The translations under genes and the position numbers were made by a program. Below the pieces are notes generated by a model that was not told the DNA's origin, made no database searches, and saw only the letters and a program-made list of their open reading frames with translations. Positions 1 to 64,000 of a DNA stretch of 64,000 nucleotides are shown one piece after another (position 1 is the first letter of the stretch; each line of letters starts with the position of its first letter). The stretch spans positions 9,708 through 73,707 of the forward strand of contig CAMJWT010000005.1 of assembly GCA_946409545.1 (NCBI GenBank), read 5' to 3'. Origin of the DNA: an uncultured Clostridia bacterium (GTDB taxonomy: Bacteria > Bacillota_I > Bacilli_A > RF39 > UBA660).

Positions 1-2334
1 TTCTTTTGTATAATTATATTTAAATAAATCACGATAGAATGTATTACCAATACCTTCCATATTAAATGGTGAGATAATACCTAGTTTATTGTCATAAATA
101 AACTTCTCTTTTAAATCACTTGTATTAAAAGCACTTGTTAACCCTGGAAAATAACATATATGATATTCAAGACCTTTAGATTTATGAATCGTCATTATCT
201 TAACACTTGTATTATCATCTTTCGATAAAGAGAATTTAATATCACTATCATTTTCAAAAATCTTATCTAAATAATTAACAAAGTCTAAATAAGTATAACC
301 TAAAGTATTAAGATTACTACATAAATCATATAAATAATCAATCTTAATATAATTATCTTTAATATCACCTATTTTAATAATTTTATTATATATATTAAAT
401 TCATTAATGATTTCATCAAAAATATCTGTTAATGATTTAGAATTTATATTAATACTTATTTTTTCAATAATCTTCATTATTTCTGTATCATTAAAAGAAT
501 CATTTTTTATAACATTAAATAGATAATCATCATCATATTCAAATAAGAAACTTCTTCCAATTGATAAAAATGAATAAGTTAGTTCTTCTTTCGTTTTCTT
601 ATTAACATAAATATCTAATAATTTATAAATATTTTTAATTACTAATAATAAATTACTACTAGTTAATTGTTCATCTCTAAAAATTGATAATGGTATTTGT
701 TCATATAAAAATATTTTTTTGTATAAATCAAAATTAGTACTACGATCTATTAAAATACAAAAATCATTAAAAGTAACATCACGTAAGATATTTAAGTCTT
801 TATCAAATACTTGATAGTGATTACTAACTTTATTTTTAATATCCTTAGCGATTATAAAAGCTTCTATTTCATGACGTTTATAACCTAATTCTTTATCATA
901 TGGATAAGTATATATTTCCATATTATAATTTTGATTAGTTTTACCTTCATTATCATAACTAATATTACCCGCAACCATACGATGTGATTCTGTATAGTTA
1001 GCTCCACCAATATAATCATCCATAATATAGTCAAAGATTAAATTAACATTATCAAGAACTTCTTTTCGGGATCTAAAGTTTTTAAGCAAATCAATTTTTA
1101 ATCCACCATCACCAGTTGAATAATTATTATACTTACTTCTAAAAATATCAGGGTTAGCGTTTCTAAAACGATAAATTGATTGTTTGATATCACCAACCAT
1201 ATAGATATTATTATTACCAATTAAGTTAATAAAATATTCTTGTAAATCGTTAGTATCTTGATATTCATCAACAAGTATTTCTTTAAAATAATCACGTAGT
1301 TCAAGTCTTATATTTTCATTTTCTTCGACTACTTTAATTGCAAGTTTACTAATATCTATAAAATCATATAAATCATTATTAAATTTAAATTCATTTATTT
1401 TATTATTAAGTTTTCGAATTAAAATTATTAATTCATTAACATAATCTTTAGTTAATAAATATGTATCAATTAATTCTTCTTCACTACTATATTTGGTATA
1501 CTCCCTAATTTCTTTTAATAAGTCACTAATTATACCTTTTTTATTTTTAACTATTTCTTCACTATTTTTAGGAAGATTAGGAAGTTTATCTGGAATACTA
1601 TTTTTTATTGATAAATAATCATTACTATTAATTAAATTATTTAATGAATCTAATAACTTACTATAATAATCACCATCAACATATAAAGAAATATCTGATA
1701 AATTATTATTTATTTCATTAATCTTTCCTTTAATAATTGAAACATAATCTATTAAATTATTTTTAATATTATCAAGATTATAGAAATTATCTAAATATGT
1801 GTCTAGATAATTATCCATATCATATTTCATATTTAATTTATCTAATAAATTTAAGATTGTTTTTTTAATTAATTTATCATCTTTAACACAAAAGTCACTT
1901 ATTAATTTTGTTAATAAAGGATCTCGCTTTTCATACTCTTCTTCAAGTAATTCATCAAGTAACTCTGATACTTTAATCTTTAAAATATTTTCATCAATAA
2001 TATTAATATTACGACTAACATTTAATAAATGATGATACTTTTTAACAAGAGATAATGAATAACTATCAAAAGTTGTTATAAAACTACTATCTATTAGATT
2101 AACTTGTTCAACTAAATTATTTTTAACAAGTTTCTTTCTTATTCTTCGCTTCATTTCTTCAGCTGCTGCTCTTGTAAAAGTTAGAATAAGCATCTCATTA
2201 ATAGGTATACCACTTTTAACATGTTCAAGTACTCTTTCTGATAATACTAATGTTTTACCAGATCCAGCTCCAGCAGAAACAATAATGTTTTTACCAGTTT
2301 CATAAATTGCATCATTCTGTTCCTTCGTCCACAT
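1..2334 (-). CDS. addA: ATP-dependent helicase/nuclease subunit A (AddA/RexA), N-terminal part; the 3' end runs off the left edge
   Basis: The minus-strand ATG at 2334-2332 gives MWTKEQNDAIYETGKNIIVSAGAGSGKTLVLSERVLEH, with a UvrD-type Walker A. It overlaps the addB stop by 23 nt. The track lists no competing ORF in 1-2311, consistent with one frame open to the edge, though I did not check this codon by codon. Confidence 0.8.
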   Translation of the reverse strand, partial: MWTKEQNDAIYETGKNIIVSAGAGSGKTLVLSERVLEHVKSGIPINEMLILTFTRAAAEEMKRRIRKKLVKNNLVEQVNLIDSSFITTFDSYSLSLVKKYHHLLNVSRNINIIDENILKIKVSELLDELLEEEYEKRDPLLTKLISDFCVKDDKLIKKTILNLLDKLNMKYDMDNYLDTYLDNFYNLDNIKNNLIDYVSIIKGKINEINNNLSDISLYVDGDYYSKLLDSLNNLINSNDYLSIKNSIPDKLPNLPKNSEEIVKNKKGIISDLLKEIREYTKYSSEEELIDTYLLTKDYVNELIILIRKLNNKINEFKFNNDLYDFIDISKLAIKVVEENENIRLELRDYFKEILVDEYQDTNDLQEYFINLIGNNNIYMVGDIKQSIYRFRNANPDIFRSKYNNYSTGDGGLKIDLLKNFRSRKEVLDNVNLIFDYIMDDYIGGANYTESHRMVAGNISYDNEGKTNQNYNMEIYTYPYDKELGYKRHEIEAFIIAKDIKNKVSNHYQVFDKDLNILRDVTFNDFCILIDRSTNFDLYKKIFLYEQIPLSIFRDEQLTSSNLLLVIKNIYKLLDIYVNKKTKEELTYSFLSIGRSFLFEYDDDYLFNVIKNDSFNDTEIMKIIEKISININSKSLTDIFDEIINEFNIYNKIIKIGDIKDNYIKIDYLYDLCSNLNTLGYTYLDFVNYLDKIFENDSDIKFSLSKDDNTSVKIMTIHKSKGLEYHICYFPGLTSAFNTSDLKEKFIYDNKLGIISPFNMEGIGNTFYRDLFKYNYTKE

Positions 2335-4651
2335 TAGTCTCACCTTCTAACTTTATATATTCTTTATTCTTTTCAGAAAGATAACATATATCTTTATATT
2401 TACAGAATTCACAAGAAACATTAACATCATTAACAATTTTAGGATTAATTGGAAATTCTGCATCTAGTATTAAGTCTGTACCTTTTTTTATATTATCATC
2501 AACAATATCAACAATCTTTTTAAATTCATCACTTGATAATATTTTCGAATTACTTGTAAACTCACCATCTTTTTTAAGTTTTAATCCTTTAATCATTTCA
2601 CTATTTTCATAACTACTATCAAAGATACTTAAATACTCTTTATTATTTAAACTATAACCACATAGTTTTAAATTATCTTTCTTTAATTCAAGATAACTCT
2701 TCTTATCATCTCTTTTGATTTCATTATCTAAAATATGTTGTAGATAAAAGCCTACGATAACAGGGTTATCAAATAACTTACTCTTCTCAATTAAGTATAA
2801 ATACACAGGTAGTTGCATAGATAAACCAAGAGGCAATTTAGATAAATTAATATCAATATTCCCTGTTTTATAATCAATAATACTAACTAATGTTTTATCA
2901 TTATAAACATCATACATAATCTTATCAACAAAACCTTTAAAATATACTAAAGGACTATCTTTAATTAATATTTGAATCTTTTCTTCAAACATTTCTTTAT
3001 TTAAACCTGTTAATAATTGATATTCTTTTAATACTTTTAAAATAAATTCTAAATCAGGTTTTAATTTATCAATAAAGAATTTTTCTTTGTTACTAAATTC
3101 ATACTTTGATACAAAATTGTTATAGCATTCATCTAAGTTAAAATTATCATCATTTTTATGACTTAATACATCATGAAATAAACTACCTATTCTCGTTGAA
3201 AATGTTTCATCATATAAATCAATATCAAGAATATTTGTTAAATAATATTTAAAACCACATTTATAATAACTATCAATACTACTATAAGATAATGTTAACT
3301 TATTATCTAAATATTCAATTAATGATTCTTTATTAATCTTATTGTAACTATTATCATATGATAAATAATTAAGTTTACCATAAGAACTATATAATCGATT
3401 AATATCTTCACTAAATAATCCATATTTAATAAAATTATCAATTTTATCAATATATCTTACTTTATTATAATCTTCACTATAATCATAATTAGATTCATAT
3501 TCAATTTCTTTTATCTTCATATCATCTAAAAGAGTTGATGGATAAAAAGATGCAAAAGGACTTTGATCTTTATAAGAAATATAAAGATTCTTAATATTCG
3601 ATAAATACGCTAGAGTATTATTTTTAGATAACATATTTAATTCATTAGAATTAGACATGTTAACAAGATCTTTTATATTATCTGTAATATAATCAATATC
3701 ATTATAAATAGTAGGTATAGTACCATTATTAAAACCTATTAAGAAAACATATTTACTATCATCAATATAATTAAATAAATCAACAAAATTTAAAACATTA
3801 TTATATTTAATAGAAGGTAGTTTTGTATTTAATAAATCATCATAAATAAGTTCTTTAACATCATATAAATTAGTATCATTATATTTATTTAAAATATTAA
3901 CTAAAACACCATATAAGCCACTTTCATTATCAAGCTTATTAAATATTTCTTCTCTATCTTTTTGATCAACAATCATTTGATAAAAGTCTTTAACTATGGT
4001 TGTACCCATAATACTATCATTATTAATATTAGAAATAGGAATATGATAAAACTTACTAAATCTTTTTAAATAAGAATAGTATTCACTAGTTACATTCATT
4101 AAATAAATATCATTAATACTAATACCTTTTTTAATTAAATCAACAATGGTATTAAAAACAAATTCTAATTCACTATTAATATCATCAAAATGATATATAT
4201 TATATTCTTTATCAATAAGTTTATATGGAATAATAGTTGCTTTAGAAAACATATTATTATTAAATTTATCTAACTTTCCATAACCGTAAACAACAGTGTT
4301 CCAATTTAAATATTTTTTAAATAAAGGATTATAAATTAAAAGATTATTACTATCTAATTCTTTTTTTATAGAAACTAAATAATCTAGTTTTTCATTATTA
4401 TATTTCTTATCACTAACATAATATAAATTTTCGATTAACTCTTTAGCGTTAGGTACCTTTAATCGATATTTATCTACTAAATAATCAATTGCATGATAAT
4501 CATAATCAAACAATAAATTCTTTTTATATTCATTTATTGTCATAAACTTAAGATTAATAATTAATTTATTTTTTGTTAAATAATCTAATATATTATTTTT
4601 ATAATCTAATGGACATATTATTAAAGTTTCATCCTTTACAAAATCAAACAT
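2312..4651 (-). CDS. addB: Helicase/nuclease subunit B (AddB-type, short form with Fe-S nuclease domain)
   Basis: 779-aa ORF. The C-terminus has a RecB-like nuclease motif (IIDYKTG) and four Cys arranged C...CxxCxxxxxC (YYKCGFKYY; SCEFCKYKDIC), as in AddB Fe-S domains. It is translationally coupled to addA. Confidence 0.8.
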   Translation of the reverse strand: MFDFVKDETLIICPLDYKNNILDYLTKNKLIINLKFMTINEYKKNLLFDYDYHAIDYLVDKYRLKVPNAKELIENLYYVSDKKYNNEKLDYLVSIKKELDSNNLLIYNPLFKKYLNWNTVVYGYGKLDKFNNNMFSKATIIPYKLIDKEYNIYHFDDINSELEFVFNTIVDLIKKGISINDIYLMNVTSEYYSYLKRFSKFYHIPISNINNDSIMGTTIVKDFYQMIVDQKDREEIFNKLDNESGLYGVLVNILNKYNDTNLYDVKELIYDDLLNTKLPSIKYNNVLNFVDLFNYIDDSKYVFLIGFNNGTIPTIYNDIDYITDNIKDLVNMSNSNELNMLSKNNTLAYLSNIKNLYISYKDQSPFASFYPSTLLDDMKIKEIEYESNYDYSEDYNKVRYIDKIDNFIKYGLFSEDINRLYSSYGKLNYLSYDNSYNKINKESLIEYLDNKLTLSYSSIDSYYKCGFKYYLTNILDIDLYDETFSTRIGSLFHDVLSHKNDDNFNLDECYNNFVSKYEFSNKEKFFIDKLKPDLEFILKVLKEYQLLTGLNKEMFEEKIQILIKDSPLVYFKGFVDKIMYDVYNDKTLVSIIDYKTGNIDINLSKLPLGLSMQLPVYLYLIEKSKLFDNPVIVGFYLQHILDNEIKRDDKKSYLELKKDNLKLCGYSLNNKEYLSIFDSSYENSEMIKGLKLKKDGEFTSNSKILSSDEFKKIVDIVDDNIKKGTDLILDAEFPINPKIVNDVNVSCEFCKYKDICYLSEKNKEYIKLEGETNVDEGTE

Positions 4652-4708
4652 ATTATCACCATATTAATTATAATATATCTAAAAATATTAATAAAGATTT
4701 TTACATTG

Positions 4709-4717
4709 TGTTATAAT
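4709..4717 (+). promoter_or_regulatory. Extended -10 promoter element (TGtTATAAT) for the 4737 gene
   Basis: TGTTATAAT lies 20 nt upstream of an AGGAGG RBS and the ATG at 4737, in the divergent intergenic region shared with addB. Confidence 0.4.
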
Positions 4718-4736
4718 AGATATGATAGGAGGACAT

Positions 4737-5057
4737 ATGTATAACAATCCAAGTGTTCCGCCAACACCAGTTTATGGACCAAATGTTCCTGTTCAACCTG
4801 TTTATGGAGGGCAACCAGTATATCAAGATACAACTCCACTTTCTGCATGGGCTTATGTAGGATATATGGTTTTATTTGCCATTCCCCTTGTCGGTTTTAT
4901 AATGATGTTAGTTTTCGCTTTTGGTGATGGAAACATCAATCGTAAAAACTTTGCAAGAGGTTATTTAATACTAGGTTTAATTGGATTTGTAATTGGATTC
5001 ATTATGGTTTTGGCATTTGGAGCTTCAATTAACGAACTATTTAGCGAATATTTATAA
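4737..5057 (+). CDS. Small membrane protein with a Pro/Tyr-rich N-tail and two predicted TM helices
   Basis: I trimmed the ORF to MYNNPSVPP because an AGGAGG RBS sits 5 nt upstream. Two hydrophobic stretches are present (WAYVGYMVLFAIPLVGFIMMLVFAF; YLILGLIGFVIGFIMVLAF). Confidence 0.6.
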   Translation: MYNNPSVPPTPVYGPNVPVQPVYGGQPVYQDTTPLSAWAYVGYMVLFAIPLVGFIMMLVFAFGDGNINRKNFARGYLILGLIGFVIGFIMVLAFGASINELFSEYL

Positions 5058-5083
5058 AAAAAGAGCTTTCTAGCTCTTTTTTT
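5056..5083. terminator. Bidirectional intrinsic terminator between convergent genes
   Basis: Hairpin AAGAGCT-ttct-AGCTCTT (5061-5078), flanked by an A-run on the left and a T-run on the right. Confidence 0.6.
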
Positions 5084-5540
5084 CATTTTCATGTAATATT
5101 AAACTTTCATATAATAAATCAACAATATAATTACTATATTCAAGGTTATATTTTTTTATTAAATTATTAATTAAATCATCTGAATAATCCATATCTAAGT
5201 AATTAGCGATGGATTCTTTTTTATTTTTAACTTTACTTAAATAACTATTAGTATACTTATTATCAAGAATAAGTAATGGTAAATTCTTACTCCATTTCAT
5301 AAATTCTTTTATTATTTCATCTTTTTCATTAACATAAATAAATTTATCATTATCATAACTAATTAAATCTACTAAATCTTTATTAGTTATTAAATCATTA
5401 TTAAGACGATAATCAAAACGATCTATTAAATTAAATCCTTTAAGTTTCAAAGCAGATAGTTGAATAATATCCCCTTTTGATGAATCACTATGAGTTGGTA
5501 TTATTTCTACAATTATATATTTATCTTTATTAATATTCAT
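5070..5540 (-). CDS. Hypothetical protein, possibly a degenerate DnaQ/DEDD exonuclease fold
   Basis: YIIVEIIPTHSDSSKGDIIQLSALKLKG and LLILDNKYTNSYL resemble Exo I and Exo III of epsilon-like exonucleases, but the first acidic residue of DxE is Val. It overlaps the upstream dUTPase gene by 11 nt. Confidence 0.35.
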   Translation of the reverse strand: MNINKDKYIIVEIIPTHSDSSKGDIIQLSALKLKGFNLIDRFDYRLNNDLITNKDLVDLISYDNDKFIYVNEKDEIIKEFMKWSKNLPLLILDNKYTNSYLSKVKNKKESIANYLDMDYSDDLINNLIKKYNLEYSNYIVDLLYESLILHENEKKS

Positions 5541-6009
5541 TTAATAGCCTCTCCGTATCTTTATTTATTTTTGATAAACAAGCTTCTACTAATTCATCAC
5601 TTGTAATATCAAGTTTATTAGTTAAATTAACTAATTGAAATAAAATCTCTTTTAATGAATTAATATCATCACTAAAATATAGATTACTAGCAAGATTAAA
5701 CATACGCGCAAAAGTATCATTAATATCACCTGATATTGGATAATCTAAATCATTTAATTCTAGATTGTAATAATGATATAAACATAAAGTCATAATTATG
5801 CAATCTGCATACTCTTCAAGGACTAATTCTTTATTCATTTTTTTCTTTGTCCAATATTTAAAACATTTAGTCTCATTAGCAAATTCTGCTATTTCAACAA
5901 TAAGTTCTAACTTATTCTTTTTAAACATATCTTTATCACTATTAAATTTATTAATAAAGATATCATCTAATTCATTATTTTTTTGATAAACATCTAATAA
6001 AAATTTCAT
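5530..6009 (-). CDS. Dimeric (all-alpha) dUTP diphosphatase family protein
   Basis: LELIVEIAEFANETKCFKYW ... LEEYADCIIMTL matches the dUTPase_2 / dimeric dUTPase metal-binding helices. Length is 159 aa. Confidence 0.65.
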   Translation of the reverse strand: MKFLLDVYQKNNELDDIFINKFNSDKDMFKKNKLELIVEIAEFANETKCFKYWTKKKMNKELVLEEYADCIIMTLCLYHYYNLELNDLDYPISGDINDTFARMFNLASNLYFSDDINSLKEILFQLVNLTNKLDITSDELVEACLSKINKDTERLLNEY

Positions 6010-6035
6010 ATAAACCTCTTTGTTAATATAACATA

Positions 6036-6058
6036 AAAGAGTGACTAAGTCACTCTTT
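6036..6058 (-). terminator. Intrinsic terminator after surface protein A
   Basis: 10-bp hairpin AAAGAGTGAC-taa-GTCACTCTTT immediately 3' of the stop at 6060. A U-rich tail follows on the minus strand. Confidence 0.65.
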
Positions 6059-6059
6059 A

Positions 6060-8528
6060 TTATTTATTTACTACAACAGAATCCTCATTTGATTTAGTGC
6101 CATTACTATCAATAGCTAGTACTTTCAAATAATGTCCATTAACTGACATAATATAGAAATCAAATTTTGTACCACTTAAATCATCAAAATAATAAGTTTT
6201 GTTGTATCCACTACTAGAATTATAAGTATAACCACTACCAACTTTTAGATCAAAATGTTTTGTAATTCTTGTAGCATTACTTGTATTAATTGTACAAGCA
6301 CTTGAAGTATCAGATTCACAGAAGTAAACACGGCTTATACTATTATTACTCTTTACTCTGTAACCAACGCCACGAATAGTTGTCCATGATGGATAATAAC
6401 CATACCATCTTCCCCAATCAACTGTAAATCCAGAAGAAGGTGGTGGAGTTTGACCTCCACTTCCACAATTACTACTTGAAGTTATTGTAGATTGATATAC
6501 ATATCCTGATTTACCCATGTAACTACCCCATACTTGACCACCATTGTGAACGAAGCAACCTTGATTACCTCTATTAATGTATGAAGTACATGCATTTTGT
6601 CCATATTGTGTAGATACGGTATAACCACCGCCACTAGTTCCCCAGCGACATTGACCGCTACCATTACAATAACATGCATTTGTTTGTGCTGGAGGTGTAG
6701 AAGGTGAAGTAGAACAACTACTACTTGATGTTATATGAGATACATAAGTATATCCTGATTTACCCATATAACTACCCCATACAAGACTACCATTATATGT
6801 AAAGCAACCTTGATTACCTCTATTTACATATGCACTACATTCATTTAATCCATATTGAGTATATGTTGTATAGCCACCACCACTAGTAGCCCAACGACAT
6901 TGACCACTGCCATTACAATAACAAGCCGTTGTTTGAGCTGGTGGTGTTGGTGTATTAACTTTAATATTTACATATCTTGTTAAGACTGCACCATCTTTTC
7001 CTTTATAACTTGCTTGAGCCATAAAGACTGTTATACCATTTTGACTAAATGTGAATGGACCACTATATATAATATTAGGAGTACAACTGCTCTTTGTACC
7101 ATATGTATAATAACAATATTTTATTGTGTCATAATTTCCACTACCACTTATAGTTAAAGTTGGATATGAAGTACGTTCATTTTTTAAAGCATTATCATAT
7201 GATGTTTGAATAGCATTATTATTACTTGTTATTTTTACAGTACCAACACTAGTATCTCCACCACCGCTAGGACTTCCTCCACCACCTGGATCACTAGGTG
7301 TTGATGGCTTATTAACATTAAATTTAATATTTGTACTAACACTTGGATTACTTACAGAAGATACTTTAACAGTTGCACTTCCACTATTTAAAGCACGTAC
7401 ATAACCAGTTGTATCAACTGATATTACTGATGTATTACTTGATGAATATTTAAGTTCTTGATTTGTTGCATTAGCTGGATTTACAACTGCAAGTATTTGA
7501 TGCGTATCACCAACATTTAAATTAACAAGTGTATCAGTAGCAGTAATACTTTTAACTGGTACATCTTTAGCATTAACACGAACAGTTGTTGTTGATAAAA
7601 CACCACCACAAGAAAGGGTTACTTTAGCTTCCCCAGCTCCTACTGCAGTTAAGTTTCCATATTCATCAACAGTAACAACACTAGTATTATTACTAGACCA
7701 TTCAATAAATTTTAAAGTTGCATTAGTTGGTAAATATGTATACTCAGCTTTTTTCTTTTCACCTTCAACTAAATTATATTCATTATTTTTTATCATTAAT
7801 GATGAAGGAAGTAAATAAATTCCTGGTGTTACTTGTTTATCAATAACATTTACCGTTATTGTTGCTGTCATTGATTCATTTAATTCGACACGAACAGTAC
7901 TAGAGCCAATACTAACAGCATTTAATTCACCCGTTTCTTTTTCAACACGAACAACATTTTCATTCGTTGATGAATATTTAACAGATGATACCATCGCATT
8001 ACTAGGTGTCTTTTGATAATTAAGCGTATATTTACTATTTGGTGACATCACAACAGTACCATCTTTGAAACTAACTGATACTAAATTAACACCTGCTTGT
8101 CCTTCAAAAACAGTTACTTCACAAGTTTGTGAATAAGCTTTTTTATTTCGATCAGTATAAGTAGCTGTTATTGTTGCTTTACCTCTTGATACACCACGTA
8201 CTAAACCATGATCAACAGTAGCAACATTAGTATCACTACTACTCCAAGATACATCTGGATTAGAATTATTATTAACTTTTAATTCTAATTGAACAGATTT
8301 ACTAACACCAACATTTTCTGTTGTTGATGATATTGTAACTTCTGTATCAGTAGGACTAGTTGATCTACTACTACCTCCAAATATTAACATTAAAATTATT
8401 AATAATATTATTCCGCCTAAAACCCATACTAACTTTTTATTTTCTTCATAAAAAGTCATAAAACTATTTGACGAAGAATTACCACTATCATCGTCATAAT
8501 CTTCTAAATAATCTTCATCATCGTTCAT
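6060..8528 (-). CDS. Large surface protein A: acidic N-tail, one TM, Big_2 Ig-like repeats, two tandem six-Cys modules
   Basis: I trimmed the ORF to the ATG at 8528 (GGGTGA RBS). The TM is LVWVLGGIILLIILMLIFGG. Repeated Big_2 signatures are present (W.SS(D/N)..VATVD..G.V..VS.G.ATITA). A G/S/P linker is followed by a two-Cys module (IKYCYYTYGTKSSCTP) and then 2 x CYCNGSGQCRW...RGNQGCF...WGSYMGKSGY...C. There is no LPXTG. Confidence 0.75.
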   Translation of the reverse strand: MNDDEDYLEDYDDDSGNSSSNSFMTFYEENKKLVWVLGGIILLIILMLIFGGSSRSTSPTDTEVTISSTTENVGVSKSVQLELKVNNNSNPDVSWSSSDTNVATVDHGLVRGVSRGKATITATYTDRNKKAYSQTCEVTVFEGQAGVNLVSVSFKDGTVVMSPNSKYTLNYQKTPSNAMVSSVKYSSTNENVVRVEKETGELNAVSIGSSTVRVELNESMTATITVNVIDKQVTPGIYLLPSSLMIKNNEYNLVEGEKKKAEYTYLPTNATLKFIEWSSNNTSVVTVDEYGNLTAVGAGEAKVTLSCGGVLSTTTVRVNAKDVPVKSITATDTLVNLNVGDTHQILAVVNPANATNQELKYSSSNTSVISVDTTGYVRALNSGSATVKVSSVSNPSVSTNIKFNVNKPSTPSDPGGGGSPSGGGDTSVGTVKITSNNNAIQTSYDNALKNERTSYPTLTISGSGNYDTIKYCYYTYGTKSSCTPNIIYSGPFTFSQNGITVFMAQASYKGKDGAVLTRYVNIKVNTPTPPAQTTACYCNGSGQCRWATSGGGYTTYTQYGLNECSAYVNRGNQGCFTYNGSLVWGSYMGKSGYTYVSHITSSSSCSTSPSTPPAQTNACYCNGSGQCRWGTSGGGYTVSTQYGQNACTSYINRGNQGCFVHNGGQVWGSYMGKSGYVYQSTITSSSNCGSGGQTPPPSSGFTVDWGRWYGYYPSWTTIRGVGYRVKSNNSISRVYFCESDTSSACTINTSNATRITKHFDLKVGSGYTYNSSSGYNKTYYFDDLSGTKFDFYIMSVNGHYLKVLAIDSNGTKSNEDSVVVNK
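6465..6923 (-). repeat. Two tandem 210-nt coding copies (the 70-aa six-Cys module), separated by a 39-nt ST/P linker
   Basis: 6714-6923 and 6465-6674 both begin at ACAATAACA (CYC on the minus strand) and end at a Cys codon. The peptides CYCNGSGQCRWATSGGGYT.. and CYCNGSGQCRWGTSGGGYT.. are near-identical. Confidence 0.8.
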
Positions 8529-8592
8529 AACAATCACCCAAGATAATTATACTTTTTATATAGTAAATTTGCAATAATAATTGGATTTAAAA

Positions 8593-8616
8593 AAAGAGAA
8601 AAATTAATTTCTCTTT
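8593..8616 (-). terminator. Intrinsic terminator after surface protein B
   Basis: Hairpin AAAGAGAAA-aattaa-TTTCTCTTT just 3' of the stop at 8628, followed by a U-run on the minus strand. Confidence 0.6.
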
Positions 8617-8627
8617 TTTATATTTCT

Positions 8628-11600
8628 TTAATGTATTTTAGTTACTTTCCAATACATATATCTTCCTGGAGTTCCAGAAGAACCTATTCTAGTATCAGAC
8701 ATATCAATAGAATAAACGGTATATGTCGTTGGAGGTATATAATGATAATTACTGTTTATTATAACTGGTGCAATTGCAAATATTAATTTTTTATCTGGAT
8801 GGGCTACGCCTCTATTTTCGGCTTTAGATAACCATTCAAACTCAAAAGCAATATCAGTTGTAGATTCAACTGCACTACTTGAAGGACGTATGAAATACCA
8901 TTTATTTAATGTTGTTTGTTCAGGAATCTTATATTTAGTAAATGACTTCTTATTGAAATCATTAAAGACTATACCTTGTCCTAAACTAGTTAATTCATTA
9001 TCAGATGTAAATGCATAATTTGGAGCAAGGGCATTTCCTGTTGGGAATTTACATGAATTAGCAACAGAACTGATAGATGGATTAGATGATGAAGATGTAT
9101 AATAACAGAACATAAGAGCTCCATATTTAACATTTCCTTTAATTGTTTCGAAACCAATTACAGGTATATTTCCATTATTTAATACACCACCATAGTTACT
9201 TGCGCCTTTAAATAAACTAATAGAACTTATTTTAGCTGTACAATTGTCTTTATTACTACTTCCTTCATAGAAGTATGAATATTCACTAGTTTTAGCCATA
9301 TATGCTCCCCAAGTGAACATACTATTGCTCTTTTTAATAAAGCATCCTGTTTGTTCACCATCATATTGACCTTTTCGATTAATATATCTTTGACATTGTT
9401 CTTTAGTTACACCACTAATTTTTGTATATCCAGTTCCACCACTAGTTGTCTTACAAAGACCATTTGACATACAGAAGCAACCTTCTTCTGCCGGTTGTAC
9501 TGCTTTAATTGTAATAGTTCGACTACCACATTCTTTATCATTATGAGTTGAATCACCTTTAATTCTTACATAAACCGTTGTTGTACCAACATCTTTTCTA
9601 GTGGGTTTAGTTGTTGACCATGTACCTGATGTAGAAGTACGGTATTCAATAGTTCCACCACTTCCACCTGATACGGTAATAGAATGATCTTTTCCATCAT
9701 AATAACCATCATAAGAATTCATTGTTGTTGGACAAGTAGGATCAGTTTTAGTTGGTGCTGATTGACAATTACTTCGTTCAACATGTGACATATATGCATA
9801 ATTACTCTTATTCATATAACTACCCCATACACGGTTACCATTATATATAAAGCATCCCTGATTTCCATTTCCTATATATCTTTCACATTCGTTTTTATCA
9901 TCGGGAATAGAAACTGATACAGTATAACCTGTTCTAGCTTGTCCCCATATACATTGTCCACTTGAATTACAATAACATCTATCACTTGGATTTTTAGCAA
10001 GACAATCACTTTGTCTTGTTATACCAGATTGATAAATATATGTTTCTGGTACAGAGAAATTTGATCCCCAATAATAGTTGTTTCCACTATCTTTGAAACA
10101 TAAATATCCTTGTTTAGCAGCATTACACCATTCTTTTTTATCTAAGGCTTTTGCTTGAACAACATTCGTTGCATTTGTAGGTTTAGTTCCCCAAGTAAAG
10201 TTTGTTCCAACACCTTGACTACTAGAACTTACATAACAATGTTCTTCGTTTGCTGGTGGACTAACTGGTGTACCAACTTTAACATATTTTATTACTTTAG
10301 CACCTTCTGTATTATTGTATATAGGGATAAATTCATAGAAATAAGTACCAGGAGTATTTAACGTAAATGAATAAGTGCCACTTGATAAAGATTGTGTGCT
10401 ATAAGAAGAACAACTTCCACCAATTGGTGCATGACAATATTTAAATTTATCAACATTACCAGTTTTAGTAACAACAATAGCAGCAGCAGGTCTTGCATTA
10501 GCTTCTGCTCTATCTTGACTATCATATACTCCACTAATTATAAGCTCACCTACATCTGATGAAGGTGGATTAACTGGATCATCTGGCGGATTAACCGGAT
10601 CATCTGGTGGATTATCACTAGGAGTACTACCAGCTTTTATTGTTACATATCTAACTATTTCTTGACCTTTTTTTCCTTGATAAACAGGAACTATTTTAAA
10701 TACATATACTTTCTTACTAGTTACTGTTACTTCTGGCAGATTAATAGGGTCCATATATATGTTTTGTGGAGTACAATTAGAACTTACTGCCTTATCATAT
10801 TTACAATATCTTATTTCTTCAACATTACCACTAGGAGTCATTGTAACAGTTGTATTTTCAACTTCAATTCCAGGTAATTCCGTTGAAACTGAATTATTAG
10901 TACCAGTAACAATTACGGTTCCAACAGTAACCGTTTCACCACCACCGTTACCGCCATCATTACCTCCATTATTACCACCATCATCAGTTGGTGGAACATA
11001 ACTTGTGTCTTCATTAACCGTAACATAAATTGTTTTCTTTATTTCTAAATTAGAACTTGGTGATACTGTAATAGTTGTACTACCACTACCAATTGCAGAA
11101 ATATTGCCATCATTATCAACACTAACAACTGATGGATTATCAACTAAATATGTAACTACTTGATTAGTAGCATTACTTGGTTCAACAGTAGCAACTATTT
11201 TCTTTTGGTCGCCAACATTCATTGTAATATTTTCTTCACTTGATAAATTAATTCCTGTAACAGGAACAGTTCCTGATTTAACACGAACAACCATTGTATC
11301 TTTTAGTCCCATTGATACAATTGCAACTTCAATATTTCCAGGTTTTTTTGCAATTAATTCACCATTAAATACTGTAGCAACTTCTTCATCAGCACTTACC
11401 CATATAACATAATCAGTACTTGCTTCAGCAGGTTCTTGATGATATGTTAATGTCTTCGTTTCACCTTCTGTTAAAGTTATTTCTTTTTCATCAAAAGCAA
11501 TACTAGTAGGAATGGTATAAATACCTGGAGTAATTTGACTTTCTACTACTTTTATTTTAATACTTGCCATTTTTTCAGCATCATTAACAGCTACTCTTAT

Positions 11601-12215
11601 CATAGCTTCACCTTTAGCGTTAGCTGTAATTAAACCTGTATTAATATCAATACTTGCAATCTCAGGTTTACTTGACGCAAATATTTTATTTTTAGGTCTT
11701 GCTTCAGGAGGTGTCATTTGAATAGGTACCTGATAAGTTGAGCCAACTGGCATTATAATAGTACCAGATTCTGAGAATTTAAGGCTTTCAACTTTTAAGT
11801 TTGGATCCCCTTCTGTAACGGTAACTTCACATTCATATTCATGACCATCATATTTACCAATTACAGTAGTTTTACCAACTTTTACGCCTTTGATAACACC
11901 TGTTTTATCAACAGAAACAATTGATGGATCTTTACTAGTCCATACAACACCTGTTACTTCTTTACCATCTTTCATCAATTTTAATTGATTTCCTGTATCC
12001 GTTGTAACCGTTAAAGTTTTCTCTGATATTGTAATACCTGTATTATTACTACCTCCACCAGAGAATGCAATCATTAATATTATTAATAATAAAACAACAA
12101 CTAGAACAATTACTAACTTTGTATTTTCTTTTATAAAATTCATTAGTTTGTCCATACCTGATGCATTACTTTCCGATCTTTTATCTTCTTCTAAATCGAA
12201 CTCTTCATTATCCAT
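8628..12215 (-). CDS. Large surface protein B (paralog of A and C), 1195 aa
   Basis: Same plan as A: acidic N-tail, a juxtamembrane MDKLMNFIKENTKLV motif, one TM, Big_2 repeats, a GGN/PPDDPVN linker and two-Cys modules. Three Cys-rich modules follow (variant CYVSSSSQGVGTNF.., canonical CYCNSSGQCIW.., divergent CFCMSNGLC..), then a C-terminal domain shared with C. Confidence 0.75.
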   Translation of the reverse strand: MDNEEFDLEEDKRSESNASGMDKLMNFIKENTKLVIVLVVVLLLIILMIAFSGGGSNNTGITISEKTLTVTTDTGNQLKLMKDGKEVTGVVWTSKDPSIVSVDKTGVIKGVKVGKTTVIGKYDGHEYECEVTVTEGDPNLKVESLKFSESGTIIMPVGSTYQVPIQMTPPEARPKNKIFASSKPEIASIDINTGLITANAKGEAMIRVAVNDAEKMASIKIKVVESQITPGIYTIPTSIAFDEKEITLTEGETKTLTYHQEPAEASTDYVIWVSADEEVATVFNGELIAKKPGNIEVAIVSMGLKDTMVVRVKSGTVPVTGINLSSEENITMNVGDQKKIVATVEPSNATNQVVTYLVDNPSVVSVDNDGNISAIGSGSTTITVSPSSNLEIKKTIYVTVNEDTSYVPPTDDGGNNGGNDGGNGGGETVTVGTVIVTGTNNSVSTELPGIEVENTTVTMTPSGNVEEIRYCKYDKAVSSNCTPQNIYMDPINLPEVTVTSKKVYVFKIVPVYQGKKGQEIVRYVTIKAGSTPSDNPPDDPVNPPDDPVNPPSSDVGELIISGVYDSQDRAEANARPAAAIVVTKTGNVDKFKYCHAPIGGSCSSYSTQSLSSGTYSFTLNTPGTYFYEFIPIYNNTEGAKVIKYVKVGTPVSPPANEEHCYVSSSSQGVGTNFTWGTKPTNATNVVQAKALDKKEWCNAAKQGYLCFKDSGNNYYWGSNFSVPETYIYQSGITRQSDCLAKNPSDRCYCNSSGQCIWGQARTGYTVSVSIPDDKNECERYIGNGNQGCFIYNGNRVWGSYMNKSNYAYMSHVERSNCQSAPTKTDPTCPTTMNSYDGYYDGKDHSITVSGGSGGTIEYRTSTSGTWSTTKPTRKDVGTTTVYVRIKGDSTHNDKECGSRTITIKAVQPAEEGCFCMSNGLCKTTSGGTGYTKISGVTKEQCQRYINRKGQYDGEQTGCFIKKSNSMFTWGAYMAKTSEYSYFYEGSSNKDNCTAKISSISLFKGASNYGGVLNNGNIPVIGFETIKGNVKYGALMFCYYTSSSSNPSISSVANSCKFPTGNALAPNYAFTSDNELTSLGQGIVFNDFNKKSFTKYKIPEQTTLNKWYFIRPSSSAVESTTDIAFEFEWLSKAENRGVAHPDKKLIFAIAPVIINSNYHYIPPTTYTVYSIDMSDTRIGSSGTPGRYMYWKVTKIH

Positions 12216-12292
12216 ATATTACTCCTCTATTATAATTTTATTACATCTTCACAATTTAGACAATATATACACCAAAAAATTAATGTAAACAA

Positions 12293-12316
12293 AAAGACTT
12301 ATTTGAATAAGTCTTT
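12293..12316 (-). terminator. Intrinsic terminator after surface protein C
   Basis: Hairpin AAAGACTTAT-ttga-ATAAGTCTTT 3' of the stop at 12321, with flanking A/T runs. Confidence 0.65.
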
Positions 12317-12320
12317 TTTA

Positions 12321-15300
12321 TTAATTAGTATATGTACTACCGAATATAGTATCCGTTAAATCCGTAATAGTCCAATCACTAAATCGATTAAAATTATCTT
12401 TATTTCCACTTACGCGTCCTATTTTTATTCTATATACACTATAACCCGAAGTTGCACTTAAGTGGTTCGTCGAAGAGTGATATGGTGAAAATACAAAGAT
12501 GATATTTTCACTATTAGAACCTTTATCTTTCAAGTCAGAATCAGAAATATAACCAAATTCATAAGCAAGTAAATTGGTAGATGTTCCATAACTTGTTCCC
12601 GTAGCCTTATACACTTTTTCACGATCGGTTAATTTAAAGGTTGTATAATCAGCTACTCCATTAACAAACTTTCGATTATAAGGACTAATAGACGTAGAAC
12701 TTCTAGTTAAATCACATTTTGATGCAATTTCTTCTTTTGTTGGAGTACCATTTGCTCTTGTATAATAACAAAGTAACATACCATTATGTATAGCCGATGC
12801 ATGTAACATAGTAAACGCAATCATTGGATAACTATTTGGAGATAATACATTACCATTATAATAATTATTCATGAAATTATTACTTAAATGTCTACCATAG
12901 AATACGAAACTTAATCCACCATTATATGTTTTAGAAAGGGTTTTTCCATTTGTTAAAGTTGCTGTTACAACTGTATTTGAACCAACACCTTCTAATCTAG
13001 CTATTCCTTTTTGGCTATCAGTAAATCTTAATATTGTATTATCATTACTTTTCCATGTAACACCAGTTTGACAAGCACTTGCTGGGGTTGAAGTACAAGA
13101 GAAATGATATGAACCATCATTTCTACTAATTTTATAATCAATTGAAGTTATTTCGGCAGCAGTATTTTCACATTCACTTCGTGTTTGTTTACCACTAACA
13201 TAAGTATAACTTGTTGAAGTTGAGAAATTACTTCCCCAGAAATACTTACCTGATGAATTTTTAAAGCATAAATAACCTGCTCTAGCACTATTACATTTTG
13301 CTGGAGTATCTAAAGCCTTAGCTTCTACTTGTCCACTCGTTGCAGTAGCATTGGTCCAAACAAAATTAGTACCAACTCCTTGACTACTTGCATTAACCAA
13401 GCATCGTGATGGATTAGAAGCTTCACAATTTTCTGGCTTTGTAATAGTAGATATATAGGCATAATTTGTTGGATTTCCCATAAAACTACCCCAAATTTTC
13501 TTACCGCTATCATACGTAAAGCAACCTTCATTACCTCGATTAATATAATCTTTACATGCTGATTCTGAAACATTAGCAAGAACGGTATATCCACTTCCAC
13601 TAGTACCCCATCGACATGTTCCACCTGTTGTACAATAACAATTACTTGATTGTACCGGAGCATCTATATATACAAACCATGGATCTGGACCACGAACTAA
13701 CGAACCAGATGAATTATATTCTGAAACACGTACAGTTATCATTCCTGTACCAGTAACTGTAAATGTTCCATTATCATTAACTCTTGTTAGTGGTGTGCAA
13801 CCAGTACCTTTACATACTTTTAAATAACTTGTATTACTACTTCTAATATCAAAAGTTACTCTTTGATCACCTTTTTGATGATAACTATTAGCTGTTCCTT
13901 GATTATCAAATAAATTACCTGAAGTAACAGTATATCCTTTAGTTAAAGGTTGTGGTGTACTTCTTGGTTTTATAGTTACATATCGAGTTATTTCAGTACC
14001 TTTTTTATTTTTATAGTAAGGTACTGCTTTAATAACATATGTTGTTTTTGTTGTTACTGTTCCTGGTGGAAGTTCAAAATCATATGAATATATATTTGTT
14101 GGTGTACATGATGAAGATGAGGATTTATTGTAATAACAGAATCTTATTTCATCAACATTTCCATTACCAGTCATTGTTATTTTCGTATTTAATACTTCAT
14201 TTCCACCTTCTGACATGGATACAGCATTATTAGTTCCAACGACTGATACTGTTCCAACTTTCTCTTCAGGAGTTGGCGTTGGTGTAGGTGTAGGAGTTGG
14301 TGTTGGTTGTTCATTTACAGTTACATTAACTGTTTTATAAATACTTGGATTAGAACTTGATGCAACAGTAATTGTTGTTACGCCACTATTTAATGCTTCC
14401 ACAATTCCTTCACTATCAACACTAACAATAGTTGGATTATTTGCTGAATAAGTAATTACTTTATTAGTTGCATCATTTGGTTCAACAGAAGCAACTATTT
14501 TCTTTGTATCCCCAACTCTCATTATTAAATTATCATCAGTAAATAATCTAACACCTGTTACATCAACGATTCCTTTGTTAACATGAACCATCATTGAATC
14601 TTTTAATCCAACAGATGTTACGGATATTTCAACGTCACCTGGCATTTTAGCAACTAATTCACCATTGTAAACAGAAGCAATTTCTTCATTACTACTTATC
14701 CATACAACATAATCAGTAATAGCTTCAGCTGGCTCTTGGGTATATGTTAATTGTTTAGTTTCACCTTCAATCATTGTTATATTTTTTTCATTTAAAGTTA
14801 ATCTTGTCGGAATGACATATATTCCTGCAGTAACTGGTCCATCCATAACCATTAATTGAATAGTAGCTAACTTTTCTCCACTATTTACCAAAACAGTAAT
14901 TGTTGCCGTACCGCTAGTTTTTGCTGTAATAATTCCGGAAGTCTCATCAATCGAAGCAACACTTGGATTACTTGATGAAAAGACTTTATTATTAACTTTG
15001 GCTTCCGCTGGTGTTACTTCAATAGGAACTTCAAAAGTATCACCAACACTCATTAAAATCGTTCCCTTTTCGGAAATGACGACTTTTTCTACTTTGATAG
15101 ATGGATCTCCTTCACTTACCGTAACTTCACACTCATAATCTTTTTTATTATAAGTTCCAACAACTGTTGCTTTTCCAAGAGATACCCCTTTTACAGTACC
15201 ATCTTTTTCTACTATCGCAATTTCTTCTTGTTTACTCATCCATTCAACTTTTGATGATTCAACAATCTTATCATCTTCTAAAATAAATAATTGTTTACTT

Positions 15301-15542
15301 GAATCAACAGTAACAGTTAATTCTTCATTACTAATCTTTACATTGGTCTTTGTCTCTTCACCATTATTAGACATAAGACCCATAATTATTAAAAGTAAGA
15401 TTACAACACCACCAACAATAACAAGTTTTTTATTTTCTTTCATAAAATTCATGAACTTATCCATGCCAGTTTGTTCAGTGTTGTATTCTTCTTCACCACC
15501 TTCTAATCCTTCCTCTTCTTCATATTCATAGTCGTTCCCCAT
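12321..15542 (-). CDS. Large surface protein C (paralog of A and B), 1073 aa
   Basis: Acidic N-tail, MDKFMNFMKENKKLV plus a TM, Big_2 repeats, a (TP)n linker and a two-Cys module (IRFCYYNKSSSSSCTP). It carries a canonical six-Cys module (CYCTTGGTCRWGTSGSGYT..RGNEGCF..WGSFMG), a variant module (CLVNASSQGVGTNF..GYLCFKNS..) and a C-terminal domain homologous to that of B. Confidence 0.75.
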   Translation of the reverse strand: MGNDYEYEEEEGLEGGEEEYNTEQTGMDKFMNFMKENKKLVIVGGVVILLLIIMGLMSNNGEETKTNVKISNEELTVTVDSSKQLFILEDDKIVESSKVEWMSKQEEIAIVEKDGTVKGVSLGKATVVGTYNKKDYECEVTVSEGDPSIKVEKVVISEKGTILMSVGDTFEVPIEVTPAEAKVNNKVFSSSNPSVASIDETSGIITAKTSGTATITVLVNSGEKLATIQLMVMDGPVTAGIYVIPTRLTLNEKNITMIEGETKQLTYTQEPAEAITDYVVWISSNEEIASVYNGELVAKMPGDVEISVTSVGLKDSMMVHVNKGIVDVTGVRLFTDDNLIMRVGDTKKIVASVEPNDATNKVITYSANNPTIVSVDSEGIVEALNSGVTTITVASSSNPSIYKTVNVTVNEQPTPTPTPTPTPTPEEKVGTVSVVGTNNAVSMSEGGNEVLNTKITMTGNGNVDEIRFCYYNKSSSSSCTPTNIYSYDFELPPGTVTTKTTYVIKAVPYYKNKKGTEITRYVTIKPRSTPQPLTKGYTVTSGNLFDNQGTANSYHQKGDQRVTFDIRSSNTSYLKVCKGTGCTPLTRVNDNGTFTVTGTGMITVRVSEYNSSGSLVRGPDPWFVYIDAPVQSSNCYCTTGGTCRWGTSGSGYTVLANVSESACKDYINRGNEGCFTYDSGKKIWGSFMGNPTNYAYISTITKPENCEASNPSRCLVNASSQGVGTNFVWTNATATSGQVEAKALDTPAKCNSARAGYLCFKNSSGKYFWGSNFSTSTSYTYVSGKQTRSECENTAAEITSIDYKISRNDGSYHFSCTSTPASACQTGVTWKSNDNTILRFTDSQKGIARLEGVGSNTVVTATLTNGKTLSKTYNGGLSFVFYGRHLSNNFMNNYYNGNVLSPNSYPMIAFTMLHASAIHNGMLLCYYTRANGTPTKEEIASKCDLTRSSTSISPYNRKFVNGVADYTTFKLTDREKVYKATGTSYGTSTNLLAYEFGYISDSDLKDKGSNSENIIFVFSPYHSSTNHLSATSGYSVYRIKIGRVSGNKDNFNRFSDWTITDLTDTIFGSTYTN

Positions 15543-15621
15543 ATATTACTCCTCTATTATCATTTTATTACAAATTATTGAAGATAACAACAAATAAAAA
15601 AAATAAACATCAATAAGATGT

Positions 15622-15879
15622 CTATTTATCAAACTTATCAGCTACAGAATTAATTCTTTGTAAACTAAATCGATATTTTTGTTTAACTTTAGGATACTTT
15701 TCATGATCTACTTCTGATAAAAACATATCAAGAGGTCTTATCCATAAACCCATATCACCATATAATCTACGATAAATAACATATTCTTCTTTCGTTTCTG
15801 AATGTAAACATTTATCTATTACTAAATAATAGTCTCCTTTAAAATGACGATAAATTCCATTAATTTTTAACTTTCTCAC
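15622..15879 (-). CDS. DUF1653 family protein
   Basis: GIYRHFKGDYY..YVIYRRLYGD..LWIRPLDMFLSEVD is the DUF1653 signature. The likely start is the GTG at 15879, 5 nt after a GGAGG that sits inside the longer tracked ORF. Confidence 0.65.
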   Translation of the reverse strand: MRKLKINGIYRHFKGDYYLVIDKCLHSETKEEYVIYRRLYGDMGLWIRPLDMFLSEVDHEKYPKVKQKYRFSLQRINSVADKFDK

Positions 15880-15908
15880 AAATACCTCCAAAGATATTAT
15901 ACAAAAAA

Positions 15909-15931
15909 AAGATGATTTATTAAATCATCTT
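15909..15931 (-). terminator. Intrinsic terminator ending the zinc-ribbon/protease operon
   Basis: Hairpin AAGATGATTT-att-AAATCATCTT directly 3' of the stop at 15939. An A-run on the plus strand gives a U-run on the minus strand. Confidence 0.6.
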
Positions 15932-15938
15932 TACTTTT

Positions 15939-17207
15939 TTAATATACTTCTTCTACTGTAACATCAGCGTATGCAAATTCTTCTACATAATCTGCAACAT
16001 CGCCAGTACTTTTAGCCTCACCATCAACAAGGAAGTTTCTAGGATCTACTTTTTCAATACCTTCTGTTTCCATGTTATGAGAACCAGTATATTCACCAGA
16101 TAAACTAATCTTTAATACTTCATCAAGATTTGCTTGAGTTGGTAATACTGATGTTGGATTATTATAAATTGTTAGAGCAAGTAACTTAGATGCTCCAAGT
16201 GGTACATATATTGCATATAATGATTCTCCACCTTGTTTGATAGTGAATAAATGATATTTTGTACCAGAATAATCTTTTTCACCTTTATAATCCATTGTAA
16301 ATCCTTGACTTGTACCATTGCTAACTACTTTTTCAGGAGAAATTTGTGAATAAGAATAATCCATCAATTTCATATAGAATCCAAATGTACCATCATCAAT
16401 ATTTAACATTCCACTTTCAGTTTTAACCATAAACTTAGTTGGAACTTCAAATGTATAACCAGAGAAATCTACTTTCTTAGTACTAACAGCTACTGGATTA
16501 TCATTTCCTCCATCATTTCCATCATCATCGTTATTAGTTAAAGCTTTATATCCAAAATATCCACCTACAGCAAGACCAAGTATTAATAAAATAATTAATA
16601 CGACTTTCATTGCTCCGCCTTTACTTTCTGGTTCTGGAGCAATTGGTGCATTATTCATAGGCATTCCTGGAACTGGAGCTGGTGTCGTTGGTTTTGGTGG
16701 CATTGGCATAGGCATAGGTTTAGCATTAGCTACCATACCATTTGGTTTAGGAGGCATTCCATTATTTGGAGCTGGTTTATTACCTGGCATTCCATTATTT
16801 GGAATTGGTTTATTACCTGGTAAACCATTATTTGGAATTGGTTTATTACCTGGCATTCCATTATTATTTACATTAGGTTTAATTCCTGGCATTGGGCCTA
16901 GAACTTGTGTTTCTCCCAAATTCATTCCATGATTAGGCTTTGGACCTAGATTGTTATTAGGTTGATTCATTGGCTTTACAGGTCCTGGTCCTACTGGTCC
17001 ATTAACTTTAACCGGAGTTGGTGGTTCCACCTTAACTGGAGTTGGAGTTGGATTCATAGGTTGATTTGAGATAGGTTTAGGCATTGGAGCTGGTCCTTGT
17101 GGATTAGCTGGCATACCTACATTATTATTTTTTTGAACTGGTGTTCCACATAATTTACAAAACTTGTCCTCTGGAACTAAAGGACTTCCACAATTTTTAC
17201 AATTCAT
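15939..17207 (-). CDS. Zinc-ribbon / Pro-rich linker / TM / extracellular domain protein
   Basis: I trimmed the ORF to MNCKNCGSPL..CKLCGTP (a CxxC..CxxC zinc ribbon) with a GAGAGG RBS. It continues with a long P/N/G-rich linker containing tandem NNGMPGNKPIP units, a TM (VVLIILLILGLAVGGYFGY) and a ~190-aa ectodomain of unknown fold. Confidence 0.6.
   Translation of the reverse strand: MNCKNCGSPLVPEDKFCKLCGTPVQKNNNVGMPANPQGPAPMPKPISNQPMNPTPTPVKVEPPTPVKVNGPVGPGPVKPMNQPNNNLGPKPNHGMNLGETQVLGPMPGIKPNVNNNGMPGNKPIPNNGLPGNKPIPNNGMPGNKPAPNNGMPPKPNGMVANAKPMPMPMPPKPTTPAPVPGMPMNNAPIAPEPESKGGAMKVVLIILLILGLAVGGYFGYKALTNNDDDGNDGGNDNPVAVSTKKVDFSGYTFEVPTKFMVKTESGMLNIDDGTFGFYMKLMDYSYSQISPEKVVSNGTSQGFTMDYKGEKDYSGTKYHLFTIKQGGESLYAIYVPLGASKLLALTIYNNPTSVLPTQANLDEVLKISLSGEYTGSHNMETEGIEKVDPRNFLVDGEAKSTGDVADYVEEFAYADVTVEEVY
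16748..16868 (-). repeat. Tandem 33-nt coding repeat (about 3.5 units) encoding (P)NNG(M/L)PGNKP(I/A)
   Basis: The unit ATTATTTGGAATTGGTTTATTACCTGG(C/T)A(T/A)(T/A)CC recurs head-to-tail on the plus strand. Confidence 0.8.
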
Positions 17208-17218
17208 CTTACAACCTC

Positions 17219-18835
17219 TCAACTATTTTCTTCGATTATCTCAAATGAAATGATTTGTTTGACAAAATCATTGTCAATTTTTTTATCATTTCCTCGTATC
17301 TTTACACTTAAAACTTTATCATCTGGCAATTTATATGTCAATATTTTAACATTAGAAACAATGTGTTTACTGTAAAGTCCATTTGTCGATTCAACATAAT
17401 ATCCACTATAGAGTTTTACATCGTAGTTATTTATCTTAATTGCTCCTTCATATTTCATTTCTTGATATTTTCCATACTTTTTACGAGCGTTTATAGTAGA
17501 ATTCTCCTGTTCAACGGCAAAAGTCTCATTAAAATCTAAACTATATCTTACATCATATGCAAAAATATCATCATCATAGTTATAATCTTTACCAAAATTT
17601 CTTATTTCATATATATTTGTTTTATAATCTACTTCTTTAAACTCTTTAGGAATAGATACTTTAATATCATATCCTTTACTTAAAACAGATCCTCTTTTTC
17701 TTAAATAACATACATAATTATTATCAACAATTTCGCCTTTTACATAACTTGAATAGTTTTTAATATAATTAATTTTAAAACTATCAATTAATTCTCTTGA
17801 TATCTCACTATTTCTATTTGAGAATTCAACCGTCATTGTATGATTACGATCTAGAGGTTGTATTAATAAAACATTTTCGTATTTACTATCACCAAGTGGT
17901 GATTCTACAGTATAACTATTTCGATACAAATATACTTGTTTATCATTTTCGTATAAACCATATAACATTAAATTTTCTTTAAAGTCCTTATTCTTTTTAT
18001 ATCCATTATATTTTCCATAATCACCATATATTTCTCTTTGTAAATACTCATAAACATTACTTAAATAGATATTTATATTTATATATGAGTTAGCTAGATA
18101 ATCACCAAAAGCAATATAATGATATACTCCTAAATTAGAATTATAATTAATACTTTGATAATTAATTGGAATATTAAAATTAACTAAATAATTATTATTA
18201 GCAATCTCTTCTGTATATGTTTTATCTAATCCTTGATATTGTGGATTCTTTTCAACTAATTCAAATTCACTTGTTTTAATAGATAATTCATCACCTAATG
18301 AATAATCTTTATCTAATAACGTAAAATTATAAATAATATTATTTACACTATCTAGTAACATATCAAAATATTTGACATTTGCTTCAAACTTAATTATTAC
18401 AACTCTACTACCTTCTTTATAAACACCTATTTTTACATTTTTTGTTTCATTTTCATATAGTAACCAATATCCACTAAAATTATTTTTTGTAATATTGGTA
18501 CTTTTTTTAGATAACAATTGATAATTTTCATTATTTTTTTCAATTTCATATCTAATGTCATCAATTAAACTATCAATATCTAAATATACTTTTTCACTAT
18601 CAAGTTCATAAATATTAAATGATAAATTACCTTTACCATGAGATAAAACAATATGATTATCATCTCTACTCTTTATAGACCAACTATTATCATATTTAAC
18701 ATAATAATTATCAGTAGTATAATCTTTCGTTTCTGATGAAAAATTCTTATAAAAGATAATAACTGCGAATGATAATAATAACATTATTATGGAGATTATA
18801 AATATCATTTTATATTTCTTTATAAAATTCATCAT
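17219..18835 (-). CDS. N-terminally anchored extracellular protein, unknown function
   Basis: 538-aa ORF with an N-terminal TM (MIFIISIIMLLLSFAVIIFY). Its start overlaps the upstream stop (ATGA-type coupling) and its stop lies 11 nt before the next start. I recognised no motifs. Confidence 0.5.
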   Translation of the reverse strand: MMNFIKKYKMIFIISIIMLLLSFAVIIFYKNFSSETKDYTTDNYYVKYDNSWSIKSRDDNHIVLSHGKGNLSFNIYELDSEKVYLDIDSLIDDIRYEIEKNNENYQLLSKKSTNITKNNFSGYWLLYENETKNVKIGVYKEGSRVVIIKFEANVKYFDMLLDSVNNIIYNFTLLDKDYSLGDELSIKTSEFELVEKNPQYQGLDKTYTEEIANNNYLVNFNIPINYQSINYNSNLGVYHYIAFGDYLANSYININIYLSNVYEYLQREIYGDYGKYNGYKKNKDFKENLMLYGLYENDKQVYLYRNSYTVESPLGDSKYENVLLIQPLDRNHTMTVEFSNRNSEISRELIDSFKINYIKNYSSYVKGEIVDNNYVCYLRKRGSVLSKGYDIKVSIPKEFKEVDYKTNIYEIRNFGKDYNYDDDIFAYDVRYSLDFNETFAVEQENSTINARKKYGKYQEMKYEGAIKINNYDVKLYSGYYVESTNGLYSKHIVSNVKILTYKLPDDKVLSVKIRGNDKKIDNDFVKQIISFEIIEENS

Positions 18836-20526
18836 GTTACTATCACCACCACTAGATAATCAAGCTCTTCCATAATTGTAATTTGATAATTGTCTTTCTC
18901 ATATATATATTTTTTATTACTAGCAAGAACTTCTTTAAAACCATTTTTAACTAAGTTATTTCTAAATGAAAGTGACATTTGAATTGTATTAACATAATTA
19001 GCCATATTATTTTGATATCTTAAACTTACAACACCATTATTATAATTAGCTTTAATTAAACGCATATGAATGTTTTCTTCAATCTTAGTAATATCATTTA
19101 TTTCTTTCCATTTACTATCACTTATATTAATATTTTCTCTTTCGACACCATAATTAACATAATAATGATCCTTAAGTTCACTAAATGGTATTACTTTAAT
19201 ACTATTAAAATCAATATTATTAAATTTCTCTTGAACTTCTATTAAAGCTTCATAAGGAACTTCAAGAGATGTTGGACTATTAATTAACATTGATGTACTC
19301 ATACCAATTACATAACCATCGATATTAAAGATAGGACTTCCTTCATCTTGTAAAGATAAGGGGATTGTACTTTGATAATAATCATCATTAGAAACTAATA
19401 ATCCTTTTATTGCGGAATAACTAACAACATTATTGGAAATCGAAATAACTGGATCACCAATTTTAATATCTTTAGATAATTTAACATAACTATCTGTTTC
19501 TTCTACTAATTTTAATAAAGCAATATTAGCTTTTTTATTAACAGTAACAATACCATCAACTTCATATGATTTATTATTACTAAGTACGGTTAATGATTGA
19601 CCATTTTGAAGAGTTCTTAATAAGAAATCCCATGTTGTAACAATTAATCCTTTATTAATAAAGAAACCATTTCCAATAAAGGAACTACCGCCTTCATAAT
19701 TATTATTATAATAAGATATAATTGTAGCTAAATTCTTTCGATTATTCTCATATATTTTATTCAAATCTTCATTCGTAATATTTTTTAATTTATTAGTATT
19801 ATAAATATTATTAATAGATGAATCATATTGAGGGGCTATATTAACTTGATTACTTTTACCATTATTTTTAACAGAATCTAAGTACTCTTCAATTGAATCT
19901 TTCGTTTCACCAACTAAATAATATAATTTATATACACCATTTAATGGTTTGTAATAATAATAAAGAATTAAATTAGTACGAACATCCATATATTCAAGAG
20001 GATTATCAGGATCTTCTTGTTTCATTGTAATATTTGGGAGTAAAACCGCACTTATAATTACATCATTACTTTTAAAAACACGAATATCACCAAATGATGA
20101 ATATTTTATATCAAGTTCATTTATTTGATTAAACATACCTGGAACGGAAAAACCTGAAATAATATCATCTTTATACTCTTGACTATTTTCATCTAAACCT
20201 GTAACACTATTAGGATCTTTAGGAACGACAGGATTATATCTTAGTTTTAGGTATTCATTATGTCTTCGATAAAAATCTTCCGTCTTTTCTTCTTTAAAGT
20301 TCTTAGTACCTAATAGTAAATATGTCGTTTTTTTAGATAAATCAATTATTTCATTACCAACATCATCATATTTTATTTCATAAGATAATTTATACTCATT
20401 AGGGAAACTAGATAAAATATCATCTTCCATATTAAGATTTATTTTATCTTTGACAACAAAAGTATCTGAAGCATAAACAACTATGAAAACAAAAAGAATA
20501 ATTACAAAACATATTTTCTTTTTCAT
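18832..20526 (-). CDS. Signal-anchored protein with a C-terminal-half trypsin/HtrA-like (Trypsin_2) fold, probably catalytically degenerate
   Basis: I trimmed the ORF to MKKKICFVIILFVFIVVYA (GGAGG RBS; the ATG lies 1 nt after the upstream stop). GNGFFINKGLIVTTWDFL ... ANIALLKL ... DEGSPIFNIDGYVIGMS aligns by eye with GSGFII..G.ILTNAHVV / DLALLK / GNSGGPL. Confidence 0.55.
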   Translation of the reverse strand: MKKKICFVIILFVFIVVYASDTFVVKDKINLNMEDDILSSFPNEYKLSYEIKYDDVGNEIIDLSKKTTYLLLGTKNFKEEKTEDFYRRHNEYLKLRYNPVVPKDPNSVTGLDENSQEYKDDIISGFSVPGMFNQINELDIKYSSFGDIRVFKSNDVIISAVLLPNITMKQEDPDNPLEYMDVRTNLILYYYYKPLNGVYKLYYLVGETKDSIEEYLDSVKNNGKSNQVNIAPQYDSSINNIYNTNKLKNITNEDLNKIYENNRKNLATIISYYNNNYEGGSSFIGNGFFINKGLIVTTWDFLLRTLQNGQSLTVLSNNKSYEVDGIVTVNKKANIALLKLVEETDSYVKLSKDIKIGDPVISISNNVVSYSAIKGLLVSNDDYYQSTIPLSLQDEGSPIFNIDGYVIGMSTSMLINSPTSLEVPYEALIEVQEKFNNIDFNSIKVIPFSELKDHYYVNYGVERENINISDSKWKEINDITKIEENIHMRLIKANYNNGVVSLRYQNNMANYVNTIQMSLSFRNNLVKNGFKEVLASNKKYIYEKDNYQITIMEELDYLVVVIVT

Positions 20527-20527
20527 A

Positions 20528-21634
20528 TTATGCCTCCACATACTTCTTAAGTATACGCATAATATACTTACTAGGAAGTGACGCCTTATCATCATTTAGA
20601 TAAACATCGTGGAAAGCTTCCGCAATCGTTTCATCATAAATATACTTACCACTTTCATCTTTAGATAAAGCATATTTAGATATTTCTTCTCTCCATTTAT
20701 CAAATTCTATTTTTTTATTACCTTCAGATAAATATAATTCATAAGCTTCATCAAGCATCTTTTTACTAAATTCACCATTTGAAAAATTATCAATTAAAAC
20801 ATAAGCTTCTTTAACATTACTATTATTAAAAAGTAAAGATTGTGTTATTTTATAATATTTACGCATAGCAAAAAAAGATAAATAATGGCCTAGTTCATGA
20901 GCAACAGGAGAAGCCTTTGTTGAATTAGGTGGAAAATGACCAGATAAAGATGAATTCTTAGTAGATTCTTCAAGTAAAGAATTATTTAAGAAGAATCTTG
21001 AATTTAAAACAACTCTCATTTTATAAACAATACTATTATCCCCTTCAGCGAATGGGAAAAGTGGTTGATAATAAGCAATTACACCTTTCATTCGACTGTC
21101 CATATTACCTATTGTTAAATTAGTTATATTACCTTTAACTTTAGGGAATAATTCATATACTTTCGTCATTGCTTTATATAATTCATTTGCTAAATTAATA
21201 TCAATTTCACATAAATTAACTGCCGTAATATCAAAATCATTCATCATTTTTTCTTCAATCTTAAGAATTTCTGTTGGACAAGAATCTTTTTGTGATTTAG
21301 AATCTTTTCTAATTAATTCATAAGCTTCTTCTACATTACTTACAGTTGAATTAGAATATGTATTATTTATTTCTACAACTGTTTGATTAGTATTACGAGA
21401 ACTCTCTACAGAACTTGAAGTAGTTGGGTTTATAGAAATATAGTATGCATTGTGAGTATTATGATAAGAAATAAAAAGTACGCCAAAGAATAACAATAGG
21501 CCAACAACAAAGCCCATTATTATATATTTTTTGTTATTAGATTTTTCATTATTATCCTTAATAATTTTATTCCCACAATTACTACAAAAATTACATTCAG
21601 GAGTTAAATTATTACCACAATTTGGACAATACAT
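20528..21634 (-). CDS. Zinc-ribbon / TM / extracellular HExxH metallopeptidase-like protein
   Basis: MYCPNCGNNL..CNFCSNCGN forms the zinc ribbon. The TM is IIMGFVVGLLLFFGVLFISY. The ectodomain carries VAHELGHYLSF (HExxH). A GGGTGA RBS precedes the ATG at 21634. Confidence 0.6.
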   Translation of the reverse strand: MYCPNCGNNLTPECNFCSNCGNKIIKDNNEKSNNKKYIIMGFVVGLLLFFGVLFISYHNTHNAYYISINPTTSSSVESSRNTNQTVVEINNTYSNSTVSNVEEAYELIRKDSKSQKDSCPTEILKIEEKMMNDFDITAVNLCEIDINLANELYKAMTKVYELFPKVKGNITNLTIGNMDSRMKGVIAYYQPLFPFAEGDNSIVYKMRVVLNSRFFLNNSLLEESTKNSSLSGHFPPNSTKASPVAHELGHYLSFFAMRKYYKITQSLLFNNSNVKEAYVLIDNFSNGEFSKKMLDEAYELYLSEGNKKIEFDKWREEISKYALSKDESGKYIYDETIAEAFHDVYLNDDKASLPSKYIMRILKKYVEA

Positions 21635-21671
21635 TCTAATCACCCTATTCTAATAAAATTTTACCACAAAA

Positions 21672-21698
21672 AAAGTAATTATTAAACATAATTACTTT
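21672..21698 (-). terminator. Intrinsic terminator after the C11-peptidase gene
   Basis: Hairpin AAAGTAATTAT-taaac-ATAATTACTTT 3' of the stop at 21706. Confidence 0.55.
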
Positions 21699-21705
21699 TT
21701 AATTT

Positions 21706-23991
21706 TTATTTAATTTTATTTAATGATGTATAGTGTACATTGTTGTTAGTATCATATACTTCTAACATAACATAGTAATCACCATTTTCAAGATTTGTAA
21801 TCTTTGTTTCTACATCATCTTTAGCAAAGTCAATTTTTTCTTCAGTAACTGTTTCTTTCCATTTAGAATCAACTTTATTACCAAAATTATAACTATATGA
21901 ACTAAAGTAATATTTACCATAATCAGCTAAATTTAATAATGCCATTGAAACACTCTTATCAGTTTTTGATTTCTTAGTAGCACTTACTAATTTACCATTT
22001 TCATCAAAACCATATGTAACAGCGTCAGTATCTTTAACTTCGCCTTCTTTAGCTAAATAACCATGAGCACGATAACTTTCATTAGTATAATCGGTATAGA
22101 TATAACTATCTTTTAACATGATATATCCTTCACCAAGATTAATTGTTAAATCATTGCCATTTAAGATTACATTATCACCATATTTAATTTCTTGATATTT
22201 ATCACCTTTCTTTTCGAACACATGATACTTAACAGAAATAATATCTTCTTTCTCATCATCAGCTAAATTTAATTTTAAAATCTTGTTAGCAATTGAAATA
22301 TTATTTTTAAAGTGTCCATTATCAAGTTGTAACATTGCAGATGAAGTTGATGCAGATGCTAATTTAAAGTTAAAGTCTTTTATAAATTTACCATATTTAG
22401 GATCAAAATTTTGTTTTTCATAATAAGCAACAAAGCTTTCTCTCATAGATTTATCAGCTCTATAAGGGAAATAAATAGACATACATTTTGAATTGTTTTT
22501 ACCAATAGAGTTTGTGTAGCAGTTAACTACTACTTTATTAAATGTTGATAATAACTTACTACTATTATAAGTAGATTTATCTTTAAGATTATCAACTAAT
22601 TTGTATAAGTCAATAACATCAAATGCAGGTTCTCCACCTAACATTGCGTATTGATATAATCCATTACGAACACGAGATATTGTATAATAATTAGTATTAA
22701 CATTAATTCCTTCGAAGAAACTTCCAACTTCTCGTTCTAATTCGGCCATATTTGATAAATCAACTGTAGCATAAGCCATAACCATATTTCTAAATTCTGA
22801 ACTTGCTTTTACAACAGCTGTATTAGCTGTATTGTTATAATATGATTCAGCAAATTTGTTACCAACAGTGATGAAATCCATATCACCAGTAATATCATTT
22901 AAGAAATCAAGTACATGGATAGAACTACCACCTAAAGTCATTTCTTCAGAAGCAACCATATAATCTGCATAATCTTTTAATACTGTTGCAACTTCATAGT
23001 TACCATTTAAACACGTTCTAAAAATAATACCTTCTAATTTATTAGCTGAATTAAATGGACTAGTTGAAAATGCTTGTTTGAAATGTGGTAATTGCATAAA
23101 TGATCCTTCATAGTGATCATCGGTTATTGCACCTTGCCATGCACCACCATGTGAATAAATAATTAAATCATACTTTTCAGCTTTATAATTTTTATAAGCA
23201 TAATTTAAGAAATCACTTAAAGTCGTTGGTAAAGACATATTTAAAGTTTGATATGATTTTTTCTTTACAAGACCAGATTTTGTTAATTCATAAATAGCAT
23301 TTTCATTAGCACTAAATTCATTATGCCATAACTTCGTTCCACCGGCATAAATAACAACATTCATATTATCTAAATCAACACGGGATGGAATAATAGAATT
23401 CAAATCACTTGTTACGGCTGCAACTTCTGATTCAAGATTTGATGCTGATATATAAATCATCATTGTTCTCTTTTTCGTTCCACCGCCACCAATACCATTA
23501 GAAGCTAAGAAAATAACTAAACCAACAACGGCTACTAATCCAAGAAGCGCAAATGCACCCATTCCGCTTTTCTTTCTAGGAGGAACATAACCTCCCATTG
23601 GTTGCATTGGAGCCTGATATACAGGTTGGCCTGGATTAACAGGTCGCATTGGGGCAACACCATTCATTGGTTGAATTGGTGTTATTGCAGGTTGCATTGG
23701 AGCAGCCTGATTCATTTGTTGAACTGGCCTTACTTGAGGTTGAACCGGAATAGCCTGGTTCATTTGTTGAACTGGTGTAACTTGAGGTTGAACTGGAGTA
23801 GCTTGATTCATTTGTTGAACAGGAGCTACTTGTGTTTGAACCGGAGAAACACCATTTGCTTGTTGCATTGGAGTTACTGTCGTTGCTTGATTTGGAACTT
23901 GACCCATGATTTCAGTATTTAATGGATTACCACAAGCAACACAAAACTTTGTTCCTTCTTCATTTTTATTTCCACATCTAGTGCAAAACAT
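21706..23991 (-). CDS. Zinc-ribbon / Q,P-rich repeat / TM / clostripain-like (peptidase C11) protein
   Basis: MFCTRCGNKN..CVACGNP forms the zinc ribbon, followed by tandem (T/A)PVQPQVTPVQQMNQA units. The TM is AFALLGLVAVVGLVIFLA. The ectodomain has IIYSHGGAWQG and IIFRTCLNG, which match the C11 His-Gly / Cys dyad context. Confidence 0.65.
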   Translation of the reverse strand: MFCTRCGNKNEEGTKFCVACGNPLNTEIMGQVPNQATTVTPMQQANGVSPVQTQVAPVQQMNQATPVQPQVTPVQQMNQAIPVQPQVRPVQQMNQAAPMQPAITPIQPMNGVAPMRPVNPGQPVYQAPMQPMGGYVPPRKKSGMGAFALLGLVAVVGLVIFLASNGIGGGGTKKRTMMIYISASNLESEVAAVTSDLNSIIPSRVDLDNMNVVIYAGGTKLWHNEFSANENAIYELTKSGLVKKKSYQTLNMSLPTTLSDFLNYAYKNYKAEKYDLIIYSHGGAWQGAITDDHYEGSFMQLPHFKQAFSTSPFNSANKLEGIIFRTCLNGNYEVATVLKDYADYMVASEEMTLGGSSIHVLDFLNDITGDMDFITVGNKFAESYYNNTANTAVVKASSEFRNMVMAYATVDLSNMAELEREVGSFFEGINVNTNYYTISRVRNGLYQYAMLGGEPAFDVIDLYKLVDNLKDKSTYNSSKLLSTFNKVVVNCYTNSIGKNNSKCMSIYFPYRADKSMRESFVAYYEKQNFDPKYGKFIKDFNFKLASASTSSAMLQLDNGHFKNNISIANKILKLNLADDEKEDIISVKYHVFEKKGDKYQEIKYGDNVILNGNDLTINLGEGYIMLKDSYIYTDYTNESYRAHGYLAKEGEVKDTDAVTYGFDENGKLVSATKKSKTDKSVSMALLNLADYGKYYFSSYSYNFGNKVDSKWKETVTEEKIDFAKDDVETKITNLENGDYYVMLEVYDTNNNVHYTSLNKIK
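23600..23890 (-). repeat. Imperfect tandem ~48-nt coding repeats (PVQ/QQMNQA units)
   Basis: GTTGAACTGG..CTTGAGGTTGAAC..TGATTCATTTGTTGAAC-type units recur on the plus strand. The peptide repeats are QVAPVQQMNQATPVQP / QVTPVQQMNQAIPVQP / QVRPVQQMNQAAPMQP. Confidence 0.75.
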
Positions 23992-24049
23992 AACACACCT
24001 ACCTTATCATAACCATCATACCATTTATGTATTTAAAAAGATAGTGAAT

Positions 24050-24817
24050 TTATTCATTTTCACTATCTTTTTTTTCTTGATTTACATTTTCAATCATATC
24101 AGGCATTTTCTTAATAGCATTTTTATTATGTAAGAAATCTTCAATCAACTTTATAGCTTCATATGTTAAACTTTCTCGAAAAACATCATGAGTAATATTT
24201 TCTAAATGAACAATTTTCTTATATGGATTATCTAGTTGTTCATAAATAAGATTAATAGCCTCTTCTGGAACAATTTCATCACTAGTTCCTCTAATAATTA
24301 AAGTTGGTATATGAACATCTTTACATGTTTCTTCATTTTCTTTAACAATCTTTCTAAATTCAATCACATAAGTTGTTGGTAGTTTAAAAAATCTACTAGC
24401 AACAAGTTTAAATCCATATTGACTTAAAATCTTTTGGCCTTTTACAATTGAGTTTTTAACACTAAAGGTTCCATCTTCAAAACCAATATGACGAAATGCA
24501 GGGGCAACTAAAACCAGTTTTTTAATCTCTTTATATTTACTTGCTAAATAAGAAGCAATTACACCACCCATTGAATGACCAATAACATATATTGTTTGAT
24601 AACCATGATTAATTAAAAACTCTACTTCACTTTCAGCTTTAGAAATCCATTCTGTATACTTAATATCACGATCAGTTACTCCTTCATGACCTGGAAGGGT
24701 AAATGTAAATACATCATAATTCCATTTAAGTTCAAGTTCATGATAAAGTTTTTCTTGATCATATACTCCACCAGCAAACCCATGAACAATTAATATTGCT
24801 TTTCTAAATAATTTCAT
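24050..24817 (-). CDS. Alpha/beta hydrolase (esterase / lysophospholipase-like)
   Basis: LIVHGFAGG plus the nucleophile elbow GHSMGG, and a C-terminal D..H (GTSDEIV; THDV). Length is 255 aa. Confidence 0.7.
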   Translation of the reverse strand: MKLFRKAILIVHGFAGGVYDQEKLYHELELKWNYDVFTFTLPGHEGVTDRDIKYTEWISKAESEVEFLINHGYQTIYVIGHSMGGVIASYLASKYKEIKKLVLVAPAFRHIGFEDGTFSVKNSIVKGQKILSQYGFKLVASRFFKLPTTYVIEFRKIVKENEETCKDVHIPTLIIRGTSDEIVPEEAINLIYEQLDNPYKKIVHLENITHDVFRESLTYEAIKLIEDFLHNKNAIKKMPDMIENVNQEKKDSENE

Positions 24818-24820
24818 TTT

Positions 24821-26404
24821 TTATTCCTTTCTAAAATAAGCTCCGATACATTCAGAAACTTTTATTCCATCAATAGCTGCTGATGTAATACCACCAGCAT
24901 AACCACATCCTTCTCCACAAGGATAGATTCCTTTAATATTACTTTCTAAGTTTTCATCTCTTATAATCCTAATTGGTGAACTAGTACGACTTTCAACACC
25001 AGCTAAGATACAATCAGGATTATTAAAACCTTTTATCTTTTTATCAAAATAAGCAAATGATTCATGTAAAGATTTATTAATATCATCACTAAATAATTTA
25101 TTTAAATTAGCAAAAGTATATTTACCCATAAAAATAGGATTTATACTTTTAAAAGAATTACTTTCCCTATTATTTAAATAATCTCCTAATAATTGAATAG
25201 GAATATGACCATTTCCTAATGAATAAGCACACTTCTCTAATTTCTTTTGAAACTCGATACCATCAAATAAATTATCACCGTAATCATCTTTATTAACAGT
25301 TACTATTATAGCACTATTACTATTTTCACTATCACGATTATGATTACTCATACCATTAACTACTAAATGATTTTCTTCACTACTAGCATTAATAACATAA
25401 CCACCAGGACACATACAAAAGGAATATACTCCTTTATTATTACTAGCTTTATAAGTTAATTTATAACTAGCATTATCTAAATATTTAGCATATTTACCAT
25501 ATTGACTTTCATTAATAAACTTTTGTTTATGTTGAATTCTTACACCAACAGCAAAAGGTTTCGATTCCATATCTAATTTATTATCATTTAGCATATATAT
25601 TGTATCACGAGCAGAATGACCAATTGCTAAAACAACACAATTTGTATCAATTTCAATATTATCATTTACAACAATACCTTTAAGACAATTATTCTCTATT
25701 ATTAAATTAGTTAATTTTGTATTAAATCGAAATTCTCCACCCATTGATATAATCTTATTTCGTAAATTAACAATAACACTACGTAATAAATCTGTACCAA
25801 TATGAGGATGATTACTATAAAGAATATTTTTAGGAGCCCCACAATCAATAAAAGTTTCCATAACCATTCTCCCACGATTATTAATATCTTTAATTAAAGT
25901 ATTTAATTTACCATCAGAGAAGGTTCCCGCTCCACCTTCACCAAAAGAAATATTACTTTCACAATTTAATTTATTTGTTTCAAAGAAAATATTAACATCA
26001 TTAACTCTTTCTTCAATACATTTACCTCTTTCAATAATTAATGGTTTATATCCCATACATACTAAATTATAGGCACAAAACAAGCCTGCTGGACCACTAC
26101 CCACTATTATTGGTCTATTAATAAGTTCATTAGTTCCAGTACTAATAAATTTATACTTTCTATTTGGTGCAACACTAACATCTTTATATTTTTTCTTTAA
26201 AATAATATTTTCATTTTTAACATTTATATCAACTTCATAGACAATCATAATATTATTTTTATCACGAGCATCTATTGATTCACGAATTATTTTTATTTCT
26301 AATAAATCTTCTTTATTTATTTTTAATCTATTTATAATTTTATTTTTTAATTCATCATAATTATTATTCAATAAATTAATTTTAATATTTTTGATATTAA
26401 TCAT
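24821..26404 (-). CDS. FAD-dependent oxidoreductase (COG2509-like uncharacterized dehydrogenase)
   Basis: It has a dinucleotide fold (IIVGSGPAGLFCAYNL) and C-terminal GIYPCGEGCGYAGGITSAA. I trimmed the start to 26404, which has an AGGTGA RBS. Confidence 0.65.
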   Translation of the reverse strand: MINIKNIKINLLNNNYDELKNKIINRLKINKEDLLEIKIIRESIDARDKNNIMIVYEVDINVKNENIILKKKYKDVSVAPNRKYKFISTGTNELINRPIIVGSGPAGLFCAYNLVCMGYKPLIIERGKCIEERVNDVNIFFETNKLNCESNISFGEGGAGTFSDGKLNTLIKDINNRGRMVMETFIDCGAPKNILYSNHPHIGTDLLRSVIVNLRNKIISMGGEFRFNTKLTNLIIENNCLKGIVVNDNIEIDTNCVVLAIGHSARDTIYMLNDNKLDMESKPFAVGVRIQHKQKFINESQYGKYAKYLDNASYKLTYKASNNKGVYSFCMCPGGYVINASSEENHLVVNGMSNHNRDSENSNSAIIVTVNKDDYGDNLFDGIEFQKKLEKCAYSLGNGHIPIQLLGDYLNNRESNSFKSINPIFMGKYTFANLNKLFSDDINKSLHESFAYFDKKIKGFNNPDCILAGVESRTSSPIRIIRDENLESNIKGIYPCGEGCGYAGGITSAAIDGIKVSECIGAYFRKE

Positions 26405-27575
26405 TATGATCACCTATTGCTAAAGCTGCAAGATAGCCTGTTATAAAAGCAAAAGACATATTATAACCGCCACAAATACCATCAACATCTAATATTTCTC
26501 CTGTTATATAAATATTAGGTACAACAAGAGATTCCATTGTCTTTTCATTAACTTCAGATAGAGGTACTCCTCCTGTACAAACTTGCGCATTTGAGTAATC
26601 ATTACTACCTATTACATCAACACGAAAATCATTTATTATTTTACTTAGTCTTTCTTTCTCTTCTTTTGTTAAATCATTATAATAACGATTACCATCAATA
26701 TTACTTAGTTTTAAAAACAAATTAATTAATTTTTTATTAAAAATAGTCTTTAAACTATTAATAAGAGGTTCATCAATATTACGTTTATCCATAAACTCTT
26801 TAAAATCTTTTTGAAAGAAATCAATCGTTACATAAAAATCTAAATTCTTTGATAAAGCTTTATTAGCTATTCCACTTATATCAAAGACACAAATTCCACT
26901 TATACCATCCCTAGCTAGTTGAATTTCGCCAACACTTTCTTTTCTTAAGCGATTGTTAATAATTAATCTTACTTTAGCTTGACTTCTAACACCATCCCAA
27001 TCATTTAAATATGTTCCACGACATTTTAATTTAGTTAAAGCTGGAAATACGGGATTAATCGTATGAGTTAATCCTTTTAATAAAAAATATGAATTACATT
27101 CTTTAACGGATGCAAGGCTTCCTGAACTAATAATTAATTTATCACAAGTAAGATCCCGATTAGTTGTTTCTAAATAAATCTTTTTATTAACAATACTTAC
27201 TTCGGTTACTTCTTCATTTAATAAAACTTCTACACCTTTAAGATTGTTTACCAAAACATCTCTTATACTACTAGCTTCTCTACTATTAGGATAATAATAA
27301 CCATCTTTAATTGTGGGATAAATTCCTAATGAGAATAAATAATTAAGACAATCTTCTTGATTAGATAAAATACTATCTAATTTATCTTTATCATCAGTTT
27401 CATAAAAATAACTTTCTAAATTAGTATGCCAAAAATTACATTTACCATTACCAGTTTTTAGTATCTTCTTACCACATTCATTATTCTTTTCAATAAGAAT
27501 AACTTCATGTTTGTGTCTTAAAATAGAAGCTGCTAGCATACCTGATACACCAGCACCAACAATAACTATTTTCAT
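26397..27575 (-). CDS. HI0933/BaiN-like flavoprotein (aminoacetone-oxidase family FAD-binding enzyme)
   Basis: KIVIVGAGVSGMLAA, TGNGKCNF, VCTGGV and ITGEILDVDGICGGYN are typical of the HI0933-like family. Confidence 0.7.
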   Translation of the reverse strand: MKIVIVGAGVSGMLAASILRHKHEVILIEKNNECGKKILKTGNGKCNFWHTNLESYFYETDDKDKLDSILSNQEDCLNYLFSLGIYPTIKDGYYYPNSREASSIRDVLVNNLKGVEVLLNEEVTEVSIVNKKIYLETTNRDLTCDKLIISSGSLASVKECNSYFLLKGLTHTINPVFPALTKLKCRGTYLNDWDGVRSQAKVRLIINNRLRKESVGEIQLARDGISGICVFDISGIANKALSKNLDFYVTIDFFQKDFKEFMDKRNIDEPLINSLKTIFNKKLINLFLKLSNIDGNRYYNDLTKEEKERLSKIINDFRVDVIGSNDYSNAQVCTGGVPLSEVNEKTMESLVVPNIYITGEILDVDGICGGYNMSFAFITGYLAALAIGDHND

Positions 27576-27603
27576 ACAGTCTCCTTATTCTTCTTAAATT
27601 ATA

Positions 27604-28008
27604 TCACTCATTAAAAATGATATCATATATGTCATCTAAATTAATTTCTTTTTTATCGATAAAAACAATTTTTTTGTTTGCAATATCTATCTTTCTTATG
27701 TTACCTTTATATTCTTTGTAACTACCACCATTTTTTTTAATATCTTTTATAAAATAATAAACAATTATTTCTGGTTTTTCTTTTATATGTTCCATAATTA
27801 TTTGCAATTTCATATCAATAATTGATTTCATATCTTCTGACAATAGTTTTTTTTCTTCTGTTAATCTTGATGTTTCATTTATAGAATCAGCAAATCCTGT
27901 TAAAGCCGCAAATGGCGAAAAAGTAGAAGCTCGAGATTCTATAGACATTCTTTGATGTTTTTTAAATTCAAAATGAGGAATATTAATAATATCACTATAT
28001 TGATTCAT
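27604..28008 (-). CDS. YolD-like protein (accessory to Y-family polymerase)
   Basis: 134 aa. It overlaps the stop of the upstream Y-family polymerase gene by 4 nt, which is the usual position and size for YolD-like genes. The sequence similarity itself is judged only loosely. Confidence 0.45.
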   Translation of the reverse strand: MNQYSDIINIPHFEFKKHQRMSIESRASTFSPFAALTGFADSINETSRLTEEKKLLSEDMKSIIDMKLQIIMEHIKEKPEIIVYYFIKDIKKNGGSYKEYKGNIRKIDIANKKIVFIDKKEINLDDIYDIIFNE

Positions 28009-29498
28009 CCTTTATGTCCACCAACTTCCTTATTTCTTTCAATTGTTGTAGCTCCATCTTCTAAATCCATACCTTTAATTATGGCATTTTTTCCATATTT
28101 ATTTTTTATATTAATAATTGTTCTTTGAATAATTCTTTCTTCTTTTTCTGATTCTAATTCTTTTTCTTTCTTTTTATCTTCTTCCATATTATTAGAGAAT
28201 AAATCAAATTGTTTATATATTTTTTTATCAACAACTTCATTTTCATTAATTAAATTACATACTGTAATATTAATTCTTCTTGTTAATAACTTTGAATTTA
28301 CAATTCGATTATAAAGTTTAATAACCGCTTCCATAATAATTTTTGTTGATGAAGTATAATGATCTAATCGAATCGTTCCATGGGCTTCCTTAGGAACCAT
28401 TCTTCCATAAAAATCTTTCTTTATTTCACCATTATATTCACACATAATCTTTGGATTATCTAAATTAGAGCCATCATAAAATACCGTTAAAACAATTTGA
28501 TTAGTTACAAAATGTTTATTGACCATTTCTAAAGTTAATAACTCTGTCATTTCATCAACAATTATTTTCGTTTTTTTATAGTCATATGGTTCATGAAGAA
28601 CTTGTCCTGATGACAAGCAGTTTGACTTAGGTTTATAGTTCTTGATATCTTTCATTGTACAAGGTTCATAACCCCATGCGTGATCAATTAAAATTTCGGC
28701 GTTTACACCAAAGAGTTTAAATAATTTATCTTCATCATTAATTGAGCATAAACAAATATCACCCATCGTATGCATACCATTTTCAATTAATCGTTTAGAG
28801 ATACCTTTTCCTACTCTCCAAAAATCCGTTAGAGGTTCATGTTCCCATAATAATTTTCGATATGTCATTTCATCAAGCTTTGCGATTCTTACACCTTGTT
28901 CATTAGCTTTTACATGCTTAGCAACAATATCCATAGCAACTTTAGCAAGATATAAATTGGTTCCAATACCACCTGTTGCAGTAATACCAGTTGTATTATA
29001 TACATCCTGAATAATAGTTGTTATTAATTCTTCACCTTTCTTTTTATATAATTTCAAATAATTTGTAATATCTAAGAAACATTCATCAATAGAATATACA
29101 TAAATATCTTCTGGTGCTAGATACTTAAGATAAATATTATATATTTGATTGCTATATTTCATATATAATTTCATTCTTGGAGTTGCAACAAGATAATCAA
29201 GTTCAAGACGAGGATTATTTTTCAAATCAATATCATTATGTGACTTGCCTATAAAATCACCTTTTATAGATTCTTTTCTTTTTTGATTAATTTCTTTTAC
29301 TTTTTGAACAACTTCAAAAAGTCTAGCTCGGCCACCTAAGCCATATTGTTTAAGAGATGGCGTTACTGCAAGACAAATTGTTTTTTCTGTTCTTGATTTA
29401 TCAGCAACAACTAAATTAGTTGTTAAAGGATTAAGTTTCCTTTCAACACATTCAACAGATGCATAAAAACTTTTTAAATCGATACATGCATAAACCAT
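28005..29498 (-). CDS. Y-family (UmuC/DinB/UvrX-like) translesion DNA polymerase
   Basis: The N-terminus MVYACIDLKSFYASVECVERKLNP, plus SIDECFLDIT and GIGTNLYLAKVAMD, are ImpB/MucB/SamB family motifs. Confidence 0.8.
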   Translation of the reverse strand: MVYACIDLKSFYASVECVERKLNPLTTNLVVADKSRTEKTICLAVTPSLKQYGLGGRARLFEVVQKVKEINQKRKESIKGDFIGKSHNDIDLKNNPRLELDYLVATPRMKLYMKYSNQIYNIYLKYLAPEDIYVYSIDECFLDITNYLKLYKKKGEELITTIIQDVYNTTGITATGGIGTNLYLAKVAMDIVAKHVKANEQGVRIAKLDEMTYRKLLWEHEPLTDFWRVGKGISKRLIENGMHTMGDICLCSINDEDKLFKLFGVNAEILIDHAWGYEPCTMKDIKNYKPKSNCLSSGQVLHEPYDYKKTKIIVDEMTELLTLEMVNKHFVTNQIVLTVFYDGSNLDNPKIMCEYNGEIKKDFYGRMVPKEAHGTIRLDHYTSSTKIIMEAVIKLYNRIVNSKLLTRRINITVCNLINENEVVDKKIYKQFDLFSNNMEEDKKKEKELESEKEERIIQRTIINIKNKYGKNAIIKGMDLEDGATTIERNKEVGGHKG

Positions 29499-29506
29499 AA
29501 TATCAC

Positions 29507-30814
29507 CTATTTTTTCAATTCATTTACTCTTCGTAGAATCTCTTTAAAGTTTTTTTCTTGACCAATCTCTGTTGGATGATAATAATGTTTATTCTTTAAT
29601 GGTTCAGGCATACATTCCATTTTGGCAATATGATTTTCAAAATTATGAGCATATTTATATCCTTTACCATTTCCCATTTCTTCATCAAGTTTGGTAACCG
29701 CGTTACGTAGGTGCATTGGTACCTTTACATCCATTGTTTTCTTAGCGTCCCCACTTGCTTCACCATAAGCAACTTCCAATGAATTACTCTTTGGACAAAG
29801 AGATAAATAAGTAACACATTGCGTTAAGATAACATTACACTCAGGAACTCCGATATAATGACATGCATCATAACATGCTACTGCTTGTAATAGTGCATTA
29901 GGGTTAGCTAGTCCTACATCTTCAGATGAAAAACGAATAAGTCTTCTTGCGATATAAAGTGGATCCTCACCTGACTCTAACATACGAGACATATAATAAA
30001 TAGCAGCATCGGGATCACTATTTCGCATCGATTTATGAAGAGCGGAAATTAAATTATAATGCTCTTCCCCATTTTTATCATATAAAAATACTTTATTATC
30101 TAAAATTTTATTAATATTTTTATCATTAATTGTCTTCTTACCTTTTTCAATTGGTGTTAAGTTAATAACATTTTCTAAGGTATTTAATGCGCCTCTTGCG
30201 TCACCCGAAGAATTACTAGCAATTAGTTTTAGTACACTATCTGTTACTTTAACATTTTTATAATCTTCATTTTTCTTTAAAGCTCGTTTTAGTATACCAA
30301 CTAAATCATCAATTGTTAAACTATGAAGAGCATAAACTTTACAACGCGATAACAAAGCGGAATTAACTTCAAAAGAAGGATTCTCAGTTGTTGCCCCAAT
30401 TAAAATTATTAAACCACTTTCAACATGAGGTAAGAAAGCATCTTGTTGAGCTTTATTAAACCTATGAATTTCATCTACAAAAACAATTGTTTTACGATTA
30501 TTAAATTGATTAAGACGTGCTGTTTCCACAATCTTTTTAATATCATTAACACCACTAGTTACCGCACTAACTTCATAAAAAGCAGAACTAGTTTCATGAG
30601 CAATAATCTTAGCTAATGTTGTTTTACCAACACCTGGAGGTCCAAAGAAAATCATTGATGTAATACTATCACTTTCAATCATTTTTCTAATTGCAGAATT
30701 CTCACCAACCACATCTTCTTGCCCAAAAAATTCATCCAAAGTTTGTGGTCTCATTTTATAAGCAAGTGGTTTAAAATCATATTTTTCTTCAGTTACATCA
30801 AATAAAGTATTCAT
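29507..30814 (-). CDS. rarA: Replication-associated recombination protein A (MgsA/RarA AAA+ ATPase)
   Basis: MRPQTLDEFFGQ, Walker A GPPGVGKTTLA, VFVDEIHRFNK, and the C-terminal MgsA domain (HYNLISALHKSMRNSDPDAAIYY). I trimmed the start to MNTLFD at 30814 (GGAGGG RBS). Confidence 0.85.
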   Translation of the reverse strand: MNTLFDVTEEKYDFKPLAYKMRPQTLDEFFGQEDVVGENSAIRKMIESDSITSMIFFGPPGVGKTTLAKIIAHETSSAFYEVSAVTSGVNDIKKIVETARLNQFNNRKTIVFVDEIHRFNKAQQDAFLPHVESGLIILIGATTENPSFEVNSALLSRCKVYALHSLTIDDLVGILKRALKKNEDYKNVKVTDSVLKLIASNSSGDARGALNTLENVINLTPIEKGKKTINDKNINKILDNKVFLYDKNGEEHYNLISALHKSMRNSDPDAAIYYMSRMLESGEDPLYIARRLIRFSSEDVGLANPNALLQAVACYDACHYIGVPECNVILTQCVTYLSLCPKSNSLEVAYGEASGDAKKTMDVKVPMHLRNAVTKLDEEMGNGKGYKYAHNFENHIAKMECMPEPLKNKHYYHPTEIGQEKNFKEILRRVNELKK

Positions 30815-30843
30815 ACACCCTCCGTTTCTTATATTATAACAAA

Positions 30844-30873
30844 AAATAGATATTATTTGCATAATATCTATTT
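30844..30873 (-). terminator. Intrinsic terminator after rtcB copy 1
   Basis: 13-bp hairpin AAATAGATATTAT-ttgc-ATAATATCTATTT overlapping the rtcB stop codon at 30868. Confidence 0.55.
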
Positions 30874-32100
30874 CATTTTACTAATCCCTTTATCTTTTTC
30901 AAAAGGCATTTCTGCTGCCTTAAAATTATATACAGGTTTAATTATTCTTTCAACTTCTACAGTTGGTATTATATAACTTCTTATTTCTTCTAAACTTTTA
31001 TAGGCAAATGGAGATTCGTCAATAGTATCTTCATTTACTGATGAAGTATATATACCTCTCATCGATTCTTGATAATCTAGAAGATTGATGCGTTCTCGTG
31101 CTTGTGTTCGGGACATTATTCTTCCAGCCCCATGTGGAGCGGAGTAATTCCAATCAGGATTTCCTTTACCAACACCAATTATACAACCATCTCTCATATT
31201 AATAGGAATAATTACTCTTTCACCTTCACGAGCTGATATTGCTCCTTTTCTAACAATGTTATCAGAAAATGAAATATAATTGTGAACTGATTCAAAATAA
31301 TTATCTAATTTCCACCCCATATGCTCAGCAATTCTTTTTGCAATCGTAAATCTATTTATAATTGCAAATTCCTGACATATCATCATATCATGTAAATAAG
31401 ATTCTCGATACTTACCATCTAAATAAGATAAATTTTGTGGAATGTCATTTAAATATTCTCTATATTCTGAAATCAATTGTTCTAATTGTGACTGAATCTC
31501 GTTTCCTTTTCCTAATTCTTTACATCTTTTGATTATTTCAACTCTTTTTATACGATACTCATTATATTTTTTTACACGAATTTGATTTGCAATGCCTTGA
31601 TAATAATTGGCAACTTGTGTACCTAAATTTCTAGAGCCTGTATGAATTATCAAATATTTTTCACCATCTTCGCTCTCATCTATTTCGATAAAATGATTAC
31701 CACCACCTAAAGATCCTAAAGATTTTTCAAGCCAATCAATATTTTTCAACTGACTATAGCAAAATAATCTTTTTAAATCAAAATCTTTAATTTTAGAAGA
31801 ATTTACTTCTAAACCACTAGGTATCTGAGTATTAATGAAATCGTCAAGTTTTTTATAATCAATATCAATTTTTCCTAAAGAAACACAAAGCATTCCACAA
31901 CCAATATCAACACCAACTATACTTGGAATAACTTTATCTCCTAAATCTCCAGTAAAACCAATTACGCTTCCTTTTCCAGCATGAACATCTGGCATAATTC
32001 TAATTTTACTATTTTTAAAAGCTTCTAATTTAGCTAATGTATCAATTTGTTTTCTTGCATCATCTTCAATATTATCAGTAAAAATTTTTATATTACTCAT
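30868..32100 (-). CDS. rtcB: RNA 3'-phosphate/5'-OH ligase RtcB, copy 1
   Basis: 410 aa with MPDVHAGKG, DIGCGM, GGGNHFIEID, HTGSRNLG, HNY and SAPHGAGR, which are the RtcB metal and GMP-histidine motifs. Confidence 0.9.
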   Translation of the reverse strand: MSNIKIFTDNIEDDARKQIDTLAKLEAFKNSKIRIMPDVHAGKGSVIGFTGDLGDKVIPSIVGVDIGCGMLCVSLGKIDIDYKKLDDFINTQIPSGLEVNSSKIKDFDLKRLFCYSQLKNIDWLEKSLGSLGGGNHFIEIDESEDGEKYLIIHTGSRNLGTQVANYYQGIANQIRVKKYNEYRIKRVEIIKRCKELGKGNEIQSQLEQLISEYREYLNDIPQNLSYLDGKYRESYLHDMMICQEFAIINRFTIAKRIAEHMGWKLDNYFESVHNYISFSDNIVRKGAISAREGERVIIPINMRDGCIIGVGKGNPDWNYSAPHGAGRIMSRTQARERINLLDYQESMRGIYTSSVNEDTIDESPFAYKSLEEIRSYIIPTVEVERIIKPVYNFKAAEMPFEKDKGISKMK

Positions 32101-32112
32101 TGCATCACCAAA

Positions 32113-32487
32113 TTACATTCTAGTTTTACCGCCATAATAATCAATTAAGTGTTGCATTTCTGCTTTAACTTTATCATTCGCATATCCAAAGAAATATTCA
32201 TGATCAATATCTTCATATGCTAAATTTTCAATGATAATACCTACTCCAAAATTAACAACAGTCTCATCTTCTGATGATAACATCTTACTTAATAATGATG
32301 CCATTCTTTTTGTAACATCATCGTTTTTATTCTTTATTTCAGGAATTGCATATGGCAAAAATGTTAATATAGTAAATTCATAGGCATCACCATATACAGG
32401 TTGATTAACTACCAGTTCCTTATATTCGTTCTCCAAATTAGGAAATTCATTTATGATTAATTTAAGTATTTCAGCATCATTTTGCAT
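32113..32487 (-). CDS. Small acidic cytoplasmic protein in the immunity-gene position downstream of the toxin
   Basis: 124 aa, trimmed to MQNDAEIL because AAAGGAGA lies 6 nt upstream. It starts 47 nt after the toxin stop and ends 12 nt before rtcB copy 1. It has no TM or signal peptide. I did not recognise a family. Confidence 0.5.
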   Translation of the reverse strand: MQNDAEILKLIINEFPNLENEYKELVVNQPVYGDAYEFTILTFLPYAIPEIKNKNDDVTKRMASLLSKMLSSEDETVVNFGVGIIIENLAYEDIDHEYFFGYANDKVKAEMQHLIDYYGGKTRM

Positions 32488-32534
32488 TTTTATGTCTCCT
32501 TTCATTGAGTTTATGCATTATTTTATATTCAATA

Positions 32535-35500
32535 TTATTTTGTTCGTACACTATCTAATTCGTTAAGAAGCCAATTAAGTACGTAAAGATCTCTTTCTGT
32601 ATAGTGACCAACTCTAAGATTATTAACTTTTCTATTTGGATCAAATGGTTGATATGTTCCACCTTTTGCTACCCTCTCTTGTTGTATTCGCTCCCAATTA
32701 TCTCTATTTTTTTGCCATTGTTCATAGGCAGCCTTTCTTTTTTCAAAGAATTTATAACCATTATCTACTTTAGTCTGATGTGTTTTATTTGTTCCGTCAA
32801 CACCTGATCCAGTAGTTCTTTCACTTCTTACAGCATCTGCAGAACCACCATCTCCATGATAATTATTGCCTTCTCTTCCACGATATAATTGATCTATTTG
32901 AGCTTTTAGCTCTGGATCATCAGTCATAGCTTTTAGCATTTCTCCAAGAACATTTACACTTTTTCCTTTTTGGGCTGCTACTTTGTAGAAAATTTCATTC
33001 ATATAATCATCATATAAACCTGCGTCTTTTAATTTTTGTGCTATTTCTTTTGCATGTGGTTCATTAAGCTTTTCTAAAACAAAATTACGAGCTTTTCTCC
33101 ATGCATCTTCTGCAGCTTCAGGTGTCATACCATTCTTTTGAGCTTCAGCAAGGAATGCGTCCTTTTGAGACTCAGAATAATTCCACATTGCTTCTGAATC
33201 ACTTGGAGAAACACCGTCTTGTTTAGCTCTTAAATAGAATTGCTCTTCTTCAGTCAATTTAATATACATTTGACCTTCGTAATCATTTATATCACTTGCA
33301 GGGATAACAAAGATATTACCATTAGCATCAACTTTTTGGTAATTATTGGTATTAGGATCATATAGAATATGTTCCCCTTCACCAAGTTTAATTCCCATTT
33401 TTCTTGCAGTTTCATCATCAATATTGATTGGCATATCAGCTGAATGATTATATTGATAAGTTTGAACAGCTTGAACAAGTAAACTATTAGGATGTTTTTT
33501 ACAATAATCTTCCCATATTTTTCCGCCAGCAGCTTTTAAAGCTAATACTTTTTTTCCTATGGATGAATCCCACATCTTTTGTTCAACATTTGCACAAAAC
33601 TCTTGATAACTACTTCCTGTAACCGCTATTGTAACACCATTTGCAATCGTTAACAATACTTTGTTTGTACCATTCATGATTGCTGCAGTAAATGCACCTT
33701 GAATAGCAGCTTCAAAACCTTGTTCAGTTAATTTACTTATATCAAATGGTTCACCAAGTATTACACTTCTTAGACCTCCATCTAAATATGTACCAAGTAA
33801 AGTTCTTACTGCTTGTTGTCCCATACCTTTTAAATATCCTTGAAGAGTATCAAGGGCTGCCGTGTTACCATTAAGTCCGGCGATACCACTTAAGCATCTA
33901 TTTAATACAGCCGTCGATACACCAGACAATGCTCCATATAAATATGCTCGAGCACTTGATGCTCCACTCTGCATAGCTGATTCAGTACTAGCACCAAACG
34001 CTGCTGCAGCTTGTAATATTGGACTCAATACTTTTCCAACTCCTGGAATAAAATATGCGAGGGTTGGAATAGCTTGTTGACCAACAGATGACATAATCTG
34101 ATAATTTGCTTTTAATATCTCACGATTTACTGGAGATAACCCTTTATTATATATATTTTCTTCACCTAATAAGGAAAGCATAAACATATTTCGATAATCT
34201 TCAGCGCTTCTAATACCATCTGCATCCCAAATATGACCTATATTGTTGAAAAAGCCTTCTATTCCGTCTTTAAAACCATCCCATCCAGATCTTAAGAATC
34301 CATCAATACCACCATATTCCATAATTCTTAAAGCCGCTTCTTCATAACCTTTTCGTTGGTTAATCAAATCTTCCATGGCTTTTAAATAACCTTCAGCTTC
34401 AGAATTACGACCAGTTTCTTTGAACATTGTATAAAGAGCAAGTTCTTTTTGATCTAAATATTTTAATCTACCATCAGTTGTATTACTATAGTCTCTTACT
34501 AAATAATCAAGATATTCTTTTGTAGACATATCACCTTCAAAAGGCATTATCTTTTCATATTGCTTATAATTATATATAGTATTTGATAAACTTTGAATAC
34601 TTTCTCTTAATTCTTTTTCATTTTTCAAAAGATAAGAAGTAAGATCAGCAGCATTTAAATTTTTTACCTCTTCACTTAATGTATCTTCATTAAAGACCGT
34701 TACAGCTCTTGTTGTAGATAACTGATTAAAAATTCTATTTTTTAAACAATTTATTGCACTTTCATTATTTTGAATATCGTCCCAGTAAGTTTTACCGTTA
34801 CAATTCTTATAATACTCTTCTATAAACTCTCGATCACTTGTTTGACATGATAAATATTCTTGCAAAAAAAGAGCTTCTGCACGATCAGCTGGAGCATATC
34901 CACCTGTCCCGCATGAAATGGGAATATCTCCCATTCCAGATTCTTTCCAACTTTGGCCAGAACTATATTTATACAACTTATTAAAAACGTCATTCTCAAT
35001 TATGAAATCAAAAGTATCAGACATTGCACTAAGGTCCATTACTTCATATTTATTACGAACAATACTATCACCGAGTCCAAGTCCATTTATAATTCCATAT
35101 AATAAATTAGCAAAATCGGAATTAAATAATAAATCATTATAACCGTATTTTTCTTCATATTCATTCTTTAATTGCTCTAATTGAGTTTCATAATCCTGTA
35201 TTAAATTAGCTAAATAAATTTTTCTTTCTTCTAATGGTCTATCATAAAACTCTTTCGTTTCAGGATCCATATACGAATTAAGAGAAAATATTTCACCAAT
35301 AATAGAATTAATAACGATTCCCAAATTATGATCAATATTCTCATATGCTTGTAATGAATAATCAACATTTGTCACAATATTTGTTAATAATTCACTTGTT
35401 TTGTCTATTCTTTCTGTCGGATCAGTATTTGCTGCAACAACCGTATCATAATACGTCAATAATTCACCATCCAAAGCACTTGTCGTATATAATCCTTTTA

Positions 35501-36329
35501 CACTTTCCATGCTAGTTAAGGAATTATCATGATATTCCATTACTCTATTGAATCTATCAACGTCTATATGAATTTTATAATTTTGACCAGTGGCATTTTG
35601 CAAACGATATGTCTCTTGACTTTTGGAAAATTCACTTAAACTTTTTCCTGAACTTAATTCTTCATTAATAGCAGCAATACCATCACCTAATGTTGCATCT
35701 TTGTCTAACTTTCTTAAAGTTTTCCCATTTATTTTTATTTCATATGTACCATCTTCATTTAAAACTATTTCAGCATCATATTCGTCTTCAGGAAGATATT
35801 GTTTTAAATAGTTTTCTAATACTTTTTTATTCTCTTCATCAATTTTATCTGCTGCTGTATATGTTGGATTAGATTCTACTGATTTTTTTACTTCTTCACA
35901 AACTTTATCGCCTTTACCTTCTTCGTAATCAACAATATGTTTTTCACCATCAATAACAACCTCACATTTACCATCTCTAAAAGTTATTGATTCAACAGTC
36001 TTTCCAGTATCTTTTTCGATTTGGGCAATTATGGATTCTGCAGAATCAGTTGTTTCACCATATGTATGATTAACATAGTCATTAGAATTAGACCTTCTTA
36101 AACTTTGATCATATTCAGCATTTCTTAATATTTCTTCTAACTCACCATATGTAGTACTGTTATCAACAATTGCTACAATTTTAATATCGTCTTCTACTCC
36201 ATTTAAATATATATATGTTTTATCCCCTTTTCTCTCATATATAAATTGAGAATTTCCATATACATTTATTGATGGATCATTAATATCAAATGCTTGATCT
36301 TCTTTTTCCTGTCCATAGTAATTCGCCAT
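32535..36329 (-). CDS. 1264-aa polymorphic-toxin-like protein (putative T7SS-type effector) with a variable-looking ~110-aa C-terminal module
   Basis: The N-terminus is hydrophilic with no signal peptide. It has a long helical middle and a Gly/Ala-rich hydrophobic segment (IPTLAYFIPGVGKVLSPILQAAAAFGAS..). The C-terminal module is YHGDGGSADAVRSERTTGSGVDGTNKTHQTKV... Small helical partner genes precede it and a small immunity-like gene follows. Confidence 0.6.
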   Translation of the reverse strand: MANYYGQEKEDQAFDINDPSINVYGNSQFIYERKGDKTYIYLNGVEDDIKIVAIVDNSTTYGELEEILRNAEYDQSLRRSNSNDYVNHTYGETTDSAESIIAQIEKDTGKTVESITFRDGKCEVVIDGEKHIVDYEEGKGDKVCEEVKKSVESNPTYTAADKIDEENKKVLENYLKQYLPEDEYDAEIVLNEDGTYEIKINGKTLRKLDKDATLGDGIAAINEELSSGKSLSEFSKSQETYRLQNATGQNYKIHIDVDRFNRVMEYHDNSLTSMESVKGLYTTSALDGELLTYYDTVVAANTDPTERIDKTSELLTNIVTNVDYSLQAYENIDHNLGIVINSIIGEIFSLNSYMDPETKEFYDRPLEERKIYLANLIQDYETQLEQLKNEYEEKYGYNDLLFNSDFANLLYGIINGLGLGDSIVRNKYEVMDLSAMSDTFDFIIENDVFNKLYKYSSGQSWKESGMGDIPISCGTGGYAPADRAEALFLQEYLSCQTSDREFIEEYYKNCNGKTYWDDIQNNESAINCLKNRIFNQLSTTRAVTVFNEDTLSEEVKNLNAADLTSYLLKNEKELRESIQSLSNTIYNYKQYEKIMPFEGDMSTKEYLDYLVRDYSNTTDGRLKYLDQKELALYTMFKETGRNSEAEGYLKAMEDLINQRKGYEEAALRIMEYGGIDGFLRSGWDGFKDGIEGFFNNIGHIWDADGIRSAEDYRNMFMLSLLGEENIYNKGLSPVNREILKANYQIMSSVGQQAIPTLAYFIPGVGKVLSPILQAAAAFGASTESAMQSGASSARAYLYGALSGVSTAVLNRCLSGIAGLNGNTAALDTLQGYLKGMGQQAVRTLLGTYLDGGLRSVILGEPFDISKLTEQGFEAAIQGAFTAAIMNGTNKVLLTIANGVTIAVTGSSYQEFCANVEQKMWDSSIGKKVLALKAAGGKIWEDYCKKHPNSLLVQAVQTYQYNHSADMPINIDDETARKMGIKLGEGEHILYDPNTNNYQKVDANGNIFVIPASDINDYEGQMYIKLTEEEQFYLRAKQDGVSPSDSEAMWNYSESQKDAFLAEAQKNGMTPEAAEDAWRKARNFVLEKLNEPHAKEIAQKLKDAGLYDDYMNEIFYKVAAQKGKSVNVLGEMLKAMTDDPELKAQIDQLYRGREGNNYHGDGGSADAVRSERTTGSGVDGTNKTHQTKVDNGYKFFEKRKAAYEQWQKNRDNWERIQQERVAKGGTYQPFDPNRKVNNLRVGHYTERDLYVLNWLLNELDSVRTK

Positions 36330-36341
36330 AATATCACCTTT

Positions 36342-36683
36342 TTATTCTATTTCTGAAGAATTATCAGTTGATTCATCTGTAGTCTCGGATTGAGCGGCAA
36401 GTCTACGTCTTTCTTCTTCCTCTATTCTTCTATCTATTTCTTCAGCTTTTGTACTAATTAAAGATTTATAATTTCCTAAATCAGATACTAGCGAATCAAT
36501 TTCATCTTTTATTTCTTTATTGCCTACAATTACATTATATGTTAATAAATCGTGAACATTTTCAGGATCTAATCCTAATTCTCTATCAACATTATTTAAA
36601 GATGTCTTTGCTGTTTCTAATTCACCTTCTACTTTACTAACACTACCACTATAACTAGCTGCTTCATTTACATATTTTCCCAT
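36342..36683 (-). CDS. Small helical protein with an acidic C-tail (Lap/chaperone-like partner of the toxin)
   Basis: 113 aa with coiled-coil-like heptads and the C-tail EEERRRLAAQSETTDESTDNSSEIE. It has an AGGAGA RBS and sits 12 nt upstream of the toxin start. Confidence 0.45.
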   Translation of the reverse strand: MGKYVNEAASYSGSVSKVEGELETAKTSLNNVDRELGLDPENVHDLLTYNVIVGNKEIKDEIDSLVSDLGNYKSLISTKAEEIDRRIEEEERRRLAAQSETTDESTDNSSEIE

Positions 36684-36684
36684 A

Positions 36685-36981
36685 CTAGTCTCCTATTCCT
36701 ACTCCACGTTTCATTTGATCGTTAGTTGTATAGTAAAGTTGATTTAATTGTTTTATTGTAGTTGCTAGATTTCCCATTGATGTACACGTTTTCTTTGATT
36801 CTATTAGATAATTTATCAACGACTCTTTTAATACTTTTCCTGTTGGTGAATTATATTTTTTTTCTAAATCATCAGAAAGTAAAATTAAATAATCAAGCAT
36901 CTCATCTAATTTTTTAGATTCATCTTCAAGGTCTTTTGAAAATGTATCAATAGTCTCCGAGTTAATTACTGTATTATACAT
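36685..36981 (-). CDS. Small helical-hairpin protein (WXG100/Lap-like, no WxG)
   Basis: 98 aa, trimmed to MYNTVINSE (AAGGGGTGA RBS). The ATG overlaps the upstream stop (ATGTATAA). Composition is predicted all-alpha. Confidence 0.45.
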   Translation of the reverse strand: MYNTVINSETIDTFSKDLEDESKKLDEMLDYLILLSDDLEKKYNSPTGKVLKESLINYLIESKKTCTSMGNLATTIKQLNQLYYTTNDQMKRGVGIGD

Positions 36982-37309
36982 CTTCAATTTCACCCCTTTT
37001 TCGCTTTTCATTTCTTATTTGTTCCAATATTTCTTCGAACGTTTTCTTAATATCTTCCATTCCATCAGTATAATCTCCTAATGCTTTATCAAAAAAACCA
37101 ATATATAAATCAAGCATTCTAGGAATAACTGATAAATCATAAAGTTTATTACTAAATAAATCCAAAGCCGTAGTACTAGCAGTTCCTTCCCACTCTAATT
37201 TATCTTGTAATTTCGCAACAACATCTAATTCATTTCTAAATTCTTCAACTCTATTTTTGAATTCCTCTTTATAGTCTCCAAAACTACTAAAGTCCATATG
37301 ATATTGCAT
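36974..37309 (-). CDS. Small WXG/LXG-N-terminal-like helical protein
   Basis: 111 aa, trimmed to MQYHMDF (AGGTGA RBS). KLQDKLEWEGTASTTALDLF followed by MLDLYIGFFDKALGDY parallels the WxG turn of EsxA-like proteins and the ..KGKG..AI..FY...FL.FF..FI.EY.. pattern of LXG N-termini. Confidence 0.5.
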   Translation of the reverse strand: MQYHMDFSSFGDYKEEFKNRVEEFRNELDVVAKLQDKLEWEGTASTTALDLFSNKLYDLSVIPRMLDLYIGFFDKALGDYTDGMEDIKKTFEEILEQIRNEKRKRGEIEDV

Positions 37310-37352
37310 ATAATCACCTACTTTACACTTCATTCTATACTTATCTAATCGT

Positions 37353-37360
37353 ATTATACA
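37353..37360 (-). promoter_or_regulatory. Extended -10 element (TGTATAAT) for the toxin cassette operon
   Basis: The minus strand reads tttttTGTATAATacg about 45 nt upstream of the ATG at 37309, just downstream of the rtcB copy 2 terminator. Confidence 0.4.
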
Positions 37361-37432
37361 AAAAAATAATATTCATTTAAAGACAACAGATTACTTTTAA
37401 CATTATTTAACATTTAATTTTACATAAAAAAA

Positions 37433-45753: not shown

Positions 45754-46560
45754 ATGAATAAAAAGAAACAAATTATTTATTCTTTTATCTTTATAATAAT
45801 TGGAATCTTTTTTATATCCATAGGTAATATTTTAAATGTAAGTAATAAAGATCGTAAAAATGTTGTTAAAGAGGTAATAACGATGACCATAAATAGAGAA
45901 AAGAATAAAGATTATAGACCACCAGTTGCAATAACTAGTTTCCCTTCTAAAGTAATTGAAGAAAGTGAACCAGTTACCCTAGCTCATATTAAAATACCAA
46001 CATATAATCAAGCAGCTACCGGTTATATCTTAGGCTGTGAAGGAGTATCCCTTTTTATGGCACTAAAAGGCCTTGGTTATATTCCTAATTATAATATTCA
46101 TGATTTTATGAAAACAATGCCTAAAGGTAAAACACCATTCGAAGGATATATGGGAAATCCTAAAATAGGACATGTTGGTGAAAATCAAGGTAAACGAACA
46201 ACAATATATCCAGAACCCCTTGCTAATTGGGCAAGTAAATATGCAACAGGGAAAGATTTAACAGGAGCAACAATTGAAGATTTAAAAAGAGAACTTGATG
46301 AAGGTCATGTCATTCTTGTCTATGTAACATCTGGTTGGAACAAACCTATTTGGAAAAAATATTCATGGAGTATTAATCCAAAAGGTGAAATTGAAAATAA
46401 CCATTGTTTAACAATTGTTGGTTATCGATCAAATGGTGATATTTTAGTAAATGATTGTCATGATGGTAGAGTTGATGGAAGACAAGGAGAATATTGGGTT
46501 AAAGCAGATAAATTCGCAGAAATCTATAACTTAAGAAACTATGCTGTTTCCGTTTATTAA
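45754..46560 (+). CDS. Signal-anchored C39-like (papain-fold) peptidase domain protein
   Basis: It has an N-terminal TM. GYILGCEGVSLFMALK carries the candidate catalytic Cys, and NHCLTIVGY..VND supplies the His/Asp, as in the Peptidase_C39_2 / YvpB-like family. Confidence 0.6.
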   Translation: MNKKKQIIYSFIFIIIGIFFISIGNILNVSNKDRKNVVKEVITMTINREKNKDYRPPVAITSFPSKVIEESEPVTLAHIKIPTYNQAATGYILGCEGVSLFMALKGLGYIPNYNIHDFMKTMPKGKTPFEGYMGNPKIGHVGENQGKRTTIYPEPLANWASKYATGKDLTGATIEDLKRELDEGHVILVYVTSGWNKPIWKKYSWSINPKGEIENNHCLTIVGYRSNGDILVNDCHDGRVDGRQGEYWVKADKFAEIYNLRNYAVSVY

Positions 46561-46594
46561 GCAAAATAAAAAAGTCAAATAATTTTGACTTTTT

Positions 46595-46813
46595 TTATTG
46601 CATTACATTCATTACTATTGTTATTACAAAGAAAGCTATTCCAAGAGCCATTGTAACTCTACTAATAAATAGTTCACTACCACGTTCTTTTCTTTTGTTA
46701 AATAAGTCTAAGCTTCCACCACTAATAATTTGACTAGCAGGTTCAGCTTTACCACTTTGTAATAAAACAATTATAATTAATAATATTGATATAACTAATA
46801 ATACAACCTTCAT
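46595..46813 (-). CDS. secG: Preprotein translocase subunit SecG
   Basis: 72 aa with two TMs. VVLLVISILLIIIVLLQSGK followed by GGS and a second hydrophobic helix is the SecG pattern. Confidence 0.7.
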   Translation of the reverse strand: MKVVLLVISILLIIIVLLQSGKAEPASQIISGGSLDLFNKRKERGSELFISRVTMALGIAFFVITIVMNVMQ

Positions 46814-46866
46814 AAATTAAACCTCACTTTCAATAAGATAACAAAATATCAACAAAAAGTCAATAT

Positions 46867-47364
46867 TTACCTACCTCTTCTAACTTGATTTTCTAATTCT
46901 TCGTCACCTAATGGAATACCATTATTCATCATATGCATAAAGATTTCATTTTGTCTTCTTCTATAAGCCATCTCATAAATCTTATCTTGTAATTCTTTTT
47001 CAATAATTTTTATTTTCTTACTAATTAAGGCAATATGTTCTTTTTCAATATATTTACGATCACGATTAATAAGTTCCATTTTAAACTTTTCTACTTGATT
47101 TAGAGCTTTCATTAAACTATCACTTGAATCGTCATCATCATCTTCATATATAGATACAATATATTCTAAAATCTTTTTAAAACGATTATTTATTCTCTTC
47201 ATCATATATTGATCAATTAAGTCATCATTAACAATTAAAACGTTAGAAAGTTTTAAATCAAGAACTTCTTTTTCATCAATAGGATATGATATATTGGTAT
47301 GATAATTAGATAATCTTACATAATCATTTTCTTTAACTAAAGTATATTTATCGATTGTCTTCAT
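46867..47364 (-). CDS. Hypothetical charged/helical protein
   Basis: I trimmed the tracked ORF to MKTIDKYT (GGGAGAA RBS), leaving a 17-nt overlap with the trmD end. I recognised no motifs. Confidence 0.4.
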   Translation of the reverse strand: MKTIDKYTLVKENDYVRLSNYHTNISYPIDEKEVLDLKLSNVLIVNDDLIDQYMMKRINNRFKKILEYIVSIYEDDDDDSSDSLMKALNQVEKFKMELINRDRKYIEKEHIALISKKIKIIEKELQDKIYEMAYRRRQNEIFMHMMNNGIPLGDEELENQVRRGR

Positions 47365-48031
47365 TATATTTCTCCCATAAGTCAGGTCTATTCTCTCGAG
47401 TAATTCTAATTCTTTCTTGTAATCGATATTCATCTATTTTTTTATGATCACCAGAAAGAAGAATTTCAGGTACTTCCATATTATTATACACCCTTGGCTT
47501 AGTATATACAGGATAATCAAGTAAATTGTCTGTAAAGGATTCACTATTTAAACTTTCACTTGTAATAGCGCCATCCAAAAGACGCGTAATACTATCAACA
47601 AGAATCATTGCAGGAATCTCTCCACCAGTTAAGACATAATCACCAATACTTATTTCCATATCACAAATCGATTTAATTCTCTCATCAAAACCTTCATAAT
47701 GACCACAAATAATAATTAAATGTTTTTCTTTTGATAAGTCATAAGCCATTTTTTGATTATATACTTTTCCAGTTGGTGTCATTAATATAACTTTACTATC
47801 ATCTGTTCTTAGACTATTAACACAATCAAAAATTGGTTGACACGATAGAACCATTCCAGCTCCACCACCAAATGGAGTATCATCAACATTACCATGAGGA
47901 TCAAGAGTATAATCACGAAAGTTATGAACGTTTATAGAAACTATTCCTTTTTCAACACATCTTTTAATAATTGATTCTGTGAAAGCACCATCAAAGAGAT
48001 TTGGAAACAAAGATAAAATATCTATTTTCAT
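47348..48031 (-). CDS. trmD: tRNA (guanine37-N1)-methyltransferase
   Basis: MKIDILSLFP, DDTPFGGGAGMV, CGHYEGFDERI, SIGDYVLTGGE and LSGDHKKI are TrmD signatures. Confidence 0.9.
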   Translation of the reverse strand: MKIDILSLFPNLFDGAFTESIIKRCVEKGIVSINVHNFRDYTLDPHGNVDDTPFGGGAGMVLSCQPIFDCVNSLRTDDSKVILMTPTGKVYNQKMAYDLSKEKHLIIICGHYEGFDERIKSICDMEISIGDYVLTGGEIPAMILVDSITRLLDGAITSESLNSESFTDNLLDYPVYTKPRVYNNMEVPEILLSGDHKKIDEYRLQERIRITRENRPDLWEKYNEDNR

Positions 48032-48486
48032 AAACCTTCCACCTCTTTTATATAAATAATTTTTTCAGAGTTATCAATGTGATCAATTAATTCATAAGGA
48101 ATAAATTTACCATTACGACAAACTAACATCTTTTTATTCATTGTCATTAATCTTATTTCACTTAAGAAAGTATCAATATAACTATTTTCTACTTTGTAAC
48201 CAATTAAATCATCTTCAATGACTTCATCATTAAAGTATTTATCACGGTCTATATATACTGTACTATTTTTTAAATTAATAACATCTTCGATACGATTAAT
48301 ACCAACAAGTGTTACCATATCATAACCTTTATGAACACGATAACTATTAATGATATAAGGTTTATCAATAATTATTTCATTACCAACTTTAAAGATTTTA
48401 TCTTTTTCATTAAAATCTGATTTAATTCTTATCTCACCTTTAATACCATGAGTTGTAACATATTTACCAATAGCGATTTTATTCAT
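48028..48486 (-). CDS. rimM: 16S rRNA processing protein RimM
   Basis: IGKYVTTHGIKGEIRIKS at the N-terminus. It lies immediately upstream of trmD, overlapping it by 4 nt. Length is 152 aa. Confidence 0.75.
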   Translation of the reverse strand: MNKIAIGKYVTTHGIKGEIRIKSDFNEKDKIFKVGNEIIIDKPYIINSYRVHKGYDMVTLVGINRIEDVINLKNSTVYIDRDKYFNDEVIEDDLIGYKVENSYIDTFLSEIRLMTMNKKMLVCRNGKFIPYELIDHIDNSEKIIYIKEVEGL

Positions 48487-48501
48487 AAAGATTACTCCTT
48501 T

Positions 48502-49233
48502 CTATTTATTAAATTCATATAAAATAATACTAGTAGCGACTGCGACATTCAAACTTTCACAATTAGAGTTCATTGGAATATAAATATTCTTATCACACAT
48601 ATTCTGTAATTCTTCTTTTAATCCTTGTCCTTCATTACCCATAAGTAATGCAAACTTATTCGTTTTAACTTCACTTAAATTAACACCATTATGAACATTA
48701 GTACCAAGAATATCATATTCTTTTTCTTTTAATTCTTTAATAACTTCAACAAGATCTCTTCTAATGATATTAGTATGAAAGATAAGACCTTGAGTACTAC
48801 GAATAACTTTATCATTATATAAGTCAACTGTATCATTAGATAGAACTATCGTATCAATATTAAAAGCCACACTACTTCGAATAATAGTTCCTAAATTCCC
48901 TGGATCTTGAATATTATCAAGTAATAAAAGATGATTACCAGAAAGATTATTGTTATCCATAATCTTACATACACCTATTACCTTAGGTATTGATGGCATC
49001 CTACTAATCTTTTTCATAATAGATTCCGTTACATATGTTATTTCCATATTAACATCAAAATCTATTTCACAATTCTCTAATACTAAAATATCTACTAAAT
49101 TATTAACATTAATAGCTTCCTTAACTAAATGTTCTCCCATTACTAAAAACAATTTATTAATATTTCGATTTTTAGTTTCATTAAGGGAAGTATATAATTT
49201 AATTTTTTTATTATCAAGACTAGTTATTAACAT
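48502..49233 (-). CDS. TrmH/SpoU-family RNA 2'-O-methyltransferase
   Basis: DNIQDPGNLGTIIRSSVAFNIDTIVL, LLMGNEGQGL and IPMNSNCESLNVAVATSIILYE are SpoU motifs 1-3. Confidence 0.8.
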   Translation of the reverse strand: MLITSLDNKKIKLYTSLNETKNRNINKLFLVMGEHLVKEAINVNNLVDILVLENCEIDFDVNMEITYVTESIMKKISRMPSIPKVIGVCKIMDNNNLSGNHLLLLDNIQDPGNLGTIIRSSVAFNIDTIVLSNDTVDLYNDKVIRSTQGLIFHTNIIRRDLVEVIKELKEKEYDILGTNVHNGVNLSEVKTNKFALLMGNEGQGLKEELQNMCDKNIYIPMNSNCESLNVAVATSIILYEFNK

Positions 49234-49262
49234 AGTATCACCTCTTTAATTATACTATATAA

Positions 49263-49991
49263 TTATTCAAAATAACCCTTCTGATATAATTTTTGTTTTA
49301 TTTTATATTCTAGTTCATCACCAGAATATTTCTTTTCTAGTTTCTTTCTTATCTTTTCTTTTTCTTTATTTAGATTATCTTTATCATCAACATACACGTG
49401 ATATAAACATTCATTAACTAGTTCTTTATCATAACCAAGATTAACTAGATTAACAATTATACTATTCTTAAACATATATCTACTTTTTCGATTACTTTTA
49501 AGTTTTTTATTAATATAATCATTTACTTTTTCTTTTTGAAGACTATAATTAAAATCTTTTAAATATTTAGAATAAACAGGATATGGAATACCTAATTCTT
49601 CTAAATGTTTTTTTATCTTTAAAGGGCCATCATTAGATAAATTAATTTTATCATTTATATAACATTTACTATAATAATCATCATTTAAGTAACCTTTTTT
49701 TATTAATTTATCAATTGTATTATTAATATCAAGATTACTATAACCTTTTTTTGTTAAATAATCTTCCATTTCTTTAATACTACGTATTTTAGTACTAATA
49801 TATTTTAAACTAACTTCGTAAATAGAATATTTATCATTAAGTTTTATTATTCTATCAACATCATCAATCTCTTTTTTTAATAATAATTCTTCTTTGATAA
49901 TAATATCTTCATATAATTTTATCTTTTCATTATTTTCAAGATAAACATTATATTTATTACCACTTAGTTTTTGATATTTAATTATTTTCAT
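49263..49991 (-). CDS. recX: RecX-family regulatory protein
   Basis: It has repeated three-helix units with SIKEMEDYLTKKGY..IDKLIKKGYLNDDYY, typical of RecX. Length is 242 aa. Confidence 0.55.
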   Translation of the reverse strand: MKIIKYQKLSGNKYNVYLENNEKIKLYEDIIIKEELLLKKEIDDVDRIIKLNDKYSIYEVSLKYISTKIRSIKEMEDYLTKKGYSNLDINNTIDKLIKKGYLNDDYYSKCYINDKINLSNDGPLKIKKHLEELGIPYPVYSKYLKDFNYSLQKEKVNDYINKKLKSNRKSRYMFKNSIIVNLVNLGYDKELVNECLYHVYVDDKDNLNKEKEKIRKKLEKKYSGDELEYKIKQKLYQKGYFE

Positions 49992-50966
49992 TTACCCTCT
50001 TATAGTTATAATTACATGTTCTAATTAGTCTATTCATAATTGCTAGACCTAATGATTTAATAGTAGTAGCTTCAATAATTATTAAATCAGCTTCATCTTT
50101 ATCGGCAACACGAAGCAATTTAAAGATGTTGTGAGCAATCATCTTTAAATCATTACCATAATCATAATATTTATAGCAATCGATATTTAAATCATGTCCA
50201 ATAATAATTATCTTTTTATCTTTATCCACAAATTTGTGGATAATTTCTTTATCACATAACATACATTCTGTATTTGGTGAATAATGTTTATAAAGCATAC
50301 CAGGAGATTCTACTTTACCTTCAGCTTTCTTAAATAAGAATTCTGATACATTACACTTACCAATAACTTCTTCGATATCTTCTCTTGTAATAAAACCAGG
50401 TCTAAGTATCGTTGGAACATTATCAATTACTTTAACAACAGTACTCTCTAAGCCTATTAAAGAGTCACCTCCATCAATTAAATAATCAACAGAGTCTTTA
50501 AATTCGTCATAGATATCAAGTACATTCGTTCCACTTGGTTTTGTACTTTTATTAGCAGATGGAGCAGCAATTGGAAAATCTAGTTTATCCAAAAGTTCAT
50601 GAGCAATAGGATCAATAGGAACTCTTATACCAACTGTATCCATATTACATGTTACATTACTTGGAATAATATCTTTTTTCTCTAAGATTAAAGTAAATGG
50701 TCCTGGCATAAATGTATCAATAAGTTTTTGTTCTATTTCATTATTAACTATTGCATACTTTGATATTTCTTCTTTATTTTTAAGATGAACTATTAAAGGA
50801 TTATTACTTGCTCTATTCTTTGCTTCAAATATTTTATCAACACTAGATGTGGATAAAGCATTAGCTCCTAATCCATATACGGTTTCTGTTGGGAAAATAA
50901 CAAGATTTCCTTTATTTAAACTATCTATTGCAAGATCTAGTTCATCTACACTTATAATCTTACTCA

Positions 50967-50967
<1 letters not shown>
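49978..50967 (-). CDS. tsaC: L-threonylcarbamoyladenylate synthase (Sua5/YwlC type, with C-terminal Sua5 domain)
   Basis: NLVIFPTETVYGLGANA, KNRASNNPLIVH, APSANKSTKPS and ESTVVKV. Confidence 0.85.
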
Positions 50968-52136
<1,169 letters not shown>

Positions 52137-52177
52137 TCATATGTATTATAGCAAAAAGAATTATTAATGTAAATTAA

Positions 52178-52197
52178 AAAGAGGATTTCTCCTCTTT
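52178..52197 (-). terminator. Intrinsic terminator after the paralog pair
   Basis: Hairpin AAAGAGGA-tttc-TCCTCTTT 3' of the stop at 52202, with a U-run on the minus strand. Confidence 0.6.
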
Positions 52198-52201
52198 TTA
52201 T

Positions 52202-52930
52202 TTATCCTAATCTTTTATAATTTTTAATTACACCAATTACAAAGATTAAATAAAATAATAAAAATGTACAACCTCTAATAATTCTAGCTTTCTCTGCAAA
52301 ATCTAAATCAGATTTACTTTTAACTTTAAGTCTAATATTAGTTCCTTCAATTTCAAAGATATCTTCACTAGTATTAAGATTCTTTTCTTCTTCTGGTGTA
52401 AATGTTCTTACTTGTTCATATGTTTCAATAACATCAAAGATTTCACTTGAGTTTTCATCATCTCTAAAGAATTCAATCATTTTAGATAAATCTTCTTCAA
52501 AGTATTCAAAATTGAAATTTTTATTTGGTACAAAACGATAAACGGTTCTTTTATATTCTCTATTACCATTTGCATAATTTTTACTGTTATCATAGTTTTC
52601 TGTCTTTTCCCAATGACTAACTAAAACGAATGGTGTATTGCAAGAAACATCTTGAATACCATCAGCTAGTTCTAAAGCTCTTTTAATCATTTCACTAGCT
52701 TCTTCCATATTCTCTAAATCAATATTTAAATATTCACCATCAATTTCTAAAGATACTTCTTCTTCACTAGATATTTCTTGTACAATTTTTGGTTCGTTGC
52801 CAATACTTGATTCTACTTTTGTTTCACCTTTACCTGTATAAGGTATCATAAGAATAATTGATGATATTAATGCACAAGCACCTCTTTTAGCTATATCAAT
52901 ATATTTTGAACTTATTTCTTTAATTTTCAT
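52202..52930 (-). CDS. Bitopic-looking membrane protein, paralog 2 (N- and C-terminal TM helices, unknown function)
   Basis: I trimmed the ORF to MKIKEISSKY (AAGGGGG RBS). It is collinear with 52948-53658: KGETKVESSIGNE.K, NREY.R.VY.F, EYFEED, FFRD.EN. .EIFD., and a C-terminal TM. Confidence 0.55.
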   Translation of the reverse strand: MKIKEISSKYIDIAKRGACALISSIILMIPYTGKGETKVESSIGNEPKIVQEISSEEEVSLEIDGEYLNIDLENMEEASEMIKRALELADGIQDVSCNTPFVLVSHWEKTENYDNSKNYANGNREYKRTVYRFVPNKNFNFEYFEEDLSKMIEFFRDDENSSEIFDVIETYEQVRTFTPEEEKNLNTSEDIFEIEGTNIRLKVKSKSDLDFAEKARIIRGCTFLLFYLIFVIGVIKNYKRLG

Positions 52931-52947
52931 ATACATTCCCCCTTTTG

Positions 52948-53658
52948 TTATTTCAATCCCATTATTCCATATTTTTTATATCTTATAATCATAATAATGA
53001 TTACAGATAATATCATTGAGCAACCTAGAATAATACTTTTTCTTTCACTACTATTCTTTTTTTCTTCTATTCTTTTACTTTCATCTCTTGATAAAAATTT
53101 AAAAGTAAGATTAGTTCCATCAATAGAAATCATATCTTCTTTTGTATTAATACTTTTTTCTTCTTCCTTAGTTAAATTAACAGTTTCAACTTGTTTTTCA
53201 ACTATATCAAAGATTTCAAGCGCATTTTCATTATCTCTAAAGAATAATGCTATTTTTTCAATATCTTCATCGAAGTATTCAGGATTAAACTTTTCATTAA
53301 CCGTAAATTTATATACTTTTCTCATATATTCACGATTATCTTTTTTATAACCCTTATCCACTTCATAGTTACTTGATCTTACCCAATGTGTTGTAAAAAT
53401 AAATGTTGGACGTTCAGAAACATCTGTATATGCTAAAAGATCTCTTAATTCATCCTTAAACTGTTCTAAGTTGTTTTCATCAACTGTAATAACATTTTGA
53501 TATTCTTGTATAACTTTTGTTTCATTACCAATACTTGATTCTACTTTTGTTTCACCTTTACCACCATGTGGTATAAAAAGTAATATAGCAGTTAAAACTG
53601 TACACACTCCTCTTTTAACATAATCAATAACTTTTGGACTAATTTCTTTAATTTTCAT
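52948..53658 (-). CDS. Bitopic-looking membrane protein, paralog 1
   Basis: 236 aa beginning MKIKEISPKV, with an N-terminal hydrophobic helix (VCTVLTAILLFIP) and a C-terminal TM (IILGCSMILSVIIIMII). It has an AAGGGGG RBS. Confidence 0.55.
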   Translation of the reverse strand: MKIKEISPKVIDYVKRGVCTVLTAILLFIPHGGKGETKVESSIGNETKVIQEYQNVITVDENNLEQFKDELRDLLAYTDVSERPTFIFTTHWVRSSNYEVDKGYKKDNREYMRKVYKFTVNEKFNPEYFDEDIEKIALFFRDNENALEIFDIVEKQVETVNLTKEEEKSINTKEDMISIDGTNLTFKFLSRDESKRIEEKKNSSERKSIILGCSMILSVIIIMIIRYKKYGIMGLK

Positions 53659-53685
53659 ATATATTCCCCCTTTTTGCAGGAGTAC

Positions 53686-53796
53686 AAAAAAAGAGACTCC
53701 TGCTTACGCAAAAGTCTCGCCCGATTTAAAAATCTTCCTTACCGGTATAAAAAACGTCTTGACGATAAGGAACTAAAGGACTACTCCCCTTTAACG
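53686..53796 (-). promoter_or_regulatory. Structured 5' leader with a strong intrinsic terminator; candidate riboswitch/attenuator (yybP-ykoY Mn2+-like boxes, class unproven)
   Basis: The minus-strand RNA reads ..UUAAAGGGGAGUAGUCCUUUAG-[10-bp hairpin UUCCUUAUCG..CGGUAAGGAA]-AUUUUUAAAUCGGGC-GAGACUUUUGC-GUAA-GCAGGAGUCUC-UUUUUUU. The terminator is an 11-bp stem with a GNRA loop (53693-53718) plus seven U, about 30 nt before the start codon. The 5' box AAAGGGGAGUAG (53781-53792) and the 3' box GCGAGACUUUU (53710-53720) resemble the conserved strands of the Mn2+ riboswitch as I remember them. Confidence 0.4.
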
Positions 53797-53802
53797 AGTA
53801 TA

Positions 53803-53831
53803 ATTATATCATAACTGTCCAAAAATGTCAA
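53803..53831 (-). promoter_or_regulatory. Consensus sigma-A promoter (TTGACA-17 nt-TATAAT)
   Basis: The minus strand has TTGACA (53831-53826), a 17-nt spacer and TATAAT (53808-53803), directly after the stop of the upstream gene. Confidence 0.65.
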
Positions 53832-53836
53832 GTAAA

Positions 53837-55675
53837 TTATTCTTTAACTAACTTTCCACCTGATAATTTATATACTGTTGGATTACCATTAATCATCTTT
53901 TTTCGGAAATTATTTATTAGATTTAAATCTTTATTTTTATCTTTACTTTCACTTAAAAACCAATTAATAAACTTTTCTTGTTCCATCGTTCCAGAAGCTT
54001 TTATTTGATTATATAAACTATTAATTTCACTACCATTTCTTGTCTTTCCTGAATTCCATACTTCTCTTCTAAAATATGATAATTCATAATCATCAAACAA
54101 ATTAGTTTTACTTAATCCTAAGATACCTTCAAGTAACATAGCAATAGTTCCTGTTCGATCAGTTCCAACTGCACAGTGGAAATAAACTTTTTTACCAGAT
54201 ACTACTAATTTCATTATAGCTTCTACCGCATTTCTTGAATTAATTCTCTTAACAGTATAACCATAAACTTGATAATTATGTTTAGTAAAAGATGGCAATT
54301 TATTACGATCAGATCTAAATTGGGCATTACTTCTTATATCAACAATATCGGTAATACCTACTCTTTTAAAAGTAGATTCCGTATCTGATAATGATTCATA
54401 TGGTGAAGCTCCTCTAAAAATAAGACCATATTTTAGAGTTCCTCCATCAGCTTTCCATCCACCAAAATCTCTTATATTTCGAACACTTTTTACTTGAATC
54501 ATACGAACACCTTTATTAATAGAAACATATTCATAATTTTTACTATTAGTAGATGATTCTAAATAATAAGTATTCCCTGGTATTAATATATTAGTTAACA
54601 TTATTGAATCACTTACAGTACTTATATATTCTTTCTTATTAGATGAAGCGTTATATAAAGAAACTTTTATATTACCACTAATTTTCGAATTATATATATT
54701 AGGTCTATCACAATGTTGTTCTTTTTTACAATTATTATTTTTAAATATCGTTTTAATATTTCTTGAACTATCAGATAGTAAACTTGATACTGCTTTATTC
54801 ATAAGTTCATGCTCTTTTGGTACAACAATCGTACAAGTTTCTTCCATACCACTATTTGTTTTAGCAGTAATAATGGTATCACCATATCCAATTGCTTTAA
54901 CTAAACCATTTTCAACTGTAGCAACTTTAGTATTACTACTTTTCCAAGTTATTGTTTTATCAGTTGCATTAGTTGGAGTTACTTTAGCAGTTATTGTTTC
55001 ACTATTACCTACTTTTAAAATTAAACCTTTTTTATTTAATTCTATTTTTGATACATCAATTATTTTCTTTTTAACTTTTACGGTTACTTTTGCTGTTATA
55101 CCATTATTGCTTGATAAAGTAATAACCGTTTCACCTTCTGATACCCCAACTATTTCATATTGATCATTAAAAGCTGCAACACTAGGATTATCACTTTTGA
55201 AATTCAAATTCTTATTAGTTGCATTTTCTGGTAATACTTTATAATTAACTTTTGCTGTTTCACTTTCATATATTTCAATATTACTGTTATCAACAATAAT
55301 TTGTTCTACATTAATAACAATAGGTTTTACATTTACTGTAATAACCTTAGTTATTTTCATTTTCTCCGTTTCTACTTTAATCATACAAGTACCAGGAGAA
55401 ATACCAGTTACTACTCCATTATTAACGGTAGCAATAGTTGGATTAATACTTGTCCATGTAAGATTTTGGTAAGTCGCATTTGGAGGTATTACACTAGCAT
55501 TTATCGTCTTTGATTCATTAACTGTTAGATCAACCGTTGTTGTATCTATTGATATACCTTCTTCATATATAGTAGAATCTACAATAGAATTACCTAATAG
55601 GCCACTAACAATAAAATATACACTAATTAATAAGGCTAATACGAATAATATTTTAACTATTCCATCTTTTTTCAT
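53837..55675 (-). CDS. Signal-anchored surface protein: three Big_2 Ig-like domains plus a C-terminal protein-tyrosine-phosphatase-like domain
   Basis: I trimmed the ORF to MKKDGIVKILFVLALLISVYFIV. The Big_2 signatures are NLTWTSINPTIATVNNGVVTGISPGT, FKSDNPSVAAF and ITWKSSNTKVATVENGLVKAIGYGDT. The C-terminus has VYFHCAVGTDRTG (CX5R P-loop). Confidence 0.7.
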   Translation of the reverse strand: MKKDGIVKILFVLALLISVYFIVSGLLGNSIVDSTIYEEGISIDTTTVDLTVNESKTINASVIPPNATYQNLTWTSINPTIATVNNGVVTGISPGTCMIKVETEKMKITKVITVNVKPIVINVEQIIVDNSNIEIYESETAKVNYKVLPENATNKNLNFKSDNPSVAAFNDQYEIVGVSEGETVITLSSNNGITAKVTVKVKKKIIDVSKIELNKKGLILKVGNSETITAKVTPTNATDKTITWKSSNTKVATVENGLVKAIGYGDTIITAKTNSGMEETCTIVVPKEHELMNKAVSSLLSDSSRNIKTIFKNNNCKKEQHCDRPNIYNSKISGNIKVSLYNASSNKKEYISTVSDSIMLTNILIPGNTYYLESSTNSKNYEYVSINKGVRMIQVKSVRNIRDFGGWKADGGTLKYGLIFRGASPYESLSDTESTFKRVGITDIVDIRSNAQFRSDRNKLPSFTKHNYQVYGYTVKRINSRNAVEAIMKLVVSGKKVYFHCAVGTDRTGTIAMLLEGILGLSKTNLFDDYELSYFRREVWNSGKTRNGSEINSLYNQIKASGTMEQEKFINWFLSESKDKNKDLNLINNFRKKMINGNPTVYKLSGGKLVKE

Positions 55676-55755
55676 ACACACCCTCTATTATAATTATAGC
55701 AAAATAACTTATTAAACACTTATAAAACAATTAAATAATTTTTATATTTACAAAA

Positions 55756-55781
55756 AAAGAAAGACATTTAAGTCTTTCTTT
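55756..55781 (-). terminator. Intrinsic terminator after hsp20
   Basis: Hairpin AAAGAAAGAC-atttaa-GTCTTTCTTT adjacent to the stop at 55782. Confidence 0.6.
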
Positions 55782-56150
55782 TTATTTAATAGATATTTGT
55801 TTCTTTTCAGTTTCTACTTTTGTAGGAATAACTACTTTTAAGATTCCATCTTTAAATTCAGCAGAGATATTATCTTCATCAATATCGCCAATATAGAATG
55901 AACGTTCTACTTTTCCAAATGTTCTTTCACGACGAATATATCTCTTTTCTTCTTTTTCTTCTTTCTTTTCTTCTTTTCTAGCTGAAACAATAATAGAACC
56001 TTTATTAGTTTCTAGATGAATATCTTCCTTTCTATAACCAGGTAGATCCATCTCTAAATGATATTTACCATCTTCTTGATAAATATCACAATTTCCTTTC
56101 TCAGTAACATCTAAATCAAAAAAATCATTAAATACTCTTGTTGGTAACAT
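55782..56150 (-). CDS. Hsp20/alpha-crystallin small heat-shock protein
   Basis: CDIYQEDGKYHLEMDLPGYRKEDIHLE, ERTFGKVERSFYIG and AEFKDGILKVVIP form the alpha-crystallin domain. I trimmed the start to MLPTRVF (AAAGGAGTGA RBS). Confidence 0.85.
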   Translation of the reverse strand: MLPTRVFNDFFDLDVTEKGNCDIYQEDGKYHLEMDLPGYRKEDIHLETNKGSIIVSARKEEKKEEKEEKRYIRRERTFGKVERSFYIGDIDEDNISAEFKDGILKVVIPTKVETEKKQISIK

Positions 56151-56165
56151 AAATATCACTCCTTT

Positions 56166-58016
56166 CTACTTTGATATTAAATCACAGACAATATCTGTCA
56201 ATTCATTTGCGTCATCAACACTTAATCCATTAATTAATCTTGCCATATTATAAAGTACTTTTGTATAGTTCTTTACCTCATCTTCTTTCTTATTTTCATA
56301 TAACTCAATTAATTTATTATATACTTCATGATTTGTATTAATCTCTAACACTTTATTTGCTTTAATCATATCGCCATTTGGCATTGCTTTAAAGGCTTTT
56401 TCCATTTCAATAGATACTTCACCTTCAGATACTAATGCTACTGGATGATTCTTTAATTTATCACTAAATTTGATATTAGAAATATCTAAAGCTTCTTTCA
56501 TAACTTTTAGTAAATCTTTATTATCATCATTTATCTTCTTAACTTCATCAGTTTCTTTATCATCTGTTTTTTCATCAAGAACATTTACAAAGTCATGTCC
56601 TTCAAATCTAGTCATTGCTTTTAATGTAAACTCATCTAAGTAATCCGTTAAGAATAAAACTTCATGACCACTTTCAATCATATTTTCTACTTGTGGCATA
56701 TTCTTAATCTTAGCAATTGATTCACCACTTGCATAATAAATCTTTGTATCATCGCTAGACAATCTACTATGATATTCAGCGAGTGTTGTTAATTTATCAT
56801 CTTTGCTTGAATAGAATAGTAACAAATCTTGTAATAATTCTTTATTATTTCCATAACTAGAATAAATACCATATTTAATTTGTGAACCAAAAGCTTCAAA
56901 AAATTTTTCATAAGTTTCACGATCTTCTTTTTGAAGTTCTATTAATTCTTTTTTAATCTTTGATTCAATACTTCTAGCAATATTTTTAACTTGATGATTT
57001 TGTTGCATAGTTTCTCTTGATATATTAAGATCAATATCTTCAGAATCAACAATACCTTTTACGAAACTAAAGTAATCAGGTAGTAGTTCACTACACTTAT
57101 CAGTGATTAATACTCCTTTAGAATATAACTCTAAGCCTTTTTCAAAATCTTTAGTGTAATAATCCATTGGAGCATGACTTGGAATAAATAATAAAGCATC
57201 ATAACTACATAAACCTTCTACTTTACTTTTAATAACCTTAGCAGGTTTTTCATAATCATAGAACCTGTCAGTATAGAAGTTATCATAATCTTCATCTTTA
57301 ACATCTTTTTTATCTTTTTTCCAAATAGGAACCATACTATTAACAGTTGTTTCTTCTAATTTTTCTTTATCCTTTTCACCAACCATTAAGTCCATCACTA
57401 TTGGATATGTAATATAATCAGAATACTTAGTAATAATTCTTCTTAAATTATATTCATCTAAATATTCACTATATTTATGATTATCATTATCATCTTTTAA
57501 ATATAATGTAATCTTTGTACCATTAGTATCAAGTTCACTCTTTTCAATAGTGTAACCATCAACACCTTCAGAAGTCCAAAGATAAGCTTCATCACTGTCA
57601 ATACTACGTGATATTACTTCTACTTTTTTAGAAACCATAAAGCTTGAATAGAAACCAACACCAAATTGACCAATGATATCAATATTTTCTTTCTTTTCAT
57701 TCTCTAACTTAAATAACTCACTACCACTTTTAGCAATCGTACCTAAGTTTGTTTCTAATTCTTCTTTTGTCATACCAATACCATTATCAAAAATAGTAAT
57801 TGTACGATTATCTTTATCAAAACTTACTTTGATTTTTAAATCATCTTTTTTAATTTTTAATTTTTTATCGGTTAGTGACCTGTAATATAATTTATCAAGT
57901 GCATCACTACCATTTGATATTAATTCTCTTAAGAATATCTCTTCATTTGTATATATGGAATTAATCATCATATCAAGAATCTTCTTTGATTCTGTTTTAA
58001 ATTCTTTCTTTTTCAT
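56166..58016 (-). CDS. htpG: Molecular chaperone HtpG (Hsp90)
   Basis: FLRELISNGSDALDKLYY, DNGIGMT, GQFGVGFYS and the overall 616-aa length. Confidence 0.9.
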   Translation of the reverse strand: MKKKEFKTESKKILDMMINSIYTNEEIFLRELISNGSDALDKLYYRSLTDKKLKIKKDDLKIKVSFDKDNRTITIFDNGIGMTKEELETNLGTIAKSGSELFKLENEKKENIDIIGQFGVGFYSSFMVSKKVEVISRSIDSDEAYLWTSEGVDGYTIEKSELDTNGTKITLYLKDDNDNHKYSEYLDEYNLRRIITKYSDYITYPIVMDLMVGEKDKEKLEETTVNSMVPIWKKDKKDVKDEDYDNFYTDRFYDYEKPAKVIKSKVEGLCSYDALLFIPSHAPMDYYTKDFEKGLELYSKGVLITDKCSELLPDYFSFVKGIVDSEDIDLNISRETMQQNHQVKNIARSIESKIKKELIELQKEDRETYEKFFEAFGSQIKYGIYSSYGNNKELLQDLLLFYSSKDDKLTTLAEYHSRLSSDDTKIYYASGESIAKIKNMPQVENMIESGHEVLFLTDYLDEFTLKAMTRFEGHDFVNVLDEKTDDKETDEVKKINDDNKDLLKVMKEALDISNIKFSDKLKNHPVALVSEGEVSIEMEKAFKAMPNGDMIKANKVLEINTNHEVYNKLIELYENKKEDEVKNYTKVLYNMARLINGLSVDDANELTDIVCDLISK

Positions 58017-58051
58017 TATGTTTACCTCTCTTGTTTCTCATTACAATTACA

Positions 58052-58080
58052 ACTATAGTCCTAATTTTAGCACTTGTCAA
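58052..58080 (-). promoter_or_regulatory. Sigma-A-type promoter of htpG-hsp20 (TTGACA-17 nt-TATAGT)
   Basis: The minus strand has TTGACA (58080-58075) and TATAGT (58057-58052). The -35 hexamer spans the spacer/arm boundary of the CIRCE element. Confidence 0.55.
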
Positions 58081-58093
58081 TAGAGATTGCTAA
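58067..58093. promoter_or_regulatory. CIRCE-like HrcA operator
   Basis: TTAGCACTT-gtcaataga-GATTGCTAA compared with the consensus TTAGCACTC-N9-GAGTGCTAA has one mismatch per arm. It overlaps the htpG promoter. Confidence 0.6.
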
Positions 58094-58148
58094 TTTTATG
58101 TTAAATTGTTTTTTTTATACATTTTTAATGTATAATAATCTATGTATT

Positions 58149-58222
58149 TGTCCCATAGCCAAGTGGTAAGGCAGTGGACTCTGACTCCATGAGCGTTAGT
58201 TCGAATCTAACTGGGACAGCCA
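58149..58222 (+). tRNA. tRNA-Gln (anticodon CUG)
   Basis: Manual cloverleaf: acceptor stem TGTCCCA/TGGGACA, D-arm GCCAAGTGGTAAGGC, anticodon stem GTGGA/TCCAT with loop CTCTGAC, T-arm GTTCGAATC, and an encoded GCCA tail. It closely resembles E. coli tRNA-Gln. Confidence 0.85.
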
Positions 58223-58231
58223 ATAAAAAGA

Positions 58232-58255
58232 AAAAAGACTATTACTAGTCTTTTT
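58232..58255. terminator. Bidirectional terminator (tRNA-Gln / GNAT gene)
   Basis: Hairpin AAAAAGACTA-ttac-TAGTCTTTTT between convergent units. It overlaps the GNAT stop codon. Confidence 0.6.
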
Positions 58256-58751
58256 TTAATTTATATATCATTTCGGCACAGTCCCAATGTTCATCATGAA
58301 AAGTATATACATCTTTATCAATTCTAATAGTTTCAAAACCTACTTTTTGATAACAATGATAAGCTCCATCATTAATTGTAAATACTCCTAAATTTATTTC
58401 TTTAGGATGAAAGTTATTAATTGCATAATTAATAGCTTCGTTAATTAAAGCTTTTCCATAACCTTTACCTCTTATCCTTTTATCAACGATGATAAAACCA
58501 AGCCTTATTACATCTTGATTATTATCAGGATGTCTCATAATTAAATGACCTACTACTTTACCATCATCTACTAAAGTAAAAGGATAAAAATTATTATCGA
58601 TCATACAATCTTGATAATTATTATTAATATCATCACTAGTTACTGGATAATCTTTATAACGATCCATGCTCCATAATCTTAGTTCTCTTTCATTATCTAT
58701 CCATTTGATAATATCATCAGCATCATTTTTATTATAACTACGTAATTCCAT
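58245..58751 (-). CDS. GNAT-family N-acetyltransferase
   Basis: VDKRIRGKGYGKALINEAINYA is the acetyl-CoA motif A. I trimmed the ORF to MELRSYNKNDADDI (GGTGA RBS), which removes a spurious hydrophobic extension. Confidence 0.75.
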   Translation of the reverse strand: MELRSYNKNDADDIIKWIDNERELRLWSMDRYKDYPVTSDDINNNYQDCMIDNNFYPFTLVDDGKVVGHLIMRHPDNNQDVIRLGFIIVDKRIRGKGYGKALINEAINYAINNFHPKEINLGVFTINDGAYHCYQKVGFETIRIDKDVYTFHDEHWDCAEMIYKLKKD

Positions 58752-58800
58752 ATAAATCACCAAAATTAGTATAACAAAAAAAGTGTTTAATAACACTTTT

Positions 58801-59715
58801 TTATTCAATCGTCTTTAATTGTTTTGTTGTAAAGTCATATTCATAATTGTATACTTTTTGATTTGTTGCATAATCAACATCTTCAACAACAACTTTTAAT
58901 ACTGTATTAGTAATTACTACTGATTGTACATTACGATTATTTGTTTCAAGGATAGTATCACCAATTTCTCCAGTAATAGCAGCTAATTTTAAATTACCAT
59001 CATTATCTAAAACAACAAACTTATGATCATACATTGCTGGATAAACTTTTTTAACACTATTTAAATGTTCTAATAATGAATTATCTTGTTCAATAGATAA
59101 AACTCCTTTGTCATTAACAATATATACATCAGTATTATCTACTACACATCCAACTACGTTTTCAGCAACTACACTGTTATTATTTATATCAAATATTTGT
59201 CCTGAAGATTCTTTAATAACATAGAAATAACCTCTTGGGTATAGACGAATTAATGCTTCTCTTACACTTTCTTTATCCATTGCTTCAAAACTAAGTTCAT
59301 CATCAAATAAACTACGGTCTTTACTTGCTTCATAGAATGATGCGAAATTAGATTCGCCTTTTGTATATACTAAGCCATAGAATTCTTCACCAGCAAGCAT
59401 ATAGTTTTTAGCAACTGTAGGTAATTTAACTTCTTTATCTGTCTTTGTTGATAAATTAATTAAATGATAACCACCATCATTTACTAACGCAAATATTCCC
59501 GCTTGACTAGATAATGCACAATTAGCATTTTTACATTTATATTCATAATTGCCACCAGAATATGTGATTGATAAATTATTACCACTATTAGCTGGTTTCT
59601 TAGGTGTTTCATTCTTCTTAATTGACCATAATAGAATTAGTAATAAACCAGCTATTAAAACACCTGCTGCAATTAATCTAACTTTACCTTGATATTTTAA
59701 TTGTTCTTCTGTCAT
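58801..59715 (-). CDS. N-terminally anchored extracellular protein, unknown function
   Basis: 304 aa with the TM VRLIAAGVLIAGLLLILLWSI. The remainder has beta-rich composition. I recognised no motif. Confidence 0.45.
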   Translation of the reverse strand: MTEEQLKYQGKVRLIAAGVLIAGLLLILLWSIKKNETPKKPANSGNNLSITYSGGNYEYKCKNANCALSSQAGIFALVNDGGYHLINLSTKTDKEVKLPTVAKNYMLAGEEFYGLVYTKGESNFASFYEASKDRSLFDDELSFEAMDKESVREALIRLYPRGYFYVIKESSGQIFDINNNSVVAENVVGCVVDNTDVYIVNDKGVLSIEQDNSLLEHLNSVKKVYPAMYDHKFVVLDNDGNLKLAAITGEIGDTILETNNRNVQSVVITNTVLKVVVEDVDYATNQKVYNYEYDFTTKQLKTIE

Positions 59716-59806
59716 ATTATACCTCTTATATTCTTTCTAATATAATTATAAAGCAAAAAACAAAAAAAAGAACTATCTTATAATTCTTTTTTTTTACTTT
59801 ACATTA

Positions 59807-60751
59807 TTATTGACAATTATTTGATGCATAATTGTACATTGTCTTAGCCATGTTATTAGCTCTCGTCTGACAAGTTTTACTTGCATTAGCGGGAATTACA
59901 TATTGTCTACAGAAATTATTAGTCATCGTAACAACATCTTGATTACTCTTTAATGTATTATATGCTTTAGAATAACTTTTAGAAAGTTCATTCTTTAAAA
60001 ATTTAACTTGGCATTCAGCTGTTGTATAACTACTACCACAATAGTTTTTTAATTTAGTAAATCTTCCTTTATACCATTGAATAATTCCATAACATTTACC
60101 ACCACAACCATATTCATTAGGATTAAATCTAGTTTCATAATATACATTTGCCATAATAGCAGCCGTTGCAGTATTACTAAATCCATTGGCTTTTAGCGCT
60201 TGGCATACTTTCTTTTGGTTAGTACTTGCACTATATTTTGGAGTTGTCGTCTTTTTAGCAACCGTTTTCTTATTATATTTAGCAACAAGAGTTATATCAC
60301 TAGTAACTTCACTTTTAAAATCATACTTTTTATCATCTAGATACCATCCTTTAAAAGTATAACCACTTTTTGTAGGATCTTTAGGTTTCGTAACAAGTTT
60401 ATTTTCTTCAACAGTAATAACTTCTTCTTTTTTACCATTTTCGTATTTAAAAGTTACTTTATAATAAACAATATCTTTATCATAAACACCTACAATTTCA
60501 GCTTCATCATCTAACTTTGTTTCTAAGTCATATTCTTTACCATTGTATTCCCAATGATTAAAAGTATATCCATCAATATCAGGAGCTTCTGGTAATTCTT
60601 CTAACATTCCTCTTCTTGCTTCTAATACCGTATCTAATTTCCCATTAACAATAATTTTAACATCTACTTTGTAATTAAAGCTTTGATATATAAAATAAGT
60701 AATAGATATAACTCCTAAGAGTAAACAAATAATTGAGAGTTTTTTATACAT
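59807..60751 (-). CDS. Signal-anchored protein with two InlB-B/Listeria-Bacteroides repeats and a C-terminal phage-tail-lysozyme-like domain
   Basis: GYTFNHWEYNGKEYD and GYTFKGWYLDDKKYDF are Flg_new/InlB B-repeat signatures. The C-terminal NTATAAIMANVYYETRFNPNEYGCGGKCYGIIQWYKGRF resembles tail-lysozyme / muramidase-like domains. Confidence 0.55.
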   Translation of the reverse strand: MYKKLSIICLLLGVISITYFIYQSFNYKVDVKIIVNGKLDTVLEARRGMLEELPEAPDIDGYTFNHWEYNGKEYDLETKLDDEAEIVGVYDKDIVYYKVTFKYENGKKEEVITVEENKLVTKPKDPTKSGYTFKGWYLDDKKYDFKSEVTSDITLVAKYNKKTVAKKTTTPKYSASTNQKKVCQALKANGFSNTATAAIMANVYYETRFNPNEYGCGGKCYGIIQWYKGRFTKLKNYCGSSYTTAECQVKFLKNELSKSYSKAYNTLKSNQDVVTMTNNFCRQYVIPANASKTCQTRANNMAKTMYNYASNNCQ

Positions 60752-60813
60752 CTTGCACCTCTTGCTAGATATTATAACAAAATATGACTATAAAAGCAAA
60801 AAAAGATAGTAAA

Positions 60814-61107
60814 CTATCTTCTTCTTGGTATTACAGCATCTGGTCCAGAGAAACATATTAGAACATTTTTCTCTTTTTCTACAATACTTCTTACAGCACC
60901 CTCTTGATATGAAAATGACTCTATATCACAACCATTTTTATAACATACTTCTCTTAGGGCATCATCATATGCTTCAAAGTTACGAACTCTCTCAACAATA
61001 AAGGGCATAACTCTATCAACATCTTCCATAGTATACTTATCAATTTTAAAACTATTTACAGCATTGAAAATCATTTCTGCTCTTTTTTTCATATCTTCAT
61101 AAGTCAT
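60814..61107 (-). CDS. Hypothetical 97-aa protein
   Basis: The ORF starts 9 nt after the racemase stop. I recognised no motifs. Confidence 0.4.
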   Translation of the reverse strand: MTYEDMKKRAEMIFNAVNSFKIDKYTMEDVDRVMPFIVERVRNFEAYDDALREVCYKNGCDIESFSYQEGAVRSIVEKEKNVLICFSGPDAVIPRRR

Positions 61108-61116
61108 AATTATCTC

Positions 61117-61806
61117 CTATTTTAATTTTTTACCTGCATCGATAATTGTTTTATCTGCAAGTACTTTAAGTGAATCAATAATACGATTGTCACTATATAA
61201 ATCATTATCACGAACAATAACTGATAATTCCGTACAAGCTGTAATAACAATATCACAACCTGCCAAGAAATATTTATTAGCCACATTATAAAAATCTTTT
61301 TTGGAAACACTAATTCCTTTTTTTACTTTATTATATATTAAATCCATTACTTCATCATTAACATTATCTTCTGGATAATATATTTCTTTTTTTAAATATC
61401 TTTCATATATTTTAGCAAATAAAGTTCCTTTAGTAGCCATAATACCAACTTTCTTTATTCTTGGATTATTATTAACAATTTGTGATACTTCATAAGGCAT
61501 ATTAACTAAAGGAATACTAACACTATTTTTAATTTCATCATACATAAAATGACTAGTATTACATGGCATAACTAAAAAGTTACAACCGCAATTTTCTAAC
61601 ATTTTAGCATCTTTTATTAAATATGGTATAGGATTATCTTTACTATTATCTAAAATATATGCTGTTCTATCAGGAATTGTTGCATGATTAGATATTAACA
61701 TATCAACATGCTCTTGATCACAAGAAACATCCGTATTATCAATAACTAAATCAATAAAATCTGCTGTGGCTTTTGGACCTAAGCCCCCTAATACACCAAC
61801 TTTCAT
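61117..61806 (-). CDS. Aspartate/glutamate-family amino-acid racemase (likely aspartate racemase)
   Basis: GVLGGLGPKATADF, a first catalytic Cys in MPCNTSH and a second in ITACTELS. Length is 229 aa. Confidence 0.7.
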   Translation of the reverse strand: MKVGVLGGLGPKATADFIDLVIDNTDVSCDQEHVDMLISNHATIPDRTAYILDNSKDNPIPYLIKDAKMLENCGCNFLVMPCNTSHFMYDEIKNSVSIPLVNMPYEVSQIVNNNPRIKKVGIMATKGTLFAKIYERYLKKEIYYPEDNVNDEVMDLIYNKVKKGISVSKKDFYNVANKYFLAGCDIVITACTELSVIVRDNDLYSDNRIIDSLKVLADKTIIDAGKKLK

Positions 61807-61814
61807 TCTTCCTC

Positions 61815-63023
61815 CTAAAAATATTTTTTGAATTTTCTAATTTGATTATAATAAGCTTCTTTAATATAAATCCATCTTTTTAAATTCATATCTTTTTTAT
61901 AATACAAAGGATGTGTACATTTCTTTTCTTTCTTTAATGCTAAATATTCACGGACAATATCTTTATTAGAAATATATTTCTTAATAACATGATCTGGTAC
62001 TATTGAATATACCCAAGGATTATAAGGCAAATCAATTTTCTTTAAATCTTTACCATAAATATATTCATTAACAAGACATTCTGTGTAATTAGCGCCACTT
62101 GCCGTCATATAGAAGTTACTTCTTCCTAAACGAACATTAATCTCAAAATATTTATATTTACCATCACTACTATCATATTTAATATCAAAGTTAGCATAAC
62201 CTATATATTTACATTCTTTTAAGAATTTCTTAGCTTGTTCTAGAATTTCTCTTTCCATAGGTCTTGTTATTATTGCTACATAATTACCAATAGCTCCTGG
62301 TGTCTTCTCTTCTAAAATTGGTTGACCAAGAGATGCAAAGACAACTTCATGATTCTTATTACAATAACAAGTTAATACTCGCATATTATAGTCTTCACCT
62401 GGAACCATTTTCTGAAGACAAAAAGTATCTTCATAACTAGAATGATATACATTAGTTAGTACTTCATATAGTTCATCTTCATCTTTGATTCTAAAGATTT
62501 TCTTTTTACCAGTGAATTCAGCATAGTGCCATGTATTCTTATCACTATTTTTTGCAATTATTGGATAGTCCCAAGGAATTTCTACTTTTTCATAATTATC
62601 TTTAGTAACAACAATTGTTTCTGGATAATCCATCTTTAATTTCTCACACATTTTATAGAAATTATCTTTACGAACAATACTATCTAAGATATCTTTATCA
62701 ACATAAGGAACAATATAATCTTTACTTAATTCTTTTTTATATAAAACGATAATATCTACGTACCATTCAGAACAAGCAAGTAATATTTTTTTCTTATCTT
62801 TATATTCTTTAGCAAATTCTTTTAATTTATCTACTAGTTTTTCACCATTTAAATCTTTTATTGTTGTTTGGTCAATAATACTAGAGTTATTAGTAGCTCC
62901 TAATATTTCTTGACTAAATATTTTACTTATAACACCATACTTTTCATGAAAACTTCTAGCAATACTATATGTACCGATATCAGCTCCAATAAGTACTGGA
63001 ATAAATTCTTGATTATTAAACAT
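61815..63023 (-). CDS. ATP-grasp carboxylate-amine ligase, D-aspartate-ligase-like
   Basis: The N-terminus IPVLIGADIGTYSIARSFHEKYG and the central and C-terminal ATP-grasp elements (ANFDIKYD..YKYFEINVRLGRSN) indicate a COG3919-type enzyme. It sits directly upstream of a racemase, as in the Asl/racemase pairs of enterococci and lactococci. Confidence 0.55.
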   Translation of the reverse strand: MFNNQEFIPVLIGADIGTYSIARSFHEKYGVISKIFSQEILGATNNSSIIDQTTIKDLNGEKLVDKLKEFAKEYKDKKKILLACSEWYVDIIVLYKKELSKDYIVPYVDKDILDSIVRKDNFYKMCEKLKMDYPETIVVTKDNYEKVEIPWDYPIIAKNSDKNTWHYAEFTGKKKIFRIKDEDELYEVLTNVYHSSYEDTFCLQKMVPGEDYNMRVLTCYCNKNHEVVFASLGQPILEEKTPGAIGNYVAIITRPMEREILEQAKKFLKECKYIGYANFDIKYDSSDGKYKYFEINVRLGRSNFYMTASGANYTECLVNEYIYGKDLKKIDLPYNPWVYSIVPDHVIKKYISNKDIVREYLALKKEKKCTHPLYYKKDMNLKRWIYIKEAYYNQIRKFKKYF

Positions 63024-63086
63024 TTTTTTATCACCTTCTTACTCATTATATCAAAAAAGACTAGTATTAACTAGTCTAATTAACAA

Positions 63087-63764
63087 TTAACCAATAGCGT
63101 ATGGTAAACCACATCTACCTACTATTTTAGCTTTATTGATTTTCCAACTACCATTTTCTAACTTAAGAACCATTATATCATCTTCATTAGTTTCCATAAT
63201 AGTATCATCCACAATCGTCATAATTGTAATATGATAACTTAATTCAATAGTATCATTGGTACGATTTAATATTTTAAAATCACTATACATTACTTTATTA
63301 CCAGTTGATTCACACTTACCATCAAAATAATAAGAATCATTAAGTTTTAAATAAACCGGCTTATTAGGATCTTCAGTTGTTAGTTTATTTTCATCATAAT
63401 CATAATAATTATATAAATCATCAAGAGTTATATTACTTGTAAACAAATCATGAAGTTCAAAGAATGAATTTTCTACATAATAAGCTTCTTTATCCGAATA
63501 AGATATTTTCTCTTCTGAATCAACTAATAGATTTTCATAATAAGCTGTATATCCTTTTAATAAACTTTCAGCAATTTCTTCACTATTATCATCATCTTCA
63601 TTATTACTTGTAGGAACACTTAAAGGTTTTATTTTTTCTTCAACAGGTTTATCACTAAAGATATAGAAAGTTGAGAATCCTAAAAACAAACCTACTATTA
63701 ATAGTACTACTGAATATATTATAAGTTTTTTCTTGTTTTTTCTTACATTTTCAACACTATCCAT
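63087..63764 (-). CDS. N-terminally anchored extracellular protein, unknown function
   Basis: 225 aa with the TM LIIYSVVLLIVGLFLGFSTFYIF and an acidic linker. I recognised no motifs. Confidence 0.45.
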   Translation of the reverse strand: MDSVENVRKNKKKLIIYSVVLLIVGLFLGFSTFYIFSDKPVEEKIKPLSVPTSNNEDDDNSEEIAESLLKGYTAYYENLLVDSEEKISYSDKEAYYVENSFFELHDLFTSNITLDDLYNYYDYDENKLTTEDPNKPVYLKLNDSYYFDGKCESTGNKVMYSDFKILNRTNDTIELSYHITIMTIVDDTIMETNEDDIMVLKLENGSWKINKAKIVGRCGLPYAIG

Positions 63765-63843
63765 ACTACCACCAACTATATTATATAATGATTATAAAAT
63801 TTAGTAAACAAAAAGAACCTTTAAAAGGTTCTAATTTAACAAA

Positions 63844-64000
63844 CTAATTTACAGCATCTTTTAATGCAGTTCCAGCTTTGAAAGTAACAGCCTTTCTTGC
63901 AGGAATTTTAATAGTTTCACCAGTACGTGGGTTACGAGCTTCACGAGCATTTCTCTTAGAAACTGCGAAAGTTCCGAATCCAACTAGTGGTACTCTATCT
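63844..64000 (-). CDS. hup: DNA-binding protein HU, C-terminal part; the 5' end runs off the right edge
   Basis: The minus-strand translation ..[50 protein letters not shown] covers the HU arm and C-terminus. Confidence 0.85.

Follow-up and report, generated by a model that had tools for sequence, protein, structure and literature searches.

Tandem genes for predicted Big_2 surface proteins of a ruminant-gut bacterium carry a cysteine-closed unit without known relatives

Introduction

The closest described counterparts of the proteins presented here are the Big_2 fibrillar surface proteins and adhesins of the YjdB type, which likewise carry four tandem Big_2 domains and a distinct terminal domain and are elongated and surface-anchored. 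Their small cysteine-rich modules have counterparts of another kind in Ephrin_rec_like (GCC2_GCC3, PF07699) and TNFR-like repeats, likewise small extracellular repeats with paired cysteines. A comparable design is found in CBM1, in CBM10 and the anaerobic-fungal dockerins, and in hevein (ChtBD1), which are disulfide-closed, 30-45 aa long, rich in conserved aromatics and often tandem; some small binding modules of these types occur in rumen organisms.

The locus described here lies in a 64-kb stretch of DNA (the whole stretch analysed, hereafter the window) from an uncultured gut bacterium of ruminants, a member of the Bacilli class with a very low GC content, and comprises three genes, A, B and C (Table 1). 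Among members of the matching sequence clusters, one is annotated as 'uncharacterized protein YjdB' and another as 'Ig-like domain-containing protein'. Unlike the Big_2 adhesins, A, B and C are anchored by an N-terminal signal-anchor TM segment with an acidic tail, and not by LPXTG/sortase, SLH or lipobox signals, and their distal halves consist of Cys-pair modules and tips outside known families.

Results and discussion

Gene organization and protein plan

The ORFs, the Big_2 matches and the topology all agree with a preliminary description of the sequence, in which A, B and C were presented as tandem paralogs built on one plan: an acidic N-terminal tail, a TM helix, four or more Big_2 domains and a linker, followed by two-Cys beta modules and then by Cys-rich modules. 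The proteins had been called giant; at 822-1195 aa they are large. The 'four or more' Big_2 domains came to exactly four matches in each protein (PF02368; E 1.7e-36, in gene A, to 8.6e-33), with scores of 112-125 bits compared to the Pfam cut-off of 22.8. In gene A the tail, TM segment and Big_2 domains are followed by a G/S/P linker, a 95-aa two-Cys module, two six-Cys modules and a tip of 123 aa. The distal part of gene B contains two 95-aa two-Cys modules, a 4-Cys module, a six-Cys module, a ~80-aa repeat domain, a divergent six-Cys module and a B/C-type tip, and that of gene C a PT linker, a 95-aa two-Cys module, a second two-Cys domain, a six-Cys module, a 4-Cys module, an Ig-like domain with a Cys pair and a B/C-type tip. 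The distal ectodomains of A, B and C hold 16, 24 and 18 cysteines, respectively.

Each protein has one N-terminal hydrophobic segment (KD > 1.6), located after the acidic tail and immediately preceded by Lys, and hydropathy analysis of the full sequences revealed no second TM segment. Acidic residues outnumber basic ones in the tails (D+E to K+R: 11/0 in A, 9/3 in B, 13/2 in C). The predicted topology is that of N-in, single-TM, type II surface proteins. Pairwise identity is 34-42%; judged by their sequences, the three are old, anciently diverged paralogs.

Table 1. Features of the A, B and C locus, in coordinates of the 64-kb window.
Feature	Position	Strand	Details
Gene A	6060..8528	-	822 aa; ORF; alternative GTG start at 8537
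Gene B	8628..12215	-	1195 aa; ORF
Gene C	12321..15542	-	1073 aa; ORF
Gene A TM	~8364-8429	-	hydrophobic segment
Gene B TM	~12057-12119	-	hydrophobic segment
Gene C TM	~15363-15428	-	hydrophobic segment
Gene A Big_2 x4	~7314-8345	-	Pfam
Gene B Big_2 x4	~11016-12038	-	Pfam
Gene C Big_2 x4	~14307-15347	-	Pfam
Gene A ~95-aa two-Cys beta module	6963..7253	-	aa 426-522; Cys 472, 482; 31 homologous copies
Gene B 95-aa two-Cys modules	10641-10919, 10266-10562	-	sequence and homologous copies
Gene C 95-aa two-Cys module	13968-14255	-	sequence and homologous copies
Gene C second, different two-Cys domain	13653-13955	-	sequence
Gene A six-Cys module 1	6714..6923	-	aa 536-605; two tandem Cys-closed units (probable); module HMM 88 bits
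Gene A six-Cys module 2	6465..6674	-	aa 619-688; sequence modelled by AlphaFold2
Gene B canonical six-Cys module	9765..9977	-	aa 747-817; 89 bits
Gene C canonical six-Cys module	13425..13640	-	aa 635-706; 87 bits
Gene B 4-Cys variant	10002..10238	-	aa 660-738; without C2 and C3; module HMM iE 1.6e-6
Gene C 4-Cys variant	13170..13403	-	aa 714-791; iE 2.9e-7
Gene B divergent six-Cys module	9240..9479	-	aa 913-992; 64 bits, iE 2.8e-19
Gene B ~80-aa 'YDGK.H.ITVSGG.GGTI.YRTST' beta domain	9501..9734	-	aa 828-905; flanked by Cys 828 and Cys 896
Gene C Ig-like domain with Cys pair	12903-13160	-	sequence
Gene A tip, A-type	6063..6431	-	aa 700-822; Cys 737, 745
Gene B tip, B/C-type	8631..9239	-	aa 993-1195; Cys 1037, 1055; alignment
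Gene C tip, B/C-type	12324-12902	-	alignment
Gene A terminator hairpin	6036..6058	-	-11.9 kcal/mol, z -5.1
Gene B terminator hairpin and U-run	8590..8619	-	-11.1 kcal/mol, z -4.35
Gene C terminator hairpin and U-run	12291..12318	-	-12.1 kcal/mol, z -5.6
Upstream DUF1653 gene terminator hairpin	15603..15625	-	-8.1 kcal/mol, z -5.4
Gene A promoter-like site	8546..8574	-	TTGCAA-17-TATAAT; consensus match alone
Gene B promoter-like site	12262..12289	-	TTTACA-16-TATATT; consensus match alone

Transcription units

A terminator of its own had been proposed for every gene, and a 10-12 bp hairpin with a U-run was indeed located 3' of each (-11.1 to -12.1 kcal/mol, z -4.4 to -5.6; none of 200 shuffled sequences folded as well). 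Gene C is transcriptionally isolated because the DUF1653 gene upstream of it has its own terminator. Each gene also has a promoter-like site of its own; those upstream of A and B match the consensus (Table 1). By these signals, A, B and C are separate transcription units. The further suggestion that they represent a single adhesin in several variants, expressed independently of one another, is in keeping with the separate terminators, but goes beyond them for paralogs that share so little of their sequence. Exactly matching metatranscriptome contigs cover positions 6382-6745; they are a handful, of low depth, and may include DNA carry-over.

The cysteine-rich modules

The module positions originally given translate exactly to the motifs quoted for them. 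A search of all six frames of the window with the module HMM yielded seven copies, all in A, B and C, and none elsewhere. The two modules of gene A are 81% identical at the DNA level. The divergent module of gene B contains an insertion and is missing the first Trp, and is kept in the homolog P0033. The three types previously distinguished (canonical, second variant and divergent) are all present; they are variants of one design.

Cysteine conservation was scored in 31 modules, some of them from the window and the others from homologs in metagenomes. None lacks C1, C4, C5 or C6, whereas C2 and C3, found in at least 90% of the modules, disappear only as a pair. The pattern is not due to chance. 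The number of cysteines per module is always 4, 6 or 8; an odd number was never seen.

A probable tandem of two smaller units

The ~70-aa module is real, as first described, but is probably not the elementary unit; it appears to combine, in tandem, two ~35-aa units that have a closing Cys pair each and are of a kind that is free-standing in other proteins. A profile built from the window modules alone aligned end to end (positions 2-76) with residues 139-210 of P0035, which are exactly two consecutive free two-Cys units (140-170 and 178-208). Both halves were compared by hhalign with a set of 113 free units from ~25 proteins, extracted by regular expressions that required the terminal cysteines. 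The C-half matched with 98.7% probability (E 3e-16, score 57.6; maximum of column-shuffled controls, 21.7) and the N-half with 91.3% (E 9e-7, score 24.5), compared to shuffled controls with a mean of 7.1, an sd of 1.8 and a maximum of 14.8. An ordinary HMM built from the free units gave the N-halves weak scores (iE 0.6-17); this half is probably, though not certainly, homologous to the free unit. The distance from C1 to C5, 39 aa, matches the repeat period of the free arrays (35-41 aa). The unit signature is C-[YF]-x-[DN]-x2-3-G-x-[YC]-x-W...GY[TS]-x-[VI]...C, and the terminal Cys pair of both halves is invariant in the 31 modules.

The AlphaFold2 model of gene A module 2 (pLDDT 95, pTM 0.78) displays a hairpin-strand-helix pattern twice over, with E2-5, E11-14 and H28-36 in the first unit and E41-45, E48-52, E61-63 and H69-71 in the second; C2 (residue 5) and C3 (residue 11) flank the first hairpin. 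The unit would accordingly consist of a beta-hairpin followed by a third strand and a short helix, with one closing cysteine where strand 1 begins and the other in the helix, and the six-Cys module of two such units fused head to tail. From the secondary-structure register, the co-loss of C2 and C3 and the even parity we infer the pairing C1-C4, C2-C3 and C5-C6, in which C2-C3 would be an extra cross-hairpin pair of the first unit, lost in the 4-Cys variant.

An alternative is that the cysteines remain reduced in the anaerobic gut or coordinate a metal (Zn, for example, with a CxC...C...C knuckle), so that the module is stabilised by metal rather than by disulfides. The four cysteines of the first unit (C1-C4) do include a CxC motif, conditions in this habitat are strongly reducing and no oxidoreductase was found in the window. 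The free unit, however, retains the same fold-defining residues with two cysteines, too few for a metal site; the 4-Cys variant keeps C1 and C4 without C2 and C3; cysteines are gained and lost in pairs; and the module alignment contains no conserved His, Asp or Glu partners. We consider this alternative highly improbable. A zinc-knuckle in particular, with 3-4 conserved ligands per copy, fails on the two cysteines of the free units and on the 4-Cys variant.

Other distal domains

The ~95-aa two-Cys modules reported earlier were found twice in gene B and once in gene C, where a different two-Cys domain is also present; that of gene A has no Pfam match at E<=10. The A-type tip is kept in P0032, in P0037 and in a 737-aa ortholog at the syntenic locus L002, and shows no profile relationship to the 95-aa module or to the B/C-type tip. 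Neither tip type has a Pfam match or a PDB match by sequence, and the B/C-type tip also lacks one by fold; its AlphaFold2 model is all-beta and of low confidence (pLDDT 60; Foldseek best E 1.2). The ~80-aa domain of gene B, which had no match in the local Pfam, is 47-55% identical to tandem repeats of P0014, and many proteins match this segment alone.

Distribution and relation to known families

The module profile was run against sequence clusters, as had been proposed, and identified a rare family: 35 clusters match among 1.84 billion (1.84e9) representatives. The same ~35-aa unit occurs in other uncultured gut Firmicute proteins, as free tandem arrays that directly precede a C-terminal TM anchor in ~25 of them, with up to seven units in a protein.

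No family for the modules was found in Pfam (local copy; precomputed hits up to PF28550; isolated modules at E<=10) or NCBIfam. The only PDB match by sequence profile was a chance antibody at E 0.025, and the confident module model, another of the proposed checks, had no Foldseek neighbor (best E 1.2 and TMq 0.18 against the PDB, 0.9 against BFVD). These results uphold the earlier remark that the modules could not be assigned to a known family. With the family searches empty and the cysteines conserved, neither of the outcomes named as evidence against the preliminary description, a match to a well-described family or cysteines not kept in orthologs, was observed. On sequence and model, the ~35-aa unit is a previously undescribed domain family without known relatives.

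Several candidates were rejected. CBM10 and the fungal dockerin, CBM1, hevein, EGF and Sushi gave no profile or structural match (Pfam E<=10, PDB profile, Foldseek). PF26918, seen on homologs, is Ig_Eae and falls inside the Big_2 region and not in the Cys module. Herpes_UL1 (glycoprotein L, PF05259) matched P0042 at 25.4 bits against a cut-off of 20, in one of 26 family members, and was treated as chance.

PF07699 and TNFR-like repeats share proteins with the new unit (P0005, P0006, P0008 and P0036; five of 26 class-ii proteins), but their matches (PF07699, PF23091) sit elsewhere in these homologs, in C-terminal or N-terminal regions, and neither family matched A, B and C at E<=1 or the isolated modules at E<=10. 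In contrast to these repeats, the new unit has two cysteines per ~32 aa, at its ends; its core contains a conserved Y/W/G motif, and its topology is hairpin-strand-helix. Its order of conserved motifs differs from those of CBM1, CBM10 and hevein, which it resembles in design only. The hairpin 'D/N-x-x-G-x-Y-x-W-G-x-Y', with its Gly turn and alternating aromatics, recalls the CW_binding_1/choline-binding 'YG' repeats, which to our knowledge lack cysteines; the new unit is longer, contains a helix, is closed by cysteines and has no Pfam match.

Variation between strains

The locus was found in sheep, bovine and goat gut metagenomes. It is conserved, with syntenic flanks, while the number of paralogs, the number of modules and the distal domains differ between strains. 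L002 has two paralogs compared to three here, and its gene A ortholog has one module instead of two. P0032 ('Ig-like domain-containing protein [Bacilli bacterium]') is a gene A ortholog with 70% identity, P0001 is 95% identical to gene B, and P0002 is B-like over residues 1-804 (77% identity) and then continues with a C-type distal end.

Such variation in paralogs, modules and distal mosaicism between syntenic flanks could also be explained if the proteins were not adhesins but components of an envelope or coat, or variable decoys or receptors in interactions with phages or host immunity, with diversifying selection rather than ligand specificity behind the variation; having three genes, each with its own terminator, would permit differential expression. 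We nevertheless regard this as quite unlikely: the paralogs are old, neither inverted repeats nor phase-variable tracts occur near the locus, nor do genes for an invertase or recombinase, the module is on no phage or viral contig, and a Big_2 stalk with a tip domain is a typical fibrillar adhesin architecture.

Possible functions

The explanation that we favor, and hold to be reasonably likely, is that the three genes encode fibrillar, adhesin-like proteins of the cell surface in which the Cys units are disulfide-stapled structural modules of the stalk. The proteins would be anchored in the membrane N-in and C-out; the four Big_2 domains would make up the proximal stalk, followed by a flexible linker, a distal part of shuffled small beta modules and a variable tip at the end. 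The Cys unit would act as a protease-resistant spacer, keeping the variable domains of the distal part at some distance from the cell, where they would bind some substrate or a host or microbial surface. In A, B and C the units are distal and not membrane-proximal, a position that would also fit a binding role.

Disulfide formation is suggested by the sister proteins that carry Ephrin_rec_like and TNFR-like disulfide repeats. Because the rumen is strongly reducing, and neither the window nor the DNA flanking related loci encodes a thiol-disulfide oxidoreductase, oxidative folding is put forward conditionally. Avoidance of cysteine in exported Firmicute proteins has been documented for aerobic species, with 70% of exported proteins Cys-free in aerobes compared to 33% in anaerobes (PMC2823432). 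The earlier remark that disulfide-type cysteines are unusual in Firmicutes is therefore valid mainly for aerobes, and applies less to a dweller of the ruminant gut.

An additional scenario is that the units are themselves ligand-binding: miniature, disulfide-stabilised, aromatic-rich carbohydrate-binding modules acting multivalently, in the rumen, on glycans of plant cell walls or of the host, much as CBM1, CBM10, hevein and the anaerobic-fungal dockerins do, and without kinship to these. About five aromatics are conserved per 32-aa unit (CY..G.Y.WG.Y...GYT.V), beyond the needs of a small core, and the tandem repetition of the units, their place in the distal half of the ectodomain in A, B and C, and the ruminant-gut habitat point in the same direction. 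The searches described above, however, revealed no likeness to CBM, hevein or dockerin; the arrays adjoin the membrane anchor in most family members, which is a stalk position; and no glycoside hydrolase or polysaccharide-utilisation genes were found in the neighborhood. Direct binding by the units is thus rather unlikely, and the structural role in the stalk is preferred.

Taken more broadly, and only tentatively, the unit may represent a new fold and a family confined to a narrow group of uncultured gut Firmicutes, which would equip them with disulfide-rich surface proteins in the eukaryotic style and perhaps with miniature binding modules. If this is true, strict anaerobes that live under the highly reduced conditions of the rumen would have a capacity, so far unrecognised, for oxidative protein folding at their surface.

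Layout and anchoring of genes A, B and C

The products of A, B and C, which the preliminary description had called giant, are 822-1195 aa long, and each has exactly four Pfam matches to Big_2 (E 1.7e-36 to 8.6e-33), where "four or more" had been claimed. Their N-terminal tails are acidic (D+E against K+R is 11/0 in A, 9/3 in B and 13/2 in C) and are directly followed by the sole strongly hydrophobic segment of each protein, with Lys residues immediately ahead of it; this combination indicates a predicted N-in, C-out signal-anchor (type II) topology. Low-complexity linkers and ~95-aa two-Cys modules were found in all three proteins, with two such modules in B and, in C, one module accompanied by one different 2-Cys domain. 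A, B and C are old paralogs, with pairwise identities of 34% (A-B), 35% (A-C) and 42% (B-C).

Positions of the genes and other features discussed in the text
Feature	Positions	Strand	Description
Gene A	6060-8528	-	ORF; ATG start of A, alternative GTG upstream at 8537
Gene B	8628-12215	-	ORF
~80-aa repeat in B	9501-9734	-	YDGK.H.ITVSGG repeat
Gene C	12321-15542	-	ORF
Membrane-protein run	15939-23991	-	conserved, directly upstream of A/B/C; syntenic with L002 1017-9102
11-aa repeat	16761-16892	-	tandem 33-nt repeat, NNGMPGNKPIP-like, in 427-aa zinc-ribbon protein
RtcB paralog	30868-32100	-	RNA ligase
1264-aa ORF	32535-36329	-	no Pfam match, no Cys unit
RtcB paralog	37452-38693	-	RNA ligase
Big_2-phosphatase fusion	53837-55681	-	three Big_2 domains and Y_phosphatase3
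Flg_new protein	59807-60751	-	Listeria-Bacteroides repeat (Flg_new) and Phage_lysozyme2 domain

As had been proposed, each gene has its own terminator: an AT-rich hairpin of 10-12 bp followed by a U-run lies 3' of A, B and C (-11.1 to -12.1 kcal/mol; z -4.4 to -5.6). Shuffled sequences never reached the same stability. Two of these hairpins were overlooked by a terminator consensus scan because the scan accepts only hairpins with three or more G-C pairs. Upstream of A and B, promoter-like hexamers were observed.

NCBI names the orthologs "MAG: ... [Bacilli bacterium]", the GC content is 20-33%, and DNA of the locus is present in sheep, bovine and goat gut metagenomes. Ruminant metatranscriptomes yielded a few low-depth contigs, with an exact match to gene A over 6382-6745 and others matching parts of B; an apparent peak at 14268-14307 is just the PT-repeat linker.

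Search for relatives of the cysteine module

A module HMM run over six frames located seven copies of the Cys module within the window, confined to A (two), B (three) and C (two). The module had been described as belonging to no known family, and the searches bear this out. No family was matched in Pfam (E<=1 on whole proteins, E<=10 on isolated modules) or in NCBIfam, and the sole match in a profile search of PDB sequences was a chance antibody (E 0.025). Precomputed Pfam annotations of the homologues (release reaching PF28550) list Big_2-type families only. PF26918, suspected at one point to be the module, is actually Ig_Eae, a faint match within the Big_2 region of the homologues. Herpes_UL1 (glycoprotein L) matched two consecutive free units, that is ~35-aa two-Cys repeats, in residues 394-445 of the homologue P0042 (25.4 bits against a cut-off of 20) in one of 26 members; this was rejected as probably a chance match, by a Pfam model that can catch Cys- and aromatic-rich repeats. 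Tests with Pfam and Foldseek did not place the unit in Ephrin_rec_like/GCC2_GCC3, TNFR-like, EGF, CBM1, CBM10, hevein or CW_binding.

A profile built only from the seven window modules was also run exhaustively with HMMER against 1.84 billion representative proteins and gave 35 clusters at E<=1e-3. A word-indexed profile search with the 7-module alignment in a set of 5.8 billion proteins gave no match; since these clusters did emerge from the exhaustive search, the word filter was too insensitive. None of the viral contigs carried the module and none of the GTDB representative genomes encodes it; a housekeeping MgsA-like ATPase shows at most 58% identity among GTDB genomes, across many Firmicutes. 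Nothing pertinent to Cys-rich repeats combined with Big_2 in rumen bacteria turned up in a literature search. The Cys module is a new, rare domain family without known relatives.

The homologues fall into three groups. The first shares the A/B/C plan (P0032, P0033, P0034, P0006, P0037 and P0038), and the second has the same N-terminal plan and another C-terminal half (P0045, P0047, P0049 and P0053). The third comprises ~25 proteins with an N-terminal TM, often with Ephrin_rec_like/TNFR-like repeats or Big_2, and with tandem ~32-aa two-Cys repeats (consensus ACYxDxxGxYxWGxYxxxxGYTLVxxIxxxxxC) arrayed in the C-terminal part, directly ahead of a C-terminal TM anchor. One of these, P0086, is encoded on a contig shared with SpoIVA and SirA; the free unit therefore extends to sporulating Firmicutes. 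A second conserved Cys-rich motif, TCYY...C...Y.C..YYNRCCG, stands ahead of the arrays in many members of this third group (e.g., P0035 aa 17-50, P0042 aa 345-385, P0057 and P0061); it closes a conserved, unassigned ~150-aa domain and is likewise uncatalogued.

The module as a probable tandem of two units

The six-Cys, ~70-aa module of the preliminary description is real and its coordinates are exact, translation yielding the quoted motifs to the letter, but it is not elementary: it probably consists of two tandem ~35-aa units with two Cys each, as judged from alignment, profile comparison and structure prediction. Positions 2-76 of the window-only profile align end to end with residues 139-210 of P0035, which are exactly two successive free units (140-170 and 178-208). 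C1 and C5 are 39 aa apart, in agreement with the spacing of repeats in the free arrays (35-41 aa). Each half was also compared by hhalign with 113 free units, using 60 column-shuffled profiles as controls. The C-half gave 98.7% (E 3e-16, score 57.6, shuffled maximum 21.7) and the N-half 91.3% (E 9e-7, score 24.5; shuffled mean 7.1, sd 1.8, maximum 14.8). The regexes used to extract the free units imposed the terminal Cys, and a plain HMM of free units recognised the N-halves weakly, so that homology of the N-half is probable, not certain.

Predicted fold and cysteine pairing

AlphaFold2, given an alignment of 31 module sequences, returned a confident fold (mean pLDDT 95, pTM 0.78, all five models at least 93.5). 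Foldseek found no neighbour of this model in the PDB (best E 1.2, TMq 0.18) or BFVD (best E 0.9), a method that is weak for 74-residue disulfide-rich domains. In the model each half repeats one succession, with its first Cys in strand 1 and its last in a helix: half 1 has strands 2-5 and 11-14, short strand contacts at ~17-23 and a helix at 28-36, and half 2 has strands 41-45, 48-52 and 61-63 and a short helix at 69-71. C2 (residue 5) and C3 (residue 11) lie on either side of the first hairpin loop and hence opposite each other. From these positions we propose the pairing C1-C4, C2-C3 and C5-C6.

The distribution of cysteines among homologues independently supports this proposed pairing. All 31 modules retain C1, C4, C5 and C6, whereas C2 and C3 are missing only jointly, in the 4-Cys variant; three modules have each gained a further two Cys together, and the number of Cys per module is always even. 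If Big_2 is set aside, the ectodomains contain 16 (A), 24 (B) and 18 (C) Cys. Another reading, in which the cysteines bind metal or remain reduced, is disfavoured by the free units, which have only two Cys, and by the pairing of gains and losses.

Distal domains and variation of the locus

The 95-aa module, the A-type tip and the B/C-type tip are three mutually unrelated domain types without a Pfam match. A relationship of the A-type tails to the 95-aa modules was considered and rejected (3.8% in a clean hhalign comparison). For the B/C tip, a PDB sequence search gave no match, AlphaFold2 reached a pLDDT of 60, and the Foldseek matches were noise. Gene B also contains a widespread ~80-aa repeat, 47-55% identical to repeats of P0014, which has acquired a flanking Cys pair (TCP...ECGS) in B, in the homologues P0005 and P0008 and in P0016, a pseudopilin-like protein; it is a second case of Cys-pair stapling added to a borrowed domain. 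Copies in P0011 and P0014 are without the pair.

The chromosomal surroundings of the locus are ordinary, with an AddB-like nuclease and dUTPase_2 on one side, and DUF1653, Zn-ribbon membrane proteins, Trypsin_2 and Peptidase_C11 on the other. On a 94-kb JGI metagenome contig (L002) the flanks are fully syntenic but there are only two paralogs. The first, P0002, resembles B up to residue 804 (77% identity over 1-804) and thereafter has a C-type distal end; the ortholog of A (737 aa; 91% identity in the N-terminal 577 aa) carries a single six-Cys module against two in A. The two modules of A share 81% DNA identity, and their duplication is thus not very recent. A more distant homologue, P0006, is encoded by a lone gene in other surroundings. 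These comparisons indicate that the stalk is conserved and that shuffling affects the number of paralogs, the number of modules and the distal domains. DNA metagenome contigs compared with the locus for structural variants were short, with apparent joints having sides of 21-27 nt in AT-rich sequence. A rival account of A/B/C sees them as components of a coat, or as decoys, on which diversifying selection acts.

Other features of the window

Three proteins of the upstream run have N-terminal cytoplasmic zinc ribbons: one of 427 aa with a Pro-rich repeat region, one of 371 aa and one of 761 aa (Peptidase_C11/clostripain). A Trypsin_2 protein of 587 aa and a 538-aa protein without a Pfam match belong to the run as well, and together these proteins could form a surface-protease module with a functional link to the adhesin-like genes. 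In the gene of the 427-aa protein, a metatranscriptome contig skips 36 nt (16826-16863) and DNA contigs have a 6-nt deletion at 16705, which suggests that repeat number varies between strains. The two RtcB paralogs, ~5 kb apart, flank a DUF7674 gene and the 1264-aa ORF, the latter lying between the DUF7674 gene and the second paralog. The fusion of Big_2 with a tyrosine-phosphatase-family domain is an odd combination for an apparently exported protein, and the Flg_new protein is likely a cell-wall hydrolase.

Possible role and significance

The locus consists of three separately terminated genes whose products join a type II anchor signal and a Big_2 stalk to a new, distal Cys-closed unit, with a strict logic of Cys pairing and modular variation between strains. 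Apart from this unit, the surface proteins A, B and C look conventional and adhesin-like, a function that we infer; they belong to an uncultured Bacilli lineage of the ruminant gut. As whole proteins they are a variant of the Big_2 fibrillar surface protein/adhesin class, differing in the TM signal-anchor, where Big_2 surface proteins usually have sortase or SLH anchoring.

The Cys pairs may form disulfides that staple very small domains, rendering them rigid and protease-resistant in the protease-rich gut. The units would act mainly as stalk or spacer elements, since they adjoin the membrane anchor in most family members, and the variable C-terminal tips would provide attachment. A plausible alternative is that the units are miniature aromatic-rich binding modules, as the ~5 conserved aromatics per 32 aa, their use in tandem and the rumen habitat might suggest; no similarity search lent it support.

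Disulfide-type spacing had been regarded as unusual in Firmicutes. The prevailing view for this group is mostly cysteine avoidance, and the statement holds mainly for aerobic Firmicutes, in which cysteine exclusion leaves 70% of exported proteins Cys-free; in anaerobic ones the figure is 33% (Daniels et al., PMC2823432). The density of strictly paired Cys in surface proteins of a rumen anaerobe is notable, as is the fact that sister proteins combine these cysteines with disulfide repeats of eukaryote type. The 64-kb window encodes no Trx, Dsb or VKOR protein, a result of little weight for the genome as a whole. Should the Cys pairs be disulfides, the question is how they are made and maintained outside the cell by strict anaerobes whose habitat is strongly reducing.

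The module is uncatalogued, confidently predicted and without a structural neighbour, and a short construct of 32-75 aa could be expressed for structure solution. Defining the unit as ~35 aa with two Cys joins the genes of the window to further Cys-rich surface proteins, from a broader range of uncultured ruminant-gut Firmicutes. With their variable distal ends at a conserved locus, A, B and C are likely determinants of attachment specificity in this poorly known rumen lineage.
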